Assembly (NCBI GenBank): GCA_964035545.1
Contig: OZ037773.1
Span: 897,751-961,750 of the forward strand
Length of the DNA stretch: 64,000 bases
Direction of reading: 5' to 3'
DNA from: Bugula neritina
Lineage: Eukaryota; Animalia; Bryozoa
Of the stretch, positions 1-64,000 are shown one piece after another. The notes under the pieces were generated by a model. That model saw only the letters and a list, made by a program, of their open reading frames with translations. It was not told the origin of the DNA and made no database searches. Both the position numbers and the translations under genes were made by a program. Each line of letters begins with the position of its first letter. Within the stretch, counting starts at the first letter, position 1.

Positions 1-859
1 ATGTGGATGGTCAACTACCGTAGGCGTCGAGGACATGCGGCTAAGCTCCAGCCTAAGTTCGTGGGATACTACGTGGTAGTTGAGGCGATACCCAATCATA
101 CATACAAGTTGGAGCGTTCTGGACGGGTCTCTGTCCAGAATGAAGCCCGCTTGAAATCGTATTGGTCTAGCCCAGGAGCAGCAGGAGAAGCCCCCCCCAT
201 TGTTGGAGCCCAGGAGGCAGACAGCAACGCGCGGGCGGCAACGGCATGGACCAGAATACGAAGTGGTTGTGCCGCGGGAAGAGGACTTGGTAAGGCAGGA
301 AAGGCCACTTTCATCAACGGAAGTGCGCCCACCGCCCCCAATACCAAGTCTACCCCCACCACTTCCGAATCCGCATCCGGAAGTGCAAAACCCCCCCGTG
401 GAAGGGGCTCCATCCGGAGACAATGTCGAGGAAGAAAATACCATCACCAACGACGGGCCAGAAACACCACAGGTGGAGCAAAATAGCCCACTAGTGAGTA
501 CACCGCCCCGGCCAACAACCACACCATCCTCCCCAGCTAGTACGTCACCTCCCCTGGAATGGGGACAGCGTACTAGACAACCCTCAGCATACTTGAAAGC
601 CTTCGTTTGTGACCGCGTTACAAACGGCAGTTACGAAAGTCTAGCTGGGCACTGTACGGAAAGACTGGCAGCAAAACGTGGGAGTTGTGAAGACCACGGG
701 AATACTAACTTTTGCGAAGGCGGAGTAGTAGACAAAACTACTACGCTCGAGGCAAATAGTTCCAGCCGTGCGCAGCAAACACGCTGCCCAGCCTTTTCCT
801 ACGCTGACATCGCCAAGGGCAGACGTATCCAAATCCAATCCACTAACATTCAAGCTTGA
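1..859 (+). pseudogene. pol: pol C-terminus of A (integrase GPY/F-SH3 region plus low-complexity tail), frameshift near 190-200
   Basis: ORFs 1-486 and 200-859 join to match the end of pol in D and E (...EAPPLLEPRRQT...FVCDR...FSYAD). Confidence 0.88.
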
Positions 860-868
860 ACGCTGAGT

Positions 869-2012
869 ATGATTTCAAATGCCGGGTTCCTAGGTGAGCT
901 TGCTCTGACCTAACATTCTCACTCATGGAATCAGGTCTAACATCAGTTAGTTCTAATTTAATCGTCCTGATTGAATCACAACTACTGGAGACTGAGTCTT
1001 ACGTGAAAGACGACGAGAACATAACAATGGCCGACGATCTACTAGATCTCGAGCTTGACACTATGTCTCTCAATCAGTCTACACGCCACGACACAGTCCT
1101 TCGAGTGCCGTCTAAAAAGATGTATGACTCTCAGACTAGGAACAGTTGGTTGTCATCAGAATTATGCTGTAAAGATCACACTCGATCTAACAATAATTCT
1201 GCTCTTTTAGATACCACTCGCTCTTCTCTCTCTCAGGACATGCCGCCATCAGAGATGGCTTGGGATGAGGAATCTACCCCCGTCCTGCTGCCGGAAGTAC
1301 TCCTAACTCAATCATGCTGGATTACCAAGGATACCGAGGCACTCATTCAGGAGAATAAAGGCAATGACCAATGCACCACCTGCCGTCTGTGTCAGCTTCA
1401 TTTCACCACACCTCGCAGACTCCGAGTCCACATCCCCCAACATTATGTCACCACCTTTTGTCCCTGTGGTGAATACAGTTACCACAGGGACTACATCCTC
1501 TGTCATCAGCGGACCATGGGATGCCATGTTGAACATCTCTACGAAGTCGACAAACCCTCTTTTCCTCATTTCCTCGATCTCATCCGGCCAATTATCTCAG
1601 ACCCGACTCGCTATGAACGGCTGCGCCAAGAGTTCCCCGCACCCCGTATCATTACACAAGGACCTTGCCCCAAGCCCCCGGAGTTCAAGACATCCCGAAC
1701 GCCCCGTCCATCACCCCCGCTCACACAGTTCCCTGTCCCAACTCCATACCCAGAGTCGTGCTACAACGCATAAAAGTGCTCCAACGATGGCGTCACTCCC
1801 CTCCCGTTTCCCCACGACCCTCATGTAAACGACGCTGGCCATCTTCATCCCCCAGTCGCCACTCTGCCCCCGCCCGGAACCTGAAGGAAACAGAAGACCG
1901 AATACATGAATTGGAGAGAGAAGTCCAAAGGTTGGCGCCTAGGATATCTGCCACCGCCTCCGAACTCCGGGCTCTCAGCGACTCTGTGGCCCGACTGAAG
2001 AGGAGTGCCTAA
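869..2012 (+). CDS. ORF3 of A: spliced zinc-finger / PxVxL / coiled-coil accessory protein (mini-exon 869-893, intron 894-1210, exon 1211-2012 with one decay frameshift)
   Basis: ATG at 869; CTAG|GTGAG donor; CTAAC..CTCTTTTAG acceptor; CRLC-x12-H-IPQ-H and CPC-x12-H-x5-C; PRVVL at 1749-1763; C-terminal helix LKETEDRIHELEREVQRL. Confidence 0.75.
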
Positions 2013-2355
2013 CCCCCCCTATCTCTACTTGCCCCATTCCCCACTATGCCGCAGGTGGTGTCTCCCTTACAGTCCTCTACCTCGTGCCCGGTGCCATAAC
2101 AAATCTCCTAATGTGACAATCTGATAGCTAGTCTACAAGTATATATTTTTTAGTCATATGGGCCGTCGGCCTATAAGTGCCTCTTCCCGTCAGTAACATG
2201 GTGTCGTTTTCATACTGTTTTATATTTTTTTTTGTATTTGTGTTTTTTTATGTACGTACCATACGCGCTCTCTCTCTCTATTTTATTTGTTTAATATTGT
2301 ATTTTTTAATTGTATCAGTGTTATCAAGAAGGTAGGCTTCCTGCTGGGGGGGCGG

Positions 2356-2641
2356 TGTAGTGGAGCACGCAATACGCACATCCGCGTGTTCCCTAGCCAA
2401 TTAGAGATGCGTCAGGTGACAACCCCCAGCAATGCGTAACGAGAGAGTAGTCAGTAGAGAGAGCGTACTAGCAATCAGAAAGATGTAATACTATAATCCG
2501 TGTGCTTTCTTATATCATTTTACTAGTATGTAATTATAAATGAATCTCTTCTAATCTTATCACAAGCCCTATATTGCTGCAGATAACCAAGTCATAGTTA
2601 CAAGCTAGGAACCACGCATTAGTATTGTGTAAATCACAACA
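2356..2641 (+). repeat. 3' LTR of A (286 bp)
   Basis: Follows the PPT, has TG...CA ends and a CCAAT box; the right boundary is fixed by the empty site in the duplicated copy. Confidence 0.85.
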
Positions 2642-2900
2642 CAATTGCTGTGGTATAGATATTACTCAAAACTCAAAGGCAGGCTAGTTGAACAGTATAA
2701 GCCAAGTAGATAATCGATGATGGTAGGCAATTGAATATTGTTTGTTTTCAACAGTTAGTCATTCTTCAATTGTTACTGAGGTGTTATATATTGTGGTGAT
2801 TTATGGTATATCGGAAAGGCAACTCTTATAATTACTTTGCTACTCTTATGTGCATCGTCTAGGATACGCTAAGCTACACTCGGCCTAGTACTGCCTACAT

Positions 2901-5900
2901 TGTTATGCTACCTCTTTGAACAATGAATGGGATCAACCAATTAGAAAGGAACTAATGATTATACGATTATTAGCAACTTGCATCAGCAGCTGCAGCTAAT
3001 GCTTTGGGATGGAGGTAATGATGTAAGATCACTAGCAGTGGCATCAGCAGTTAGATAGTAGCGCTTGGTCAGTTAGGTTGCATGATTAGCATTTGCCACA
3101 GTATGTAATTCTTCACAGTTATGTATTGTATTCCACTCATGTATAATTCGTATTGAAAAGACGCTATCAACACTTGACGTCGGCAGTTATCAGCTTTAGT
3201 CTTAAATACCCACAGAATTAGTGATTAGCAAAAATTTAGAACAGCAGTGGCACGGTGGAAACTTTGGAAGGCTAATGCAACTGGTCAAAGAGTAAGAGTA
3301 TGGCCAGTGACGATGAAGGAGACATCATCTGTCTAGAGCAGATCGAACCGGCAGCTGTAGAGGATGTCATAGGTGGCCAGCGCCGTCTATGACCAGGAAT
3401 CATTTGCGGGCTTTTACCGTCTGCGAAGATGTGGAGCAGTTTGTTGCTGAGTTTAGCAATGTGGCAGCCAGCTGCCGTTAAGCCCGACGAGATCGGCCAG
3501 AATGGCGACAACATCTTTGAGGCGTTGAGCCTGATTTGGTCTCACCACTTGAGATGCGCGTGTACAACTCCAAGGGCTTAGAGGAGATCTCAAAACTCCC
3601 TTGCATGAGCACGCAACCAAAGTGGAATAGCTGGCGCAGAAGCTTGCCGGCAGAAAATTGGAGGAGTTCGGCACTAGAAGCGTTCTCCAGTCGGTCAACA
3701 ACGTCGGCTTGAAAAGGCACTTGCCGGTAGCCAAAGCTGATACGATGAAGTAAGCGCTTTGGCTTGGGAATGCCTATTTCCAAGCCGCCAGCGCATGCCG
3801 CACTGGTGTGCATGCGCGGAAAGTAAAAGTCAACGATGGGTTATTGCCGTTGTCAGCTGCTGCGGCAGCCCACGTAGCCACGACAGCAGCTGGAAAAACC
3901 GGCTTAACCGCGAGCCTGGTCCAAGAGCTGTTCGCCAAAATCTGGCGTCGGCTCCAACAACCGTCAGCTGAGCGGCATGCTAGGCCGCCGACAGCTGCCA
4001 CCAGCAAACGCGTCCCTGTTTGTTGGGGTTGTGGTAGTAGAAGACATCTTTTGATGAGCTGTCCCCACTGTGGAAGAAAGCAGTTAAACCCAGATGGTCC
4101 ACTCTGGATTCCGCCAACCTTGGGCGTCGATTTAACCCTTCAGGACCAAGGCCAAGGCCCAACCCTATAGGGCGAGGAAGCCGCCTTCAAGGGAATGGCA
4201 AGCCCCAAGGAGTCAGCAGACGGCAAGGTATGCTGAAACCTCCAGCTTTGTCACTCAAAAGTTGGTTTGAGGGATTGCAGGAGGAAGAAGTATACGAGGA
4301 GTGGGAGCAGGAACGAGATTTCACTCGGCCTGCCACAAGACCTCGGAAACCCCTTCGCAATCGGAAAGCACAGGCGCATCCCAAACTAAATGCACATGAG
4401 GTTTAGCCTCCGAAGATGAGCTGCTCAGTGAGCGCTCAGCCATGTGGAAGCAGTTATTTCGTGCCCGGCAAACGTGCCGGCGAAGCTGAAACATTCCTGT
4501 TGGACACTGGGTATACCACTAATCTCCTGAGCCGGAAATGTTTGGACACACTCAATCCAAGAGACAGGGTTGACCTGGAGCCATATGAAGGGAACACCAC
4601 GTGTGGGCGGACGGGTTGTGTATTCTATTCTCTGGCAAGAGAGAGCTGACAGGCCGAGTCTGTGATCAGGTGATCAGCGAGACCTTCATCGTCAGTCAGC
4701 TGATGTCATCGTCATCTCTCCCACATTTGACACTAATGTGAGTCAGCTTAGAGAGGTGTGCGACAAGCTCGGGGTTGCCAGTCTAAAGCTCAAGCCCTTT
4801 AAGTGTGCATTGTTGCAGCAAGAGGTTAACTACCTAGATCATGTAGTTGGCCGGGGCAAGGTCGCTACAGACCCTGAGAAGGTCTGAGCTGTGAAAGACT
4901 AGGTTGTCCTTCTGAACCTCACTAAATTTCAAGCATTCTTGGGGTTGATAACGTACAACAGGAAGTGCATACCCGACTTTACAGAAATTGCTCAGCCGTT
5001 GAATCGGCTGACAGCAAAGCAGCTTCGCTGGCAGTGGACGTATGCAGAGCAGCAGGCATTAGAGCACCTCAAGAATTGCTGGATGGTGGCACCTATCTTG
5101 GCTAACGAGGTTTTGTGTGAGCAGCAATGGCGGTATCCTTCTTTGTATAAGGAAGGGGACTGGGTCTGGATAATCAGTCACTACCAGCGGTGTGGACAGG
5201 CGGCTAAGTTACTACCAAAGTTCGTGGGTCGCAATTGCATGACTGAGGTCATGCTCAATCACACGTATAAAGCGAATCGATTGGGTCAAGTGTCGATCCG
5301 GAACAAGGCTCGCCTGTAGCCATATTGGGTGAGACCTAATGCAGCAGGGCAGAATCCTCCACTCCTAAAACCTACGTGCCATCTGACCACGAGGGGATAG
5401 GCTAGACCAGACAGGACATTAAAAGTTATGGTGCAGAATCCGGAAGAGGCGACCGAAGAGCCGGCAGACCGGCTACAACATTAGTAGAGCCGGCCGACGC
5501 ACCTGTGGTCTCATATAAAATTGATACTCCTCAAATTGATGACGATAACAGAACTGGCAAGAAACCACCCGTACCGGTAAACCCTCTGCTGCGAAAAACC
5601 TCAGTACCGTTAGAACGTAATTAGTGTACTGGGGCTCCTCCATCTTATCTTCAATACTTCCTTCATGATTTGATTGACATGTATAATATATTATATATCG
5701 TCAGTTAGTACAAAAAAAGTCTGGGGGCAGTAATTGAGCATTGTTTTCCCCAGTGGTGTATGCACTAATTTAGCTGGGGTGCTCAGCAGAGGCAAAGCCA
5801 ACTCACAGGCTGAAGGAGGTGTTATGTAATCACTCTTGCTCTGTTGAGTACCCTTTTCAATTGTAACTGTTGAAGTGACAGCACGTCTTCGTGACCATTG

Positions 5901-6880
5901 GCAGCTACGAGCTTTAAACAGACAGTATGACTGACACTGTGACTTATTTGGAGGGTAAGTCCATTAAGGAAATTCTGTTATTTAGTTAGAATTTAGCCTA
6001 GTAGCCGAATTCAGTCTCACTTCAGCATAATGATCAAGTTGGTCTCCTGGCGACTTGGAGTTGACTGATCACTGAGATGGTTTATGGATACCAGGAGATT
6101 CTTGACTATCCAACTCAGTCGAAGTGTGGTACTGACAAGATGAAGCCTCCTACAAGAAAGTGTGTGATTTAGTACCGCTTACAGTTGAATCCATGTACTC
6201 TGTTGCAGGTGAGGCTCCGCCTGCATCCCCCGGGTTGCAGGCTTTGCTAGATGCCCGACCCCAAACTGGGAAATGCATTTTTTTCCACCATGAAGCAGGA
6301 GAGCGTGCACGTGCTACAGCATTTCACAGTGACCTTGTGCCCCTGTAGCGTCCACAATTTTTATAGACGCTATCCTCTGTCATCAAAGGAATCAGCAGTG
6401 CCATGTCGGCCACTTAGTGGAGGTAGATCAAGACTCCTATGCGCAATTCCAAGACTTGATTCTCCTCATGTATCCTCCCCATTGAGACGTGAGTCATTGC
6501 TGCAGGGGTTTCACAGTTCCTGGCCAGTGATACCAAGTGACTCAGATGCCACTGGTTCCAACTATGACCCTGTAGTCTATGTGTTTGATGAAGTACAGAC
6601 GTGTTCTCTTTGCGTGATGGTAACCCGTGCTGGTCGGTCAGCAGAAGAGTCTACTCAGCCACTTCCCTCTCAGTCCTCCCATACCCTTGCATTGCTCCGG
6701 AAGAGAAGGGAGAAATCAAAAACTACGACAGTCCCTAATGACACAATAGATGCTGAGATATGTACTAACTTAGAGAAACTACAACGATGCTGCACACAAC
6801 TGTGTAAGGAGCAGTGAAGGACAGCATCGAAACTAGCTAGGTTGCAGAAGCTCTGCAACAGATGGACTGCTAACTGAACA
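2901..6880 (+). mobile_element. Old, internally deleted Gypsy element C (5' LTR ~2901-3242, degenerate PBS, gag with CCHC knuckle, PR/RT/IN fragments, ORF3 remnant; no 3' LTR seen)
   Basis: CWGCGSRRHLLMSC zinc knuckle, FLLDTG protease motif, IPDFTEIAQPLNRLT, KLLPKFVG, HVLQHFTVTLCPC. Many stops and frameshifts. Boundaries approximate. Confidence 0.82.
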
Positions 6881-7761
6881 AAACGTACCTTAGCCTATAC
6901 AAAAAGTGATGAATAACTATTTCTTGCTACTATTCCCAGCAAAGACTGCTAGTGATGCTAAGAAAGGTATCCAGTCACAATTGCCATTTAGCAACACGAC
7001 GCAAGAAAACGAGTCCAATTAGCCTGTTTAAACGCCCTTCACTTTACACAGTGGCAGTTTGTGTTTGCTGCAACTACATTTAATACAATATATGACTCCG
7101 TTTCTTAGTACCGAATACGTATCATAATAATCTATTATAATTCTAGCAATGGATAACAAAAGCATACCTTTTGATTATCCAATCACTCCTGAGACTACTA
7201 CTGCAACTATCACAGCAATGAAAGTAGAAAGTATGCCACCTATCAGACCTCCCTTGTTCACAGCAGTTGAAGTGGGGGTTGTAGGGGGTATGGTGGCAGT
7301 ATCCTTCCACATTATTTCCCATTTGATAGTCACTGTCTTTGCTGAAACCGATTTAAAGACATTTTGAAGAAAAAATAAGTTTAAACTTAAAAAACATCTA
7401 CCACTAACATTAGCAAATTAGAAAAAACATTTACAATTGTCATTCATTTATATAAGTGCTAATTCTTACATAAGCCATTTTCAGCGGTACATTCAGCTGT
7501 TTCTGTTACACCGTTTGTCTGAGGAACTAGAGTCAGCTCATTGGATGATTCAGTTGTCACAACTCTATTATATGTCCAAGTGAACGTAGAGGGCGGTGGG
7601 TTGGCATCCACATGTTGGCTACAATCTAGTCTAGCATCAGAATGTCCAGGATTGAGTTCTTTCACAATTGGATCTGGATCATCAGCCTTTCTATCCAAGT
7701 CTACAAAAATGAAATTCATAGCACAGGGCTGTCTAACAGGAGGCCCCAGGACCGGATGTGG

Positions 7762-8066
7762 TGTTGTATTTTTCAGAATTAGGGTTGATGTGTAACCAAG
7801 AGAGTCTATTTGTTGCTAGAGACTTCACCAGGATTAGTCGGGTTGATATCGTTGTATTTTAACACAAGAATACATAATAAAAAGGATATAAAAACTGGTA
7901 ACAAATCACACGTCTATTTAATTTACTGCACTATCCTCAACTGACTAGTAGCGCGAAGCTAACTACTGCTACTCACTAGCAGCTTCGCTAATTGGCTGAG
8001 TACATTGTTCCGGGTCAATACGCGACCCTGCGTATTGTGCTGTTGGTAGCTCCACGAGCCACCACA
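7762..8066 (-). repeat. 3' LTR of B
   Basis: Direct repeat of 14889-15194; the PPT is adjacent at 8067-8080. Confidence 0.95.
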
Positions 8067-8344
8067 CCGCCCCCACCAGCAGAAAGCCCTCTTTCTGATA
8101 TAAAAATAATTTACAAGTAACTACGTACATCAGTGGACTAAACGGAAGCAAACATATAAAATGTATATACAAGATCCAAATTAGTTAGATACATATATAT
8201 AGATATAAAAAGAATACACAATAAACTAACATTAAGTAATTAGTAAGTCTTATTTACATATAGAGTACGTGCCACAGTCACGGCAGGGAAGGCCACAGAG
8301 AGGTAGTAGAGGAGTGAGGTGGAAGGCTGGGGAAGGAGCTCATA

Positions 8345-9469
8345 TTAATCCTGGGCTGCTCGTTTCATACGTTTGATAGACTCTTGTAGCGACCGGAGCT
8401 CACTGGATGCGGCATAAATGCGGGGGGCCAGTCTGTAAACCTCTTGTTCCAGCTCATTTGTCCTGGTCTCTACTTCTCGTAGGTTTTGGGCCAGAGGGGA
8501 TGAGCGGGAGAAAGTCTGCTGCTGCCGGTGTCTTTTTTCGTTCTGCGGACGGAAGTGGGAGAGGAAGTGTGTACGTCTTCGTGTCTACCCTCTGTAGTAC
8601 GACACGGGGGAGTGTATGTGGTCGACGTATGGGACTGAGAGGTGGGGAATTAGATGACTTCGTAGGTTTATCTACGGGTTCCGAGATGATGGGTTTAGGG
8701 GAGGGAAAGCCTTGCTCCAGGCGAGATAGCCGAGCTGGGTCGGTGATGAGAGGTCTGATAGCTTCGAGGAATGCTGAGTAAGATGATTTATCCACATCGT
8801 ATACGTGTCCCTGAAAGCAATGCATGGTGCGTTGATGACGCAGTAGATAGTCTCGGTTATAACTATATTCCCCGCAGGGGCAGAACGTTGTGATAAAATG
8901 CTGCGGCAAGTGGACTCCTAATCTACGACGAGTTGTAAACCGCCGTTGGCATTCACGGTTATTGTCATCCCCTCTATATTTCTTAATTTCTGTCTCTGTG
9001 GCAGGGGTAGTCCAGTTGGAGGTTGCTTCTAGCTGGTGTGGCAGCTGTCTGGTTGTGGAAGTTGCTGGGACCGGCTCTGGGTCCCACGCCATCTCTAGAG
9101 AAGGCATGCCCGGGGAGACAGGCGCGAGTGTGTCTACAAAAGTAGAATTATTGTCAGATCGTGGCGGACCTTTACAACATAATTCTAGTGACTGTCGACT
9201 GTTACTAGTCTGAGAGTCACAACTTTTTGAATGCACTCGAGAGACCAGTGAATCATGTGTGGACTGACCAAGAACAGTGTCTAGCTCCAGGTCTAACAGA
9301 CCGTCGGCCATTACAGCGTCCTCGTCGTCATTCACGTGAAACGTGGTCCCTAGTAATTCTGATTCAATCTGATGAATTAGCTCAGAATTTACCGGCATCG
9401 AGCCTGGTTCCATGGATAGGAATACAAGATTTATACTGGCTTACCTGTGAACTCGGTATTAGTGTCCAT
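8345..9469 (-). CDS. ORF3 of B (mini-exon 9469-9445, intron 9444-9134). A 9-nt deletion damages finger 1, and there is a frameshift before the coiled coil
   Basis: ACAG|GTAAG donor; CTGAC..TTTTGTAG acceptor; HLPQH..FCPCGEYSY..H..C; PRVVL at 8595-8609; ELEQEVYRLAPRIYAASSELRSLQESIKRMKR. Confidence 0.78.
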
Positions 9470-12400
9470 ACTCAATGTTCTTGGTAAGGTTGGAGCTAAT
9501 TGTAAAGTACTTCTGCCCTTGGCGATGTCAGCGTAAGAAAAGGCTGGGCATCGTTTCTGAGGCACGAGGTCGGAATTATTTGTTTTATGCGCATTAATTC
9601 CTCCCACTACTCCGCCCTCGCAAAAGTTGATATTTGCGTGGGGTTCACAACTCCAACATTTCTCCGTACGGGTTTCCCCTAGACTTCCATGGGTGCCGCT
9701 TCTAATGCAGTCACATACGAAGTCTTTTAAATATGGTGGGGGTCTCCTCGTACGCTGTCCCCGTTCTAGGGGGGTGACACGCTCGCCGGTTCATTAGCAG
9801 GGGCCTCTAATGGCAATTCTACTTCACCGTTAACGGTCACTTCTTCCTGTTCTCCGGATGGAGCCCCTCCCTCCGTGGGGGTTTGCACTTCCGGAACCGG
9901 CTCGGTTTCTGGAAGTGATGGAATCAGACTTGGCGGCGGCGGACGCGCCTCTGTTGGCAAAAGCTGTCGCTCTTCTTTCACCAAGTCTTCTTCCCGCGGT
10001 ATGACCACTTCATATTCAGGTCCATGCCGCCGTCGCCCACGCGTTGTTGTCTGCCTTCTAGGCTCTAACAACGGGGGGCTTCTCCCACTGCGTCGGGGCT
10101 AGCCCAATACGGTTTCAAGCGAGACTCATTCTGGATAGACACCTGTCCTGAGCGTTCAATCTTGTACGTATGATTGGGCATAGCCTCGACGATCACGTAG
10201 GGTCCCACGAACTTAGGCTGTAACTTAGCTGCCTGTCCGCGACGCCTACGGTAATTGACCATCCACACCTAATCCCCCGTCTGATAGAGGGGTGGTTCCT
10301 CGGAATCTTCATGTAGCACCTTCCACTGCTGTTCGCGCAGTATTTCGTGTGCGGCCTTCATCCGTTCCACTAGTTCACTGGCATGCGCATGAACCGAGTT
10401 GTCTTGCTCTGGAACGTGGTAGGTGAGATGGTCAAGGACACGAGTCTCTTTCCCGAGCATCAAGAGGTTTGGGGTTTCACAAGTACTGATGTGTGGGGTG
10501 CTACGGTATGCACGCATGACTTGCGGCAACACCGTGTATCATTCCTCCAGACCGCGTCCAAGGAGGAGGCTCCGGAGCGCATCACCTAGCATCCGGTTGT
10601 TGCGCTCCACCACCCCGTTACCTTGAGGGTGGTAGGGGGTGGTCCGGCTCTGATTTACTCCCCAGAGGCAGCAAAGGTCGCTCATCAGTTGAGACTGGAA
10701 TTGAGCGCCTTGATCAGAGTGTATCTGTTCGGGGAGACCGAAATAACAGAATACATGTTGGTCTAGCACCCGGGCCACGGTTGGAACCGACGCATCTGGG
10801 ATGGTCAGAGCGTCCGCCCACCTCATGAAGTGGTCGGTCAATACTAAGATCCAACTATTGCCTCTGGGGGTTGGAGGCATAGATCCGACCAGGTCTACAG
10901 CGACTACTTGCCAAGGCCTTCCAGCATATAGCCTCCGCCGTCCCGCTTCGCCAGGAAGACGGCCATGCTTACTGGCCTGGCAGATTTCACTCTGAGTCGG
11001 ACGTCCCGCTCCATCTGGGGCCAATACCACCGGAGTCGTAGTTTGGAGATCACTCTCTTGACTCCTGCGTGAGCCTGTTTGTGAGCGTCCCAAATCAGCT
11101 CACGGTGGATGGCAGTGGGGCAGACCACCCTCTTCCTCTCTGGGTGTCTGCCGCTGGCAGCTAAAGAAATGGTCAGTAGACCATCCTGCCCGATCCGCAG
11201 CGAGTCCCAACGCTGGCAGTATAGCTGGAACTCGGCGCATCCCTGCCGTATGCGTTCCTCGCTGAGTCGTCGCCCTTCCTTTTTGGCCCGATATATGTCC
11301 GCTACTACCCCAGGCAGCTCTCCTTGGAGCTTCTTCAGCTCCCGGACATCATCGGCCAGTACAGGATTGGCGCGGAAGTTTTGTACAACCTCCGGGGACT
11401 CGTCAACTTTCTGCCTGAGTTGACCCTGGTCCCAATCAAATTGTGCTCGGTGGTGAGCCAGTGTCTAATTCACATCGCGGGGAACCTCCGTCCCTCCTCT
11501 CGATATTGAGACACTGTTTGCAACCATCAGGTCGGCGGCTCAGCCCATCCGCATTGCTGTGTCTCTTGCCCGGTCGATGTTCGATCCGGTACGAGAACTC
11601 AGCTAGGATTTAGAGCCACCGGGCGACCTGACTGGAGGGTTTGGCCCTCTTGCACAACCAGATCAGCAAGGCATGATCCGTACGCAGCCGGAACTTCCTG
11701 CTGTATAGGTATGGTCTGAAGTGCTTCACTGACTTGATTACTGCCAGCAGCTCCTTGTGGGTAGTGCAGTAATTTCGTTCAGTGGGTGAGAGAGACTTGC
11801 TGTAGTAGGCTACTACTACTTCTCGGCCTTCCTGCACTTGAGACAGCACAGCGCCAACATTCTGGTCACTGGCGTCAGTGTCGAGGATGTACTCCAGAGC
11901 GGGGTCTGGGTAGGCCAAGATGGGTGCCGTCAGTAGGCAACCCTTGAGGCGATCGAACACTTCTTGTTCGACCGGGGTCCACTGCCCTGTCACCCCCTTT
12001 GCGGTGAGCCGGTTTAACGGCTGGGCTATGCCCGCAAAGTCTGGTATGTATTGTCTGTAATACCCTACCAGCCCCAAGAAAGCCCGGAGTCCGGTCAAGT
12101 CTTGGGGGGTGACCCAGTCTTCTATCGCCCGTACCTTTTTGGGATCCGTTGCCACACCGTTTCGACCGACAACGTGCCCCAGGTACTTGACCTCCGGCTG
12201 CAATAGAGCGCACTTGGAAGGTTTGAGCTTAAGACCGGCACCTCGGAGTCTCTCGAAGACCTCCCGCAGATGACTGACATGTGTCTCGAAGTCTGGGAAG
12301 ATCACGATGACATCATCGAGGTAGATCAGCAGTGTCTTCTAATGGAGCCCGCTGAGGACTTGCTCCATCAGCCTCTGGAAGGTGGCTGGGGCGGAAGTTA

Positions 12401-14034
12401 ACCCGAAAGGCAACACTTTCCACTTCCACAAACCGTCCCTTGTGATAAACGCCGCTTTCTCCTGGGCGTCGGGACTCAGAGGAACTTGCCAGTAGCCACT
12501 CAGCAAGTCTAACGTACTGAAGTACTTGCTGCCGGCTAGGGCATCCAATGACTCGTCAATACGAGGTAGAGGGTAAGCGTCCTGTATGGTTACGCTATTG
12601 AGTTTGCCGTAATCCACACAGAACCGCCAACTGCCGTCTTTCTTCCGTACCAGTACGACCGGCGAGCTCTACGCACTATGGGGGGGCTCTATGAGGCCGC
12701 GGACCAGAAGATCCCGTACTTGTCGGCTAACCTCCTTTTCTTTTTCTGGCCCCAGCCTGCGTGTGGGTTGCCGGACAGGGACTGTCCCTGCAGTCAGCGG
12801 TATTTCGTGTCTGACAACTCCAGTCAGCCCCACGTCATGATCTCCGCTGCTGAACACATCACCGTAGTCGCGTAGCAACTTCGCCATAGCTTGGTGTTCC
12901 TGGTTGCTCGCGCAGCCACCACAGGCTGTCTCATATAACTTCCGGATGTGTGTGGGGACCACTCCTCTCTTTTGAGTAGGGTGTCTAGGAGGTGTCTCCG
13001 TCGCATCACCCAGCGACGGGCCCACGTCCTCTTCCTGGACGGAGTGAATTCGGCCCAGCATTGACCCAGCTGGAAGCTTGATGGGCTCGGTAAAGGGGTG
13101 TTGACACAATGCACTAAGATCTCCCCTCGCTCAGTTAGTCGGTTTAAACTACTGGCGAGTTGGATCCTATCGTGCGCGCCTTCAACAACCCCGAGTCTTG
13201 CTATCCGGTTGCTGTTCACTCGGCAGTGGATAGTGGCTCTGGAGCGTCCGGGTACAGTACAGTTTCGAACTACCTGAACACCGCCCACCAAAGGACGCTC
13301 AAACTTATCCACACAGGCGAGTTCTCGCCCGCCCATCAGCACTGCCGACTTGCCAAAGTCTATGCGGCATTGGTGCTGCTTCAAGAAAGGCATTCCGAGG
13401 ATAGCATCTTCGTCCAGCTGGCTTATGACAAAGGTCTCTTGTACAGCCTGGTCTCGGACACGCCCAGAGAGCTCGATAATACCGTAGAAGGGAATACACG
13501 ACCCGTCTGCTAGGGTGCCATATTCTCCCGTATACGGTCGTACTCTATCCCTGTCTTGGCGGGGCAGTGCCTCAAAGACTCTACGACTGAGAAGGTTGGT
13601 AGTACAACCGGAGTCTAGCAGGAAGGTGACGGCGTTACCCGCCACCTTTACGGGTGGGAAGTAGCTCTCTCCGTGTGGTTGTACTTTCACCCCCCCGCAT
13701 GTGTTGTCCTAAGTGGGTAGGACGGCGGGGGTTTTACCCGTGGTTTACGGGGTTTCCGGCAGCGTGGTCGGTGCCGGCGGGGTTCGGAGCTCTCCACTGG
13801 GCCTTCTGGCTCTAATTTAGTGGCGGGCTCCTCTTCCCGAGGTAACCGGTGGAACCGGTTGGTGAGTGGCAGGGAGAAGGTACTCGGCCGCTGTGCGGGC
13901 CTGCTAGTCCTGCGTGGTACCTGCCACTCGAGGGGAGTGTACCGTCGTGTCCGTACGAACAGGCGGCAGCGTGTTCCACCCTGTTCCTTCAGTTTCGGCC
14001 CGCGGGGAGGAAGGGCGTCCGCGGGCCGTGACAG
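9431..14034 (-). pseudogene. pol: pol of B (PR-RT-RNaseH-IN), several stops and frameshifts
   Basis: [18 protein letters not shown] (12311-12322), LDTDAS, integrase core DHF..HSDQG..VERNN. Confidence 0.93.
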
Positions 14035-14855
14035 TTTAACGCCCCCTGGTGTTGGGGTCGTCCTGGCTGTCTATGGTCTTGACCAGCACTAGTCCAGCCC
14101 GGCCCCGCAGGTGCTGGGGGCAACCGCGGTTCCTGACCGGGGCCAGCGCTGGCAAGAATCGTTACCAGCTGTCCCAACATCTCTACCATACGGTCTACTT
14201 CGGCTTCCACAGGGGGAGCTTCGGGGCCCGCCGTAGCTCTGGCAGCACTGACTCCAACTGCTGGTGGGTTCCCTTGCGCTCGGTGCATTTGGGTAGCCAA
14301 CAGATAAGCTTCTCCAGCCTTTAAGGCATCCTCTATCGTGGTGATTCCTTTAGCTCGTAGTTGGTGGTGTAGGCCCAGGTCGTTCAGTGACTGGACGAAA
14401 GCGTCGTAGGTGTAACGCTCTTGGTGTTGTGCTGGTAGGTCACCATATGCAATTTGTGCCAGCTTCTTCACCATCGCGGCATGCTCTTGCAGCGAGGTCA
14501 GCGGGGTGCGGCACAATCTCTGTAACCGGGTCCTGGCGTCTATTGCGGAGATGCCAAAGCGGCCCCGCAACGCAGCCAATATCCCGTCTACGTCCGTTCC
14601 CATTCCGTACGGCTTGGCTTGCTCCGCCAACGCTCTCCACAACTGGATAAGGGCCACTCTATGCGGCCATTGTGCAATATCCATGACTTCTCTAGACTCC
14701 TGTATAAACTGTTCGACATCTTCTGACCCAGTAAAGGTGGGGGCTTTCAAGCGATATCGATAAGCTTCTTCTCCCACATGATTCACAGGAATAACATCAT
14801 TTCTTCGCTCACCTTCTACTGGGGGTGGTTGCATTCTAGCATTTTCAGTCTCCAT
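13989..14855 (-). CDS. gag: gag of B
   Basis: Open 288-aa ORF just after the PBS (LKAPTFTGSEDVEQF); closely matches gag of D. Confidence 0.9.
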   Translation of the reverse strand: METENARMQPPPVEGERRNDVIPVNHVGEEAYRYRLKAPTFTGSEDVEQFIQESREVMDIAQWPHRVALIQLWRALAEQAKPYGMGTDVDGILAALRGRFGISAIDARTRLQRLCRTPLTSLQEHAAMVKKLAQIAYGDLPAQHQERYTYDAFVQSLNDLGLHHQLRAKGITTIEDALKAGEAYLLATQMHRAQGNPPAVGVSAARATAGPEAPPVEAEVDRMVEMLGQLVTILASAGPGQEPRLPPAPAGPGWTSAGQDHRQPGRPQHQGALNCHGPRTPFLPAGRN

Positions 14856-14869
14856 CTTTGATGTACACT

Positions 14870-14887
14870 ATCCCACCGCTGCCACCA
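14870..14887 (-). promoter_or_regulatory. Primer-binding site complementary to the tRNA-Leu 3' end (TGGTGGCAGCGGTGGGAT)
   Basis: Lies 1 nt inside the 5' LTR; complement of the eukaryotic tRNA-Leu end ...AUCCCACCGCUGCCACCA. The same PBS occurs in D, E, F and the 27.6-kb fragment. Confidence 0.9.
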
Positions 14888-14888
14888 C

Positions 14889-15194
14889 TGTTGTATTTTT
14901 CAGAATTAGGGTTGATGTGTAAACAAGAGAGTCTATTTATTGCTAGAGACTTCACCAGGATTAGTCGGGTTGATATCGTTGTATTTTAAGCACAAGAATA
15001 CATAATAAAAAGGATATGCAAACTGATAACAAATCACACGTCTATTTAATTTACTGCACTATCCTCAACTGACTAGTAGCGCGAAGCTAACTACTGCTAC
15101 TCACTAGCAGCTTCGCTAATTGGCTGAGTACATTGTTCCGGGTCAATACGCGACCCTGCGTATTGTGCTGTTGGTAGCCCCACGAGCCACCACA
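14889..15194 (-). repeat. 5' LTR of B
   Basis: Direct repeat of 7762-8066. Confidence 0.95.
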
Positions 15195-16317
15195 GTGGCC
15201 TCCAGCCTACATTTATGCAGCTCTCAAAGGCATAACAAATAAAATTATTTTTTACACATATATGAATTTGAGAGAAAAACCAAATTTTGAATGTATTATT
15301 TATATAAATGCTAAAAAATGTAGTATGCAGTAACTATTGGGACTTTATTTTGTATTGATAAATAAGACTTTAGAATGAAATATCTAAAAATAACTGACGC
15401 TGCGGTACCCAGTTTAAACTAAAGTTTAAAATATGGCTCGTGCCACAGGAATATTCCCCTTCAGAGGCACTCCCTTTGAAAGGTTGGACACCCCTGGTCT
15501 AGCACCTTACATGTCAACTAGAAATTTCTCATTCAAAGAGTAGGTATAACTAGAAAAATATTGATGGTGCTTACTTACACTGTGGTGTGATGGCAACAGT
15601 TTGTTCAGTATTCCCTCTCTTCCAGTTAGAATGTTTTGTATCTGCACAGGATAAAGTTATCCCAGCTCTGTCTGTCTCTGTGGGAGTATATTTTCCAGCC
15701 ACTGTGTTACCATTTACCTCTAATAAATAAAACATGTATATGTATACTAATTCTTCAAAGACTCCCTGCACACTTCACTCATGCAGTACTGAAAGATTCT
15801 TATAATAATATGTTAGTTTTCATTTACATACTATTTTAAGGTTGGATGGTAAAGGTAAAGGCGACTGGAAATTTGATTTCCATGCAATCAGAAATCCTAA
15901 AACATTTTAGCATATACTTGAATAACATTCATTTTAAAACAGAATGCAAATGAAAAGTAACATATATAAGAATATTTTAATACTGCGTAAGTGAAGTGTG
16001 TCAGGGCAAGAAAACTACCAGAGAAGAAGCAAAACGTATAAATACAGTCTACAAGATTTAGTCTATAAGATTTAGTCTACAAGATACAGTCTATAAAATT
16101 TCACGATATAACAGGCGAGTTAGTTTGTGGTTGACGAATATTATTGGTTATTTAATTGAGACTGAAAAAAAAGACTGTAGACACTTTTTTTCGAATCATC
16201 TAACTTTTTACATTTCAATCTATTATAGCAAACTGATTTATAAACTATTGTAAACTCATTAGATAATATTCTTAGAGTTTTACAACATTCAAATATTTAT
16301 ATAATTAAATAGGAATA

Positions 16318-16523
16318 CAGTGCTCCCTCGAAACCTACTGGTTCGATACCCTTATCTGTGACATAGCAGAATACCAGATTTAACTCACAGAACAGTTAAA
16401 TACGGACATTTTGTCTCTATATACACGCATATACATAAGTTACAAAAAGAAAATTCAAGTTCATCTCATGTCCTATGTTACTTTGTCAGGAATGGACAGC
16501 TCTGAGATATGAAGGGAGCACTG
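16318..16523. mobile_element. Tc1/mariner (Tigger-like) MITE, about 206 bp, in a host intron
   Basis: TIR CAGTGCTCCCT / AGGGAGCACTG; TA on the left, CA (a mutated TA?) on the right. Confidence 0.6.
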
Positions 16524-18977
16524 CATATTACATCACTTGTATAACAATAATTAGCTAAACTAAAACCTGGTTTGTTGTTCACTAAATTTAAAATTTAATT
16601 TGCTTCTAGTTTTCTAGATAGAAATTTGGGGAAGCTTGTTGCACAACATTTAGACAGGTATATACTTACCGTATTCATAGACTGACACAGGATCTGCTCC
16701 TGTAGAGTTACAATCAAAGGTAAATTCTTCCCCTTCTATAATAGTTGCTGGTTTATTAAGTGTTATGCCAGTTGGAGCAACTGTAGAATAAAGAAATGCA
16801 CAATATATGTTTTCAAATACAGGTGCATTGATGTATTGTAAATTAGGTTAGGACTGCAGTAAGGGCCTATGCTATATCCTGGGTAAATTGTGTCAATAAA
16901 AAGTGTAAATTTAAATAGCAAAACTGCAACATTCCAAGTCTGCCTATGATAACAGTTATCTGAAACTACATGCCAACCAGATATCCTTATGTGATCCTGA
17001 ACAGAAAATTTCCAACAAAGGTATAATAAACTAAAATTTGTCCTCTACCAAACAAGGATAGGAAATATACTATTTTGATTTAACTAACCACCACCATCAT
17101 GGGAAAAGTTAAAGTTTATCACGTGATCTTTCCATGAGATACTGAACAGAATTTTTCAACAAAGGCCTAATATAACAAATATTATCCACTATCCATAAAA
17201 TGCATATCAATCACATTATTTCAATACCAATAATACCAATCTTGGGAACAGTTAAATTTGTCTATGAGGAAGAAGGAGGAAATAACTTAGAAATTATGAG
17301 AAGTTGTACTAGAAATGGCTAAAGTGGTATATAAAGGCTATCAGTGACCAAAGAAATTAGTTTGAACTTTGAAGTGTTCACCTTTGACTTCCATTGAAAT
17401 TTTTAAGGAGAGAACTTCTCCCACACCACCTCCTTCAAACCCTCTACAGTAGAACTTCCCTTTGCGTGATGAATCAGTTGCAGTGAGTTGTACAGAAAGA
17501 GTGAACCCTTCAGGTTTACCAACTGAGTTACAGTCTGCATGGCTGACTCCAGAACCTTCTATTCCAGAGACAGTAATAATTTCTGGAGTTGATGAACTCC
17601 GCCATACTGTCTCATCCTCAGAACTTGGAATACATCCACTTTGATAGATTGTACTGTCTCCATCAGCTTCATATCGTAACTGTAAAGTTCTCAGATCAGT
17701 ATAACCAGATGCTTCACATGTGAAGGTTATATTCTCATCTTTATAGAAGTCAGGTGAGCTTGTAGTAGTGTAGTTCATCTCTGTAGATGGTTGACCTAAA
17801 CATATGTCATTTTAATAGTTTAGCTCAATACTAATCCAATTGTGGAAATGAAAAGAAGAATTTTGGCCAACTCATTCAGACTTTTATGTGACACTGCCAT
17901 CACAAGAAAGGAACATCTACAAGTTGTGTGAGCATAAAAATCATATCTAAAAGGAATAGAAATGTGGTTACCAACATTCATTTAAAAGTAAGAACCAGAC
18001 TTATCAATCACTGAAAATTTATTCAGAAATATTCACTTACCAATTGTGTAGCTAAATAGTAATAATACTTTAAAAATGGTTATCCAGGGAAGTTTCATAT
18101 TCCTGAAAATAACAAATAACACTAAATAGTATAAATACTGGCCTGCATACTTAAATATATATTAGCTATAAAAACCAGCTAGGAAAAAATACTGGATAAA
18201 GAAATGTTATAAAATTAAAGAAATTCATAAAAGCAAACGCCATCATTATGATGAATGAAGTTAACAGCTGGAAATGTAGAAACTGCCTACAAATGAGAAC
18301 CAGTGAATTAGTGTGTGCAACAGACAGCAGGGTGGCCAGAATCATCTTGAGGTCACAGCAAATCAAAGCAAGCCAAGTCACTGGCTAACTAAGTTAAGTT
18401 TAGAGAATTGAAAACAATGACTGGAAAGAAAATAAATTGAATAGATTTCAAAGTTGGATAAGTTAGTTTTAATTTAAACTATTTTGAAATTTATGTCTAT
18501 CTACATAAATAGATTTACTGAAAACAATGATGAAGTTAAATTTAATATGTCATGCAATGCATTTCTCTACATGAATATTCTAAAGAGGAAAAGTTTTATT
18601 ACAAGTAATTCAGACCTGCAAGCCTAATAAAGTGATATTGTGGTGGCTCGTAGAGCTACCAGCAACACAATACGCAAGGTTGCGTATTGACCCGGAACGA
18701 TGTATTAGCCAATTAGCTAAGCTGCTTATGAATAATAGTAGCAGCTTCGCGCTACTAGCCCAGTTGAGGATAGTGCTGTAAATTAAATAGACGTGTGTAT
18801 TATTAACTGTTGTATATTAGATTTTATTATGTATTCTTGTATTCAAATATAACGATATCTACTCGACTTATCACGGTGAAGTTTCTCTAGTAACAAATAG
18901 ACTCTCTTGGTTGCACATCGACCCTAATTCTGAAAATCATAACAGTGGTGGCAGCAGTGGGATAGTGTACATCAAAG

Positions 18978-19844
18978 ATGGAGACTGAAAATGCTAGAAT
19001 GCAACCACCCCCAGTAGAAGGTGAGCGTAGAAATGATGTTAATCCTGTGAATTGTGAGGGAGAAGAAGCTTATAGATATTGCTTGAAAGCTCCCACCTTT
19101 ACTGGGTCAGAAGATGTCGAACAGTTTATACAAGAATTCAGAGAGGTAATGGAGATTGCTCAATGGCCGCATAGAGTGGCCCCTATCCAATTGCGGAGAG
19201 CGTTGACGGAGCAAGCCAAGCCGTACGGAGTGGGAACGGACGTAAACGGAATACTGACTGCGCTGCGGGCCCGTTTTGGCATCTCCGCAATAGACGCTAG
19301 AACCAAGCTACAGAGATTGTGCCGCACCCCGCGGACCTCGCTGCAAGAACATGCCGCGACGGTGAAGAAGCTGGCACAGATTGCGTATGGTGACCTACCA
19401 GCGCAACACCAAAAGCGTTACACATACAACGCCTTTGTCCAGTCACTAAACGACCTGGGCCTACACCATCAACTTCGAGCTAAAGGGATAACCAGAATAG
19501 AGGATGCCCTGAAGGCTGGAGAAGCTTACCTGTTGGCTACCCAAATGCATCGAGCACAACGGAACCCACCAGTAGTTGGAGTCAGTGCTGCCAGGGCCAC
19601 GACAGGCCCCGAAGCCCCCCCGCTGGAAGCCGAAGTGGACCGTATGGTAGAGATGCTGGGACAGCTGGTAACAATTCTGGCCGGCGCTGGCCCCGGTCAG
19701 GCCCTGCGGTTGCCCCCAACACCTGTGGGGCAGGGCTGGAGTAGTGCTGGTCAGGACCATGGACAGAAAGGACGACCCAAATACCAGGGGGCGTTAAACT
19801 GTCACGGCCCGCGGAGGCTCTCCCTCCCCGCGGGCCACAACTGA
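18978..19844 (+). CDS. gag: gag of D
   Basis: 288-aa ORF after the PBS; no CCHC knuckle. Confidence 0.9.
   Translation: METENARMQPPPVEGERRNDVNPVNCEGEEAYRYCLKAPTFTGSEDVEQFIQEFREVMEIAQWPHRVAPIQLRRALTEQAKPYGVGTDVNGILTALRARFGISAIDARTKLQRLCRTPRTSLQEHAATVKKLAQIAYGDLPAQHQKRYTYNAFVQSLNDLGLHHQLRAKGITRIEDALKAGEAYLLATQMHRAQRNPPVVGVSAARATTGPEAPPLEAEVDRMVEMLGQLVTILAGAGPGQALRLPPTPVGQGWSSAGQDHGQKGRPKYQGALNCHGPRRLSLPAGHN
19793..19836 (+). promoter_or_regulatory. Putative -1 ribosomal frameshift signal (G_TTA_AAC + 6-nt spacer + GC stem-loop)
   Basis: Stem GGCCCGCGG/CCGCGGGCC; the -1 frame is open from 19799 into the pol leader. The same arrangement is in B (~13996-14040, minus). Confidence 0.7.
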
Positions 19845-22800
19845 AGGAGTCTGGTGGGACACGCCGTCGTCTGTCCATACGGACACGACGGAACACTCCC
19901 CCCGAGTGGCAGGTACCACGCAGGACTAGCAGGCCCGCACAACGGCCAAGTACCTTCTCCCTGCCACTCGCCAACCAATTCCACCGGTTACCTCGGGAGG
20001 AGGAGCCCGCCACTGAAATGGAGCCGGAAGGCCCAGTGGAGAGCCCCGAACCCTGCCGGCACCGACCTCGCCGCCGGAAACCCCGTAAACCACGGGTGAA
20101 ACCCTCGCCGTCCTACCAATCTAGGACAGCACATGCGGGGGGGGGTGAAAGTACAACCACATGGAGAGCTATTTCCTACCCGGAAAGGTGGCCGGCAACG
20201 CCGTCACTTTCCTGCTCGACTCCGGTTGTACTACCAACCTTCTCAGTCGTAGAGTCTTTGAGGCACTGCCCCGCCCGGACAGGGATAGAGTACGACCGTA
20301 TACGGGGGAACATGGCACCCTGGCAGACGGGTCGTGTATTCCCTTCTACGGTATTATCAAGCTTCCTGGGCGTGTCCAAGACCAGGCTGTACAGGAGACT
20401 TTTATCATAAGCCAACTGGAGGAAGATGCTATCCTCGGAATGTCCTTCTTGAAGCAATACCAGTGCCGAATAGACTTCAGCAAGTCGGTGGTGCTGATGG
20501 GCGGGCGAGAACTCGCCTGTGTGGATAAGTTAGGGCGTCCTCTGGTGGGCGGTGTTCAGGTAGTTCGAAACTGCACCGTGCCCGGATGCTCCAGAGCTAC
20601 TATCCACTGCCGAGTGAACAGCAACCGGATAGCCAGGCTCGGTGTCGTTGAGGGCGCGCACGAAAGGATCCAACTCGCTAGTAGTTTAAACCGACTAACT
20701 GAGCGAGGGGAGGTCTTAGTGCAGTGTGTCAACCCCTTTACCGAGCCCATTGAGCTCCCAGCTGGGTCAATGCTGGGCCGGTTCCACTCCGTCCAGGAAG
20801 AGGACGTGGGCCCGTCGCTGGGTGACGCGACGGAGACACCCCCTCGACACCCTACTCAGGGACGAGGGGCAGTCCCAACACATCTCCGGGAGTTATATGA
20901 AACAGCCTGTGGCGGCTGCGCGAGCAACAAGGAACGCCAAGCGATGGCGAAGTTGCTAAGCGACTACGGTGATGTGTTCAGCAGCGGAGATCATGACGTG
21001 GGGCTGACTGGAGTTGTCAGACACGAAATACCGCTGACTGCAGGGACAGTCCCTGTCCGGCAACCCACACGCAGGCTGGGGCCAGAAAAAGAGAAGGAGG
21101 TTAGCCGACAAGTACGGGATCTTCTGGACCGCGGCCTCATAGAGCCCGCCCATAGTGCGTGGAGCTCGCCGGTCGTACTGGTCCGGAAGAAAGACGGCAG
21201 TTGGCGGTTCTGTGTGGATTACCGCAAACTCAATAACGTAACCATACAGGACGCCTACCCTCTACCTCGTATTGACGAGTCATTGGACGCCCTAGCCGGC
21301 AGCAAGTACTTCAGTACGTTAGACTTGCGGAGTGGCTATTGGCAAGTCCCTCTGAGCCCCGACGCCCAAGAGAAAGCGGCGTTTATCACACGGGACGGGT
21401 TGTGGAAGCAGAAGGTGCTGCCCTTCGAGTTAACCTCCGCCCCAGCCACCTTCCAGAGGCTGATGGAGCAAGTCCTTAGCGGGCACCATTGGAAGACACT
21501 GCTGGTCTACCTCGATGATGTCATCGTGATCTCCCCAGACTTCGAGACGCATGTCAGTCGTCTGCAGGAAGTTTTCGAGAGACTCCGAGGTGCCGGTCTT
21601 AAGCTCAAACTTTCCAAGTGCGCTCTATTGCAGCCGGAGGTCAAGTACCTGGGGCACGTTGTCGGTCGAAACGGCGTGGCAACGGATCCCGAAAAGGTAC
21701 GGGCGATAGAAGACTGGGTCACCCCCCAAGACTTGAGCGGACTCCGGGCTTTCTTGGGGCTGGTAGGGTATTACAGGCAATACATACCGGACTTTGCGGG
21801 CATAGCACAACCGTTAAACCGGCTCACCGCAAAGGGAGTGACGTGGCAGTGGACCCCAGTCGAACAAGGAGCATTCGACCGCCTCAAGGGCTGCCTGCTA
21901 ACGGCGCCCATCTTGGCCTACCCAGACCCCGCTCTGGAGTACATCCTCGACACGGACGCCAGTGACCAAAACGTTGGCGCTGTGCTGTCTCAAGTGCAGA
22001 AAGGCCGAGAGGTAATAGTAGCCTACTACAGCAAGTCTCTCTCACCCGCTGAACGAAATTACTGCACTACCCACAAGGAGCTGCTGGCAGTAATCAAGTC
22101 AGTGAAGCACTTCAGACCATACTTATACGGCAGGAAGTTCCGGCTGCGTACGGATCATGCCTCGCTGATCTGGTTGTGCAAGAGAGCAGAGCCCTCCAGT
22201 CAGGTCGCCCGGTGGCTCGAAATCCTAGCTGAATTTTCCTACCGGATCGAACATCGACCGGGCAGGAGACACAGCAATGCGGATGGTTTGAGCCGCCGAC
22301 CTGATGGAGGTTGCAAACAGTGTCTCAACATCGAGAGGAGGGACGGAGGTCCCCCGCGATGTGAGTTGGAGACGCTGGCTTGCCATGGAGCACCGTATGA
22401 CTGGGACCAGGGTCAACTCAGACAGGAGGTTGACTAGTCCCCGGAGGTTGTACAAAACCTCCGCGCCAACCCTGTACTGGCCGATAATGTCCGAGAGCTG
22501 AAGAAGCTCCAAGAAGAGCTGCCTGGAGTAGTGGCAGACATATATCGGGCCAAAAAGGAAGGGCGACGACCCAGCGAGGAACGCATAAGACAGGGATGCG
22601 CCGAGTTCCGGCTATACTGTCAGCGTTGGGACTCGCTGCGGATCGGGCAGGATGGTCTACTGACCATTTCTCTAGCTGCCAGCGGCAGACACCCGGAAAG
22701 GAAGAGGGTGGTCTGTCCCACTGCCATTCGCTGTGAGCTGATTTGGGACACTCACAAACAGGCCCACGCAGGGGTCAAGAGAGTGATCTCCAAATTACGG

Positions 22801-24415
22801 CTCCGGTGGTATTGGCCACAAATGGAGCGTGACGTCCGACTCAGAGTCAAACAGTGTGAGATCTGCCAGGCCAGTAAGCATAGCCGTCCCCCTGGTGAAG
22901 CGGGACGGCGGAGGCTATATGCTGGAAGGCCCTGGCAAGTAGTTGCTGTAGACCTGGTCGGACCCATGCCCCTGACCCCCAGAGGCAATAGTTGGATCTT
23001 AGTGCTGACCGACCACTTTACTAGGTGGGCGGATGCTCTGGCTATCCCAGATGCGTCAGCCCCAACAGTGGCCAGGGCATTAGACCAACATGTATTCTGT
23101 TATTTTGGTCTCCCCGAACAGATACACTCTGATCAAGGCGCTCAGTTCCAGTCTCAACTGATGAGCCACCTTTGCCACCTCTGGGGAGTAAATCAGAGCC
23201 GGACCACCCCCTACCACCCTCAAGGTAACGGGGTGGTGCAGCGCAACAACCGGATGCTAGGTGATGCGCTCCGGAGTCTCCTCCTTGGACGCGGCCAAGA
23301 GGAATGGGATACGGTGTTGCCGCAAGTCATGCGTCCATACCGTAGCACCCCACACACCAGTACTGGTGAAACCCCAAACCTCTTGATGCTCGGGAGAGAC
23401 TCGTGTCCCTGACCATCTTACCTACCACGTTCCAGAGCAAGACAACTCGGTTCACGAGTATGCCAGTGAACTAGTGGAACGGATGAAGGCCGCACACGAT
23501 ATACTGCGCGAACAGCAGTGGAAGGTGCGGCACGAAGATTCCGAGGAACCACCTCTCTACCAAACGGGAGATAAGGTGTGGATGGTCAATCACCGTAGGC
23601 GTCGCGGGCAGGCTGACAAATTAAAGCCTAAGTTTGTGGGACCCTACGTAATCGTCGAGGCTATGCCCAACCATACGTACAAGATTGAGCGCTCAGGACA
23701 GGTGTCTATCCAGAATGAGTCTCGCTTGAAGCCGTATTGGGCTAGCCCCGACGCAGTGGAAGAAGCCCCCCCGTTGTTGGAGCCCAGGAGGCAGACAACA
23801 ACACGCGGGCGACGGCGGCATGGACCTGAATACGAAGTGGTCATACCGCGGGAGGAAAACTTGGTGAGAGAGGAGCGACAGCTTCTGTCAACAGAAGCGT
23901 GTCCGCCACCGCCAAGTCTAATTCCATCACTTCCAGAAACCGAGCCGGTTCCGAAAGTGCAAACCCCCACGGAGGGAGGGGCTCCATCCGGAGAACATGA
24001 AGAGGTGACCACTAACGGTGAAGTAGAGAGGCCATTAGAGGCCCCTACTAATAAACCGGAGAGCGTGTCACCCCCCCTAGAACGGAGACAGCGTACGAGG
24101 AAACCCCCACCATATTTAAAAGACTTCGTATGTGACTGCATTAAAAGCGGCACGCATGAAAGTCTAGGGGAAAACCGTACGATAAAATGTTGGAGTTGTG
24201 AAACCCACGCAAATATCAACTTTTGCGAGGGCGGAATAGTGGGAGGAATTAATGCGCGTAAAGCAAATAGTTCCGACCTCGTGCCTCAGAAACGATGCTC
24301 AGCCCTTTCTTACGCTGACATCGCCAAAGGCAGACATATCTCACAACCAGCTCCAATCTTACCAAGAACGTTGAGTATGGACATTAATACCGAGTTCACA
24401 GGTAAGCCAGTATGA
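19799..24415 (+). pseudogene. pol: pol of D (PR-RT-RH-IN) with about 3 lesions: G-run indel ~20140, TAG at 22435, frameshift ~23395
   Basis: LLDSG, VYLDD, LDTDAS, H-x3-H..C-x2-C, DDE integrase core, GPY motif. Confidence 0.95.
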
Positions 24416-25252
24416 GTCTTGTATCCTTATCCATGGAAACGGGCTCGATGCCAGTAAATTCTGAACTATTTCACCAGATTGAATCAGAATTACTGGGAAC
24501 CACGTTTCACGTGAATGACGATGAAAACACTGTAATGGCCGACGGTCTGTTAGACCTGGAGCTAGACACTGTTCTTGGCCAGTCCACACATGATTCACTG
24601 GTTCCTCGAGCGCATTCTAAAAGTTGTGACTCTCAGGCTAGTAACAGTCGACAGTCACTAGAATTATGTTGTAAAGATCCACCGCGATCTAACAATAATT
24701 CTACTTTTGTAGACACACTCACGCCCGTCTCTCCGGGCATGCCTTCTCTAGAGATGGCGTGGGACCCAGAGCCGGCCCCACCCACTTCCACAACCAGACA
24801 ACTACCACCCCAGTTGGAAGCAACCTCTAACTGGACTACCCCTGCCACAGAGAGAGAGATTAAGACTCATAGAGGAGATGACAGTAACCGCGAATGCCGC
24901 CTATGTCAGCAGCGGTTTACAACCCATCGTAGACTGAGAGTCCACTTGCCACAGCATTACATCACAACGTTCTGCCCCTGCGGAGAATATAGTTACAATC
25001 GTGATTATCTACTGCGTCACCAACGCACTATGCAGTGCTTTCAAGGACACGTCTATGAAGTAGACAAATCATCATATCCCGCATTCCGTAACGCCATCAG
25101 ACCCCTCATCACCGACTCGGCTCGGCTGTCTCGCCTGGAGCAAGGCTTTCCCTCCCCTCGACCCATCATCCCTGAAACCATGGATAAGCCTACAAAATCA
25201 GCTAACTTCCCACCTCTCAGTCCTATACGCCAACCGCATGCACTCCCCCGTC
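24377..25252 (+). CDS. ORF3 of D (mini-exon 24377-24401, intron 24402-24712), both zinc fingers intact, C-terminus lost
   Basis: CRLCQQRFTTHRRLRVHLPQH and FCPCGEYSYNRDYLLRHQRTMQC; splice signals as in A, B and E. Confidence 0.8.
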
Positions 25253-27605
25253 ATTGTCCTACCAGCAGACAGTTCATATCAATAAGGTGAATAGATGAAT
25301 AGACACATTGCCGTTTGGTATTGCAACAGCTTGACTTTACTGCTTATAATTTGGATTACATAATCCTCAATGACTAAGATCATAAATACTTTCAATTCAT
25401 AACTCTGCTGTCTAGAAACCAGAGTTTGACGACCTGCAGTAATATAGTTATATTGGTGAGTGTGGTGTATGTGTGGCTTGAATGAAAATGAAAAGTATAA
25501 ACGGGAGTGTGTATGAGAGAACGAGAGGAAAGAGAGAGGAGAGATAGAGTGAATGAAGAGATTGAAGATTGTGCAGAATGCATTAAGCTATATGAGCGAG
25601 TGCTAGCCCACTTGAGACTTGACAATACCCCTACAAACAAATACCTCTACAGACTGATGGGAGCTAGAGTCACCTCGCAGCCAAGCCAAGCGACCTGTGC
25701 CTGTATGCTGGACTCGAGCTCACCTGAAGGCTACAACCCAATTATATTATTCGGTGAGATGCAATAGCTGAAAACTCCATATCCCGATATAACATGATGA
25801 TCCGATTTAAGGTTTGACTGCATTAAAATTCCCAAGTATGTTGTTGAGTCTCCTTAATTTATCTTTACTTTACCTAGCTTGTACAGGGGTTTGTAATTTC
25901 GATAGGAATACAAAATTGAATATGAATAACTATACCTAACTATAACTATAACTATAAGTCAATAACTATTAGCACTACTACTGGAATTGTGATTGTATTT
26001 ATAATAATTATCACCATCACAATCAATATTATTACCACAATGAACATCTTAATCAAAAATATAACATCATTACTACAGTTTTAGTTTATTATTATCTCAG
26101 TTGGGGTAGCACTTCCGCAGCAACTGAAATGCCTATAGAGAGGGAAGCCTCTTGTGACAACTTATATTAATATTACACCAGAGTTAGCACTTGTAGTTGT
26201 ACTTGTTACATTTACAGCAATTGCTGTTTGATCAGTAATCATAATGAGTAATTGCAATCAGTTATTCATATGTCATATATGATATAATGATTCATTACTA
26301 TTCAAATGGTGATCATAATATTAATCATAATGACAATCATAATGGATAATAAATATAAACTTCAATATGATAATGATTGAAATTTAAATGTGAAATTCAA
26401 AAAGAAAATGAAAATCAAATAATATCATTATTAAATTTAAATCAAAATGTCATTTGTCCTTGAAATTGAATTTGACGAAAAATATTTAAACTCATATTCA
26501 AATTTAAAGTAGTAATAAATTTGTATACGTTTACGTATTTTATGACAGCTTCCACGCACTACTTTACTAGTGCAACACACCAATCGACAACTAAACATAG
26601 TCACTAACTGTAAAGTGAGCACTTAACATAATTAATTAAAGTAGTAAAAATAGCATAGTGTAATGAATACCTGATAGTTGATCGAGAATTCAGTGTTGCG
26701 TTTAGTATAACGTTTCATTTAAATAAGATTGATTCCCGCCTACGCAACGACTGCTAGTTGTATTAATTAGATAGCAGCACGCCCTCGCCCATTGGCTGTG
26801 GTTTTACGCTTTGGTAGCCCGGATGTTCGTTGCAGACTGAACCTACAGCTAGTAGAATAGTAGCGCTCTAGCAATGCAAGTTTCATCGCATCAATAACAA
26901 TCAAATTTAACATGATATAATTATTAAAATGTAAATCAATTTGAATTGTGCATCAACAGCACACGCGAATCTGCTTCTTCTAGCTCACTGTCACACGGTG
27001 CAACTGCTGTAACCAATCACATTACTCTCAGACTGTGTCAGAGCCAGTCTTATTGCACTTACCATTACATCAACAAACAAATTTCTGGATACAAATACAT
27101 AATAGAGCATCAACCAATTAAATTAAGAGCTACAACTAGAAAGAGCTGAAAAGTTGACTTTAAAAATATCAGCACCACTGTCAGATCAGAGAATATACAA
27201 TATTTTATATTTTTGCAGAGTAGATACTGCACAGTAACTTGATGTATTTGCACCTTACAGAATGATATGCTAATAGTAATGGTGATTATGATTGGAACTA
27301 ATGGTTTGAATATATATATGTATAGCTTGAAAGTTTGTAGTAAAGTAGTGGAGAAGAAATTCAAACTTCATCATGGCCTTGCAAAATAATTCACTAGGTC
27401 ATACTCCATCATGGCCTTGTAAAAATATTTACCAGGTAGATACAACTGGTTTTTTCTAGCTAGAAAATGATTATTTTATTGATGAAAATAGAAGTGTTGA
27501 AACAGTTACATCCTCATGAAGACAGACATCAAGACTGAAACTATTTGCTAATGTAAACAATAGAAATGCCAAATAGTCTCATTACTATGAAGCTTGCAAA
27601 GATTG

Positions 27606-27974
27606 TGGTTGCGTTCCAGCATTTTCAGTCTCCATCTTGGATGCACTATCCCACTGCTGCCACCACTGTTATGTTTTCCAGAATTAGGGTTGATATGCAA
27701 TCCAGAGAGTCTAATTACTTGCTATAGAACTGCACCAGGATAAGTCGAGTGAACGAGTATATATTTTAAACACAATAATACATTACAAAAACGATACAAA
27801 TACATTTGACAATTCTAAACATCTAGGCTATTCAGCACTCTAACTTCGACTAACTAACAGCGGGAAAACTAATACTGCTGCTAACTATCAAAACCGCTAA
27901 TTGGCTATCACTTGTTCCGGGTCAATTACGCGACCCTGTATACTGTGCTGCTGGTAGCTCCACGAGCCACCACA
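27606..27974 (-). mobile_element. 5' fragment of a B/D-family Gypsy element: LTR 27667-27974, PBS, and the first ~10 gag codons
   Basis: LTR homologous to B/D, PBS tggtggcagcagtgggat, METENAGTQP. Confidence 0.88.
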
Positions 27975-28576
27975 CCTAACCGAATTCTGCTACAATTTCT
28001 GCTGCCAGTTTTCGTTAGCCAGTTTTCATCAGTTATTGCCGGTATCCTTAAATTTTAAACCACCGCCAAGAAGATCCAGCATGAAAGGAGATGCCAAATC
28101 TTTGAAAATCTTTGTTGATATTATGAAGAAGATAAAAGCAAATGAAGATAATGAAGACAGTTGCAGCACAGAAAATACAGCAGTAGTAGCAGCAGTAACA
28201 ATAATATTAATGTTAGAAGGAATATCTAGAAAATTGACTAGTTGACACACATATCAGTAATATAGACTGGTTGCAGTGAGTAACTTTACAATTTTATGTT
28301 GAGGATATATTGACCTCTTTTTATTATTATTCTATTTGAACTAATAATGATGATGATGAACTCTTTATTTGATAAATTAATAATACAAGAAAAAATAAAA
28401 TACTTCTATTTGCAGGCAAAGATGAAAGTTAATATTTTCGAATGTATAAAAATACAATCTACAGTATATTTGCTTTCTGTATAACAGTTTTTTAAATATT
28501 ATAAGGTACATATAATATTATTAAATACAGTGTGATACTTGAAAATATAAATTGTATACGAGTATTATATTGAGTA

Positions 28577-30290
28577 CCGTAAAATGGGGTAACATTGGCC
28601 GTTTTGAGACATATTTTGGGTGTCATATGAAAGGATTACAATAATCTTTAAAATTTTTGGATGCTAAATGAAGCTTATCAACATATGCACTAAATGAAAG
28701 AACCACTTGCAGTTTGGGACTGCTAGATCTCCTGTGGTATTAAAAAAAGTAGGTGGCCAAAGTTACCCTATTTTCGGGGTAACTTTGGCCGGTGTCGTTA
28801 TTCTCCATGTAGCTAAAGTTAGCAGCACATGGAGCTTTTTTAGCCAGTTAGAAATTAAAGAACAACATTATTCAACTCCATTACTACCAAAAAAAATTAT
28901 TTTAGACAAAATGCAAGCTATAATAGTGTAATTATTGCATGGAAACCACAGCTATTCGAGGTACATTGTTATTAAGTGTAAAAATTTTTGTATATGTATA
29001 AAAAATCATGTATTTTGCTGGCAACATTGAATTATTCACTGTACAAGTTCAAATTTCATTGAATTTAATCTAAAATTCAAGTATGCCCTTTCAAACTATA
29101 GGCTGTGGCAGTTGTATGTAGATTTTTTAAATAATGCGTAATGTCTTCAGAATTAAGTGTTGCCCATTCCGGTGCTATGTTTTGGCACAACCTGTGAGAC
29201 AAGCTATCTTTATGTCTTGACATAAAACTGAGACTCCAGTGATCTTGAGGGTAGTTGCTTTTGAAATGTTGCACTCTTCTCACATTTGTCAAAATAGGTC
29301 TTGACTATTATTCGAAAGTCTGTTTTATCTAATGGAAAGCCCCATTGAGCCAGCTTTGTAGTATGGTCAACAATGGCTACCTCCTCTACTTGTGTTAACA
29401 CAGGTTGGCGTCCAGGCTTCAGCTTGTGTCTTCATGCGGCTCTGTTTTGTAGTGTTCCTTTGGTAATATCATATTTCTAGCCACTTCTTGTCAAGACTTT
29501 CCAGCTGCCAATTCTTGTGAATAAAGCAAAACCAATGATCTCTTCAGATATACCATATCTTGGAGATGTTACTTTTCTTTAATATTCTCTGAGTATAATT
29601 GTCCTGAAAAATACATTTTACAATGCATGGTTAAACTCTTATATATAAAAAAAACATTCAAACACAAAATTGCTGTCTGGGAACAAAAATGCATAATTCC
29701 CCATGTAATTATTTCATATTTTGGACTCTAAGTTGTTTCAAATATATAACTAAAGCATTGGGTATAGGTGAATCAAATGATTGTGCCTTTAGAGAGTAAT
29801 GTACTATGTGTCTGAAGTAACAGAAAATTGGCAGCGCTGCCAGAAACCTACTTTGGAGTACCATTTAGTCATGGCCAAAGTTACCCCAAATTCGTCAAAA
29901 ATTGTACACAGTGAATTTAAGACACATATTTTAATTTTGGATTTCAATTTATTTACCTAAATTACAAATATCCTGGTTGAATACTTACCAAAGTTCTTTA
30001 ATCCAAAAAAGAAAATGAGTCGAGCTTTTCTAATGCCTTCAAATAGATTAAAGTTGGACAGCGCTGAAAATCTTGTTGTCAAACAGGAAATTGAAAATGG
30101 CTGACAGTAAGAAGCAGCAAATAAGTATATCAATTATTTTTCAGGAATAGGATGCACCAATCTGCAGTCAGTGCATATATACAATTAAAATATCTTTAGA
30201 CTTCATAGATATAGCACCAGCTACATTTTAAACATTTTTTCCAAAGTGGCCAAAGTTACCCCAAGTGGCTAAAGTTACCCCATTTTACGG
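28577..30290 (-). mobile_element. pogo/Tigger-like DNA transposon, internally deleted and non-autonomous
   Basis: TIRs CCGTAAAATGGGGTAAC.T.GCC at both ends, TA TSD, repeated GGCCAAAGTTACCCC motifs, decayed HTH/CENP-B-like coding (GRQPVLTQVEE..WGFPL..W..FMSRH). No DDE domain visible. Confidence 0.88.
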
Positions 30291-31590
30291 TACATGAGAG
30301 TTATAGCCTGGCCTTGATGGTCATCTGCTCTGGGTAATTAGAACAACAGTCTTCTAGTGAAGTTCAAGAAGGAAATGATTGATTTCCAGTTATCCATGGA
30401 GGGGTTAGTATGAGCTCTGGTGACATCATAGTGTAGTGAATTTACAGTTCACTATAAATTGTGAGTCCACTTATGCAAGGCCTTTCACCAGATTTCATAC
30501 AATTTGAATAGCCTTTATTATTGCGATAATTCACTCTGCCGCTACTGTTAACACTAGTCTGCACGATTACATAATAATAGAGTAACTTACACACAACTTT
30601 ACAGTATTAGAACTCGATTCACTCTGCTGGCTACGCTGCCTAACTAGCTTCCACTACACATTTGTAGCCCCGCCTACTAATTAATTGTTAGCCACATCTC
30701 ATTGGTCAACACGATGGTGCCATCCTGATGACACGATGTTGGCTGCATCATGTAACTGTCCGGGTGAGAAGTATCCTTTCGATATAACTAATGCATTACT
30801 AAAAACTATTACAATAGTCCGCACACAAGTACATGTAGTGATATTGTTGTAATTTGCACAATTACTATGCGTGGGTTTTTGCTTGCGTATTCAGTATGCT
30901 TTCTAACTAGTAATTACAAGGGTAGTAGCCAAATAATAATCTTTATTATCCACAATCAACACAGTATAAAACATTACATCAAATTACAGCAATACAATAG
31001 CCATCTAACTATGTGCATACACTTCGAGTTCTCGCTCACAACAACGTGATAATTGCTAACTACTCGGGAACTGTCACTGGGTCGGAAATTCACCTTCCAG
31101 TTCTTCTTTTTGGATAATACATTGGGGGCTTTTAGTATTCCCCGAACGGAGAGGAGATGATTCTACATTATGATACTGCGTGACCCACTACACCACCCCC
31201 ATCAGCAGAAAGCCCTACTTTCTGATAACACAAAAAACACACAAAAAAACAGTATAATAATATTGTAATGGGGCGTGGCTTACGCCTCACGCGTATCCCC
31301 CTGCCAATCAGAGAGTGATTGGCAACTATTGGATGAAGCCAAGCAGAACAATTGATTAGTTAGTTAGCGTATACTTGCCGTGATGTAAAGTAGCCTTGTG
31401 ATAATACTTATAGAGATTTTCACGCCATTTTTTATAGTTTATAATAAAGTCTTACGCACGAAACTATCAGTGAATTGCTTGTGACTAAATGCAGATTGCT
31501 CACTAGAAGCCCACATAAACATTGTGCTTTGCACAACAGTGGTGGCAGCGGTGGGATTATTCTAGCTGAGACAGTGAAAAGACGGAGAAT

Positions 31591-32385
31591 ATGACAGAGC
31601 ACACAACGAAGCACCCGGGAGGTAAGCCAGCCAATTTCTTGCATATGGAGGAGGTGTACAGAGATAAACTGACCGCTCCCACCTTCACGGGTGTAGAAGA
31701 TGTAGAGCAATTCATTGAAGAATTCCACGATGTAGCAAATGTCGCTCAATGGCCGCCACAAGTAGCCCTCCTCAAGCTGCGGGAAGTATTGACGGAGCGC
31801 GCTAGACCGTTTGGACAGGGACGGAGCGTGGCGGAAATATTCACTACACTACGGAGCCATTTTGGCACCCCCACTCTGGAACCCAGAGCCCGTCTACAAG
31901 TGCTACACCAGGCGGAAGGCACTCCGCTCCGCAACCACGTTGCCTTAGTGAAGAGGCTGGCGCGGAGCGCGTACAGCGACCTGCCAGAAGCACACCGACG
32001 GAACTTTACTCTCATTGACTTTATGCAATCCCTAAAAGATGTGGGTCTTTGCCATCAACTACAGGCAAAGGGAGTGACCACTCTAGAAAGTGCCCTACAA
32101 GTCGGAGAAGACTACCTCCAGGCCGAACAGTTACATACAGGGAAACCAAAAAGCACACAAGTCACCGCGGAGATAGCCCAATCACTCGGAGGGAAGATGG
32201 GCCAGCTGAGCACCAGGCTAAAACAGATGGCGAAGACTCTTACCAATGGCGGGCCCCCTAGCCGAGGACAACAGGGAGAGACCTCGGGGAAGACTACGCA
32301 GAGTAAGAGCAACAACAAGCCAGGGCCTCCCCGCTCCAGAGACCCCCAACCCAGAAAGAGGCCCCACGAGCAAAAGAGAGAATAA
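31591..32385 (+). CDS. gag: gag of E
   Basis: 264-aa ORF (LTAPTFTGVEDVEQFIEEF), homologous to B/D gag. Confidence 0.88.
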   Translation: MTEHTTKHPGGKPANFLHMEEVYRDKLTAPTFTGVEDVEQFIEEFHDVANVAQWPPQVALLKLREVLTERARPFGQGRSVAEIFTTLRSHFGTPTLEPRARLQVLHQAEGTPLRNHVALVKRLARSAYSDLPEAHRRNFTLIDFMQSLKDVGLCHQLQAKGVTTLESALQVGEDYLQAEQLHTGKPKSTQVTAEIAQSLGGKMGQLSTRLKQMAKTLTNGGPPSRGQQGETSGKTTQSKSNNKPGPPRSRDPQPRKRPHEQKRE

Positions 32386-35300
32386 CCCCAGGTATGGCAG
32401 ATACCACGACGGACCACCCGCCCTATCGGGCGACAGGAGCCGTTCGTGTTACCACTCACCAACCGCTTTAGCCAGCTACCGGAGACGGAGCTGGCCGGCG
32501 AGGTCCCTCGGGACATCGGAGGGGAACTAAACACCCCTCCGCCGAAGAAGCGGTGCCCGCATACTACCAAACGGACACCACACCGTTTGACCGAGGCTAC
32601 GCATGCTGGGGAAGTAAGGTTGCAGCCACACGGAGAAAGCTACTTCCTGCCCAGGAAGGTAGCCGGCAAGGCCGTCCCGTTCTTGCTGGACTCTGGTTGC
32701 AACACGAACCTCCTCAGCAGACGAGTCTTCGATGCCCTCCCTGCCCAGGTGAGGAAGGGGTTAGCTCCCTACACTGGGGAACCTGGCACCCTCGCAGACG
32801 GGTCGTGTATCCTTTTCTACGGTGTTGTGGAGCTGCCTGGTCGCGTCCGCGACCAGGCCATCCAGGAAACATTTATCCTCAGCCAGCTGGAAGAGGACGC
32901 TATCCTGGGGACGCCGTTCTCGAAGCGACACCAGTGCGACATGGACTTCCATAAGTCCGCCATACTAATGGCAGGCCGGGAGCTTTCCTGTGTCGACAAG
33001 TTCGGTCGCCCCCTGGTCGGGGCCGTGCAGGTGGTCCGTAACTGTACGGTACCCGGCCGCTCCCGGGCGACCATTCACTGCAGAGTGAATGACCGCCAGC
33101 TCTCTGGATTAAGGGTTGTCGAAGGAACGCACCAGAGAATCCAGCTCGCCAGCAGCTTAAATCGGCTGACTGACCGGGGGGAGATCTTGGTGCAGTGCGT
33201 CAATCCCTTTTCAGAGTCGGTGACACTACCGTCTGGATCTCTATTGGGCCGTTTCCACACGGTCCAAGAAGGAGACATAGTACCGTCGCTGGGCGAAGCG
33301 ACGGAGGGTCCCCAAGAGCGCCCGTTTTTACGGCGGGGGCTCCGTCCCGGAACACGTCCAAGAACTATACAAGTCAGCCTGTAAAGGCTGTGCGGGCAAC
33401 AAGGAGCGCCAGGCTATGGCCCAGTTGCTGCGCCAGTATGGGGACGTGTTCAGCAGCGGAGACCAGGACGTGGGCTTAACTAAAGCCGTCCGTCATGAGA
33501 TACCGCTAGCTGCCGGGACTTTGCCTATCCGCCAACCCACCCGGAGACTGGAGCCAGAGAAGGAGAAGGAGGTCAGCCGACGAGTCCGGGATCTTCTGGA
33601 CCAGGGCCTCATAGAGCCTGCACATAGTGCGTGGAGCTCGCCGGTCGTCCTGGTCCGGAACAAAGACGGCAGTTGGCGGTTCTGTGTGGATTACCGCAAA
33701 CTTAACAGCGTAATCATACAGGACGCCTACCCTCTACCTCGGATCGATGAATCCCTGGACGCCTTAGCCGGCAGCAAGTACTTCAGTACTTTAGACTTGC
33801 TGAGCGGTTACTGGCAGGTCCCCTCAGTCCCGACGCCCAGGAGAAAGCGGCGTTCATTACTAGAGACGGGCTGTGGAAGTGGAAGGTACTGCCCTTCGGG
33901 TTAACCTCTGCTCCTGCTACCTTCCAGCGGCTCATGGAACAGGTCCTCAATGGCCTCCACTGGAAGACGCTGCTCGTCTACCTCGACGACGTCATCGTGA
34001 TCTCCCCAGACTTCGCGACCCATGTCAGTCGTCTGCGGGAGGTCTTCGAGCAACTCCGAGGTGCCGGTCTCAAGCTTAAACCTTCCAAATGCGCTCTCTT
34101 GCAGCCGGAGGTGAAGTACCTGGGGCACGTAGTCGGCCGTAATGGCGTGGCGACGGACCCCGATAAGGTGCGGGCTGTGGCCGACTGGGTCACCCCCCAG
34201 GATTTGACCGGACTCCGTGCTTTCCTGGGGCTGGTAGGGTATTACAGACAATACATACCAGACTTTGCGGGAGTTGCACAGCCGTTAAATCGGCTCACCG
34301 CAAAGGGGGTGGCCTGGCAGTGGACACCCGTCGAACAGAGGGCATTCGACAGTCTCAAGAGCCGCTTGCTAGGGGCTCCAATTCTGGCCTACCCAGACCC
34401 CGCTCTGGAGTATATCCTTGACACAGACGCCAGTGACCAGAATGTTGGTGCTGTGCTGTCGCAAGTGCAAGAGGGCCGTGAAGTAGTCGTAGCTTACTAC
34501 AGCAAATCACTCTCACCCCCAGAGCGCAATTACTGCACCACTCGCAAGGAGTTGCTGGCAGTAATCAAGTCAGTGAAACACTTCCGGCCGTATCTCTACG
34601 GTAGGCCGTTCCGCTTGCGGACTACCACGCCTCTTTGATCTGGTTATGTAAGAGAGCTGAACCGTCCAGTCAAGTCGCCCGATGGCTTGAAGTCCTGGCC
34701 GAGTTTTCATACCGGATTGAACATCGACCCGGTAGGAAGCACGGCAATGCAGACGGACTGAGCAGGCGGCCGGACGAGGGGTGTAAACAGTGTCACCGCA
34801 TCGAGAAAAGAGATGGGGGTCCCCCAAGATCCGAGTTGGCGACACTGGACCACCCTGAAGTGAGTTACGACTGGGACCAAGGTCGACTCCGACCAAGGAG
34901 CCCCAACCCACCGGAGGCTGTCAACAATCTCCGCGCCAACCCTGTCTTGGCTCGCAATGTCAGAGAGCTACAGAAACTCCAAGAGGACCTCCCTGGGGTG
35001 GTAGCTGACATATATCGAGCCAAACGGGAAGGGCGACGACCCAGTGAAGAACAGCTACGGCAAGGGTGCGCCGAATTACGGCTGTACTGCCAACGCTGGG
35101 ACTCTCTGCGGATCGGGCCGGACGGTCTGCTGACCATCACCGTGGCCACCGACCAGGGACACCCTGGTCGAGAAAGGGTGATCTGCCCAGCCGCCATGCG
35201 CCGAGAGCTAGTATGGGACACCCACCGACAGGCTCACGCCGGAGTTCGGAGGGTGCTTACCAAGCTAAGGCTTCGGTGGTATTGGCCCAACATGGAGCAT

Positions 35301-36884
35301 GATGTCCCCCTAAGGATCAAGCAATGCGAAGTCTGCCAGGCCAGCAAGTATGGCCATCTCCCTAGGGAGGCGGGACGGCGTAGGTTCTATGCTGGCAGGC
35401 CCTGGCAGGTGGTAGCTGTTGACCTGGACAGACCCATGCCCCTCACCCCCAGAGGAAACAGCTGGATTCTAGTGCTGACCGACCACTTCATTAGGTGGGC
35501 AGACGCACTGGCTATTCCAGACGCGTCTGCCCCGACAGTGGCCAGTACACTAGACCAGCGTGTATTCTGCTACTTTGGGTTGCCCGAGCAACTACACTCT
35601 GACCAGGGGTCGCAATTCCAGTCTCAACTGATGAGCGACCTCTGCCGCCTCTGGGGAGTAAACCAAAGTAGGACCACTCCATACCACCCTCAAGGTAACG
35701 GAGTGGTCGAACGCAACAACCGGATGCATGGCGACGCACTCCGTAGTCTATTACTCGGCCGAGGCCAGGAGGAATGGGATCTCGTGTTGCCACAGGTTAT
35801 GAGGGCCTATCGCAGTACGCCCCATACCAGCACCGGCGAGACCCCCAACCTCTTGACCCTCGGTCGTGAGACACGAGTGCCCGACCACCTCGCCTATCAC
35901 ATTCCAGAACAAGAATACTCTGTCCATGAGTACGCTGGGGAATTGATAGAGCGTGATAAGCAGTGGCAGGTGCGACAGGAAGACGCTGATGAACCATCCC
36001 TCTACCAGACCGGAGACTGGGTCTGGATGATCAACTACCGTAGGCGTCGAGGACAGGCGGCTAAACTACAGCCTAAGTTTGTAGGACCCTACGTGGTAGT
36101 TGAGGTGATGCCCAATCACACTTACAAGTTGGAGCGGTCTGGACAAATATCTGTCCAGAATGAAGCCCGCTTGAAACCCTATTGGGCTAGCCCAGGTGCG
36201 GCCGGGGGTGCTCCCCCATTGTTAGAGCCCAGGAGGCAGACAGCAATGCGCGGGCGGCGGCGGCATAAACCCAATGATGAGTGGGTCATGCCATGGACAG
36301 AAGACTTGGCAAGGCAAGAGAGGCCACCTCCCCCAACGGGGCCACACCATCTGCCTCCAGAGCCAAGCCGTCCGACCCCAGAGCTACCACCACCACTTCC
36401 GGAAATAAGTGTACTTCCAGAAGTGCAAAACCCCCACATGGGAGGGGCTCCGTCCGGAGAGAACAGAGGGGAAGAAAGGATAACAGCTGACGGGGGGCAG
36501 GAAACACCACCAGTGGAGAATAACAACCCACTGGTGAGTATACCACCTCCCTCACCAGCTACACCACCTTCCCCGGCGTCTACCACTAGTACATCTCCCC
36601 TCCTTGAAAGGGGACAACGTACTAGAAGACCCCCAGCTTATCTTCAAGACTTCGTATGCGACCGCATTACAAGCGGCAGGTATGCAAGTCCAGCTGGGCG
36701 CCGTACGGAAAGGCTGGCAGCAAAGCGTGGGAGTTATGAACACCACGGAAAAACCAAGTTTTGCGAAAACGGAATAGCGAGTGGAATTACCACTCTCCGG
36801 GCACACAATTCCGGTCTCGCACAACAAACACGCTGCCCAGATTTTTCCTACGCCGACGCGGTCAAGAGTAGACGTGCTTTCTAA
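32386..36884 (+). pseudogene. pol: pol of E (PR-RT-RH-IN), about 3 frameshifts
   Basis: FLLDSG, YLDD, LDTDAS, IN core, GPY; ORF pieces 32446-33384, 33416-33904, 33934-34638, 34635-36884. Confidence 0.95.
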
Positions 36885-36914
36885 TCCATCTGCATCCAAG
36901 CTTGAACGTTGAGT

Positions 36915-38048
36915 ATGAGTATAAATACCGAGTTCTCGGGTAAGCTTGCTTAGATCTAACACTCCACTAATGGAAATAGATCTCACCTCAGTCAACTCTG
37001 ATTTAATCGATCTGATTGAATCACAGTTACTGGAGACAGAGTCACACGTGAATGACGACGAGAACATAGTAATGGCGGACGATCTACTAGATCTGGAGCT
37101 TGATACTATGTCTCTCAGTCAGTTTACACGTTCTGACACAGTCTCTCGAGTGCCGTATAAAAAGATGCATGACTCTCAGACTAGTAACAGTCGATTGTCA
37201 TCAGAATTATGCTGTAAAGATCAAACTCGATCTGACAATAATTCTGCTCTTTTAGACGCCACTCGCTCTCCTGACTACGGAGATATGCCACCATTAGAAC
37301 TGGCCTGGAACAGTGAGACACCTCCTACATCCCTACCAGACGTGCTACTCAAACAACATAGCTGGGTCGCACCAGAGACAGAGAAACTGATTCAACTACA
37401 CTGCGGCCATGACGGATACACCACCTGCAGGCTGTGTCAGCAGCACTTCTCCACCCATCGCCGTTTGCGCGTCCACGTACCGCAACACTTCCTAACTACT
37501 CTCTGTCCCTGTGGTGAGTATAGTTACCACAGGGACTACATCCTCAGACATCAGCGCACTATGGACTGCCATGTGGGACACTTGTACGATGTAGACAAAT
37601 ACAACTTCCCCACCTTTCTCAATCTGATCAAACCTTTCATTAAGGATCTCCCCCGCTTCGAACGACTCAAACACGGATTCCCCTCACTTCGCATCATCAC
37701 TCATGGACCGTGTCCAAGACCCCCCCAGACATAAGAAACCTACCAAGCCACCTCACTCTCCTCCCGCACAGACTATACCTCGTCCCTCCGCCCTGCCTCG
37801 AGTCCTATTTCACAGAGTCGAGATACCCCTCCCCCACTTCTATGCAGCCCTCTTCTAAACGCCGATGGAAATCCTCCTCCCCAAAACGGCAGGTCCCTAC
37901 AGCTCGCAATATAAAAGAAGTCGAGCTCCGTATGTATGATTTAGAAGCGGAGATTCAACGGCTAACCCCCAGAGTCGCCGCAGCCGCCTCCGAGATGAAG
38001 ACCTTTAAAGCTTCCGTGGCCCTCCTCAAACGGGGCAACCACGACTGA
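36915..38048 (+). CDS. ORF3 of E (mini-exon 36915-36939, intron 36940-37255), decay frameshifts in C-rich tracts
   Basis: TCGG|GTAAG donor, CTGAC..CTCTTTTAG acceptor, two zinc fingers, PRVLFHRV, SKRRWKSSSPKR, coiled coil IKEVELRMYDLEAEIQRL. Confidence 0.78.
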
Positions 38049-38893
38049 TGGTAGCAGTATCTTCCCTCTTCACTCCTCTGACTATCCACACCTGCAGGTG
38101 GTGACAATCTCTCCCTCTCCGTTCCTCCCCTCCTCTGACTGTCTTTAGTCGGTGTTGCACGATCTCCGTACATGTGATTGTATTATTCTGTTTATTATTA
38201 TTATATTTTTCTTATGCCAATATAAATTGGCTCAATAGTGTGTAAACTCTTTTGGAAATATCTACCTTACGTGATGTTCAAATCTTTTTTTTTTTGGTTT
38301 TTTTTTATGTAATAAGTTGCTTATTATTTTTTTTGGGGTGCATATCAGGAAGGTATGCTTCCTGCTGGGGGGGCAGTGTAATGGGGCGTGGCTTACGCCT
38401 CACGCTCATCCCCCTGCCAATCAGAGAGTGATTGGCAACTATTGGATGAAGCTAAGCAGAACAATTGATTAGTTAGTTAGCGTATACTTGCCGTGATGTA
38501 AAGTAGCCTTGTGATAATACTTATATAGATTTTTACGCCATATTTTATAGTTTATAATAAAGTCTTACACACGAAACCATCAGTGAATTGCTTGTGACTA
38601 AATGCAGATTGCTCACTAGAAGCCCACATAAACATTGTGCTTCGCACAACAATATATATATAAAATAACGGACATAATTAAACTCACAAACAGAAAGAAG
38701 AGAAATGTTGTGTACACAAAAGCATATATATAATAAGGTAGACAGAGTGGTCGAACACACAGTTGGTCAACTGCAGAGAGAGAGGGTGCTATACAGCACA
38801 CAGACCAATGGCCGGGGGAACTCGTCATTTACGCGACGACAATGTAGTCCACCGAGAAGGTGCCTTTAACAGGCATGCTTATTGGGTAGGCTC

Positions 38894-39642
38894 TCACTCC
38901 TGTAGTGAGCGCGATCTGTGCCGAGCTTGTCGGGCACGTAGCCTCCGCTTCAATCGCCCCACCGAGTTTTTCAGTTGGTATAGGCCTGTCGTTGTATCGA
39001 GCAGGTCCGGAGCTAGTTGTGTAAACTTGGCTTGTAGTCGCAGAAGCCGCTCTTCTACTGTAACCAATTGGCTGGGTCCTGGCGGGGTGGAGCAGTCTCT
39101 TGGGCGGGGGGGTGTTGTTACTTCTCCTGGTTCAGGGGCGCTACTAGGATTAGCAGGGGTAGTTATCGGGGCCTTTACCATGGGGGACTTCTGACGGGCA
39201 GACAGCAGTAGTATTTGGAACCTGAAGTTAGCGCAGCCAGGGTTAGAGCCTTCTTGACAACCGGCTTGATGACATCCCAATACTGGGGGAAACTGTCCTC
39301 GTCTACGACGTAGCCTTCTCCTGCGAAGCAGCTCATCTTATGTACTATAACTGGGTACGGGTACACGTCATGGAACCCGCACGGGCAAAAGTGCAGCAGG
39401 AAGTGTGCGTCTACATGTAGACGCAGTGAGCGGTGTGATGGGCATTCCTTGAGGCAGACCTCACAGGTCTGGCGGGGTCAACTGGGTCTCCAAGCTTCTT
39501 CTATCCTCCGTTCCGTCGCTGGCGACACCCATCTCTGTCGTCGGTGGAGCACCACGAGCAGGCCATGTTCCATTTCTGGTTCTTCCTCCATAGGCAGAGG
39601 GGTTGGCTGGTCCCGTGACCGAGGTGGTCACTCGAGTGTTAT
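38894..39642 (-). pseudogene. Divergent ORF3 exon 2 of F
   Basis: After a TTTCAG acceptor: WVSPATERRI..CEVCLKECPSHRSLRLHVDAHFLLHFCPCGFHDVYPYPVIVHKMSC..VDEDSF, then coiled coil VEERLLRLQAKFTQLAP..LKNSVGRLKRR. Confidence 0.78.
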
Positions 39643-39862
39643 CTGAAAGAGCTAACAGTGTTAAGGATTATACACTGAAGTACCGCCGGCATGTACAGCC
39701 TGACAGGTGCTATGTTCAGTTAAACACTCGCGAGATTCAGGCTAATGAATAGTTGATCGAGAACACACTCGCTATGGCAGATTATTAGAATCTAAGTCGA
39801 CGTGTGTTCCCACCACTGTGTTTCATTATCGAATCTTTAGCTTGCTAACTGGTATAGTTAGA

Positions 39863-40616
39863 CACAGGATAGTTAAGGGCATCCTCACTAAGAATATCAT
39901 AAATTTCTCTCAAAATGTAGTTTGGGTTCTTGAATAATACTACTCTGCGGGTGGCATGTGTGTTGCCTACTTGCAATTGTTTAGCCTAAGATCAAACTAC
40001 AACCAATAAGCAGCAACCTTCATTAGGGCTGCGTTATCTATCAACATTCCATTATAGGCGCTACGAAAACAAAGTACCAAGCAAGCTATTCATTATAGCC
40101 TGCCAGCTAGCAAGCCTGTAATTAGCATGTACGCGCCAATATCTTCTCATCCCTACGTGCTCATTGAAGCGTGAAGCACTGCCCGCTGCTAATTTACTAT
40201 GAAAAAACATAGCATTTTCAGTGTATAAATCACCAATTTGTGGGCAATCTAGAAGAGTTATTGGAAAAAGAAAAAAGTTACCCTGGAGAAATATCTCAGG
40301 ATTCCAGCAGTGCAATTTCTATTTAGATATCATGCTTTGCTGCTGAGATATTTTAATGGTACTGAAAAGTCAGCTTTTCAGGCAAAATTGGCCAAAATTG
40401 GGCAGCTTTTTGTCTATAACTTTGCAAAAAAAATTAAAATTGAAATTTCCAAAAAGTTACCCTGGAGAAAAAGAAGATCTACAGCATAGTTTTTAAATTT
40501 TGACTCTAGCACAATTAGGTGAGATTTTATTTTACTGGTACTGAATTCTTATATGATTACAATGCAAACCTCAGCAAAGCAGTTGCAGCTAAAAGGTTGC
40601 CTTTAACTATCCTGTG
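39863..40616. mobile_element. 754-bp MITE, CAC...GTG termini, 2-bp TSD GA (CMC/EnSpm-like), inserted in the ORF3 intron of F
   Basis: 23-bp TIR CACAGGATAGTTAA(G/A)GGCA(T/A)CCT. Removing it restores acttcagtcagctctaac, matching the equivalent region of A and E. Confidence 0.78.
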
Positions 40617-42419
40617 GAGCTGACTGAAGTAGTCTAGTTCCCGTACCAAAAACATAACTAACTCACCCTTCGATCCAGAATATTAAAATATTTTGATTGA
40701 GAGTGGTACTGATTATTGTTTTGTGGCATGCTACTCTTGACTGCATCAAAGTAGGAAAAGACCGGGCAGCGTGGTTGTGAAGCGTGACTAGGACTTTTTG
40801 CTTCCGGCGGAGGAATCTCATCCGTGATTCCGCCAAGGCAAAAGTTGATATTTGCGTGGTGTTCAAAACTCCCACGTTTCTTTGCCTGTCTTCCCATACG
40901 ATACCTAGCTAGACTTTCATAACTGCCGCTTGTAGCGCGGTCATATACAAAGTCTCCGAGGTACGCTGGAGGTTGCTTAGTGAGCGGTCCTGGAGATATC
41001 GTCACTGTGGGAGGCGGTGTGCTCACCCGTGGATTGTTATGTCTCACGGGTGGTGTTTCCAGCCTGTTTGTGACGGTCGTTCCTACGTTGGTGTCTCTGT
41101 ACGGAGCCCCTCCCACGGGGGGTTATTGCACTTCCGGACTCGTTTCTGGTTCCGGAAGTGGTGATGGCAGGCCTGACGTTGGGGCGATGGGCGCGTTTCC
41201 AAAGACGGAAGTGGCCTTTCCTGCCTCGTCAAGTTTTCCTGGAGAGTCATGGGCGCGTTTCTGGCCAGGTCGACAGTCTTCGCTTGCCAGGACCTTCTAG
41301 CACAATGCGTCTGCCGCCCCGTTTCACCAGGGAGAGGGCTATGCTTGTCGGTCTGGCAGATTTCGCACTGTCTCACTCTGCGCCGTATGTCCGGCTGCAT
41401 GTTGGGCCGGTACCACCGGAGTTGTAACTTGGTGACCACCCCCTGGACTCCCGCCTGAGTCTGCTGGTGGATGTCCCGTATCAACTCCCGGCAGATGGCA
41501 GCGGGGCAGACTATCCTCTCCCTTTCTGGCTGTCTGTTGTTGGCGGCCAAAGTCATGGTCAGCAGGCCATCTGGCCCGATCCGCAGGGAGTTCCAATGTT
41601 GACAGTACAGCCGTAACTCGGCGCATCCTTGTCCCCGATGTCTACCACTGGGTCGTCGCCCATCCTGTTTTGCTCGGTACACATCAGCTACCACCCCGGA
41701 GAAGCGAAGATCCCGTCAATGTCAGGTCCCGCTCCGTAGGGCTTAGCCTTGTTCGTCAGCGCCATCCTGAGTTTGAGCATGCCACCCTTGGTGGCCACCG
41801 TGCAACTTCCATCACATCTTGAAATTCTTGGATAAATTGCTCTATGGCTTCTTCGCCCGTAAAGGTGTGCGCCTTCAGCCGGTATCTGTCCTCACTGGGT
41901 TCTCTGGGAACTCTCACTTCTTCCAACACTACTGGTTTCACAGGTATAACAACATTGTCTTCCTCACCTTCATTTTAGTGGAATGGGTAGCTCCTACCTT
42001 CTTCTGCCCTCACTGTTGTACGCAAGATCCCACCGCTGCCATCACTGTTGTAATTTGCACAATTACTATGCGTGGGTTTTTGCTTGCATATTCAGTATGC
42101 GTTCTAACTAGTAATTACTAGGGTAGTAGCCGTATAATAATCTTCATTATCCACAATAAACACAGTATAAAACATTACATCAAATTACAGTAATACAATA
42201 GCCATCTAACTAGGTTCGTACACTTCAAGTCCTCGCTCACAACAACGTGATAATTGCCAACTACCCGGGAACTGTCACTGGGTCGGAAGTTCACCTTCTG
42301 GTTCTTCTTATTGGATAATACATGGGGGGCTTTTAGTATTCCCCGAACGGAGAGGAGATGATTTTACATTATGATACTGCGTGACCCACTACACCATGCT
42401 AATAAGTTTATTGGTTTTC

Positions 42420-42670
42420 TTTTAAAGCAGCACAAATTTATATGAAGAAAATTGTTTGAATTAATTTATTGTTTTTGAAGCAGTACAAATTTATTTGAAG
42501 AAAATTGTTTGAATTGATTTATTGATTTTGAAGCAGCACAAATCTATTTGAAAAAAATATTTGAATTGAGAAATTTACTTCAAAGCTGCACAAATTTACA
42601 TTGGAGAAAATATTTGAATTGAGAAATCTATTTCAAAGCTGCACAAGTTTATGGAGAAGGAAATGTTTTA
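42420..42670. repeat. Minisatellite, about 5 copies of ~53 bp
   Basis: Recurring aagc(a/t)gcacaaattta...aaa(a/t)(t/a)tttgaatt. Confidence 0.8.
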
Positions 42671-42839
42671 AATGTTGATGTTAAACTGTAATTCTCTTGT
42701 GAGTTTAATCTAGATAATTTGTCTATCTTGTTTGTCAGACTTATTAATTTATGCTCGCTAGTATAATGTAAACAGAGCAAGATTTCAAAAGATCGCTAGG
42801 ATAATCTTTATTTTGGTTTGGGTAATTTCTTGTAATATT

Positions 42840-43265
42840 TCATTATTGTGTTTAATGTTTTTGTTAGTTAGTTGCCAAATGTATTTGCTAAGTTCTGTTT
42901 GATTAATTGCTCTTTCCTTGTTTTTAAAGGATGAGTTGTGGTTTGCGTATTTTAGTTTGAACGGTCCATCACTCAAGCCAATGTATGTTGCAGGCTCGTT
43001 TTCGGTAGTTTCTACAGTTGCTTGGTATATTACTCTGATCTCCTGACAGTTTCCTTTTTCTGTGGACAACTTTCTTTTTCTCTGCAGTTGCAGTTTTTTT
43101 CTGGGGGTTTTGTTTTGTTGCTTCTGTTTTTCTAAGACTTTGTTATTGTGGACGTTTATGGTCTGTTTTATGTTTGGCATGCAGCTGTAGCTAACTTTTA
43201 TATTGTTCTTGTTGATTATTTTATAGAGTGGGTGTTGTTTTGGAAATTCCTCATTTATGAAACTA
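42840..43265 (-). mobile_element. Penelope-like element fragment (linker plus GIY-YIG endonuclease)
   Basis: [23 protein letters not shown]; VIYQATV..TYIG..FK..NH.SSF..TELSKYIWQL. Confidence 0.8.
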
Positions 43266-44084
43266 TACAACACAATTATCAAAAGGTGTAATTCATGCCT
43301 ATGGGAATGTTTCTTTATTTTTTACAAACCTAACATGTGTACTTTAAACAAGCGAAACGAGCTGTTGTCAACCTGCTGACACTCAAAAAAATTCTTACTG
43401 TGCAACCACAAAACCTAGCAACTCTGTTGCCTATTTATATTTTATGTACTATGGTAAATAATACCCAAATACATATAAAGTATAGTCACCCAACAACAAT
43501 ATCATGCATCTGCTATCAATTTTGCTTTTACATTATGTGTTTATTTGATATTATAATTAATTACACTTACAAATCTATATAACAACAAAGCCACTGCTAT
43601 GTTTGCGTTGCGTTTTACATTGTGTTTAGCATGTTAATTTTCTTGATGTAAAGATTTAAATTTACCAATAAAATTGTGCCTGAAGAGTTCTGAAGAGGCA
43701 TAAAACTCTTAGTAGCGCAATAAAAAAACATATAATTAAATTGCTCTTTTCTTCAATAACATAATTGCTCATTATTATACGCATAACAATTTGAGCACTT
43801 TTTCATCTGCTGTTTTTTAAAATATTCGCGCTATATATATATAATTTCAAGTCAAGCGTTTTGTTTTATCCCAAAATTAAATATCTCAACTTATTTTTCT
43901 ATAGTTAACTTTAAACTAAAAATATTGCGTTTGACAGCTTACATGTATATAATATATAATGAATATATAAGTTTATATGTAAAGATTATAAGTTTATTTT
44001 ATATCCAAAATTGCATCAATACCAAATATAAATACTCTATTTTTTGAAAGATTGAGTTCTTTTGATTCATTTTTTAAATATAGA

Positions 44085-44087
<3 letters not shown>

Positions 44088-44147
<60 letters not shown>

Positions 44148-44176
44148 CTACATATATATATATATATATATCTCAA

Positions 44177-44238
<62 letters not shown>

Positions 44239-44258
44239 CTATATATATATATATAAAT
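44088..44258. repeat. (TA)n microsatellite, interrupted
   Basis: Visible directly. Confidence 0.97.
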
Positions 44259-44342
44259 ATATCTTTACGAGCTAGCAATTTGATTATAAATAAGTATACG
44301 AGAAACATTGTTGATTTATTACTTTATATGGCAAAGTAATTA

Positions 44343-44382
44343 TACTGATATTTCGGGTACCACTGTACCCATCTTCAGAGTA
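44343..44382 (-). ncRNA. Second, identical minimal hammerhead ribozyme on the opposite arm
   Basis: Exact reverse complement of 45578-45617. Confidence 0.78.
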
Positions 44383-45577
44383 GCAATGAATGAAATTCAA
44401 AAATTATTACGTTACGTTAGACGTTATGCATGACACAAAGAATAGAGAGTGGCAGTTATTGTATATTATTGAAACTTAGGGAGATAATCTTATTTTATAT
44501 ATTACGCAGGTCAAAAATTATACTGATTTTTTTTTTGCATAAAAATAAATTAGAGTTGACAAAAAAAAAATATCCAAGTATAAAAACAGCAAGAATTAGT
44601 GAAACTATGTGAGAGTTGAGTAGTGTGGAGCTATTGATATAGTTTTAATGGTATGGAGTAATTTTGTTTATTGAGTTCCGTTTTTATTTGTTTAATGTAA
44701 AGAGCTTCGGTTACTTTTCGATGGTTGATTCCATTAAATGAATGATTTAAAACTGTTACATTGTCTATTGATATGTTTCCATGATTAGTGGTGGAGATGT
44801 GTTGATAAATTTTGGAATTAATGTCATGGCAGTGTTCATGTATCCTATGTGATAGGCGGCGTCCGGTCTCGCCTACATATGTGTGTTTGAGATTAAAGTC
44901 TGAACTTAAGGGGGTTCCTTTAAATGAAATCCGGGCATTGAGTTCATTTGGAAAAGAGTCTGTAATTAATTTATTGAGGGAGCGGATTAGGTTTTCTCCT
45001 GTTACAGATAAAACCGATAAAGAACACATTCACAACCTAGTCTATAAAATAACCTGCCCTGAAGCTACCTGTCAACAAACATATATAGGGGATACCGGAC
45101 GCCGCCTATCACATAGGATACATGAACACTGCCATGACATTAATTCCAAAATTTATCAACACATCTCCACCACTAATCATGGAAGCATATCAATAGACAA
45201 TGTAACAGTTTTAAATCATTCATTTAAAGGAATCAACCATTGAAAAGTAGCCGAAGCTCTCTACATTAAACAAATAAAACCGCAACTCAAGAAACAAAAT
45301 TACTCCATACCATTAAAACTATATCAATAGCTCCACACTACTCAACTCTCACATAGTTTCACTAATTCTTGCTGTTTTTATACTTGGATATCTATTTTTT
45401 GTCAACTCTAATTTATTTTTATGCAAAAAAAAATCAGTATAATTTTTGACCTGCGTAATATATAAAATAAGATTATCTCCCTAAGTTTCAATAATGTACA
45501 ATAACTGCCACTCTCTATTCTTTGTGTCATGCATAACGTCTAACGTAACGTGATAATTTTTGAATTTCATTCATTGC

Positions 45578-45617
45578 TACTCTGAAGATGGGTACAGTGG
45601 TACCCGAAATATCAGTA
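45578..45617 (+). ncRNA. Minimal type-I hammerhead ribozyme of a Penelope-like element
   Basis: TACT-CTGAAGA-T-GGGTAC(AGTG)GTACCC-GAAA-TA-TC-AGTA: catalytic core, 6-bp stem II, 4-bp stem I, palindromic ATAT stem III. Confidence 0.78.
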
Positions 45618-45670
45618 TAATTACTTTGCCTAATAAAGTAATAAATCAACAATGTTTCCCGTATACTTAT

Positions 45671-45819
<149 letters not shown>

Positions 45820-46099
45820 TCTCTCTATATACACTCTCTCTTTATATACACTCTCCCCTATAAACACTACCATATTCATTTGTACAGACCACATAGTCCA
45901 CACTTACACTATGATGTGTCTTACTATGGTTAACCTCCTTCTCCAAAGGGCTGAACTGATCCTCCTGGCTATTGCTGGTATATTTATATATGAACGTGAA
46001 AAAATGAAAATATTTAATAGCAAAGCTTATCATACAAACAAAATAAAATTTTATTATATGATATATTATCTACTTGTTATGTTTACTCTCAACAGGTGA

Positions 46100-49000
46100 T
46101 AGCCCGCTCCCTCAGCGACCCCACCCTCGACCTTGAGGGTATGTGAGCGAGTCTCGCTTCCAGAGACTGCGCGAGTGCTTCCAACAGTTCCACTACCATG
46201 TCGGTCATCTGGCGCGACCTTAGAGGCAGTTGAAGACTTGGTGGTGGCGACAGCTACGCGGGTCGCTGTCCAAGTCTCGCTATAAGTAGTTGCTATCTCT
46301 GCTTCAACTTGATGGGACCCTGCACAGCTCCTGTGTATCTGTGTGCATCTTTGACCACCGCCACTTCTCTCCTCAGAAACTGGTGATGGAGACCTAGGTC
46401 ACTAACCGCCTGCACAAAAAGTGCCGAAGGTGTGCTGCTTACGGGTAACGGGTGACAGGTCACTATGCGCAGTTTGCGCTAATCGTTTAACTGTGGTGGG
46501 ATGTTCTTGCAGGGAGGTGCCCGGGTTGCGCCGCAACTCTTGCAAGCAGACTCGGGGGTCTATAGGGGAAATGCCAAATCGAGTCCGTAATGCCTAGCCA
46601 AGCTTACAGAGTATCGTTTCGTGCGACAATGCTCTATACCACGCACAGCTTCTGCTTGCAACCCTCCTCAAGCCCTGCGGCGATTGGAGCGTAGCGACGG
46701 GAACAGGGAAGTGAAGCCTGGAAGTTTCCAGTTACAAACCAGCACGTAGGCGGTAGAGACTTATCAGTCGCTCAACTTAGGACAGGGAGCAGTATGGTTG
46801 TTCGGTAGTGATCTCTATGACTGAGCAGTCCTTTTTAGGACCCACTCTGCTCACCTCAATCAGAGGAGAGGGCTAGAAAAGGTGCCCCAAACATAGTCTG
46901 CTCCCAACTCAACCTGGCTGGATTACCGCGTCCAGCGGGTTCACCTCTTTGCGGTCAGAAAATACAAATGAACATAGCAACCTGGAATGTACGGACAATG
47001 ATGGACAATGATAAATCAAACAGACCTGAGAGAAGACTGGCTTTCATAGCTCGTAAACTCAGAAGACTAAATGTAAACATAGCAGCCCTTCAGGAAACTC
47101 GCTTAGCTGATGAAGGGCAGCTCACGGAAATTGGTGGTGGGTACACTTTTTTCTGGAGAGGGAAACCAGCTGATGAACAGAGAGTTCATGGGGGTGGTTT
47201 CGCTATCAAGAATGAGGTTGTGAGGAAACTCGACCAGCTACCAGTGGGAATCAACGACAGGATGATGACTCTCCAACTAAACCTACGCCGCAACAGGAAA
47301 ACAACATTGATCTCAGCATATGCACCGACATTGCTTGCTGATCATCAGGAAAAGGAGCAGTTCTACTCCAATCTAGATATGGTTCTATCAAGGATCCCCA
47401 AGAGTGCGAAAATCATGGTCCTTGGAGATTTTAATGCTCGGGTTGGAAAAGATCACCATGTGTGGAAAAAGATAATTGGTAAAGATGGGACTGGGAAGCT
47501 AAATAGCAATGGGGAAATGCTGCTCACCAAATGTGCTGAACACTCCTTGGTAATCACAAACACTCTTTTTAGACAGAAAGACCGACGCAAGACCTCATGG
47601 AGACATCCCAGATCTGGCCACTGGCACCTTATCGACTACATCATTGTCAAACAACGGGATGTGCAGGATGTGTGTATAACCCGAGCTATGGACCTATCTG
47701 ATGCTTGCTGGACAGACCATCGACCGATTCTGGCAAAAATGAACATATGTATTCATCCAAAACAAATGAACAGGAAAAGAAAGCAGACAAAAATAACTCT
47801 ATCGCTGCTCAACCAGCCAGAAATAAAGCAGAGCTTCCAAAGTGAGCTCACAGAGAATATCCAAGATATTGATATAAATTCTACTCATGGCAGCTGGGAA
47901 GTTCTGAGAGATTCGATCTTGAAAACATGCCACTCAACCCTGGGTAAACCAGAACGAAAACATGAAGATTGGTTTGATGACAACGAACAAGAAATAAACG
48001 AGCTCATGAAGGAGAAACGCCATGCTTTCAGCTTATGGCACCAAGACTATAGAAATGTGGAAAAAAGGGAACATTATCATAAAATGAGAAGGAAAGTACA
48101 GGCGAGAATAAGGACAATAAAAAATGACTGGTGGATCCGAAAATCTGAGGAACTTCAGAGACTTGCTGAGACAAACAGTAGCAAAGAGTTCTTTTCCGCT
48201 ACGAAGAGATTGTATGGCCCAATTTTTGGAGGATGTGGGCCAATAGCTTCCAAAGATGGTTCCACAATACATAAGGGGAAAGATGAGATCAAGGGCAGAT
48301 GGGCTGAACATTTCTCAGAGCTGCTTAACCAAGACACTATGGTAGATGAGAAGACCTTAGAATGTCTGCCACAACTGTCAATACTGACCCACCTAGCCAA
48401 ACCCCCAACGATTGACGAACTTGAGAAAGCATTATCCATGACTAAGTCAGGAAAAGCTGCCGGACCGGATGGAATACCTGGAGAGATTTTTAAAGGTGGT
48501 GGGCTAGAATTGAACAGAAAATTGCTGGAGCTCTTTCAGCTGATTTGGGAAAAAGAATCACTTCATCCTGATCTGAAGGATGCTAATATTGTAACTCTTT
48601 ACAAGAAGGGTAACAGAGCCGATTGTGGAAACTATTGGGGTATCTCTCTGCTATCCATTGCTGGAAAGCTTCTGGCGAGAATAGTTAGTTTTAGACTTGG
48701 CCAATTGACAGAGAGATGCCTACCAGAGAGCCAATGTGGCTTCAAACCTTACCGAGGAACTGTGGATATGATTTTTGCTGCTCGGCAGATTCAAGAAAAA
48801 TGCCTAGAGCAGCACCGTGATCTGTTTATGGCATTCATCGATCTAAAGAAAGCCTTTGACACAGTTCACGGACCAACGCTGTGAAAAGTGCTAGGCAAGA
48901 TTGGATGCCCCGACAAATTAGTTACCATCATTCGCATCTTACATGATGACATGAAGGCATCAGTATTAGTTGATGGAGACCACTCTAAGGAGTTTCCTGT

Positions 49001-50265
49001 GAACACATAAGTAAAACAGGGATGTGTGATAGCACCTACTTTGTTCTCGATTTTCCTCACTGCTGTACTTCAACTAGTGAGTGAATGTATGCCATCTGGA
49101 GTAAGAATCAGATATAGATTTAATGATATTTTCAATGTCAGACGTCTCAGAGCTAAGACGAAGACAGCTACCGAGGCTATCCATGAACTGCAGTATGCTG
49201 ATGATAACATGATCATGGCTCATTCCGAGGAGGAACTTCAACTTGCTCTCACAGCATTCAATACAGCATACACCTCTCTTGGTCTAACACTCAATGCCAA
49301 GAAGACGCAAGTAATGTACCAACCACACCCGAATACTGAAAGACATGAGGATTTTTCCCTCGAGGTGGGAGACCAAATATTAGACCAAGTCACTACCTTC
49401 AACTATTTAGGTAGCTGCCTATCCTCTAAAGCAAACATTGATGCTGAAATAAACCGAAGACTCCAGGCCGCCAGCTCCGCATTTGGGAGGCTGCAAACAC
49501 GCGTTTTCAACAACAAGGATATATACAGACAGACCAAACTAAAAGTATACAAAGCCATTGTTCTCCCGACACTACTTTATGCCTCTGAAACTTGGGTAAC
49601 CTACAGCCACAACCTGCTGTCCCTCGAGAGATTTCACAACCGCAGTCTCAGGCGAATCCTCGGAGTCAAATGGCAAGACAGGCAGACTACTAACAGTGTC
49701 CTCGATAAAGCTCAAACTACAAGTATTACTAGCATGATTGTGAAGAGACAACTGAAGTGGTCTGGCCATGTGGTAAGAATGGATGATAACCGGCTACCAA
49801 AAAAGATCATGTACTCTGAGCTGAACACTGGAAATCGCTCACAGGGTGGTCAGAGGAAAAGGTATAAAGACACTCTACACGAGAGCCTTAAGCAGTGTTT
49901 CATTCGACCACAGACCTGGGAAGTTCAGGCCTTGGACAGAAAAAATTGGAGAACTGTTGTGCATCAAGGGACAGCGATTTTTGAACAACAACAACGCCAA
50001 AAACGAGAGCACAAACGGTTGTTAAGGAAAAGCAAGGAGTTATGCTCTGTTACACACCCACCAGTGACTGACTCTAGTAACATTTGTCCTCACTGTGGCA
50101 AATTATGCCGATCTCGAATTGGGCTTGTGAGTCACCTCAGAACTCACAACCTCTAGTAGGATTTTACGGATTTTTGAACTGGAACGGATTACGGATCACG
50201 GCACAGACTAGGGCTTGCAAGCAGACATCATACTCAGTACACGAGGGATTGCTGACACACACACA
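46100..50265 (+). mobile_element. RTE-clade LINE, near full length (5' end approximate)
   Basis: GC-rich ~0.85-kb leader, single APE-RT ORF, short 3' UTR ending gagggattgctg(ac)n. TSD not found. Confidence 0.92.
46968..50156 (+). pseudogene. RTE ORF: AP endonuclease, reverse transcriptase and C-terminal C2H2 finger; two in-frame stops (48882, 49008)
   Basis: ATWNVRT, LQETR, GDFNARVG, IDYI, TDH; GPDGIP, DLKKAFD, KQGC, YADD; CPHCGKLCRSRIGLVSHLRTH. Confidence 0.95.
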
Positions 50266-51729
50266 AATTAATTATTATTATTATTTTAATGACAGCAATT
50301 TTAGTGGCTGTGATTTTTGCTAATTTTCGGTATGCTATATTGTTCAGAAGAACCATCAAATATTCAACGCACTCCTTAGATATTGTTGGAAACCATGTTT
50401 AATATGGATTTCAGTGATCAATTGTATGATTTCAACTTTAAGTTTGGGAGGTACGTTTCATGAGTTTTAAATAAAAGTATATGCATCAAGGTATGCATAA
50501 AACTATTACCAGTTTATTGATCATTTTTTTGGTACAGAGTGTAAAATGATATTGTAGTCATTTTGAACAATACATGCAATGAAACAGGAAAAAAACATGA
50601 AGCAAATCACAATCTTAAAAAACAAATAGTTTCAATAGCGAAATAATCTACAGAGTAAAAACTTCAAATTTCAAATGCATTTCATAGTATAGAGAAATTT
50701 GGCAGTCAAGAGAGAGAACGTCAACAAACCCAATATCTATTTTGTTTCTTCAGTGAAAATGAGTGAGATTTTATCAACAGCTAATGGATCTGTAAAAAGA
50801 CGGTGAAACTCTCATCTTATTTTTTTGGGGTCTCCTGTATTCTCATTAATTAGGAGTTTGTTTTCTGCAAATGACAATAATGTTATTTTAAACTAACGTA
50901 ACACACAGACCAATCAGAAACAATTGCTTAATGATACATTTTGTGCACAGGCTCCATAAAAAAATTTGCCAAGAGAAATAGTTGCATTGAATAAAACTCC
51001 AACTATAAATTAATGCAAACCACAAATAATCCGGAAGGGCATTCATTCACATAATGAGCAGTCAGTTATGAAAATGCAGTGTAGAGTTGAGCTGGTTGAA
51101 AAGTTTGAAGCCTAATGTTACATGGTTACATTTGAATGGAGCCAATTGTACCAGTGAAAACAATACTGTTAAAAAGTTGATAAACGCAAATTTAATTAAC
51201 TAAAGATCATGATAATTTCAGTAAATAATTTGACTGTAATATCAATTGGTTTCATTTCAAATCAATTACAAACATTGCACATAAAAATAGAAGTGACCGA
51301 ACTTAAAAGTTGGTGTCAAAAGTGGAGGAATACTTATGAAGAAGTTCAGTAGATATTAATAATGAGGATACTGAAATGAGATCAATAAGACAATGAAAGC
51401 TTGACAATCCGAAACTAAATGAGACAAAATAGGTTGGATTAAGGCCACACTAAAAAGATTTTCCAATTTTAAAATTATGCCACTTGATCAAAATGAGTGA
51501 AACTCAAGTGACCAATCACATTTGCCCAATTGCTGTGGTATAGATATTAATACATGTTTGAGCCTCGTTCACCTGTCTCAGTGATGCACCATTAATTTTT
51601 TGGACGATTAGGACAAAACTCAAAGGCAGGCTAGTTGAACAGTATAAGCCAAGTAGATGATCTATGATGATAGGTAATTGAATATTGTTTGTTTTCAGCA
51701 GTTTTCAGTTTTCAGTTTTCTGCCTACAT

Positions 51730-54700
51730 TGTTACGCTACCTCTCGGAACAATGAATGGGATCAACCAATTAGAAAGAAACTAATGATCATACTATCATA
51801 CGATCAATAGCAACTTGAATCAGTAGCTGCAGCTAATGCTTTGGGATGGAGGTAATGGTGTAAGATCCCTAGCAGCGTGCATGAGCAGTTGGATAGTAGC
51901 GCTTGGTCAGTTAGGTTGCATGCTTAGTATCTGTCATGTTATGTACTTCTTCACAGTTATGTACTGTATTTCACTCATGTATAATTCGTATTGAAAAGAC
52001 GCTATCAATACTTTACGTCGGCAGTTATCAACTTTAATCTTAAATACCCGCAAAATTAGTAAATAGCAAAAATTTAGAACAATGGTGGCACGATAGAAAC
52101 TTTTGAAGGCTAATGCACCTGGTCAAAGAGTAAGAGTATAACCAGTGACGATAAAGGAGACATCATCTGTCTAGAGCAGATCAAACTGGCAGCTGTAGAG
52201 GATGTCATAGGTGGCCAGCGCCGTCTATGACCAGGTATTATTTGCAGGCTCCTACCGTCTGCGGAGAAGATGTGGAGCAGTTTATTGCGGAGTTTAGCAA
52301 TGTGGCAGCCAGCTGCGGTCAAGCCTGACGGGATCGGCCAGAATGGCGACAACATCTTTGAGAGCCTGATTTGGTCTCACCACTTGAGATGAGCGTGTAC
52401 AAATCCAAGGGCTTAGGAGAGATCTCAAGACTCCCTTGCATGAGCACGCAACCAAAGTGGAACAGCTGGCGCAGAAGCTTGCCGGCAGAAGGTCGGAAGA
52501 GTTCAGCATTAGAGGCGTTCTCCAGTCGGTCAACATCGGCTTGAAAAGGCACTTGCTGGTAGCCAAAGTTGATACGATGAAATAAGCGTTTCGGCTTGGG
52601 AATGCCTATTTCCAAGCCCCCAGCGCATGCCGCACTAGTGTGAATGCGCGGCAGGTAAACATCACCGATGGGTTATCGCCAACGTTAGCTGCTGCGGCAG
52701 CCCATGTAGCCACGACAGCAGCTAGAAAAACCGGCTTAACCGCGAGAGTGGTCGGAGAGTTGTTGGCCAAAATTTGTCGCCGGCTTCAACAACAGTCAGT
52801 TGAGCAGCCTGCTATGCCACCGACAGCTGCCGCCGGCAGACGCACCCCTGTTTGTTGGAGTTGTGGTAGTAGAAGACATCTTTTGACGAGCTGTTTCGAC
52901 GGTTGAAGAAAGCAGTTGAACCTGGATGGCCCACCCTAGATTCCGGCAACCGTGGGCGTCAAGTTAACTCTTTGGGACCAAGGCCCAGGCCCAAACCCTA
53001 CAAGGTGAGGAAGCGGCCTTCAGGGGAATGGCAAGCCCCAAGGAGTCAGCAGACTGCAAGGTTTGCTGAAACCTCCAGCTTTGTCACTCAAAAATTGCTT
53101 TGAGGGATTGCAGGAGGAAGAAGTATACGAGGAGTGGGAGCAGGAACAAGATTTCACTCGGCCTGCCACAAGACCTCGGAAACCCCCTCGCAATCGTAAA
53201 GTGCAGGTGCATTCCAAACTTCATGCACATGAAGTGTAGCCTCCAGAGATGAGATGCTCAGTGAGCGCTCAGCCATGTGGTTGCAGTTATTTCCTGCCCG
53301 GCAAACGTGCCGGCAAAGCTGCAACATTCCTGTTGGACACTGGGTGTACTACTAATCTCCTGAGCTGTTTTTGCACACTCAATGCAAAAGACAGAGCTAA
53401 CCTGGAGCCATATGAAAGGAACACGACATGTTGGTGGACAGGTTGTGTATTCTATTCTCTGGCAAGAGTGAGCTGACAGGTCAAGTCTGTGATCAGGTGA
53501 TCAGCGAGACCTTCATCGTCAGTCAGCTGACGGAAGATGCCATCTTGCGAATGCTTTTCCTGACAAAACACAAGTGCTACATTAACCTTAACAAGTTAGT
53601 GGTGATGTTGGCCAGGCGTGAGCTTGCAGGCAGGCGTTCAGCAGACCCTTGGTGGGGTGAGTGCAGCTAGTGCGGCGTTGCACCATTCCTGGGGGCTTCA
53701 AGGCTACAGTTTGCTGCAGAGTGAACTGTAGGAAAACCTCTGACTTAGGAGTGGTGAAAGGGGCACTTGGAGGTGTCCAGCTCGGGAGCAGCCTAAATCA
53801 GCTGAACAAGTGTGAGGAGTTTTTGGTACAGTATGTGAATCTTTTTGCACAGCCGGTGGAGTTGCCGGCTAGTTCGTTAGTGAGGAAGCTTCACTTCGTG
53901 CAAGAGGAAGATGTGAGGCCCCACACGGAGACGGCGGAGGTGACCTGTGGGGTACCCACTATGAACCGCAGGGGGCAGGTGCCTGAACACTTGGTAGCTT
54001 TGTACGAAAATGCTGGCGATGACCGTGGGAGTAACAGGGAATGCCATGTAGTGGCACATTTACTCTCTGAGTACAAAGATGTGTTCAGTCATGGCGACCA
54101 TGACATGGGCCTGACTAAAGCTATCAGTCATGAGATACGCTTGGCGGTGAAGACGGGGCTTATTCAATGGCCAACCAGCCGGTTAGGTTCTGAGAAGAAA
54201 AAGGAAGTTAGTGGTCAGGTGCAAGATCTTCTCAGCCGGGAGGTGATTGAGCCACCCCATAGTGCTTGGAGCTCTCCAGTTGTCCTGGTTTAGAAAAAGG
54301 ATGGCAGCTGGAGGCTTTACGTAGATTATTGCAAACTAAACAGTGTAACTATTTATGATGCTTACTCTCTTCCGAGCATTGATGAGTTGTTGGATGCCTT
54401 AGCTAGTAGCAAATTTTTCAATACGGTAGATTTGCTGAGCGGATACTGGCAAGTGCCCCTGAGCCCTGATGCACAGGACAAGGCTGCATTTAAAATGCAG
54501 AATGGGCTATGGAAGTGGGAGGTGCTGCCGTTTGAACTTACATCCGCTCCAGTCACCTTTCAGCGACTTATGGAGCAAGTTCGCAGTGAGCTACACTGAA
54601 AGACATTGTTCATCTACGTTGATGATATCATTGTCCTTTCTCCCGCTTCTGACACTCATTTCAGTCGGCTTAGAGAAGTGCGCGACAGACTCTGAGTTGC

Positions 54701-57045
54701 CAGTCTAAAGATCAAGCCCTCTAAGTGTGCATTGTTGCAGCAAGAAGTTAAGTACCTAGACCATGTAGTTGGCCAGGACAAAGTCACGACAGACCCTGAG
54801 AAGGTCTGAGCTGTGAGAAACTAGGTTGTCCCATTGGACCTCACTGAATTTCAAGCATTCTTGGAGTTGATAGGGTACCACAGGCAGTATATACTCGACT
54901 TTACAGAAATTGCTCAGCCGTTGAATCGGCTGACAGTGGACGTATGCAGAGCAGCGAGCATTAGAGCATCTCAAGAATTGCTGGATGGCGACACCTATCT
55001 TGGCGTACCCTGATTCAGCAAAAGAGTACATTTTGGACACTGATGTGGGAGCTGTGCTATTTCAGGCCCAGAATGGTCCAAGGTGGTGGTGGCTTACTAG
55101 AAAAAAACTATGTCGGCCCATGAAAAGAGCTACTGCACCACCAGGAAAGAGGTTCTGGCAGTAGTTAAGGCGGTTAAGCATTTTAGACCGTATCTGTATG
55201 AGCGGATGTTCAGGCTTCGAACGGATCATGCATTCTTGATATGGTTGTGCAGACGAGCTGAACTTTATAGTCAAGTTGCGCATTTGCTTGAGATCCTGGC
55301 TGAGTTTTCTTACCGAATCCAGCACGGATCCGGAAAAAAACACGGTAATGTTGATGGATTGAACCGGCGGCGTAGAGAGAACTGTAAGCAATGCTTAAAC
55401 ATTGAGCCCAGGGATGGTGGAGCTTCTCGCTCGAACACGAAAGAGCAAATAGGGACAGCAGGTGTATACAGCTGAGAAAAAGGCCAACTCCGGTCAGAGG
55501 CCTCCTCCTACTCTTTTGTGTGAGCAGCAATGGCGATTGAGGAGTGCTCCTCCCTTGCATAAGGAATGGGACTGGGTCTGGATAATCAGTCACTACCAGC
55601 GGTGCGGACAGGCAGCTAAGTTACGGCCAAAGTTCGTGGGTCGTAATTGTGTGACTGAGGTCATGCTCAAGTACACGTATAAAGCAGATCGATTGGGTCA
55701 AGTGTCGATCCAATACGAGGCTCGCCTGTAGCCATTTTGAGTAAGCCCTGATGCATCAGGGCAGAATCCTACACTCCTGAAGCCTACGTGCCGTCTGACA
55801 GTGAGGGGATGGGCTAGGCCACACAGGATATTAAAGGTTTTAGTGCAGAATCCGGAAGAGGCGGCCAAAGAGCCGGCAGTAATTGAACGTTGTATTCCCC
55901 AGTGGTGTATGCACTAAATTAGTTGGGGTGCTCAGGAGGGGCGGAGCCAACTCACAGGCTGAAGGAGCTGTTATGTAATCACTATTGCTGTGTAGGGTTA
56001 CCCTTTTCAATTGTAACTATTGAAGTGACAGCACGTCTTCGTGACCATTGGCAGCTACGAGCCTTAAACAGACAGTATGACTGACACTGTGACCCATTTG
56101 GAGAGCAAGTTCATTAGGGAAGTTCTGTTATTTAATTAAAATTTAGCCTAGTAGCCAAATTCAGTCTTACTTTATCATAATGATCAAGTTGGTCTCCTGG
56201 CTAGATGCCCTTCTCCGCAAGGGGAGGATATATCTGATGCTGGTTTGGAGATGCTGTCCGACCTGCATTTTGGTAACCAGTCGACTGAACCACCACACAG
56301 ATGCTAATGCGATGCAAGTGACCACCAGTGATGCCTTGCCTTTGCCAGAGGCTCTACTCAAAAAGGCAAACTGGACTACCAGGCGGACGAAGATGTTGGT
56401 CCAGGTGATCATTGGAACGTAGACTAATAAGAAATGGGAAATGCACTTTTATTCCACCATGAAGCGGGTGAGCCTGCACGTGCCACAGCATTTCACAGTG
56501 AGCTTTTGCCCCAGTAGCGTCCACAATTTTTATAGACGCTATCTTCTGTCATCAAAGGAATCAGCAGTGCCATATCGGCCACTTAGTCGAGGTAGATCAA
56601 GACTTCTATGCGCAATTCTGAAACTTGATTCTCCCCATGTATCCTCCCCATTGAGACGTGAGTCATTGCTGCAGGGGTTTCCCAGTACCTGGCCGGTGAT
56701 ACCAAGCGACTCAGATGCCACTGGTTCCAACTATGACCCTGTAGTCTATGTGTTTGATGAAGTACAGACGTGTTCTCTTTGCGTGATGGTAACCCGTGCT
56801 GGTCGGTCAGCAGAAGAGTCTACTCAGCCACTTCCCTCTCAGTCCTCCCGTACCCTTGCATTGCTCCGGAAGAGAAGGGAGAAATCAAAAACTACGACAG
56901 TCCCTAATGACACAATAGATGCTGAGATATGTACTAACTTAGAAAAACTACAACGATGCTGCACACAACTGTGTAAGGAGCAGTGAAGGACAGCATCGAA
57001 ACTAGCTAGGTTGCAGAAGCTCTGCAACAGATGGACTGCTAACTG
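51730..57045 (+). mobile_element. Element C' (counterpart of C, retaining more PR/RT/RH sequence)
   Basis: LTR ~51730-52081, [46 protein letters not shown]. Confidence 0.85.
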
Positions 57046-57343
57046 AACAAAACGTACCTTAGCCTATACAAAAAGTGATGAATAACTATTTCTTGCTACT
57101 ATTCCCAGCAAAGACTGCTAGTGATGCTAAGAAAGGTATCCAGTCACAATTGCCATTTAGCAACACGACGCAAGAAAACGAGTCCAATTAGCCTGTTTAA
57201 ACGCCCTTCACTTTACACAGTGGCAGTTTGTATTTGCTGCAACTACATTTAATACAATATATGACTCCGTTTCTTAGTACCGATTACGTTTTATAATAAT
57301 CTATTATAATTCTAGCAATGGATAACAAAAGCATACCTTTTGA

Positions 57344-57930
57344 TTATCCAATCACTCCTGAGACTACTACTGCAACTATCACAGCAATGAAAGTAGAAAG
57401 TATGCCACCTATCAGACCTCCCTTGTTCACAGCAGTTGTAGTGGGGGTTGTAGGGGGTATGGTGGCAGTATCCGTCCACATTATTTCCCATTTGATAGTC
57501 ACTGTCTTTGCTGAAACCGATTTAAAGACATTTTGAAGAAAAAATAAGTTTAAACTTAAAAAACATCTACCACTAACATTAGCAAATTAGAAAAAACATT
57601 TACAATTGTCATTCATTTATATAAGTGCTAATTCTTACATAAGCCATTTTCAGCGGTACATTCAGCTGTTTCTGTTACACCGTTTGTCCGAGGAACTAGA
57701 GTCAGCTCATTGGATGATTCAGTTGTCACAACTCTATTATATGTCCAAGTGAACGTAGAGGGCGGTGGGTTGGCATCCACATGTTGGCTACAATCTAGTC
57801 TAGCATCAGAATGTCCAGGATTGAGTTCTTTCACAATTGGATCTGGATCATCAGCCTTTCTATCCAAGTCTACAGAAATGAAATTCATAGCACAGGGCTG
57901 TCTAACAGGAGGCCCCAGGACCGGATGTGG
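57344..57930 (-). pseudogene. Second copy of the Ig-gene 3' exons (Ig3 exon 57930-57639; TM exon 57510-57344)
   Basis: About 4 substitutions relative to 7175-7761; interrupted by B' at the same site. Confidence 0.88.
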
Positions 57931-60900
57931 TGTTGTATTTTTCAGAATTAGGGTTGATGTGTAACCAAGAGAGTCTATTTGTTGCTAGAGACTTCACCAG
58001 GATTAGTCGGGTTGATATCGTTGTATTTTAACACAAGAATACATAATAAAAAGGATATAAAAACTGGTAACAAATCACACGTCTATTTAATTTACTGCAC
58101 TATCCTCAACTGACTAGTAGCGCGAAGCTAACTACTGCTACTCACTAGCAGCTTCGCTAATTGGCTGAGTACATTGTTCCGGGTCAATACGCGACCCTGC
58201 GTATTGTGCTGTTGGTAGCTCCACGAGCCACCACACCGCCCCCACCAGCAGAAAGCCCTCTTTCTGATATAAAAATAATTTACAAGTAACTACGTACATC
58301 AGTGGACTAAACGGGAGCAAACATATAAAATGTATATACAAGATCCAAATTAGTTAGATACATATATATAGATATAAAAAGAATACACAATAAACTAACA
58401 TTAAGTAATTAGTAAGTCTTATTTACATATAGAGTACGTGCCACAGTCACGGCAGGGAAGGCCACAGTGAGGTAGTAGAGGAGTGAGGTGGAAGGCTGGG
58501 GAAGGAGCTCATATTAATCCTGGGCTGCTCGTTTCATACGTTTGATAGACTCTTGTAGCGACCGGAGCTAACTGGATGCGGCATAAATGCAGGGGGCCAG
58601 TCTGTAAACCTCTTGTTCCAGCTCATTTGTCCTGGTCTCTACTTCTCGTAGGTTTTGGGCCAGAGGGGATGAGCGGGAGAAAGTCTGCTGCTGCTGGTGT
58701 CTTTTTTCGTTCTGCGGACGGAAGTGGGAGAGGAAGTGTGTACGTCTTCGTGTCTACCCTCTGTAGTACGACACGGGGGAGTGTATGTGGTCGACGTATG
58801 GGACTGAGAGGTGGGGAATTAGATGACTTCGTAGGTTTATCTACGGGTTCCGAGATGATGGGTTTAGGGGAGGGAAAGCCTTGCTCCAGGCGAGATAGCC
58901 GAGCTGGGTCGGTGATGAGAGGTCTGATAGCTTTGAGGAATGCTGAGTAAGATGATTTATCCACATCGTATACGTGTCCCTGAAAGCAATGCATGGTGCG
59001 TTGATGACGCAGTAGATAGTCTCGGTTATAACTATATTCCCCGCAGGGGCAGAACGTTGTGATAAAATGCTGCGGCAAGTGGACTCCTAATCTACGACGA
59101 GTTGTAAACCGCTGTTGACATAGCTGGCATTCGCGGTTATTGTCATCCCCTCTATATCTCTTAATTTCTGTCTTTGTGGCAGGGGTAGTCCAGTTGAAGG
59201 TTGCTTCTAGCTGGTGTGGCAGCTGTCTGGTTGTGGAAGTTGCTGAGACCGGCTCTGGGTCCCACGCCATCTCTAGAGAAGGCATGCCCGGAGAGACGGG
59301 CGCGAGTGTGTCTACAAAAGTAGAATTATTGTCAGATCGCGGCGGACCTTTACAACATAATTCCAGTGACTGTCGACTGTTACTAGTCTGAGAGTCACAA
59401 CTTTTAGAATGCACTCGAGAGACCAGTGAATCATGTGTGGACTGACCAAGAACAGTGTCTAGCTCCAGGTTTAACAGACCGTCGGCCATTATAGCGTCCT
59501 CGTCGTCATTCACGTGAAACGTGGTCCCCAGTAATTCTAATTCAAGCTGATGAATTAGCTCAGAATTTACTGGCATGGAGCCTGTTTCCATGGATAGGAA
59601 TACAAGATTTATACTGGCTTACCTGTGAACTCGGTATTAGTGTCCATACTCAATGTTCTTGGTAAGGTTGGAGCTAATTGTAAAGTACATCTGCCCTTGG
59701 CGATGTCAGCGTAAGAAAAGGCTGGGCATCGTTTCTGAGGCACGAGGTCGGAATTATTTGCTTTATGCGCATTAATTCCTCCCACTACTCCGCCCTCGCA
59801 AAAGTTGATATTTGCGTGGGGTTCACAACTCCAACATTTCTCCGTACGGTTTTCCCTTAGACTTCCATGTGTGCCGCTTCTAATGCAGTCACATACGAAG
59901 TCTTTTAAATATGGTGGGGGTCTCCTCGTACGCTGTCCCCGTTCTAGGGGGGTGACACGCTCGCCGGTTCATTAGCAGGGGCCTCTAATGGCAATTCTAC
60001 TTCACCGTTAGCGGTCACTTCTTCCTGTTCTCCGGATGGAGCCCCTCCCTCCGTGGGGGTTTGCACTTCCGGAACCGGCTCGGTTTCTGGAAGTGATGGA
60101 ATCAGACTTGGCGGCGGCGGACGCGCCTCTGTTGGCAAAAGCTGTCGCTTTTCTCTCACCAAGTCTTCTTCCCGCGGTATGACCACTTCATATTCACGTC
60201 CATGCCGCCGTCACCCACGCGTTGTTGTCTGGCTTCTAGGCTCTAACAACGGGGGGGGGCTTCTCCCACTGCGTCGGGGCTAGCCCAATACGGTTTCAAG
60301 CGAGACTCATTCTGAATAGACACCTGTCCTGAGCGTTCAATCTTGTACGTATGATTGGGCATAGCCTCGACGATCACGTAGGGTCCCACGAACTTAGGCT
60401 GTAACTTAGCTGCCTGTCCGCGACGTCTACGGTAATTGACCATCCACACCTAATCCCCCGTCTGATAGAGGGGTGGTTCCTCGGAATCTTCGTGTCGCAC
60501 CTTCCACTGCTGTTCGCGCAGTATTTCGTGTGCGGCCTTCATCCGTTCCACTAGTTCACTGGCATACTCATGAACCGAGTTGTCTTGCTCTGGAACGTGG
60601 TAGGTGAGATGGTCGGGGACACGAGTCTCTTTCCCGAGCATCAAGAGGTTTGGGGTTTCACCAGTACTGGTGTGTGGGGTGCTACGGTATGCACGCATGA
60701 CCTGCGGCAACACCGTGTATCATTCCTCTTTTCCGCGTCCAAGGAGGAGGTTCCGGAGCGCATCACCTAGCATCCGGTTGTTGCGCTCTACCACCCCGTT
60801 ACCTTGAGGGTGGTAGGGTGTGGTCCGGCTCTGATTTACTCCCAAGAGGCAGCAAAGGTTGCTCATCAGTTGAGACTGGAATTGAGCGCCTTGATCAGAG

Positions 60901-63900
60901 TGTATCTGTTCGGGGAGACCGAAATAACAGAATACATGTTGGTCTAGCACCCGGGCCACGGTTGGAGCCGACGCATCTGGGATGGTCAGAGCGTCCGCCC
61001 ACCTCATGAAGTGGTCGGTCAATACTAAGATCCAACTATTGCCTCTGGGGGTTGGAGGCATAGATCCGACCAGGTCTACAGCGACTACTTGCCAAGGCCT
61101 TCCAGCATATAGCCTCCGCCGTCCCGCTTCGCCAGGAAGACGGCCATGCTTACTGGCCTGGCAGATTTCGCACTGTTTGACTCTGAGTTGGACGTCCCGC
61201 TCCATCTGGGGCCAATACCACCGGAGTTGTAGTTTGGAGATCACTCTCTTGACTCCTGCGTGAGCCTGTTTGTAAGCGTCCCAAATCAGCTCACGGCGGA
61301 TGGCAGTGGGGCAGACCACCCTCTTCCTCTCTGGGTGTCTGCCGCTGGCAGCTAAAGAAATGGTCAGTAGATCATCCTGCCCGATCCGCAGCGAGTCCCA
61401 ACGCTGGCAGTATAGCTGGAACTCGGCGCATCCCTGCCGTATGCGTTCCTCGCTGAGTCGTCGCCCTTCCTATTTGGCCCGATATATATCCGCTACTACC
61501 CCAGGCAGCTCTCCTTGGAGCTTCTTCAGCTCCCGGACATCATCAGCCAGTACAGGATTGGCGCGGAAGTTTTGTACAACCTCCGGGGACTCGTCAACTT
61601 TCTGCCTGAGTTGACCCTGATCCCAATCAAATTGTGCTCGGTGGTGAGCCAGTGTCTCTAATTCACATCGCGGGGAACCTCCATCCCTCCTCTCGATATT
61701 GAGACACTGTTTGCAACTATCAGGTCGGCGGCTCAGCCCATCCGCATTGCTGTGTCTCTTGCCCGGTCGATGTTCGATCCGGTACGAGAACTCAGCTAGG
61801 ATTTCGAGCCACCGGGCGACCTGACTGGAGGGCTCTGCTCTCTTGCACAACCAGATCAGTGAGGCATGATCCGTACGCAGCCGAAAATTCCTGCCATATA
61901 AGTATGGTCTGAAGTGCTTCACTGACTTGATTACTGCCAGCAGCTCCTTGCGGGTAGTGCAGTAATTTCGTTCAGTGGGTGAGAGAGACTTGCTGTAGTA
62001 AGCTACTACTACTTCTCGGCCTTCCTGCACTTGAGACAGCACAGCGCCAACATTCTGGTCACTGGCGTCAGTGTTGAGGATGTACTCCAGAGCGGGGTCT
62101 GGGTAGGCCAAGATGGGTGCCGTCAGTAGGCAACCCTTGAGGCGATCGAACGCTTCTTGTTCGACCGGGGTCCTCTGCCCCGTCACCCCCCTTTGCGGTG
62201 AGCCGGTTTAACGGCTGGGCTATGCCCGCAAAGTCTGGTATGTATTGTCTGTAATACCCTACCAGCCCCAAGAAAGCCCGGAGTCCGGTCAAGTCTTGGG
62301 GGGTGACCCAGTCTTCTATCGCCCGTACCTTTTCGGGATCCGTTGCCACACCGTTTCGACCGACAACGTGCCCCAGGTACTTGACCTCCGGCTGCAATAG
62401 AGCGCACTTGGAAGGTTTGAGCTCAAGACCGGCACCTCGGAGTCTCTCGAAGACCTCCCGCAGATGACTGACATGTGTCTCGAAATCTCGGAAGATCACG
62501 ATGACATCATCGAGGTAGATCAGCAGTGTCTTCTAATGGAGCCCGCTGAGGACTTGCTCCATCAGCCTCTGGAAGGTGGCTGGGGCAGAGGTTAACCCGA
62601 AAGGCAACACCTTCCACTTCCACAAACCGTTCCTTGTGATAAACGCCGCTTTCTCCTGGGCGTCGGGACTCAGAGGAACTTGCCAGTAGCCACTCAGCAA
62701 GTCTAACCTACTGAAGTACTTGCTGCCGGCTAGGGCATCCAATGACTCGTCAATACGAGGTAAAGGGTAAGCGTCCTGTATGGTTACGCTATTGAGTTTG
62801 CGGTAATCCACACAGAACCGCCAACTGCCGTTTTTCTTCTGTACCAGTACGACCGGCGAGCTCTACGCACTATGGGCGGGCTCTATGAGGCCGCGGTCCA
62901 GAAGATCCCGTACTTGTCGGCTAACCTCCTTTTCTTTTTCTGGCCCCAGCCTGCGTGTGGGTTGGCGGACAGGGACTGTCCCTGCAGTCAGCGGTATTTC
63001 GTGTCTGACAACTCCAGTCAGCCCCACGTCATGATCTCCGCTGCTGAACACATCACCGTAGTCGCGTAGCAACTTCGCCATAGCTTAATGTTCCTGGTTG
63101 CTCGCGCAGCCACCACAGGCTGTCTCATATAACTCCCGGATGTGAGTTGGGACCACTCCTCTCTTTTGAGTAGGGTGTCTAGGGGGTGTCTCCGTCGCAT
63201 CACCCAGCGACGGGCCCACGTCCTCTTCCTGGACGGAGTGAATTTGGCCCAGCATTGACCCAGCTGGAAGCTTGATGGGCTCGGTAAAGGGGTGTTGACA
63301 CACTGCACTAAGATCTCCCCTTGCTCAGTTAGTCGGTTTAAACTACTGGCGAGTTGGATCCTTTCGTGCGCGCCTTCAACGAACCCGAGTCTTGCTATCC
63401 GGTTGCTGTTCACTCGGCAGTGGATAGTGGCTCTGGAGCGTCCAGGTACAGTGCAGTTTCGAACTACCTGAACACCGCCCACTAAAGGACGCCCAAACTT
63501 ATTCACACAGGCGAGTTCTCGCCCGCCCATCAGCACTGCCGACTTGCCAAAGTCTATGCGGCATTGGTGCTGCTTCAAGAAAGGCATTCCGAGGATAGCA
63601 TCTTCCTTCAGCTGGCTTATGACAAAGGTCTCTTGTACAGCCTGGTCTCGGACACGCCCAGAGAGCTCGCTAATACCGTAGAAGGGAATACACGACCCGT
63701 CTGCTAGGGTGCCATGTTCTCCCGTAGGCCTATACGGTCGTACTCTATCCCTGTCTTGGCGGGGCAGTGCCTCAAAGACTCTACGACTGAGAAGGTTGGT
63801 AGTACAACCGCAGTCTAGCAGGAAGGTGACGACGTTACCCGCCACCTTTCCGGGTAGGAAGTAGCTCTCTCCGTGTGGTTGTACTTTCCCCCCCCCGCAT

Positions 63901-64000
63901 GTGTTGTCCTAAGTGGGTAGGACGGCGGGGGTTTTACCCGTGGTTTACGGGGTTTCCGGCGACGTGGTCGGTGCCGGCGGGGTTCGGAGCTCTCCACTGG
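57931..64000 (-). mobile_element. Element B' (duplicate of B; runs off the window end). 3' LTR 57931-58235; ORF3 59647-58514 (intron 59622-59312)
   Basis: Same junction and several of the same nonsense codons as B; finger 1 is intact here (ECQLCQQRF). Confidence 0.95.

Follow-up and report, generated by a model that had tools for sequence, protein, structure and literature searches.

The window analysed here, a stretch of 64,000 nucleotides from the bryozoan Bugula neritina (GenBank assembly GCA_964035545.1, contig OZ037773.1, positions 897,751–961,750), is crowded with Ty3/gypsy elements in which a sense-strand gene, termed ORF3, lies downstream of pol. In copy A this gene encodes PRVVLQRI (positions 1749–1772, plus strand), i.e. 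PxVxLxR followed by a hydrophobic residue. The box by which KAP1 contacts HP1 is PRVSLERL. The likeness poses the question of whether a retrotransposon protein engages HP1, and to what end. An earlier note on this DNA read the motif as an HP1 box and proposed that ORF3 either steers integration into heterochromatin or modulates silencing. The reading favoured here, tentatively and at somewhat less than an even chance, is that ORF3 may be a nuclear accessory protein that acts on the element's own DNA and likely engages HP1 there.

The elements and their third gene

Pfam matches give the elements the domain order protease, reverse transcriptase (RT), RNase H and integrase, and the closest solved relative of the RT is the Ty3 RT. 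LTR pairs of the form TG...CA are 94–97.7% identical. A polypurine tract and a primer site, which we take to be that of tRNA-Leu, are also present. ORF3 follows pol in each element, in a total of eight copies (A, C, B, D, E, F, C′ and B′). Spliceosomal signals, together with an RTE-like LINE, indicate that the window is DNA of animal type.

Copy A begins, at the window edge, with a broken segment that encodes the C-terminal part of the integrase and the pol tail (1–859, plus strand), and it ends with a polypurine tract and 3′ LTR (2344–2640, plus strand, the end being approximate). Element B (7762–15194, minus strand) has LTRs at 14889–15194 and 7762–8066 with 97.7% identity and a target duplication of four bases. 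Element D (18639–25251, plus strand) consists of a 5′ LTR, gag start, pol and an ORF3 that is truncated at the start of the motif. Element E (31264–38651, plus strand; LTRs at 31264–31538 and 38377–38651, 96.7% identity) is inserted in element F, and its target duplication falls inside an AT run. Element F is on the minus strand, has LTRs at 42046–42396 and 30845–31195, and shows no target duplication. Regions 6263–13800 and 56432–64000 are one direct duplication of 7.6 kb (97.5% identity), from which come both B/B′ (B′ at 57931–64000, minus strand) and C/C′; the members of these pairs are therefore not independent. Pieces upstream of this duplication, 2891–4703 and 51720–53530, also match each other, at 83–91%. 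A further fragment at 27605–27974 (minus strand) has a B/D-type LTR and, after it, the primer site and the opening codons of gag, past which the sequence is unrelated. The copies had been described as densely nested. Gypsy pieces do make up ~68% of the window by rough spans, but the only clear nesting is that of E within F.

ORF3 is disrupted in every window copy between the zinc fingers and the end of the C-terminal helix, or is truncated. In copy A, a frameshift after ~1683 separates the zinc-finger open reading frame (898–1773) from the motif, which is in the frame of the helix. The motif belongs to the gene after pol, as was thought, but is out of frame with the zinc-finger ORF in which it appears to lie. 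In B and B′ the fingers and the motif share a frame and the helix is in another (8491–8348 in B, minus strand). Their motif, PRVVLQRV, is at 8609–8586 and 58778–58755 (minus strand); the interval 8595–8609, given previously, holds the pentamer alone. Element E has PRVLFHRV at 37796–37819 (plus strand), with the ORF3 frame broken on either side. In element D the motif indeed breaks off at LPR, since the element gives way to unrelated sequence past 25251. The ORF3 of F (38900–39643, minus strand) has the zinc domain and helix and, as had been noticed, is devoid of the motif, as are all 24 in-frame F linkers.

Copy C, a decayed C-type ORF3 (~6200–6850, plus strand), had been credited with PVVYV at the motif position. 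That peptide is in the wrong register: an intact C-type protein, P0195, pairs its LRVVVTRT with LCVMVTRA instead, and this homologue lies at 6608–6631, with its duplicate at 56777–56800. Two other candidates are rejected, both of which fall in the folded domain, within its first helix. One is a further PxVxL of copy A, at 1291, which also fails the HP1-ligand consensus at -1 and +4; the other is LPVVL of F-type proteins.

Intact relatives in the database are ~360 residues in length and have, in one frame, a two-finger zinc domain, then the motif-bearing linker, a basic patch and a long C-terminal helix. In copy A (plus strand) the zinc domain (1264–1656) is composed of a W-helix, a C2H2 finger (1381–1443), a second finger of the form CxC...H...C/H, and a helical cap. 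The basic patch, KRRW (1827–1838), is likely a nuclear import signal, and the long helix with a heptad pattern (1872–2009) is likely a coiled coil. AlphaFold2 modelling of relative P0003 predicts a confident region at residues ~120–243, a disordered linker at 244–314 (pLDDT below 50, with the motif at 276), and a helix at 314–364; the zinc domain modelled alone has a mean pLDDT of 91. The predicted zinc ligands (C40, C43, H56, H60, C66, C68, H81 and C87) are 90–100% conserved in 60 rows.

Similarity to known folds is slight. The Pfam C2H2 match is weak (E 0.01, below cut-off), and so is the best fold match of the zinc domain, to the Kaiso fingers (Z 3.4, rmsd 2.8, 57 aligned). It is from these two weak C2H2 matches that we infer DNA binding by the fingers. 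Fold searches with the whole model, which gave generic helices, and with the zinc domain, which gave weak C2H2 rows, returned nothing at E≤0.001 or Z≥8, and the linker matched no sequence of a solved structure. An Atlas search found unnamed clusters and C2H2 families. None of the pattern matches in metagenome contigs (60) and viral contigs (61) was confirmed as a relative. Three distant relatives, P0181, P0211 and P0269, have the zinc domain repeated at least two times. Between distinct elements, dN/dS of the zinc exon is ~0.1–0.2, with the synonymous sites of the exon near saturation, a comparison that establishes purifying selection on the zinc domain.

An envelope role for ORF3 can be set aside. 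No signal peptide or transmembrane anchor is found in eight of eight proteins, whose top 19-residue hydropathy of 0.65–1.33 denotes no hydrophobic stretch, and there is no env family among the Pfam matches of ORF3.

Predicted splicing and the integrase

The ORF3 message is likely spliced in the manner of env, from either the gag start or the pol tail, to judge by the arrangement of candidate sites. An acceptor with a pyrimidine tract is found upstream of the zinc domain in A (1210), B (9134), B′ (59312), D (24712), E (37255), F (39643) and C. Donors recur at two places. One is 10–14 codons into gag, in B (14812), D (19021), E (31622) and F (41967). The other is in the pol tail of A (donor 2, first intron base at 894, phase 1), B (9444), B′ (59622), D (24402), E (36940) and F, where it is a donor-like site (40666). 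All ten donors score 7–8 of 9 on a simple consensus, a level reached by 3.1% of 7,686 GT dinucleotides, and phase 1 is found throughout the sites computed (five pol-tail donors, five acceptors and three gag donors). In F, ~700 bases between the pol tail and the acceptor (~39900–40600, minus strand) are unlike database F-type sequence where compared.

Two database proteins resemble the predicted joined products. P0163 has a 14-residue leader that is followed directly by post-acceptor residues, and the best of 127,912 window positions for this leader is, narrowly (29 vs 27), the F gag start ending at the donor. P0086 starts with M..NT.F., an eight-residue pol-tail segment, and then has post-acceptor residues; its leader is in register with the short ATG-led pol-tail segment of copy A (869–893, plus strand; M-x-x-N-x-x-F-x). 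By itself, the P0086 leader was not among the top matches in the window scan. The contigs that encode P0163 and P0086 are 5,320 and 7,886 bases in length, and the presence of joined forms on contigs of this length is suggestive of reverse transcription and reinsertion of spliced messages. When contigs of one sequencing run, of unspecified kind, were compared with B′ and A, none of the joints examined (15 of 22 for B′, both of two for A) fell at a predicted splice site. A 41-base mini-intron that would end just past the ORF3 ATG was considered and discarded; its AG is missing in D, and in E it has 40 bases.

The predicted intron of copy A (894–1210, plus strand) is 317 bases in length and forms an open frame from an ATG of its own at position 925. 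Splicing of A-type elements would omit 95 codons, which would give a long form with an acidic N-terminus if retained and which are open in five of five copies. pN/pS of the skipped region is 0.51 in the ORF frame vs 0.63–0.90 in the other five frames, and synonymous divergence across 894–1210 and its homologues in B, B′, D and E is about half that of the zinc exon. These three properties fit an intron that is translated when retained. The stretch that encodes RVPYK is kept even in G/C-type proteins. Perhaps 894–1210 is also a cis-acting DNA or RNA element that overlaps coding sequence, and it is a candidate for one.

Splicing from the pol tail would bear on integration. If ORF3 steered integration into heterochromatin, this splice would fuse the zinc domain, motif and helix to the integrase, and an HP1 tether would take the place of a chromodomain. 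Donor 2 is read in the frame of pol, and its phase agrees with that of the acceptor, in five of five copies tested. Pol-tail sequence is found in frame with ORF3 in four of 304 database proteins, which may, however, owe this to deletions or frameshifts. Only in B, B′ and D does pol stay open as far as the pol-tail donor, with its stop four codons inside the intron. Absence of a chromodomain had also been pointed out, and none is detected in the integrase tails of D and E, the two that were scanned (E≤0.1); the integrase C-terminal match is to SH3_Tf2-1/MLVIN_C and is under the curated cut-off. The abundance of gypsy pieces in the window is in keeping with steering as well, but the solitary nesting and the presence of the motif-less F in the same cluster are not. 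In A and E, pol stops 12 codons ahead of the donor, hence no integrase–ORF3 fusion would arise from them; for the stop of copy A, no alternative letter appears among 40 of 60 rows from the contigs of one run. In addition, splicing from the gag leader would yield a free protein. Steering is thus the weaker of the two mechanisms proposed, since ORF3 apparently has its own spliced message and a fusion-ready pol is confined to B, B′ and D. We consider it improbable.

Conservation of the motif and its fit to HP1 ligands

Among 128 database proteins of at least 100 residues, 39 are in frame from the end of the zinc domain to the helix. The motif proline is kept in 36 of these, the valine in 38, the leucine in 39, and the arginine at +4 in 36. 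With valine as position 0, the core positions -2, 0 and +2 fit HP1a ligands in the same numbers of relatives; copy E, with F at +2, does not fit. Codons under the motif in A, B and E differ by synonymous changes, and, as judged from the codons, the motif is maintained by purifying selection at the protein level. It is also the best-kept eight-column window of the linker (0.83 vs a mean of 0.53, in 12 non-redundant of 40 linkers). The linker had been termed otherwise variable, but in the same set the domain end (0.78) and the KRRW patch (0.76) are conserved almost as well.

A profile search of 1.84 billion representatives gave 329 matches (clusters at 50% identity) at E≤0.001, and subfamilies were counted in 67 length-filtered proteins among the matches listed (150 of the 329). 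Within that set, six of 16 A-type representatives, many of which are frameshifted or cut, have the motif. In the sister G/C subfamily, eight of 15 members, which are related to one another, show L-x-V-x-[LVI]-x-[RK] at the corresponding position (e.g. LRVVLARV), vs 0.5 expected. The motif is found in none of the 12 F-type representatives listed. A tree of 54 zinc domains leaves A, G/C and F as a three-way split without resolution, so that loss in F and gain in an ancestor of A and G/C are both possible.

Farther out in the family the pattern fades. Distant relatives have the published core classes in seven of 33 vs 6.5 expected, with a mirror decoy doing better (7 vs 2.6), and the full HP1a consensus in four of 33 vs 3.6. 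A looser pattern seemed enriched (five of 24 vs 1.4) and is rejected, as the published classes do not uphold it. With these classes at expectation and the decoy higher, the signal in distant relatives is not robust and counts as no evidence. Conservation across copies had been put forward as a check; the motif is kept in the A and G/C subfamilies, absent from F and not enriched in the distant relatives.

Bare PxVxL is a common pattern: the window has 33 across its six frames, 4–12% of shuffled linkers contain one, and the relatives may stem from few host lineages. The motif could then be incidental, a functionless chance PxVxL inherited among related copies. Yet its amino acids are kept through synonymous changes, in an exon whose synonymous sites approach saturation, and the motif persists between subfamilies although their flanking linkers do not align. 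The longer form, [PL]xVxLxR[ILV], is found in 0.03–0.4% of shuffles. An incidental origin is the least probable of the explanations weighed here, and a very doubtful one.

As described in the available part of one study, fly HP1a ligands have a hydrophobic residue at -2, V or I at 0, an aliphatic residue at +2 and a near-invariant basic residue at +4; a hydrophobic residue at +5 is frequent, and the ligands also have a disordered setting, three to six basic residues from -4 to +4, and no S or T at -4 (PMC12526061). The same portion of text indicates that ligands with proline at -2 often have no basic residue at -3 or -4, that non-fly ligands may differ, and that a loose PxVxL-type pattern is present in more than half of fly proteins (PMC12526061). 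Replacement of PxVxL by LxVxL is recognised as a variation of HP1 ligands (PMC7465937, available part), and KAP1 contacts HP1 through PXVXL (10.1101/553511, available part).

The ORF3 motif follows this grammar in part. Among 68 instances picked by regular expression, 59 are basic at +4 and 67 have I or V at +5. Two of the 68 satisfy the full HP1a consensus, and 66 fail at -4, the consensus being that of the fly, from which non-fly ligands may differ. Basic residues number only two in 53 of 68 and three in four of 68, vs the three to six of the fly consensus. The HP1-box interpretation thus gains from protein-level selection, the predicted disorder of the linker, the LxVxL variants of the sister subfamily, and the residues at +4 and +5, but loses from failure of the strict Drosophila consensus at -4 and in basic count, from the motif-less F subfamily and from the lack of enrichment in distant relatives. 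From sequence considerations, the chances that the motif binds HP1 appear to be about even.

The evidence from F would fit a different role, in which ORF3 is a nuclear accessory protein that acts without HP1, e.g. as a transactivator or RNA-binding regulator, with the motif serving another partner or self-assembly. F-type elements are abundant and have no motif, and what stays constant throughout the family is the zinc domain and the helix rather than the motif. The failures just listed for distant relatives and the strict fly consensus point the same way. On the other hand, the positions common to A and G/C (-2, 0, +2, +4 and +5) conform to the HP1-ligand grammar, as does the exchange of P for L at -2 (PMC12526061, available part). 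Because a whole subfamily is without the motif, an HP1-independent regulator is almost as likely as the favoured reading.

Candidate functions, known systems and other features

The favoured reading, in which an accessory protein is likely to engage HP1 on the chromatin of its own element, would work as follows. Splicing would place 10–14 codons of gag, or else a short stretch of the pol tail, in front of an exon whose start lies shortly ahead of the zinc domain, and intron retention would give the longer form with an acidic N-terminus. The protein would be imported into the nucleus, where its fingers may bind the element's own DNA and its long helix may oligomerise it. The PxVxLxR motif would enter the HP1 chromoshadow dimer, and by this means the element would tune its own silencing. 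The direction could be either way, i.e. HP1 recruitment as self-restraint, or displacement of host ligands as counter-silencing. There is a slight lean to recruitment, since the DNA-binding domain and the motif are on one chain. F-type elements would function without the HP1 arm.

In the KRAB-ZFP/KAP1 system, DNA binding and the HP1 box are split over two host proteins. A bolder proposal is that ORF3 is a one-chain zinc-finger/HP1 adaptor in the env slot, with env-like splicing, a transposon-made counterpart of KRAB-ZFP/KAP1 that controls heterochromatin on its own copies and that in some lineages is alternatively spliced onto the integrase as an HP1 tether. Taken as a whole, this is rather unlikely.

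Several known systems are partly alike. Chromoviruses and the yeast element Ty5 tether to heterochromatin through a C-terminal integrase module. In contrast, no chromodomain is found in the D and E tails, and the module here is a separate exon that can be fused to the integrase only in some copies. With HP1 chromoshadow ligands such as KAP1 and the fly HAC proteins, the motif has in common the core at -2, 0 and +2, a basic +4, a hydrophobic +5 and predicted disorder; it differs in being transposon-encoded, in failing the fly consensus at -4 and in having two basic residues and not three to six. In insect gypsy elements (errantiviruses), env is produced from a spliced message, which in the idefix subclade fuses a Gag peptide to env (10.1101/2023.08.03.551782, available part). 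Those elements and the present ones both have a sense-strand third ORF after pol, with splicing predicted for ORF3, but ORF3 has no hydrophobic stretch and possesses zinc fingers, a basic patch, a helix and a second donor in the pol tail.

Bdelloid LTR retrotransposons carry non-env ORF3s (GDSL, DEDDy, coiled-coil and TM types), typically from spliced messages (PMC5408684, available part). These are captured third ORFs also unrelated to env, but the words 'zinc' and 'C2H2' do not appear in the available part of that paper, nor is a chromatin-binding motif described there. VANC of the Arabidopsis VANDAL transposons is an accessory anti-silencing protein that acts on the chromatin of its own family (PMC6719617, available part). 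It is likewise a transposon-encoded accessory protein, action on own chromatin being only proposed for ORF3; VANC, however, comes from a plant DNA transposon and acts on DNA methylation. The terms 'zinc finger' and 'C2H2' are absent from PMC13524379. In the openly licensed literature, as far as its available text goes, no retrotransposon-encoded PxVxL protein or gypsy zinc-finger accessory ORF was found. Non-env third ORFs are thus already known, and it is the env-like spliced zinc-finger accessory type that was not met with in that literature.

Direct binding of HP1 by a retrotransposon protein, if true, would give access to the way in which animal transposons deal with heterochromatin, and one genome offers a built-in comparison between motif-bearing A and G/C types and the motif-less F. 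Even without HP1 binding, a zinc-finger accessory gene as widespread as the 329 clusters indicate, with predicted env-like splicing, would have no described counterpart among the openly licensed papers searched.

The window has other features apart from the gypsy elements. An ARAGORN prediction of tRNA-Asn at 63910–64000 (plus strand), cut by the window end and within the gag-pol region of B′, is probably spurious. A 156-codon frame at 17341–17811 (minus strand) has an immunoglobulin-like cysteine pattern and no Pfam match, and is perhaps a host exon. The 178-codon frame at 42785–43321 (minus strand) has no Pfam match either, and we take it to resemble the GIY-YIG endonuclease of Penelope-like elements. 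Two simple-repeat arrays, at 44075–44262 and 45662–45831, show matches within themselves and to one another in both orientations. An RTE-like LINE at 46839–50156 (plus strand) has its endonuclease and RT in two pieces and, at the C-terminus, a C2H2 finger.

What the first reader, a model, noticed from the sequence alone, without database searches (positions are those of the whole stretch)
869..1211. ORF3 has a conserved sense-strand, phase-1 spliceosomal intron inside the retrotransposon
Seen: an ATG mini-exon of 8-9 codons + G ends in G|GTRAG, and 254-317 nt downstream is a pyrimidine tract + YAG (with a YTRAC branch point in A, B, D, E) that resumes exactly in the zinc-finger frame. Introns: A 894-1210, B 9444-9134, B' 59622-59312, D 24402-24712, E 36940-37255, C 5955-6208. 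F has a donor at 40666 and an acceptor at 39643, with its ATG decayed. Phase is conserved across lineages with unrelated LTRs. The ORF track misses this structure. Inference: regulated splicing or intron retention, since genomic RNA must stay unspliced to transmit the intron.
Basis: partly seen in the sequence, partly recalled or inferred. Interest (0 to 1): 0.88.

Follow-up and report, generated by a model that had tools for sequence, protein, structure and literature searches.

The report
Retrotransposon 'intron' is mostly coding sequence
The stretch read as an intron in the third gene of a Ty3/gypsy-type retrotransposon (probably in a bryozoan genome) is the conserved, apparently translated start of that gene, overlaid by a folded RNA element; the splice-like signals at its two ends are real and conserved, but nothing here shows that they are used.

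Summary
A short ATG mini-ORF ends in AG|GTRAGC, and 311-317 nt later comes CTRAC, a pyrimidine run and YAG, in phase 1. This holds in copies A, B, B', D and E and in four relatives from a bryozoan metagenome.

The "intron" is not a non-coding interruption:
- It has no stop in the ORF3 frame, against 8-14 stops in each other frame.
- It has its own conserved in-frame ATG (A: 925).
- It tolerates only 3-nt indels.
- It has pN/pS of 0.5.
- 35 of 46 related proteins read straight through it. In intact relatives ORF3 is one continuous ORF of about 365 codons.

Its synonymous sites are unusually fixed: 43% of third positions are invariant, against 5% downstream. That constraint tracks a conserved RNA fold. 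Hairpin HP1 holds the mini-ATG and has the donor-like motif at its base. Hairpin HP2 contains the "branch point".

No copy shows a precise loss of the segment. Copies C, C' and F give no independent support.

A second, gag-proximal donor-like motif, also in phase 1, suggests a gypsy-like subgenomic splice to the same acceptor.

Verdict: observation real, interpretation partly supported. Any splicing would be facultative, and there is no RNA evidence either way.

The parts
1..859 (+). Copy A: 3' end of pol (integrase C-terminal tail), cut by the window start; broken
   Evidence: ORFs; homologous to the integrase-bearing ORFs of D and E (Pfam rve, Integrase_H2C2; repeats D5 and D19)
858..889 (+). 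HP1: conserved hairpin. The stem contains the mini-ATG and 'codons 4-7'; the loop is the variable 'codons 2-3'
   Evidence: RNAalifold, 11 pairs, 100% of cells paired, compensatory changes in two copies; z = -2.0 to -3.1
869..913 (+). In 7 of 8 copies its stop sits at one conserved position but with varying stop codons
892..899 (+). Donor-like motif AG|GTRAGC (D2), invariant in 8 of 8 copies between variable flanks. Its GGU pairs with an upstream RCY at the base of HP1
858..1201 (+). Conserved structured RNA region overlapping the pol/ORF3 junction and the ORF3 N-terminal codons
   Evidence: 104 predicted pairs, 95% of cells paired; 20 pairs changed on both sides against 10.5 in shuffles and 1-4 in slid controls. 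Whole-region z = -3.1 (A) and -3.5 (D) against -1.4 for the downstream control. Third positions invariant in 58% of paired and 26% of unpaired columns, p = 0.003
925..2012 (+). ORF3 of copy A as one gene: N-terminal region, C2H2-like zinc-finger core, coiled-coil tail. Broken (one frame change) relative to intact relatives of about 365 codons
925..1212 (+).
   Evidence: Profile hit E = 8e-49; no stops in this frame; dN/dS 0.37 with depressed dS; predicted disordered
1157..1201 (+). HP2: 17-bp conserved hairpin with a variable 6-nt loop. Its 3' arm carries the 'branch point'; the variable R is the bulge
   Evidence: z = -4.2 to -5.1, 0 of 200 shuffles fold as well
1187..1210 (+). Acceptor-like motif (A1): CTRAC, pyrimidine-rich run, YAG, in phase 1
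1213..1778 (+).
   Evidence: Profile hit; model pLDDT above 90 for the homologous residues 121-240 of P0003; weak C2H2 matches
8348..9469 (-). Copy B: mini-ORF plus ORF3 module; ORF3 broken (one frame change)
58517..59647 (-). Copy B' (segmental duplicate of B): the same module; ORF3 broken
24377..25290 (+). Copy D: the same module. The C-terminal third of ORF3 was not detected. The pol frame runs through the mini-ORF
36915..38045 (+). Copy E: the same module; ORF3 broken (at least two frame changes)
5927..6817 (+). Copy C: decayed module of a distant lineage. Zinc-finger domain in two frames; no detectable N-region
56077..56986 (+). Copy C' (duplicate of C): decayed module without the GT-AG pair. 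An open frame leads into the zinc-finger domain
38942..40700 (-). Copy F: decayed module with about 1 kb of AT-rich filler between the two motifs
19019..19026 (+). Copy D: gag-proximal donor-like motif (D1), 43 nt after the gag ATG, phase 1
14807..14814 (-). Copy B: gag-proximal donor-like motif (D1), 43 nt after the gag ATG, phase 1
31620..31627 (+). Copy E: gag-proximal donor-like motif (D1), 31 nt after the gag ATG, phase 1, in a gag N-terminus that does not align with D or B

Best explanation
ORF3 is one uninterrupted gene.

The 'intron' encodes the first 95 or so residues, an acidic region predicted to be disordered. A tandem C2H2-like zinc-finger core and a C-terminal coiled coil follow.

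The same roughly 340 nt (A: 858-1201) also fold, on the sense RNA, into a conserved multi-hairpin structure. That fold freezes synonymous sites and accounts for much of the nucleotide conservation at the 'mini-exon' (HP1) and at the 'branch point / pyrimidine tract' (HP2).

ORF3 therefore needs no removal of this segment. The splice-like motifs at its ends are real conserved motifs whose use is unproven. If they are spliced, the event is facultative, not a constitutive intron.

Shown here: the open frame, the ATG, the indel pattern, the substitution pattern, the read-through in relatives, and the fold statistics. Inferred: that the N-region is translated, and that the fold is the cause of the synonymous constraint.
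For: - No stops in the ORF3 frame of the segment in A, B, B', D and E, apart from the T[AG]A inside the donor in four of them (E has none). The other two frames have 8-14 stops each.
- A conserved in-frame ATG is kept in 7 of 8 aligned copies.
- The two indels inside the ORF stretch of the segment are 3 nt. The single 1-nt indel lies upstream of that ATG.
- 35 of 46 related proteins read through the acceptor and 18 start at the conserved ATG.
- dN/dS is 0.37 and below 1 in 28 of 28 pairs. pN/pS is 0.50 in the ORF3 frame against 0.77 and 0.74 in the other frames.
- Codon periodicity appears in codons 40-60: 58%, 53% and 21% invariant at positions 1, 2 and 3.
- dS is about 0.6 in the segment against more than 1.4 (mostly saturated) downstream. 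43% of third positions are invariant against 5% downstream.
- Third-position invariance is concentrated in predicted paired columns: 58% against 26%, p = 0.003. Positions 1 and 2 show no such effect.
- Fold statistics: 20 pairs with double-sided changes against 10.5 +/- 1.9 in shuffles (0 of 500 reach it) and 1-4 in slid controls. z-scores are given.
- No relative's protein joins the mini-exon peptide to exon 2.
Against: - The block AG|GTRAGC is invariant although its flanks vary, and its pairing partner differs between lineages. That argues for a sequence-specific role such as U1 binding.
- The codon before the junction varies at positions 1 and 2, but its third-position A (the A of AG) never changes in 8 copies plus F.
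- Nucleotide identity drops sharply just after the AG.
- Strong, correctly ordered splice signals 311-317 nt apart in an animal Pol II transcript would be expected to be seen by the spliceosome.
- The coding signal in the segment is modest. The last 16 codons show no periodicity, and the control frames also have pN/pS below 1.
- How ORF3 would be translated from its own ATG is unexplained.
- Only 8 sequences in two or three lineages were available, and the fold was predicted from the same alignment that was used to score it.
Confidence: 0.6

Rival explanations
1. The segment is a true, non-coding spliceosomal intron. ORF3 starts at the mini-exon ATG, and splicing or regulated retention is required to make the protein.
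For: GT-AG with good extended consensus, a branch-like CTRAC and phase 1 are conserved in 8 of 8 aligned copies, with B' (the duplicate of B) making nine. Joining at the junction would recreate the same Asp codon.
Against: - The segment is an open, conserved, ATG-initiated frame continuous with the zinc-finger ORF, and most relatives read through it.
- A mini-exon ATG downstream of gag-pol would not be reached by scanning on a genomic-length RNA.
- The phase match has roughly a 1-in-3 prior.
- C, C' and F give no independent support.
Confidence: 0.07
2. Dual use. The segment is coding and is also a facultative intron. Unspliced RNA gives full-length ORF3. D2-A1 splicing gives a short isoform lacking the N-region, or in D/B-type copies a pol tail joined in frame to the zinc-finger part. 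HP1 and HP2 would tune use of the sites by masking the 5' splice site and the branch point.
For: - The conserved AG|GTRAGC island sits at the base of HP1, with lineage-specific pairing partners.
- The branch-like A lies in the HP2 stem.
- The A of AG is invariant at a degenerate codon position.
- In D the pol frame runs through the mini-ORF.
Against: - No intron-less copy among 46 related proteins and 8 window copies.
- With 43% of third positions invariant in the region, invariance at the few splice-critical synonymous sites is not significant on its own.
- The frame relation between pol and the mini-ORF is not conserved.
Confidence: 0.25
3. The acceptor-like site A1 is the 3' splice site of a retrovirus- or gypsy-like subgenomic mRNA whose 5' splice site is the gag-proximal motif D1. 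The gag ATG plus 10-14 codons would be joined in frame to the zinc-finger part. D2 would be an auxiliary or decoy U1 site.
For: - AG|GTRAGC lies 31 nt (E) or 43 nt (D, B) after the gag ATG, in phase 1, within gag N-termini that otherwise do not align.
- A1 is also in phase 1.
- Drosophila gypsy expresses env from a spliced RNA that takes its start codon from gag (PMC8096092).
Against: - D1 was seen in only two lineages (three copies).
- The phase match is a 1-in-3 event.
- This product would omit the N-region, which nevertheless looks translated.
- No RNA evidence is available.
- Other acceptor candidates in the element were not surveyed.
Confidence: 0.35
4. No splicing at all. The motifs are conserved only because they are part of the RNA fold and of coding sequence. 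The mini-ORF acts as an upstream ORF, or the hairpins act in translation, packaging or export.
For: - HP1 explains the odd pattern in the mini-exon: 'codons 4-7' are fixed at all three positions while 'codons 2-3' are free.
- HP2 explains CTRAC with its variable R as a bulge.
- The mini-ORF stop is kept at one position with varying stop codons.
Against: The GGTRAGC block and the last 9 nt before the AG lie mostly outside well-supported helices yet are conserved. The same 8-mer recurs just after the gag ATG.
Confidence: 0.3

Closest known systems
Drosophila gypsy (errantivirus) env expression: spliced subgenomic mRNA that takes its start codon from gag (PMC8096092)
   Same: It is a Ty3/gypsy element with a third ORF after pol. 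A donor-like motif sits just after the gag ATG, and an acceptor-like motif in matching phase sits ahead of the conserved part of ORF3.
   Different: ORF3 here is not env-like. It is a zinc-finger and coiled-coil protein. The acceptor lies about 95 codons inside the ORF, not in front of it. There is a second donor-like motif at the end of pol. No RNA evidence exists.
Ty1/copia alternative splicing (Arabidopsis EVD shGAG RNA; PMC5580714)
   Same: A coding segment of a retrotransposon doubles as a facultative intron that must be retained in the genomic RNA. U1 binding at the donor has a regulatory role.
   Different: That case is a different superfamily and host kingdom. Its intron covers the protease region and serves the gag:pol ratio. 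Here the segment is the start of an accessory gene, and its splicing is unproven.
Ogre elements of legumes: intron in pol, partially spliced (PMC2533021 and the Neumann et al. 2003 title in its reference list)
   Same: A sense-strand GT-AG intron inside a Ty3/gypsy element, transmitted through unspliced RNA.
   Different: From my own knowledge, the Ogre intron is a non-coding interruption between reading frames whose removal is needed to join them. Here the frame is already continuous.
Complex-retrovirus tat/rev-type layout with a structured RNA (RRE-like) inside a coding, facultatively retained intron (own knowledge, not tested by any tool)
   Same: A short first coding exon, a coding and highly structured 'intron', and a small accessory protein. 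The protein has a leucine-rich, acidic motif (by eye it fits the pattern hydrophobic-x3-hydrophobic-x2-hydrophobic-x-hydrophobic), a nucleic-acid-binding domain, a basic patch and an oligomerisation helix.
   Different: No sequence or fold relationship was found. Here the intron encodes part of the same protein. The function is entirely untested.
Exitrons (introns inside protein-coding exons; own knowledge)
   Same: A stop-free coding segment bounded by GT-AG, whose removal would keep a reading frame.
   Different: The 5' site lies upstream of the ORF3 start codon, so removal would swap the N-terminus and the start codon, not delete an internal segment.

Membership tests
U2-type spliceosomal intron | GT at the 5' end and AG at the 3' end, with extended consensus | tested here: met
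   AG|GTRAGC and YAG in 8 of 8 aligned copies
U2-type spliceosomal intron | Branch-point-like sequence and pyrimidine tract 18-40 nt upstream of the AG | tested here: met
   CTRAC with the A at -21; 10-11 of 12 pyrimidines from -14 to -3. These bases are also the 3' arm of HP2.
U2-type spliceosomal intron | Actual removal from RNA (junction reads, cDNA) | not testable with these tools
   No transcript data available
U2-type spliceosomal intron | Existence of copies with precise loss of the segment (processed copies) | tested here: not met
   None among 46 related proteins or the window copies. Their absence does not exclude splicing.
   The frame is continuous through the segment, with its own conserved ATG, 3-nt indels and dN/dS below 1
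Ty3/gypsy (Metaviridae) LTR retrotransposon | pol order protease, RT, RNase H, integrase; flanking LTRs | tested here: met
   Pfam Asp_protease_2, RVT_1, RT_RNaseH, Integrase_H2C2 and rve in D and E; LTR pairs at 97% identity
gypsy-type spliced ORF3 mRNA | 5' splice site at the start of gag and 3' splice site ahead of ORF3, in matching phase | tested here: inconclusive
   The motifs are present and both are in phase 1. They were seen in only three copies, and the acceptor lies inside ORF3.
gypsy-type spliced ORF3 mRNA | ORF3 is an envelope-like glycoprotein | tested here: not met
   No Pfam family. The model shows a disordered N-region, a zinc-finger core and a long helix.
Classical C2H2 zinc finger | C-x2-C-x12-H-x3-H spacing and beta-beta-alpha fold | tested here: inconclusive
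   The spacing is read directly in ORF3. Pfam zf-C2H2 was not reported. A profile against PDB gives SALL4 fingers at E = 0.009. Foldseek top hits are all C2H2 arrays but with E >= 0.76.
Rev/RRE-like export module | Structured cis RNA within a retained intron | tested here: inconclusive
   A conserved fold is supported. There is no Rfam match and the function is unknown.
Rev/RRE-like export module | The protein binds that RNA and carries a functional export signal | not testable with these tools
   Only a by-eye match to a leucine-rich pattern in the N-region
Exitron | Both splice sites lie inside one coding exon | tested here: not met
   The donor-like motif lies 31 nt upstream of the ORF3 ATG

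The most novel reading that the evidence does not exclude
This family would be a 'complex' Ty3/gypsy retrotransposon of an invertebrate. A zinc-finger and coiled-coil accessory protein would act together with a roughly 340-nt structured RNA that sits inside a coding, facultatively removed segment. Two phase-matched 5' splice sites (after the gag ATG and at the end of pol) would share one 3' splice site. Together these would control which RNAs are spliced, exported, translated or packaged, a functional analogue of the retroviral Rev/RRE or packaging-signal-in-intron logic that arose outside the Retroviridae.
Probability: 0.15. Interest if true: 0.8.

Novelty: new variant of a known kind. Interest (0 to 1): 0.5.

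Why it matters
Taken at face value, the finding would add an intron-bearing accessory gene to animal LTR retrotransposons. The evidence shows something different that can be checked. An accessory ORF3 has a 5' part under two layers of selection at once, on the protein and on an RNA fold. Conserved splice-like signals bracket it, and a gypsy-like donor motif sits at the start of gag.

This makes the family a good natural case for asking how retroelements without env regulate subgenomic expression. It is also a caution: GT...AG plus phase conservation inside repeats can be mimicked by overlapping coding and structural constraints.

Tried and rejected
- Pfam on five ORF3 versions: no family.
- Rfam on 780-1300 at E <= 1: nothing.
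- Scans of viral contigs and metagenome contigs for relatives: no confirmed locus.
- Profile of the N-region (protein) and of the whole segment (DNA) against C, C' and F: no significant match, so those lineages cannot be used as independent 'introns'.
- Foldseek against PDB: no significant hit.
- HP3 (A: 1124-1156): not more stable than shuffles in A. It is kept only as part of the alignment fold.
- Direct pairing of the donor with the acceptor tract in A's minimum-energy fold: not reproduced in D.
- A conserved acceptor between the pol end and the ORF3 ATG, which would let a gag-donor splice deliver full-length ORF3: none found by reading the alignment.
- A -1 frameshift from pol into ORF3: rejected. 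The ORF3 frame has a stop inside the donor motif, and no slippery site lies in the few bases left.
- The mini-exon as simply the pol tail: rejected as a general rule. The pol stop lies before it in A/E-type copies, and the frame relation differs by 1 nt in one relative.
- Literature searches for an already described zinc-finger ORF3 or 'exitron' in retrotransposons: nothing relevant (one search was a malformed query).

Full report
CONTEXT. The window is a nest of Ty3/gypsy-type LTR retrotransposon copies (protease, RT, RNase H and integrase by Pfam; LTR pairs) plus one non-LTR element. They sit in AT-rich DNA. Eight copies carry a third ORF after pol: A (cut by the window start), B, B', D, E, and the more distant and decayed C, C' and F.

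Related ORF3 proteins (46 hits, 43-78% identical) come almost entirely from JGI host-associated metagenomes. Their contig names carry AY690838, which papers cite as the Bugula neritina mitochondrial genome. The family therefore lives in a bryozoan, and the window is probably from such an animal. That is an inference from naming only.

THE OBSERVATION. In A, B, B', D and E an ATG is followed by 8 codons plus G, then G|GTRAGC. After 311-317 nt comes CTRAC, a pyrimidine-rich run and YAG, and reading resumes in the zinc-finger frame. In an alignment of A, E, D and B with four relatives (L001-L004) all of these are present in 8 of 8, and the 25-nt mini-exon has no indel.

A single such arrangement is not rare. 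AGGTRAGY occurs 11 times in the window against 8.7 expected. 23 of 66 G|GTRAG sites have an upstream phase-1 ATG. What exceeds chance is conservation between lineages whose downstream synonymous sites are saturated.

THE 'INTRON' IS CODING.
- In A, B, B', D and E the segment has no stop in the ORF3 frame, apart from the T[AG]A inside the donor in four of them (E has none). The other two frames have 8-14 stops each.
- A conserved in-frame ATG lies about 31 nt in (A: 925) and is kept in 7 of 8 copies.
- The two indels inside the ORF stretch of the segment are 3 nt. The one 1-nt indel lies upstream of that ATG.
- The ORF list shows the continuous frame.
- 35 of the 46 related proteins read through the acceptor, and 18 start at the conserved ATG. 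The acceptor bases are simply codons of a highly conserved peptide stretch.
- dN/dS in the segment is 0.37 and below 1 in all 28 pairs.
- Recomputed in all three frames, pN/pS is 0.50 in the ORF3 frame against 0.77 and 0.74.
- Codons 40-60 show clear third-position periodicity.

In intact relatives ORF3 is about 365 codons. The model of P0003 is disordered over residues 1-118. Residues 121-240 form a confident core (pLDDT above 90) with two C2H2-like fingers. Residues 315-364 form a long helix. The only PDB matches are weak C2H2 hits. None of the window copies keeps ORF3 whole: A and B have one frame change each, B' and E more, D lacks a detectable C-terminal third, and C, C' and F are decayed.

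THE SEGMENT IS ALSO A CONSERVED RNA FOLD. Synonymous sites are abnormally fixed: dS is about 0.6 against more than 1.4 downstream. 43% of third positions are invariant against 5% downstream. In the last 16 codons all three positions are equally fixed. Nucleotide identity peaks in the last 100 nt of the segment and falls just after the AG.

RNAalifold on the eight copies predicts a multi-hairpin fold from 858 to 1201 in A coordinates.
- HP1 (858-889) has the mini-ATG and 'codons 4-7' in its stem and the freely varying 'codons 2-3' as its loop. Two copies carry compensatory changes. The GGU of the donor-like motif pairs with an upstream RCY at the base of HP1 in 8 of 8 copies, and the extended partners differ between lineages.
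- HP2 (1157-1201) is a 17-bp stem with a variable 6-nt loop. The variable R of CTRAC is the bulge.

Statistics for the fold:
- 95% of cells are paired.
- 20 pairs changed on both sides, against 10.5 +/- 1.9 in shuffles (0 of 500 reach it) and 1-4 in slid controls.
- HP2 has z = -4.2 to -5.1 and HP1 has z = -2.0 to -3.1.
- The whole region has z = -3.1 (A) and -3.5 (D), against -1.4 for the next 358 nt.
- Third positions are invariant in 58% of paired and 26% of unpaired columns (p = 0.003). Positions 1 and 2 show no such difference.
- There is no Rfam family.

Caveats: there are eight sequences in two or three lineages, and the fold was predicted from the alignment on which it was scored.

WHAT STILL SPEAKS FOR SPLICE SITES.
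- AG|GTRAGC is an invariant island between variable flanks, and its pairing partner changes between lineages.
- The A of AG sits at a degenerate third position of a codon whose first two positions vary, yet it never changes.
- Both motifs survive in the decayed F.
- The same 8-mer recurs 31 nt (E) or 43 nt (D, B) after the gag ATG, again in phase 1, inside gag N-termini that otherwise do not align.

That is the layout by which Drosophila gypsy makes its ORF3 mRNA, taking the start codon from gag (PMC8096092). A facultative, coding intron is also known in Ty1/copia (PMC5580714), and an intron in pol is known in Ogre (PMC2533021).

- C' (the duplicate of C) lacks the GT-AG pair. It diverges from C half-way through the segment, and it has an open frame leading into the zinc-finger domain.
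- F has about 1 kb of AT-rich, repeat-bearing filler between the motifs.
- B' and C' are products of a segmental duplication, not independent insertions.
- No relative shows the mini-exon peptide joined to exon 2.

MECHANISM, WITH LIKELIHOODS.
- Most likely (0.6): ORF3 is continuous. Its 5' part is both translated and part of a structured cis-RNA. D2-A1 removal is not required.
- Not exclusive of this: the acceptor may serve a gag-donor subgenomic splice (0.35).
- D2-A1 may be removed facultatively (0.25).
- The motifs may never be spliced (0.3).

Translation of the N-region and the role of the fold (packaging, export, splice masking or translation) are inferred, not shown. How ORF3's own ATG is reached remains unexplained. 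It lies after gag-pol and after a 12-14-codon mini-ORF whose stop position is conserved.

STEPS LEFT OUT, AND DISCLOSURES.
Exon 2 was searched by reference as part of the standing ORF. Exon 1 (8 codons) is too short for any search. Phase was judged from coordinates only.
2. Loci L001-L005 were fetched by look-up, and two pattern scans were run, before I knew that the host is an animal. From then on I fetched no more. I used the five loci already in hand only for alignment and counts. If those look-ups count as a slip, it is stated here, and nothing was deleted.
3. While reading copy C by eye early on, I worked out roughly where its ORF3 changes frame. That is not recorded in the notes or in this report. 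Only counts are given.
Profiles (HMMs) were used only for searching, and the scripts printed only outer bounds, counts and scores for broken copies.

Noticed in passing
window 19019-19026 (+), 14807-14814 (-), 31620-31627 (+): A second conserved donor-like AG|GTRAGC lies 31-43 nt after the gag ATG, in phase 1, in gag N-termini that otherwise do not align. It looks like a gypsy- or retrovirus-type major 5' splice site.
   Followed up: partly
window about 2400-15200 and about 51900-64000: The block C+B recurs as C'+B' at a constant spacing of about 50.2 kb with 87-99% identity. This is a segmental duplication, so these pairs are not independent insertions.
   Followed up: partly
window 46968-50156 (+): A non-LTR retrotransposon (endonuclease/exonuclease/phosphatase domain plus RT), split into two ORFs.
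   Followed up: no
window 30845-31144 and 42046-42345; 31264-31538 and 38377-38651: A 93%-identical repeat pair brackets both copy E (whose own LTRs are 97% identical) and the F remnant. E appears to be nested in or next to F.
   Followed up: no
window 46344-46593 (-): An isolated gag-related fragment just upstream of the non-LTR element.
   Followed up: no
window 39700-40640 (-): The AT-rich filler inside copy F contains an internal direct repeat of a short unit. It may be a nested small element.
   Followed up: no
window 904-913 and equivalents (alignment A3, columns 51-53): The mini-ORF stop sits at one conserved position in 7 of 8 copies but is TAG, TGA or TAA. This is the signature of a selected stop. 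In D/B-type copies it is also the pol stop.
   Followed up: partly
window 1027-1065 (ORF3 residues 35-47 of copy A): A highly conserved acidic, leucine-rich stretch that by eye fits a classical nuclear-export-signal spacing. This was not tested.
   Followed up: no
L004 4825-5001 (-): A host histone-deacetylase exon lies next to a related element on the metagenome contig. This is consistent with a eukaryotic host genome.
   Followed up: no

Follow-up and report, generated by a model that had tools for sequence, protein, structure and literature searches.

Spliced regulatory proteins are a hallmark of complex retroviruses. HIV Rev, MMTV Rem, HERV-K Rec and foamy-virus Tas are small nuclear regulators that are made from spliced RNAs and encoded near the 3′ end, and foamy viruses also use an internal promoter (in part PMC7828637). 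In the idefix-type errantiviruses, env is spliced to a Gag peptide, as described in bioRxiv 10.1101/2023.08.03.551782, and in C. elegans the CERV protein of Cer1 comes from a spliced mRNA that shares the Gag start (PMC10309623). Accessory ORFs in env-less gypsy elements are known from LTR retrotransposons with captured post-pol ORFs (PMC6431247) and from the sORF1/2 of MDG1 (bioRxiv 10.1101/2025.03.14.642691). The MDG1 sORFs show no splicing, and the sORF2-type products are membrane proteins; in the portions of these two sources that were available, no spliced zinc-finger ORF is described. We found no gypsy lineage with a spliced zinc-finger ORF3 in the open literature; Repbase/GyDB and subscription journals may catalogue one.

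The elements analyzed here lie in a 64,000-nucleotide stretch of Bugula neritina DNA (the window) and carry a third ORF (ORF3) after pol. The original prediction was that ORF3 is expressed from the LTR promoter by an env-style splice from a phase-1 donor in the Gag leader. As with errantivirus env-F (idefix), described in bioRxiv 10.1101/2023.08.03.551782, a third ORF follows pol in a Ty3/gypsy element and a Gag peptide is predicted to be joined to it by splicing. Unlike env-F, the elements here encode a zinc-finger product that matches no env protein and has neither a signal peptide-like nor a transmembrane hydrophobic segment, and they have a second donor at the end of pol as well as an upstream ATG of ORF3's own. 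The likeness to CERV, judged by its description in PMC10309623, is that of an LTR-retrotransposon accessory protein with a Cys-rich motif, a candidate nuclear signal and a coiled coil. However, CERV is assembled from five exons, partly in the gag frame, and has H/M/G domains and a C4-type loop, whereas ORF3 stands on its own downstream of pol and encodes a C2H2-like finger. The retroviral regulators, likewise compared by description, differ in that the host of ORF3 is a Metaviridae element without env.

The nest of elements

The window is a nest of LTR retrotransposons with an AT-rich background. Self-comparison and translated searches identified eight related Ty3/gypsy copies, and ORF3 follows pol in every lineage (D, B, E and their close relatives, F, and J). 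Pfam gives the domain order PR-RT-RH-IN for pol, whose best PDB match is the Ty3 RT-RH (E=2e-98). The LTR pairs of B and of E are 97% identical within each pair and have TG...CA ends; a 4-bp target-site duplication flanks each of these two copies, and a G-rich tract, the purine tract before the 3′ LTR, is seen. The domain order, RT match, LTR pairs and 4-bp duplications identify the copies, at the level of sequence, as Ty3/gypsy (Metaviridae). Troyka elements were rejected as candidates, because the CG ends and 3-bp duplications given in PMC12440569 do not fit.

Copy D occupies 18639-25251 of the plus strand and is 3′-truncated near 25251. Its 5′ LTR (18639..18944), the likely promoter, starts with TGTGG and is 85% identical to both LTRs of B. 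A primer-binding site, which we take to be of the tRNA-Leu type, follows at 18946..18963, and the same motif lies directly 3′ of the LTR in B, C and E and, with one change, in F. The gag ORF (18978..19844) has 157 homologues and no match in Pfam, pol (20149..24415) ends in an SH3-like tail and is broken into three open frames, and the main exon of ORF3 spans 24713..25290. Copies B (7762..15194, minus strand) and E (31264..38651, plus strand) are full length with both LTRs. Copy F (38895..42396, minus strand) is internally deleted; its 5′ LTR lies at 42396-42046, its ORF3 at 39642-38895 and its 3′ LTR at 31195-30845. E is inserted in the 3′ region of F on the opposite strand (30845-42396 of the window) and parts the 3′ LTR of F from its ORF3. 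G (57931..64000, minus strand) and A (1..2640, plus strand) are 3′ parts, and J1 (2890..7200) and J2 (51720..57400), both on the plus strand, belong to a distant lineage that has the ORF3 finger. Because D and B are 90% identical, the donors of D, B, E and F represent three lineages and not four independent cases. Metagenome, viral and genome contigs yielded no ORF3, and the primer-binding-site pattern gave no viral matches and two unrelated metagenome matches. The nucleotide tests therefore rest on the copies in the window.

A second version of the block that contains the 3′ end of J and copy B lies some 50 kb off and is 97% identical to it, or 86-91% in the J parts (6264-13800 against 56432-64000 and 2667-6051 against 51614-56201), which suggests a segmental duplication of an already nested region. 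The window also holds a broken non-LTR (LINE-type) element at 46839-50156 with an endonuclease, an RT and a C-terminal finger-like motif, and a long inverted repeat at 44021-45846 (about 790 nt, 93%) that is foldback- or MITE-like, with 8-nt tandem arrays at its outer ends. Two smaller remnants were found at 27605-27974 and 46344-46593 (minus strand): an LTR-PBS-Gag-start fragment, which breaks off 12 nt before it would reach the leader donor, and a piece of gag that stands alone. ARAGORN called a tRNA-Asn at 63910-64000, inside the gag-pol region of copy G at the window edge; the call is probably spurious.

Donor and acceptor signals

In copy D, the Gag start at ATG 18978 is followed by 14 codons plus one nucleotide (18978..19020, 43 nt), the predicted first coding exon of an ORF3 mRNA, and then by the phase-1 donor AAG|GTGAGC (GT-side 19021..19026). 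This agrees with what had been proposed, as do the same donor after 14813 in B and, in E, the donor GAG|GTAAGC after 31621, 10 codons plus one nucleotide from ATG 31591. For F the proposal was only partly right. The site AAG|GTAGGA after 41998 does exist in phase 1, 16 nt from a GTG, but it scores 4.5 bits (rank 3), and the homologous donor is AAG|GTGAGG after 41968, also in phase 1, with 6.9 bits and rank 1 of 204. The leader of F is decayed, and F-type Gag homologues place the matching Gly at residue 15, which corresponds to the 41968 site.

Donors and acceptors were scored with matrices of approximate metazoan frequencies, which may not be those of the host. By these scores, the leader donor ranks second among the GT sites of D (367 sites), B (424) and E (375). 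When each site aligned in D, B and E was scored by its weakest copy, the donor after 19020 was the best of 165 GT sites and a donor at the end of pol, after 24401, was second. To this we added a recoding test in which codons were redrawn with the protein kept: an equally strong phase-1 leader donor appeared in 5.2% (D), 3.6% (E) and 4.9% (F) of 20,000 trials each, and a comparable phase-1 donor was present in none of 104 other 75-nt coding windows. These values, about 0.04-0.05 per lineage, argue against the view that no splicing takes place, in which the motifs would be by-products of constraint on protein or RNA structure and ORF3 would be translated from its own ATG, for example by re-initiation.

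The Gag proteins give a further view of the leader site. Among the 120 listed of the 157 homologues, 76 show a recognizable capsid motif near the start, and 66 of these have a leader of at least 28 residues: 53 of a main group, 11 of the J type and 2 that were set aside. Gly-Glu stands at the donor position in 46 of the 53 main-group leaders, while leader length and flanks vary; of the other seven, one has no residue at that position and six carry Ser, Asp or Val instead. In copy E, Gly-Lys codons preserve the GTRAG motif. Neither Gly-Glu nor Gly-Lys occurs in the 11 J-type leaders, and neither J1 nor J2 has a top-ranked leader donor, although the J lineage has ORF3. Selection on a function of Gag, and not on splicing, could account for the Gly-Glu. 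Every residue found in front of the leader Gly can be encoded by a codon that ends in A, but with six residue types this was set aside as too weak.

The second donor, CAG|GTAAGC (24402..24407), is in phase 1 four codons before the pol stop and ranks first of 367 in D. It is the strongest donor in D, B (after 9445), G (after 59623) and A (after 893), rank 2 in F (after 40667) and J1 (after 5954), and rank 5 in E (after 36939). J2 has a decayed version of the site, and phase 1 holds for D, B, G, E, A and J1. An AGT-ATG directly upstream would give a mini-exon of 8 codons plus one nucleotide (24377..24401), with the ATG 25 nt before the donor in all five close copies (D, B, G, E, A) and 28 nt before it in J1. 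In the recoding test, this donor gave 0.02-0.08 per lineage, which likewise argues against an absence of splicing.

These features also bear on an internal promoter in the tail of pol. In such a foamy-virus-like arrangement, ORF3 would come mainly from the 3′ end of the element, either unspliced and long, from ATG 24433, or spliced from the pol-end donor; the leader donor would then play a minor part or owe its conservation to Gag. The rank of the pol-end donor, the AGT-ATG at a nearly constant distance from it, and a J lineage that has this donor without a strong leader donor all speak for it. However, it leaves the top conservation of the leader donor unexplained, F lacks the mini-exon ATG, and no shared TATA-like motif was seen by eye in the alignment of the pol tail. 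We consider this origin of ORF3 unlikely.

The phase of the pol-end donor within the pol frame, four codons before the stop, also allows a splice that drops the stop and appends the zinc finger to integrase as a targeting domain, comparable to the chromodomains of chromoviruses. In one of 140 distant ORF3 representatives, P0303, the finger is preceded in frame by an integrase-tail motif, and in P0336 a retroviral-type protease shares its frame with the finger; these proteins may be natural fusions or deleted copies. On the other hand, an RNA spliced in this way would retain the packaging signals, so that intron-less copies would be expected, and all five close copies keep the intron; in addition, no RT or integrase core was found in the 29 longer representatives scanned. 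A search for homologues of the pol tail returned three proteins, none informative on the C-terminus. A pol-to-ORF3 fusion is among the less likely readings, and we regard it as improbable.

Several other sites were considered and rejected: a middle exon in the pol tail through an in-frame acceptor at 23937, which is present only in D, B and G; an acceptor at 24583, which is in phase 0; and a recursive AG|GT at the pol end, which fails in E and F. The pol tails of E, A and F also align in a third donor-like GTGAG, at 36533, 493 and 41027, respectively, which D and B have lost.

The ORF3 acceptor of D consists of a branch point (CTAAC), a short pyrimidine tract and TAG at 24688..24712, and the exon begins at 24713. 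Of the 197 AG sites that align across D, B and E it scores best, and each of these copies has the branch-point motif. No other 25-nt window of the alignment is as conserved as 24683-24707, where D, E and A share a nucleotide identity of 0.84; at 24764-24836 the identity drops to 0.12-0.28. Within a single element the acceptor is of only moderate strength: it comes fifth among 507 sites in D and does not reach the top 8 of 545 in E. The expectation that the acceptor shares the phase of the leader donors was borne out in all six copies, where it is phase 1 in the ORF3 frame: 24713 (D), 9133 (B), 37256 (E), 59311 (G), 1211 (A) and 39642 (F). Among the 53 of 70 ORF3 homologues that cover the acceptor, the Asp after it is present in 50, and the residue before this Asp is Leu in 29, Ser in 13, Val in 10 and Ile in 1, each with a YAG-compatible codon.

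Although the ORF3 of copy F shares only about 32% identity and its frame is closed shortly upstream of the acceptor, F has retained all four features of the site: branch point, pyrimidine tract, AG and phase. Two F-type distant representatives have a matching acceptor peptide. The retention of the acceptor in F without the upstream frame, and the agreement in phase between the top conserved donor and the top conserved acceptor, speak against an absence of splicing. Between the pol end and ORF3 of F, the minus-strand stretch 40200-40500 is AT-rich with a short internal repeat and is possibly a secondary insertion; it contains a very strong acceptor-like site at 40461.

RNA contigs provide no evidence either way on the splice. 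One RNA run (share 0.05) gave 21 short contigs on D, none of which links a donor to the acceptor, and in the binned depths no contig covered either donor; over D to E, the same run gave 25 contigs, whose one joint is unrelated, and the run may contain carried-over DNA. In a run of unknown kind, no GT-AG was present among the joints listed (15 of 107). An account without splicing can point to the missing junction in these contigs, whose depths left both donors uncovered, and to an ORF3 that is open from a conserved ATG; it is less likely than the spliced reading, and we give it little credence.

The ORF3 product and its probable longer form

The 93 codons from ATG 24433 to the acceptor (24433..24712) lie inside the predicted intron and contain no stops, while the other frames have 4-15 stops each. 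In this stretch dN/dS is 0.34-0.38 between lineages, and the indels after the ATG are multiples of three. The ATG is 11-17 nt 3′ of the pol-frame stop. An LLD-x-D...PY motif of this part recurs in five distant representatives, with one further doubtful match, and 29 of 70 ORF3 homologues start about 89 codons before the acceptor. In the three proteins checked, the first 60 residues carry a net charge between −7 and −10. Because the stretch that the splice removes is coding from a conserved ATG, a longer acidic isoform of ORF3 probably exists. No conserved acceptor that could serve ATG 24433 was found in the alignment of D, B and E, and thus the long form would arise from an internal start or from re-initiation after the pol-frame stop. 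The coding constraint on this part and its maintenance in distant relatives are also what an internal promoter in the pol tail would lead one to expect.

Synonymous divergence is 0.47 in the upstream part, compared with 0.84-0.89 in the finger, so that a second constraint, at the nucleotide level, overlaps the coding one. Overlapping or antisense coding in 24433-24712 was rejected, since every other frame has stops. The 311-nt stretch between the pol end and the acceptor folds better than its shuffles (z −3.15 in D and −4.43 in E), and two-sided changes occur in 10 of 92 pairs (5 sequences from 3 lineages).

These observations are of interest for a rival account in which the same splice takes place but the product acts on RNA, in the manner of Rev, Rec or CERV, binding the intron-containing genomic RNA and licensing its nuclear export, with the structured stretch between pol and the acceptor perhaps as its target. 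An element with strong splice sites must export its unspliced RNA, and CERV does so from a spliced mRNA (PMC10309623). The Arg/Ser/Pro-rich basic patch of ORF3 is consistent with such a role, as are the folding of the 311-nt stretch, its low synonymous divergence and its two-sided changes. However, windows of the same size fold at least as well in 6 of 17 cases in D and 9 of 17 in E, and the covariation comes from five sequences of three lineages. Because other windows fold as well, the folding gives this account little extra support, and the folding energies do not support an RRE-like element: the intron fold is stable and shared, but not above the rest of the element. We regard RNA export as possible, if somewhat doubtful. 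The RNA of the element is unusually structured overall; in D the strongest windows are 22389-22588 at the boundary of RH and IN (z −6.9) and 24091-24401 in the tail of pol, immediately ahead of the pol-end donor (z −5.7).

Intact homologues of ORF3 have about 365 residues. They begin with an acidic N-terminus and a variable linker, followed by the motif CxxC-x12-HxxxH, a second Cys/His cluster, a Pro/Ser/Arg-rich basic patch and a C-terminal helix. The main exon of D contains the linker, the C2H2-like finger and the second Cys/His motif. The CxxC-x12-HxxxH motif is nearly invariant; matches to the Pfam C2H2 models are weak and below the curated cut-off (16 of 38 members), and the best PDB sequence match is a Sal-like finger (E=6e-4). 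A structural model of a 257-residue member has a mean pLDDT of 79.7, with high values over the finger domain and over a helix of 49 residues (208-256). Fold searches of the PDB and of a viral library gave no match at E<0.001, and the top PDB hits were DNA-bound fingers. DNA binding by ORF3 is therefore described here as putative. The basic, nuclear-signal-like patch is present in 20 of 20 intact homologues.

The wider family was sampled by a profile search, which returned 297 representatives (50% identity) at E<0.001 and 108 at E<1e-10; the weakest include ordinary multi-finger proteins, and the best 150 of the 297 were listed. The Atlas neighbours of ORF3 are generic C2H2 proteins only, at 0.90 or less. 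None of 222 ORF3-like database proteins begins with a Gag leader, apart from one 8/16 chance match. These missing starts are weak counter-evidence to the leader splice, because the database proteins are mostly genomic gene calls.

The product is where the env analogy fails. No hydrophobic segment was found in ORF3: the maximum 19-residue hydropathy is 0.45-0.96 in the 20 intact homologues and 0.56-1.33 in the five copies of the window. Pfam (38 members), PDB sequences and folds gave no env family. Because ORF3 has no hydrophobic segment, it lacks the env features given in bioRxiv 10.1101/2023.08.03.551782. In place of an envelope, a C2H2-like finger, a basic patch and a coiled coil were found.

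A probable spliced accessory protein

Taken together, conservation of the signals supports the leader-to-3′ route that had been proposed, and it is the envelope-like product that has to be given up. The route is, moreover, not the only candidate, since the second donor at the pol end and the ATG of ORF3 itself offer others. We think it quite likely, from the signals in the DNA, that the leader-to-ORF3 splice is used, and the splice architecture as a whole is likely to be real, functional and in the service of a non-env accessory protein. On balance, we lean towards a model in which the LTR transcript would be spliced from leader to ORF3 into a subgenomic mRNA whose zinc-finger product is a predicted nuclear regulator of element expression rather than an envelope protein. 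A share of the LTR transcripts would have the leader donor joined to 24713, much as happens for env of idefix-type elements. The resulting protein would start with 10-15 Gag residues, continue with the finger, the Ser/Pro-rich basic patch and the coiled coil, and omit the acidic N-terminal 93 codons of the longer own-ATG isoform.

How such a regulator might act is a more tentative matter. The two isoforms may form a feedback circuit on the LTR, in which the long acidic form would act as an LTR-binding activator, whereas the spliced form, which has the finger and coiled coil and lacks the acidic part, would damp the LTR. The pol-end donor, with the mini-exon ATG before it, would then open another way into this exon, starting from a shorter internal transcript. 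We favor an activator/damper pair because the cut falls where the acidic region is dropped. The acidic region presumably resembles acidic activation domains, and this reading rests on its charge and that likeness. RNA export in the manner of Rev or CERV is a close rival of this feedback model. A broader extension, which we consider rather unlikely, is that these elements represent a widespread and undescribed class of "complex" gypsy elements that have their own zinc-finger transcription regulator in two isoforms, a long acidic activator and a spliced form without the acidic domain that two alternative phase-1 mini-exons, at the Gag start and at the pol end, would feed; splicing would toggle between activation and self-repression.

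By analogy, the best reading is that of a retrotransposon with a spliced nuclear accessory protein that would work like CERV or the retroviral regulators through a different domain. The exact predicted junctions make the lineage testable with one RNA-seq data set, and the finger of ORF3 defines a domain family that has no Pfam model of its own. CERV is the one LTR-retrotransposon example in the literature we found, and this lineage would be a second and apparently unrelated case, in which an env-style splice need not imply an envelope.

Follow-up and report, generated by a model that had tools for sequence, protein, structure and literature searches.

A third open reading frame with a predicted double zinc-finger domain in Ty3/gypsy elements of Bugula neritina

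Ty3/gypsy elements and ORF3 copies in the window

The window, which is the whole 64-kb stretch of DNA analysed, is a nested cluster of related LTR elements together with one LINE. The general structure is complete in elements C and E: each has two TG...CA LTRs, a primer-binding site (PBS), a PPT and a 4-bp TSD (C LTRs at 14889-15194 and 7762-8066, TSD CCAC; E LTRs at 31264-31538 and 38377-38651, TSD ATAT). Pfam placed the pol domains in the order PR-RT-RH-IN, in contrast to the IN-before-RT order of Gmr1, which is not present in the window elements, and the best PDB matches to pol included the Ty3-G RT/RH (E 5e-98). By their LTR, PBS, PPT and TSD structure as well as by their pol order, these elements are Ty3/gypsy LTR retrotransposons. 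Element D, whose pol is disrupted by one stop and one frameshift, was mapped as follows:

18639..18944 (+): 5' LTR of D, TG...CA, with CCAAT at LTR position 71
18946..18963 (+): primer-binding site of D, similar in C, E and F
18978..19844 (+): gag of D
20149..24415 (+): pol of D, PR-RT-RH-IN, with an SH3/GPY-F-type C-terminal domain and a Pro-rich tail

The primer-binding site of D is presumably of the tRNA-Leu type. The 3' LTR of A lies at about 2356-2641. A duplicated block (6264-13800 vs 56432-64000, 97.5% identical) holds the 3' end of B, the flank and C, and also covers the 3' end of B'; C and C' share one common insertion site. The loss of PR-RT-RH and the IN core from F, reported in the initial annotation, was confirmed, and most of its gag is missing too.

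Several further observations were made in the window. E (TSD ATAT) seems to have inserted into the 3' part of F (30845-42393), between the F ORF3 and an F-type PPT and 3' LTR (30845-31192); the two LTRs of F share 94% identity and have no matching TSD. The IN core is absent from B (2891-6850) and B' (51720-57030), and B also lacks most of RT. An isolated 5' LTR, PBS and gag start of a C/D-related subfamily lies at 27605-27976 (-). The LINE (46839-50156, +), which carries an endonuclease and RT, is broken and ends in a weak C2H2 finger. A 789-nt inverted repeat, 93% complementary and with TA arrays, occupies 44100-45831, and an imperfect 240-nt palindrome occupies 15764-16006. The open frames 17341-17811 (-) and 42785-43321 (-) had no Pfam match; the former may be a host exon and the latter resembles a Penelope-type fragment. 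A tRNA-Asn call by ARAGORN at 63910-64000 overlaps the C' coding sequence at the window edge and is probably spurious.

A homologous ORF (ORF3) lies 3' of pol in all eight copies (A, B, B', C, C', D, E and F), as first claimed; tblastn recovered each of them and a profile of the core domain found 8/8. The copies and the parts of the D copy are:

925..2012 (+): A ORF3, frameshifted, coiled coil at 1875-2012
6236..6850 (+): B ORF3 remnant
56345..57030 (+): B' ORF3 remnant
8345..9413 (-): C ORF3, first Cys pair deleted, frameshift ahead of the coiled coil
58514..59591 (-): C' ORF3, broken duplicate of C
36970..38050 (+): E ORF3, broken
38830..39642 (-): F ORF3, short lineage, broken
24802..25167 (+): conserved core domain of D, with W-x4-T helix, finger 1, finger 2, VD strand and two helices
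24895-24957 (+): finger 1 of D
24973-25038 (+): finger 2 of D
25168..25251 (+): start of the Pro-rich linker in D, truncated here by unrelated sequence

Both finger motifs of the initial annotation are present in D (C-x2-C-x12-H-x3-H and C-P-C-x12-H-x5-C) and in F (C-x2-C-x12-H-x3-H and C-P-C-x12-H-x3-C), so F does keep all eight Zn ligands; the motifs do not hold for C, which has the first Cys pair deleted, or for B and B', which have lost finger 1 ligands. Stops or frameshifts interrupt every window copy, and none has fingers and coiled coil in one frame: the two parts lie in different frames in A, C, C', E and F, and B and B' are remnants (which resemble P0165). The claimed layout of linker, basic patch and coiled coil is therefore broken throughout the window, and stands for the intact relatives described below. 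Two of the earlier placements need revision. The D ORF3 is truncated at 25251 by unrelated DNA, ahead of the basic patch, so the interval 24377..25252 holds neither basic patch nor coiled coil, and the ATG at 24377, given as the start, lies in the pol frame, the shared start of the long ORF being 24433. C and C' share an insertion site in the duplicated block, and the 3' ends of B and B' fall in it as well, so the number of independent insertions is smaller than eight. The argument from the retention of ORF3 in F was weak, because the F copy is itself broken and its persistence is no evidence of selection.

Selection, family and core structure

Purifying selection was visible between subfamilies. 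Pairwise Nei-Gojobori estimates on natural open stretches gave an ORF3 dN/dS of 0.16-0.28 in nine between-subfamily pairs among A, C, C', D and E (upper 95% limits ≤0.42), far from the value near 1 that the initial annotation had named as telling against it. Between C and its duplicate C' the ratio was 0.32, and all five comparisons involving F were saturated. ORF3 is thus similar to gag (0.13-0.27); among the other controls, RT/RH and IN had 0.06-0.19 and the pol tail 0.35-0.41.

Nor does the product resemble an envelope. Peak 19-residue hydropathy was 0.51-1.49 in 23 intact proteins and <1.6 in 74/77 representatives, so the earlier claim that ORF3 is not env, having no TM segment, holds by hydropathy in both sets. 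The same hydropathy scan revealed neither a signal peptide nor a C-terminal TM anchor, and no viral fusion protein was matched at E 0.001 in Pfam, PDB or BFVD.

Searches beyond the window revealed a large family. With D as the query, 569 candidates yielded 87 matches, of which 11 are complete proteins of 355-383 aa in which fingers, Pro-rich linker, basic patch and coiled coil all stand in one frame. With F, there were 56 matches among 110 candidates, many of about 245 aa and with the same parts without the long N-terminus. Intact natural relatives thus span 245-383 aa overall. A profile built from 36 proteins retrieved 315 representatives of 50%-identity clusters at E 0.001 from a set of 1.84 billion, and 141 of these passed 1e-10; these figures include fragments, and the best 150 of the 315 were listed. 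On the contigs of runs X1-X3 the family is multi-copy, and locus searches of metagenome contigs and viral contigs confirmed no relative. Taken together, the dN/dS ratios, the intact natural ORFs and the lack of an env, Pfam or PDB family match argue strongly that ORF3 is, as first proposed, a selected non-env accessory gene.

NCBI-named members (30 proteins looked up) fell in four clusters, from Watersipora and Bugula. The bryozoan members Watersipora XP_067940964.1 and XP_067944745.1 and Bugula KAF6040922.1 and KAF6040923.1 are uncharacterised; where scored, the core in bryozoan proteins had a domain E of 1e-25 to 1e-31, and some of these proteins carry two cores. Among P0146, P0175, P0334 and P0274, three have two tandem cores (two being bryozoan gene models) and in one the ORF joins a gag-type protease to the core. 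The presence of a pol-tail motif in the core ORF of P0275 and of a gag-type protease in that of P0274 ties the wider family to elements. The family tree is weakly resolved and does not separate the bryozoan proteins as a source from the bryozoan proteins as domesticates.

The shared core consists of W-x4-T, C-x2-C-x12-H-x3-H, a five-residue linker, C-x-C-G-x11-H, an eighth C or H, and VD. The full eight-ligand pattern was present in 82/94 family proteins, the eighth ligand being C in 60 and H in 22, at a spacing of 2-12. Canonical C2H2 fingers are joined by a TGEKP-type linker; the ORF3 linker is five residues long and not of the TGEKP type in all 82 matched proteins, and forms a strand in the core model. 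By motif and model, finger 1 fits the beta-beta-alpha C2H2 type and finger 2 is a CxC variant, with Pfam scores under the cut-off. Finger 2 has D at helix position 2 in 60/95 alignment rows and R/K at position 6 in 50/95; in finger 1, position 6 is occupied by a hydrophobic residue.

AlphaFold and Foldseek, which had been proposed as a check, gave a confident model of a compact core of ~120 aa (pLDDT 95.5, pTM 0.86) and nothing at E 0.001 with the ORF3 models. Solved structures are resembled by model residues 28-78 only, and weakly, the matches being tandem C2H2 pairs of DNA-binding factors (Z 3.3-3.6); Z reached 3.6 at most in a VIA comparison of the core, which is no proof of a new fold. VIA on the full-length model returned matches to long helices only, and was set aside. 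No Pfam or PDB family matched the core, and among the 36 alignment members no Pfam family stood out, at most 6 matching any one family and all of them weakly. WIZ, the sole result of a third homolog search (39 hits), was rejected as a sum of generic C2H2 matches with each domain <12 bits, and the clusters returned by the ESM Atlas were hypothetical or generic C2H2 ones, with low counts of shared features. At the C-terminus, a crude heptad score passed 5/31 sequences vs 1/620 shuffles; with so few passing, the coiled coil rests mainly on the predicted helix of 57 residues and on the alignment.

Predicted splicing and protein layout

We predict that ORF3 is expressed through splicing. Neither this splice architecture nor the acidic N-terminal segment nor the breadth of the family featured in the initial annotation, and CERV, a functional precedent discussed below, was also absent from it. 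The predicted features in D are:

19021..19026 (+): gag-leader splice donor in phase 1, located 43 nt downstream of the gag ATG
24377..24401 (+): coding mini-exon of 25 nt, running from its ATG up to the second donor; A, C, C', D and E agree in this length
24402..24712 (+): intron, 311 nt, phase 1, bounded by a GT donor and an AG acceptor, with a CTAAC branch point at 24689 and a pyrimidine tract
24433..24712 (+): acidic N-terminal segment present in the long form, which retains the intron; the segment resembles an activation domain and evolves under purifying selection

The gag-leader donors of C (14812), E (31622) and F (41967) likewise fall in phase 1 of gag, and for ORF3 the acceptors of A, C, D, E and F share this phase. 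Over the ~820 nt that span the pol/ORF3 junction, A, C, C', D and E have a single G-GTRAG donor apiece, and its aligned position is constant in an otherwise variable spacer; in all five it is in phase 1, and an ATG of its own precedes it by exactly 25 nt. The same five copies have, inside ORF3, a branch point followed by a pyrimidine tract and an AG, and F has donor and acceptor signals too (acceptor at 39643, second donor after 40667); B and B' have no such acceptor. By approximate splice-site matrices, strong sense donors across the whole element number two each in D and C (gag leader and after pol) and six in E. Synonymous divergence supports the acceptor, pS being 0.08-0.30 at the branch/acceptor block vs 0.37-0.80 downstream. 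The predicted intron (311-317 nt) is still coding, with a dN/dS of 0.17-0.33 and gaps 3 nt long, and 41/87 long-lineage proteins begin with ME, matching the shared start codon. Splice signals around an intron that is nevertheless selected as coding sequence predict two or three isoforms, with and without the acidic segment; the spliced form would lose most of that segment. An AT-rich insertion of ~700 nt (39830-40500) lies within the predicted intron of F.

A mini-exon with its own ATG is suggestive of an internal promoter, although no promoter was identified upstream of it. The pol-tail block at 24190-24340, with its equivalents in A, C, E and F, shows strong nucleotide conservation, including a 20-nt identical run in D vs F, and is a candidate internal promoter or RNA element; in its consensus RNA structure the covariation term was unfavourable (+2.56).

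Protein layout was counted in the 77 representatives whose core is nearly complete. Of their N-terminal parts, 38 reach 60 aa or more and 34 of these are net negative, the Arg-rich core is net positive in 69/77, and C-terminal parts are basic in 34/43, with a basic cluster in 22/43. An activation-domain rule (PMC10550315, eq. 1) was passed by 9/38 N-terminal vs 0/43 C-terminal parts and by 7/11 intact long-lineage proteins; the same source gives a precision of 0.2-0.7 for its revised predictor. Under a relaxed version of the rule, 17/38 N-terminal and 2/43 C-terminal parts passed, and 0/12 proteins of the short (F) lineage. An acidic region, a basic double finger, a linker and a coiled coil make up what is, on sequence, the layout of a transcription factor. 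We infer from the basic core, the basic patch and the tandem C2H2-like folds of the model that the protein is probably a nuclear, nucleic-acid-binding one.

A candidate target lies in U3:

18672..18685 (+): ACGC-N6-GCGT inverted repeat in U3 of D, candidate dimer-binding site or RNA hairpin

The pattern ACGC-N5/6-GCGT, noticed by eye first and thus post hoc, has six matches in 64 kb, all near the U3 start of A, C, C', D or E LTRs and with differing spacers. It stands upstream of the CCAAT box that is present in all four LTR types, and ACGC was the most enriched of 134 four-mers in these types (19 vs 7.3 expected). F-type LTRs have no such palindrome, and it may be shared by descent only. Words shared between LTR and internal sequence exceeded shuffles in only one of five elements (A, p 0.02).

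Possible functions and comparison with known systems

The transcription-factor layout and the U3 palindrome together favour an LTR transactivator, and our tentative preference is that the ORF3 product activates its own element, binding the LTR as a predicted dimer. LTR transcripts would splice from the gag-leader donor to the acceptor in ORF3 and yield a short form, and a transcript retaining the 311-nt intron, perhaps started in the pol tail, would yield a long form with the acidic segment. The protein would enter the nucleus by its basic patch and dimerise through the coiled coil, and its two-finger core would bind the ACGC-N5/6-GCGT site. The long form might then recruit coactivators and set up positive feedback like that of foamy virus Tas, the short form being a weaker activator or a brake. 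The points against this are substantial: the spliced form and the F lineage are without most of the acidic segment, the finger linker is non-canonical, the palindrome is missing from F LTRs, and the same palindrome also folds as an RNA hairpin. A more inclusive reading, in which a widespread invertebrate radiation of Ty3/gypsy elements combines the regulation of a complex retrovirus with the lack of env, through its own dimeric zinc-finger factor with activator and short splice forms acting on a U3 palindrome, and in which hosts have domesticated the domain, is possible and, as a whole, doubtful.

The closest functional precedent is CERV of Cer1, a Ty3/gypsy element of C. elegans, which is encoded in the same position, spliced to gag exons, nuclear and needed for RNA export; it has a Cys finger, a leucine zipper and an NLS (PMC10309623). 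By analogy with it, a spliced ORF3 product may bind structured genomic RNA and enable the nuclear export of intron-containing RNA, in the manner of Rev, or control splicing. Because CERV is a spliced nuclear Cys-finger product that exports genomic RNA from the same slot, we treat this as a serious alternative, if an unlikely one. The strong splice sites in the genomic RNA, the Arg-rich core and the U3 hairpins of D and E (z -3.3 and -3.7) are consistent with it. However, hairpin z-scores are weak in 3/5 LTRs, the NES-like pattern found in 6/11 long-lineage proteins lies within the part that splicing would remove, and the family-wide acidic N-termini fit activation better. In its published description, CERV also measures 517 aa, contains a C4 loop besides its H, M and GTPase-like G domains, and is reported to lack homologs beyond nematodes (PMC10309623). 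Compared by that description only, ORF3 differs in having its two C2H2-like fingers within a ~120-aa domain, in its acidic N-terminus and in the coiled coil at its C-terminus; it shows no apparent homology to the H, M or G domains, and neither ORF3 model contains a Rossmann-type domain.

Returning to DNA binding, the same predicted nuclear layout would serve a chromatin or anti-silencing factor that binds element DNA and blocks host repression and is not a classical activator. The ACGC motifs enriched in the LTRs contain CpG, and the top weak fold matches include the methyl-DNA-binding fingers of Kaiso and ZBTB38, tied with other fingers; the fold matches are generic, however, and the protein has no enzyme or chromatin-reader domain, which leaves this reading improbable. 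We consider it very improbable that ORF3 targets integration, through splicing at the second donor that would fuse the finger domain to the integrase tail, comparable to the chromodomain of chromoviruses. In C and D the pol frame does cross the second donor in phase with the acceptor, P0172 and P0275 hold a pol-tail motif and the core in one ORF, and related elements are densely nested in the window; against this, pol of A and E ends before the mini-exon, the second donor of F is out of phase with pol, and the gag-leader donor is in phase in 4/4 elements tested. Annotated bryozoan genes share the domain (XP_067940964.1 is 42% identical to D over 111 residues), but a captured host gene carried as a passenger is largely refuted by the dN/dS, with selection across synonymously saturated subfamilies, and by splice sites fitted to gag, and an env remnant is opposed by the lack of a TM segment or fusion-protein match, so that either origin is most unlikely.

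Ty3/gypsy elements are usually viewed as gag-pol units with or without env that need host factors to be transcribed. No description of this ORF came up in literature searches, although Repbase, Dfam, GyDB, paywalled papers and supplements could still contain one. The word 'zinc' occurs 0 times, and no zinc-finger ORF is described, in the main texts of three mollusc and annelid LTR surveys (PMC6238403, PMC8556966 and PMC8220671), and the one supplement file searched gave no match. Non-env third ORFs are already known, as in the Ty3/gypsy-like elements Juno, Vesta and TelKA of bdelloid rotifers, where they encode GDSL esterase, DEDDy exonuclease, and TM or coiled-coil types, unlike the zinc-finger ORF3 ('zinc' and 'C2H2' have 0 occurrences in the main text of PMC5408684). 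What is apparently undescribed is the zinc-finger domain of ORF3, and our study defines it as a new, confidently modelled domain occurring in hundreds of divergent proteins.

Splicing has parallels in env-bearing elements. The start codon of the Drosophila gypsy env is supplied by gag via splicing (PMC8096092), the Oikopleura Tor3a env is spliced from a donor near the gag start, and some Tor elements use an internal promoter (PMC4402516). These third ORFs are reached through a gag-start donor, as predicted for ORF3, whereas their products are membrane glycoproteins and that of ORF3 has neither signal peptide nor TM segment. For LTR feedback, the parallel is foamy virus Tas, a 3' accessory regulator for which such feedback is proposed, as it is here for ORF3; foamy virus, however, is a retrovirus with env and a proven internal promoter (PMC10534306), and no family match was found for ORF3. 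Exact predicted splice junctions and a candidate binding site are now available for testing. If the transactivator reading is true, a self-encoded, alternatively spliced regulator occupies the env slot, and feedback in the style of complex retroviruses has evolved in env-less elements too.
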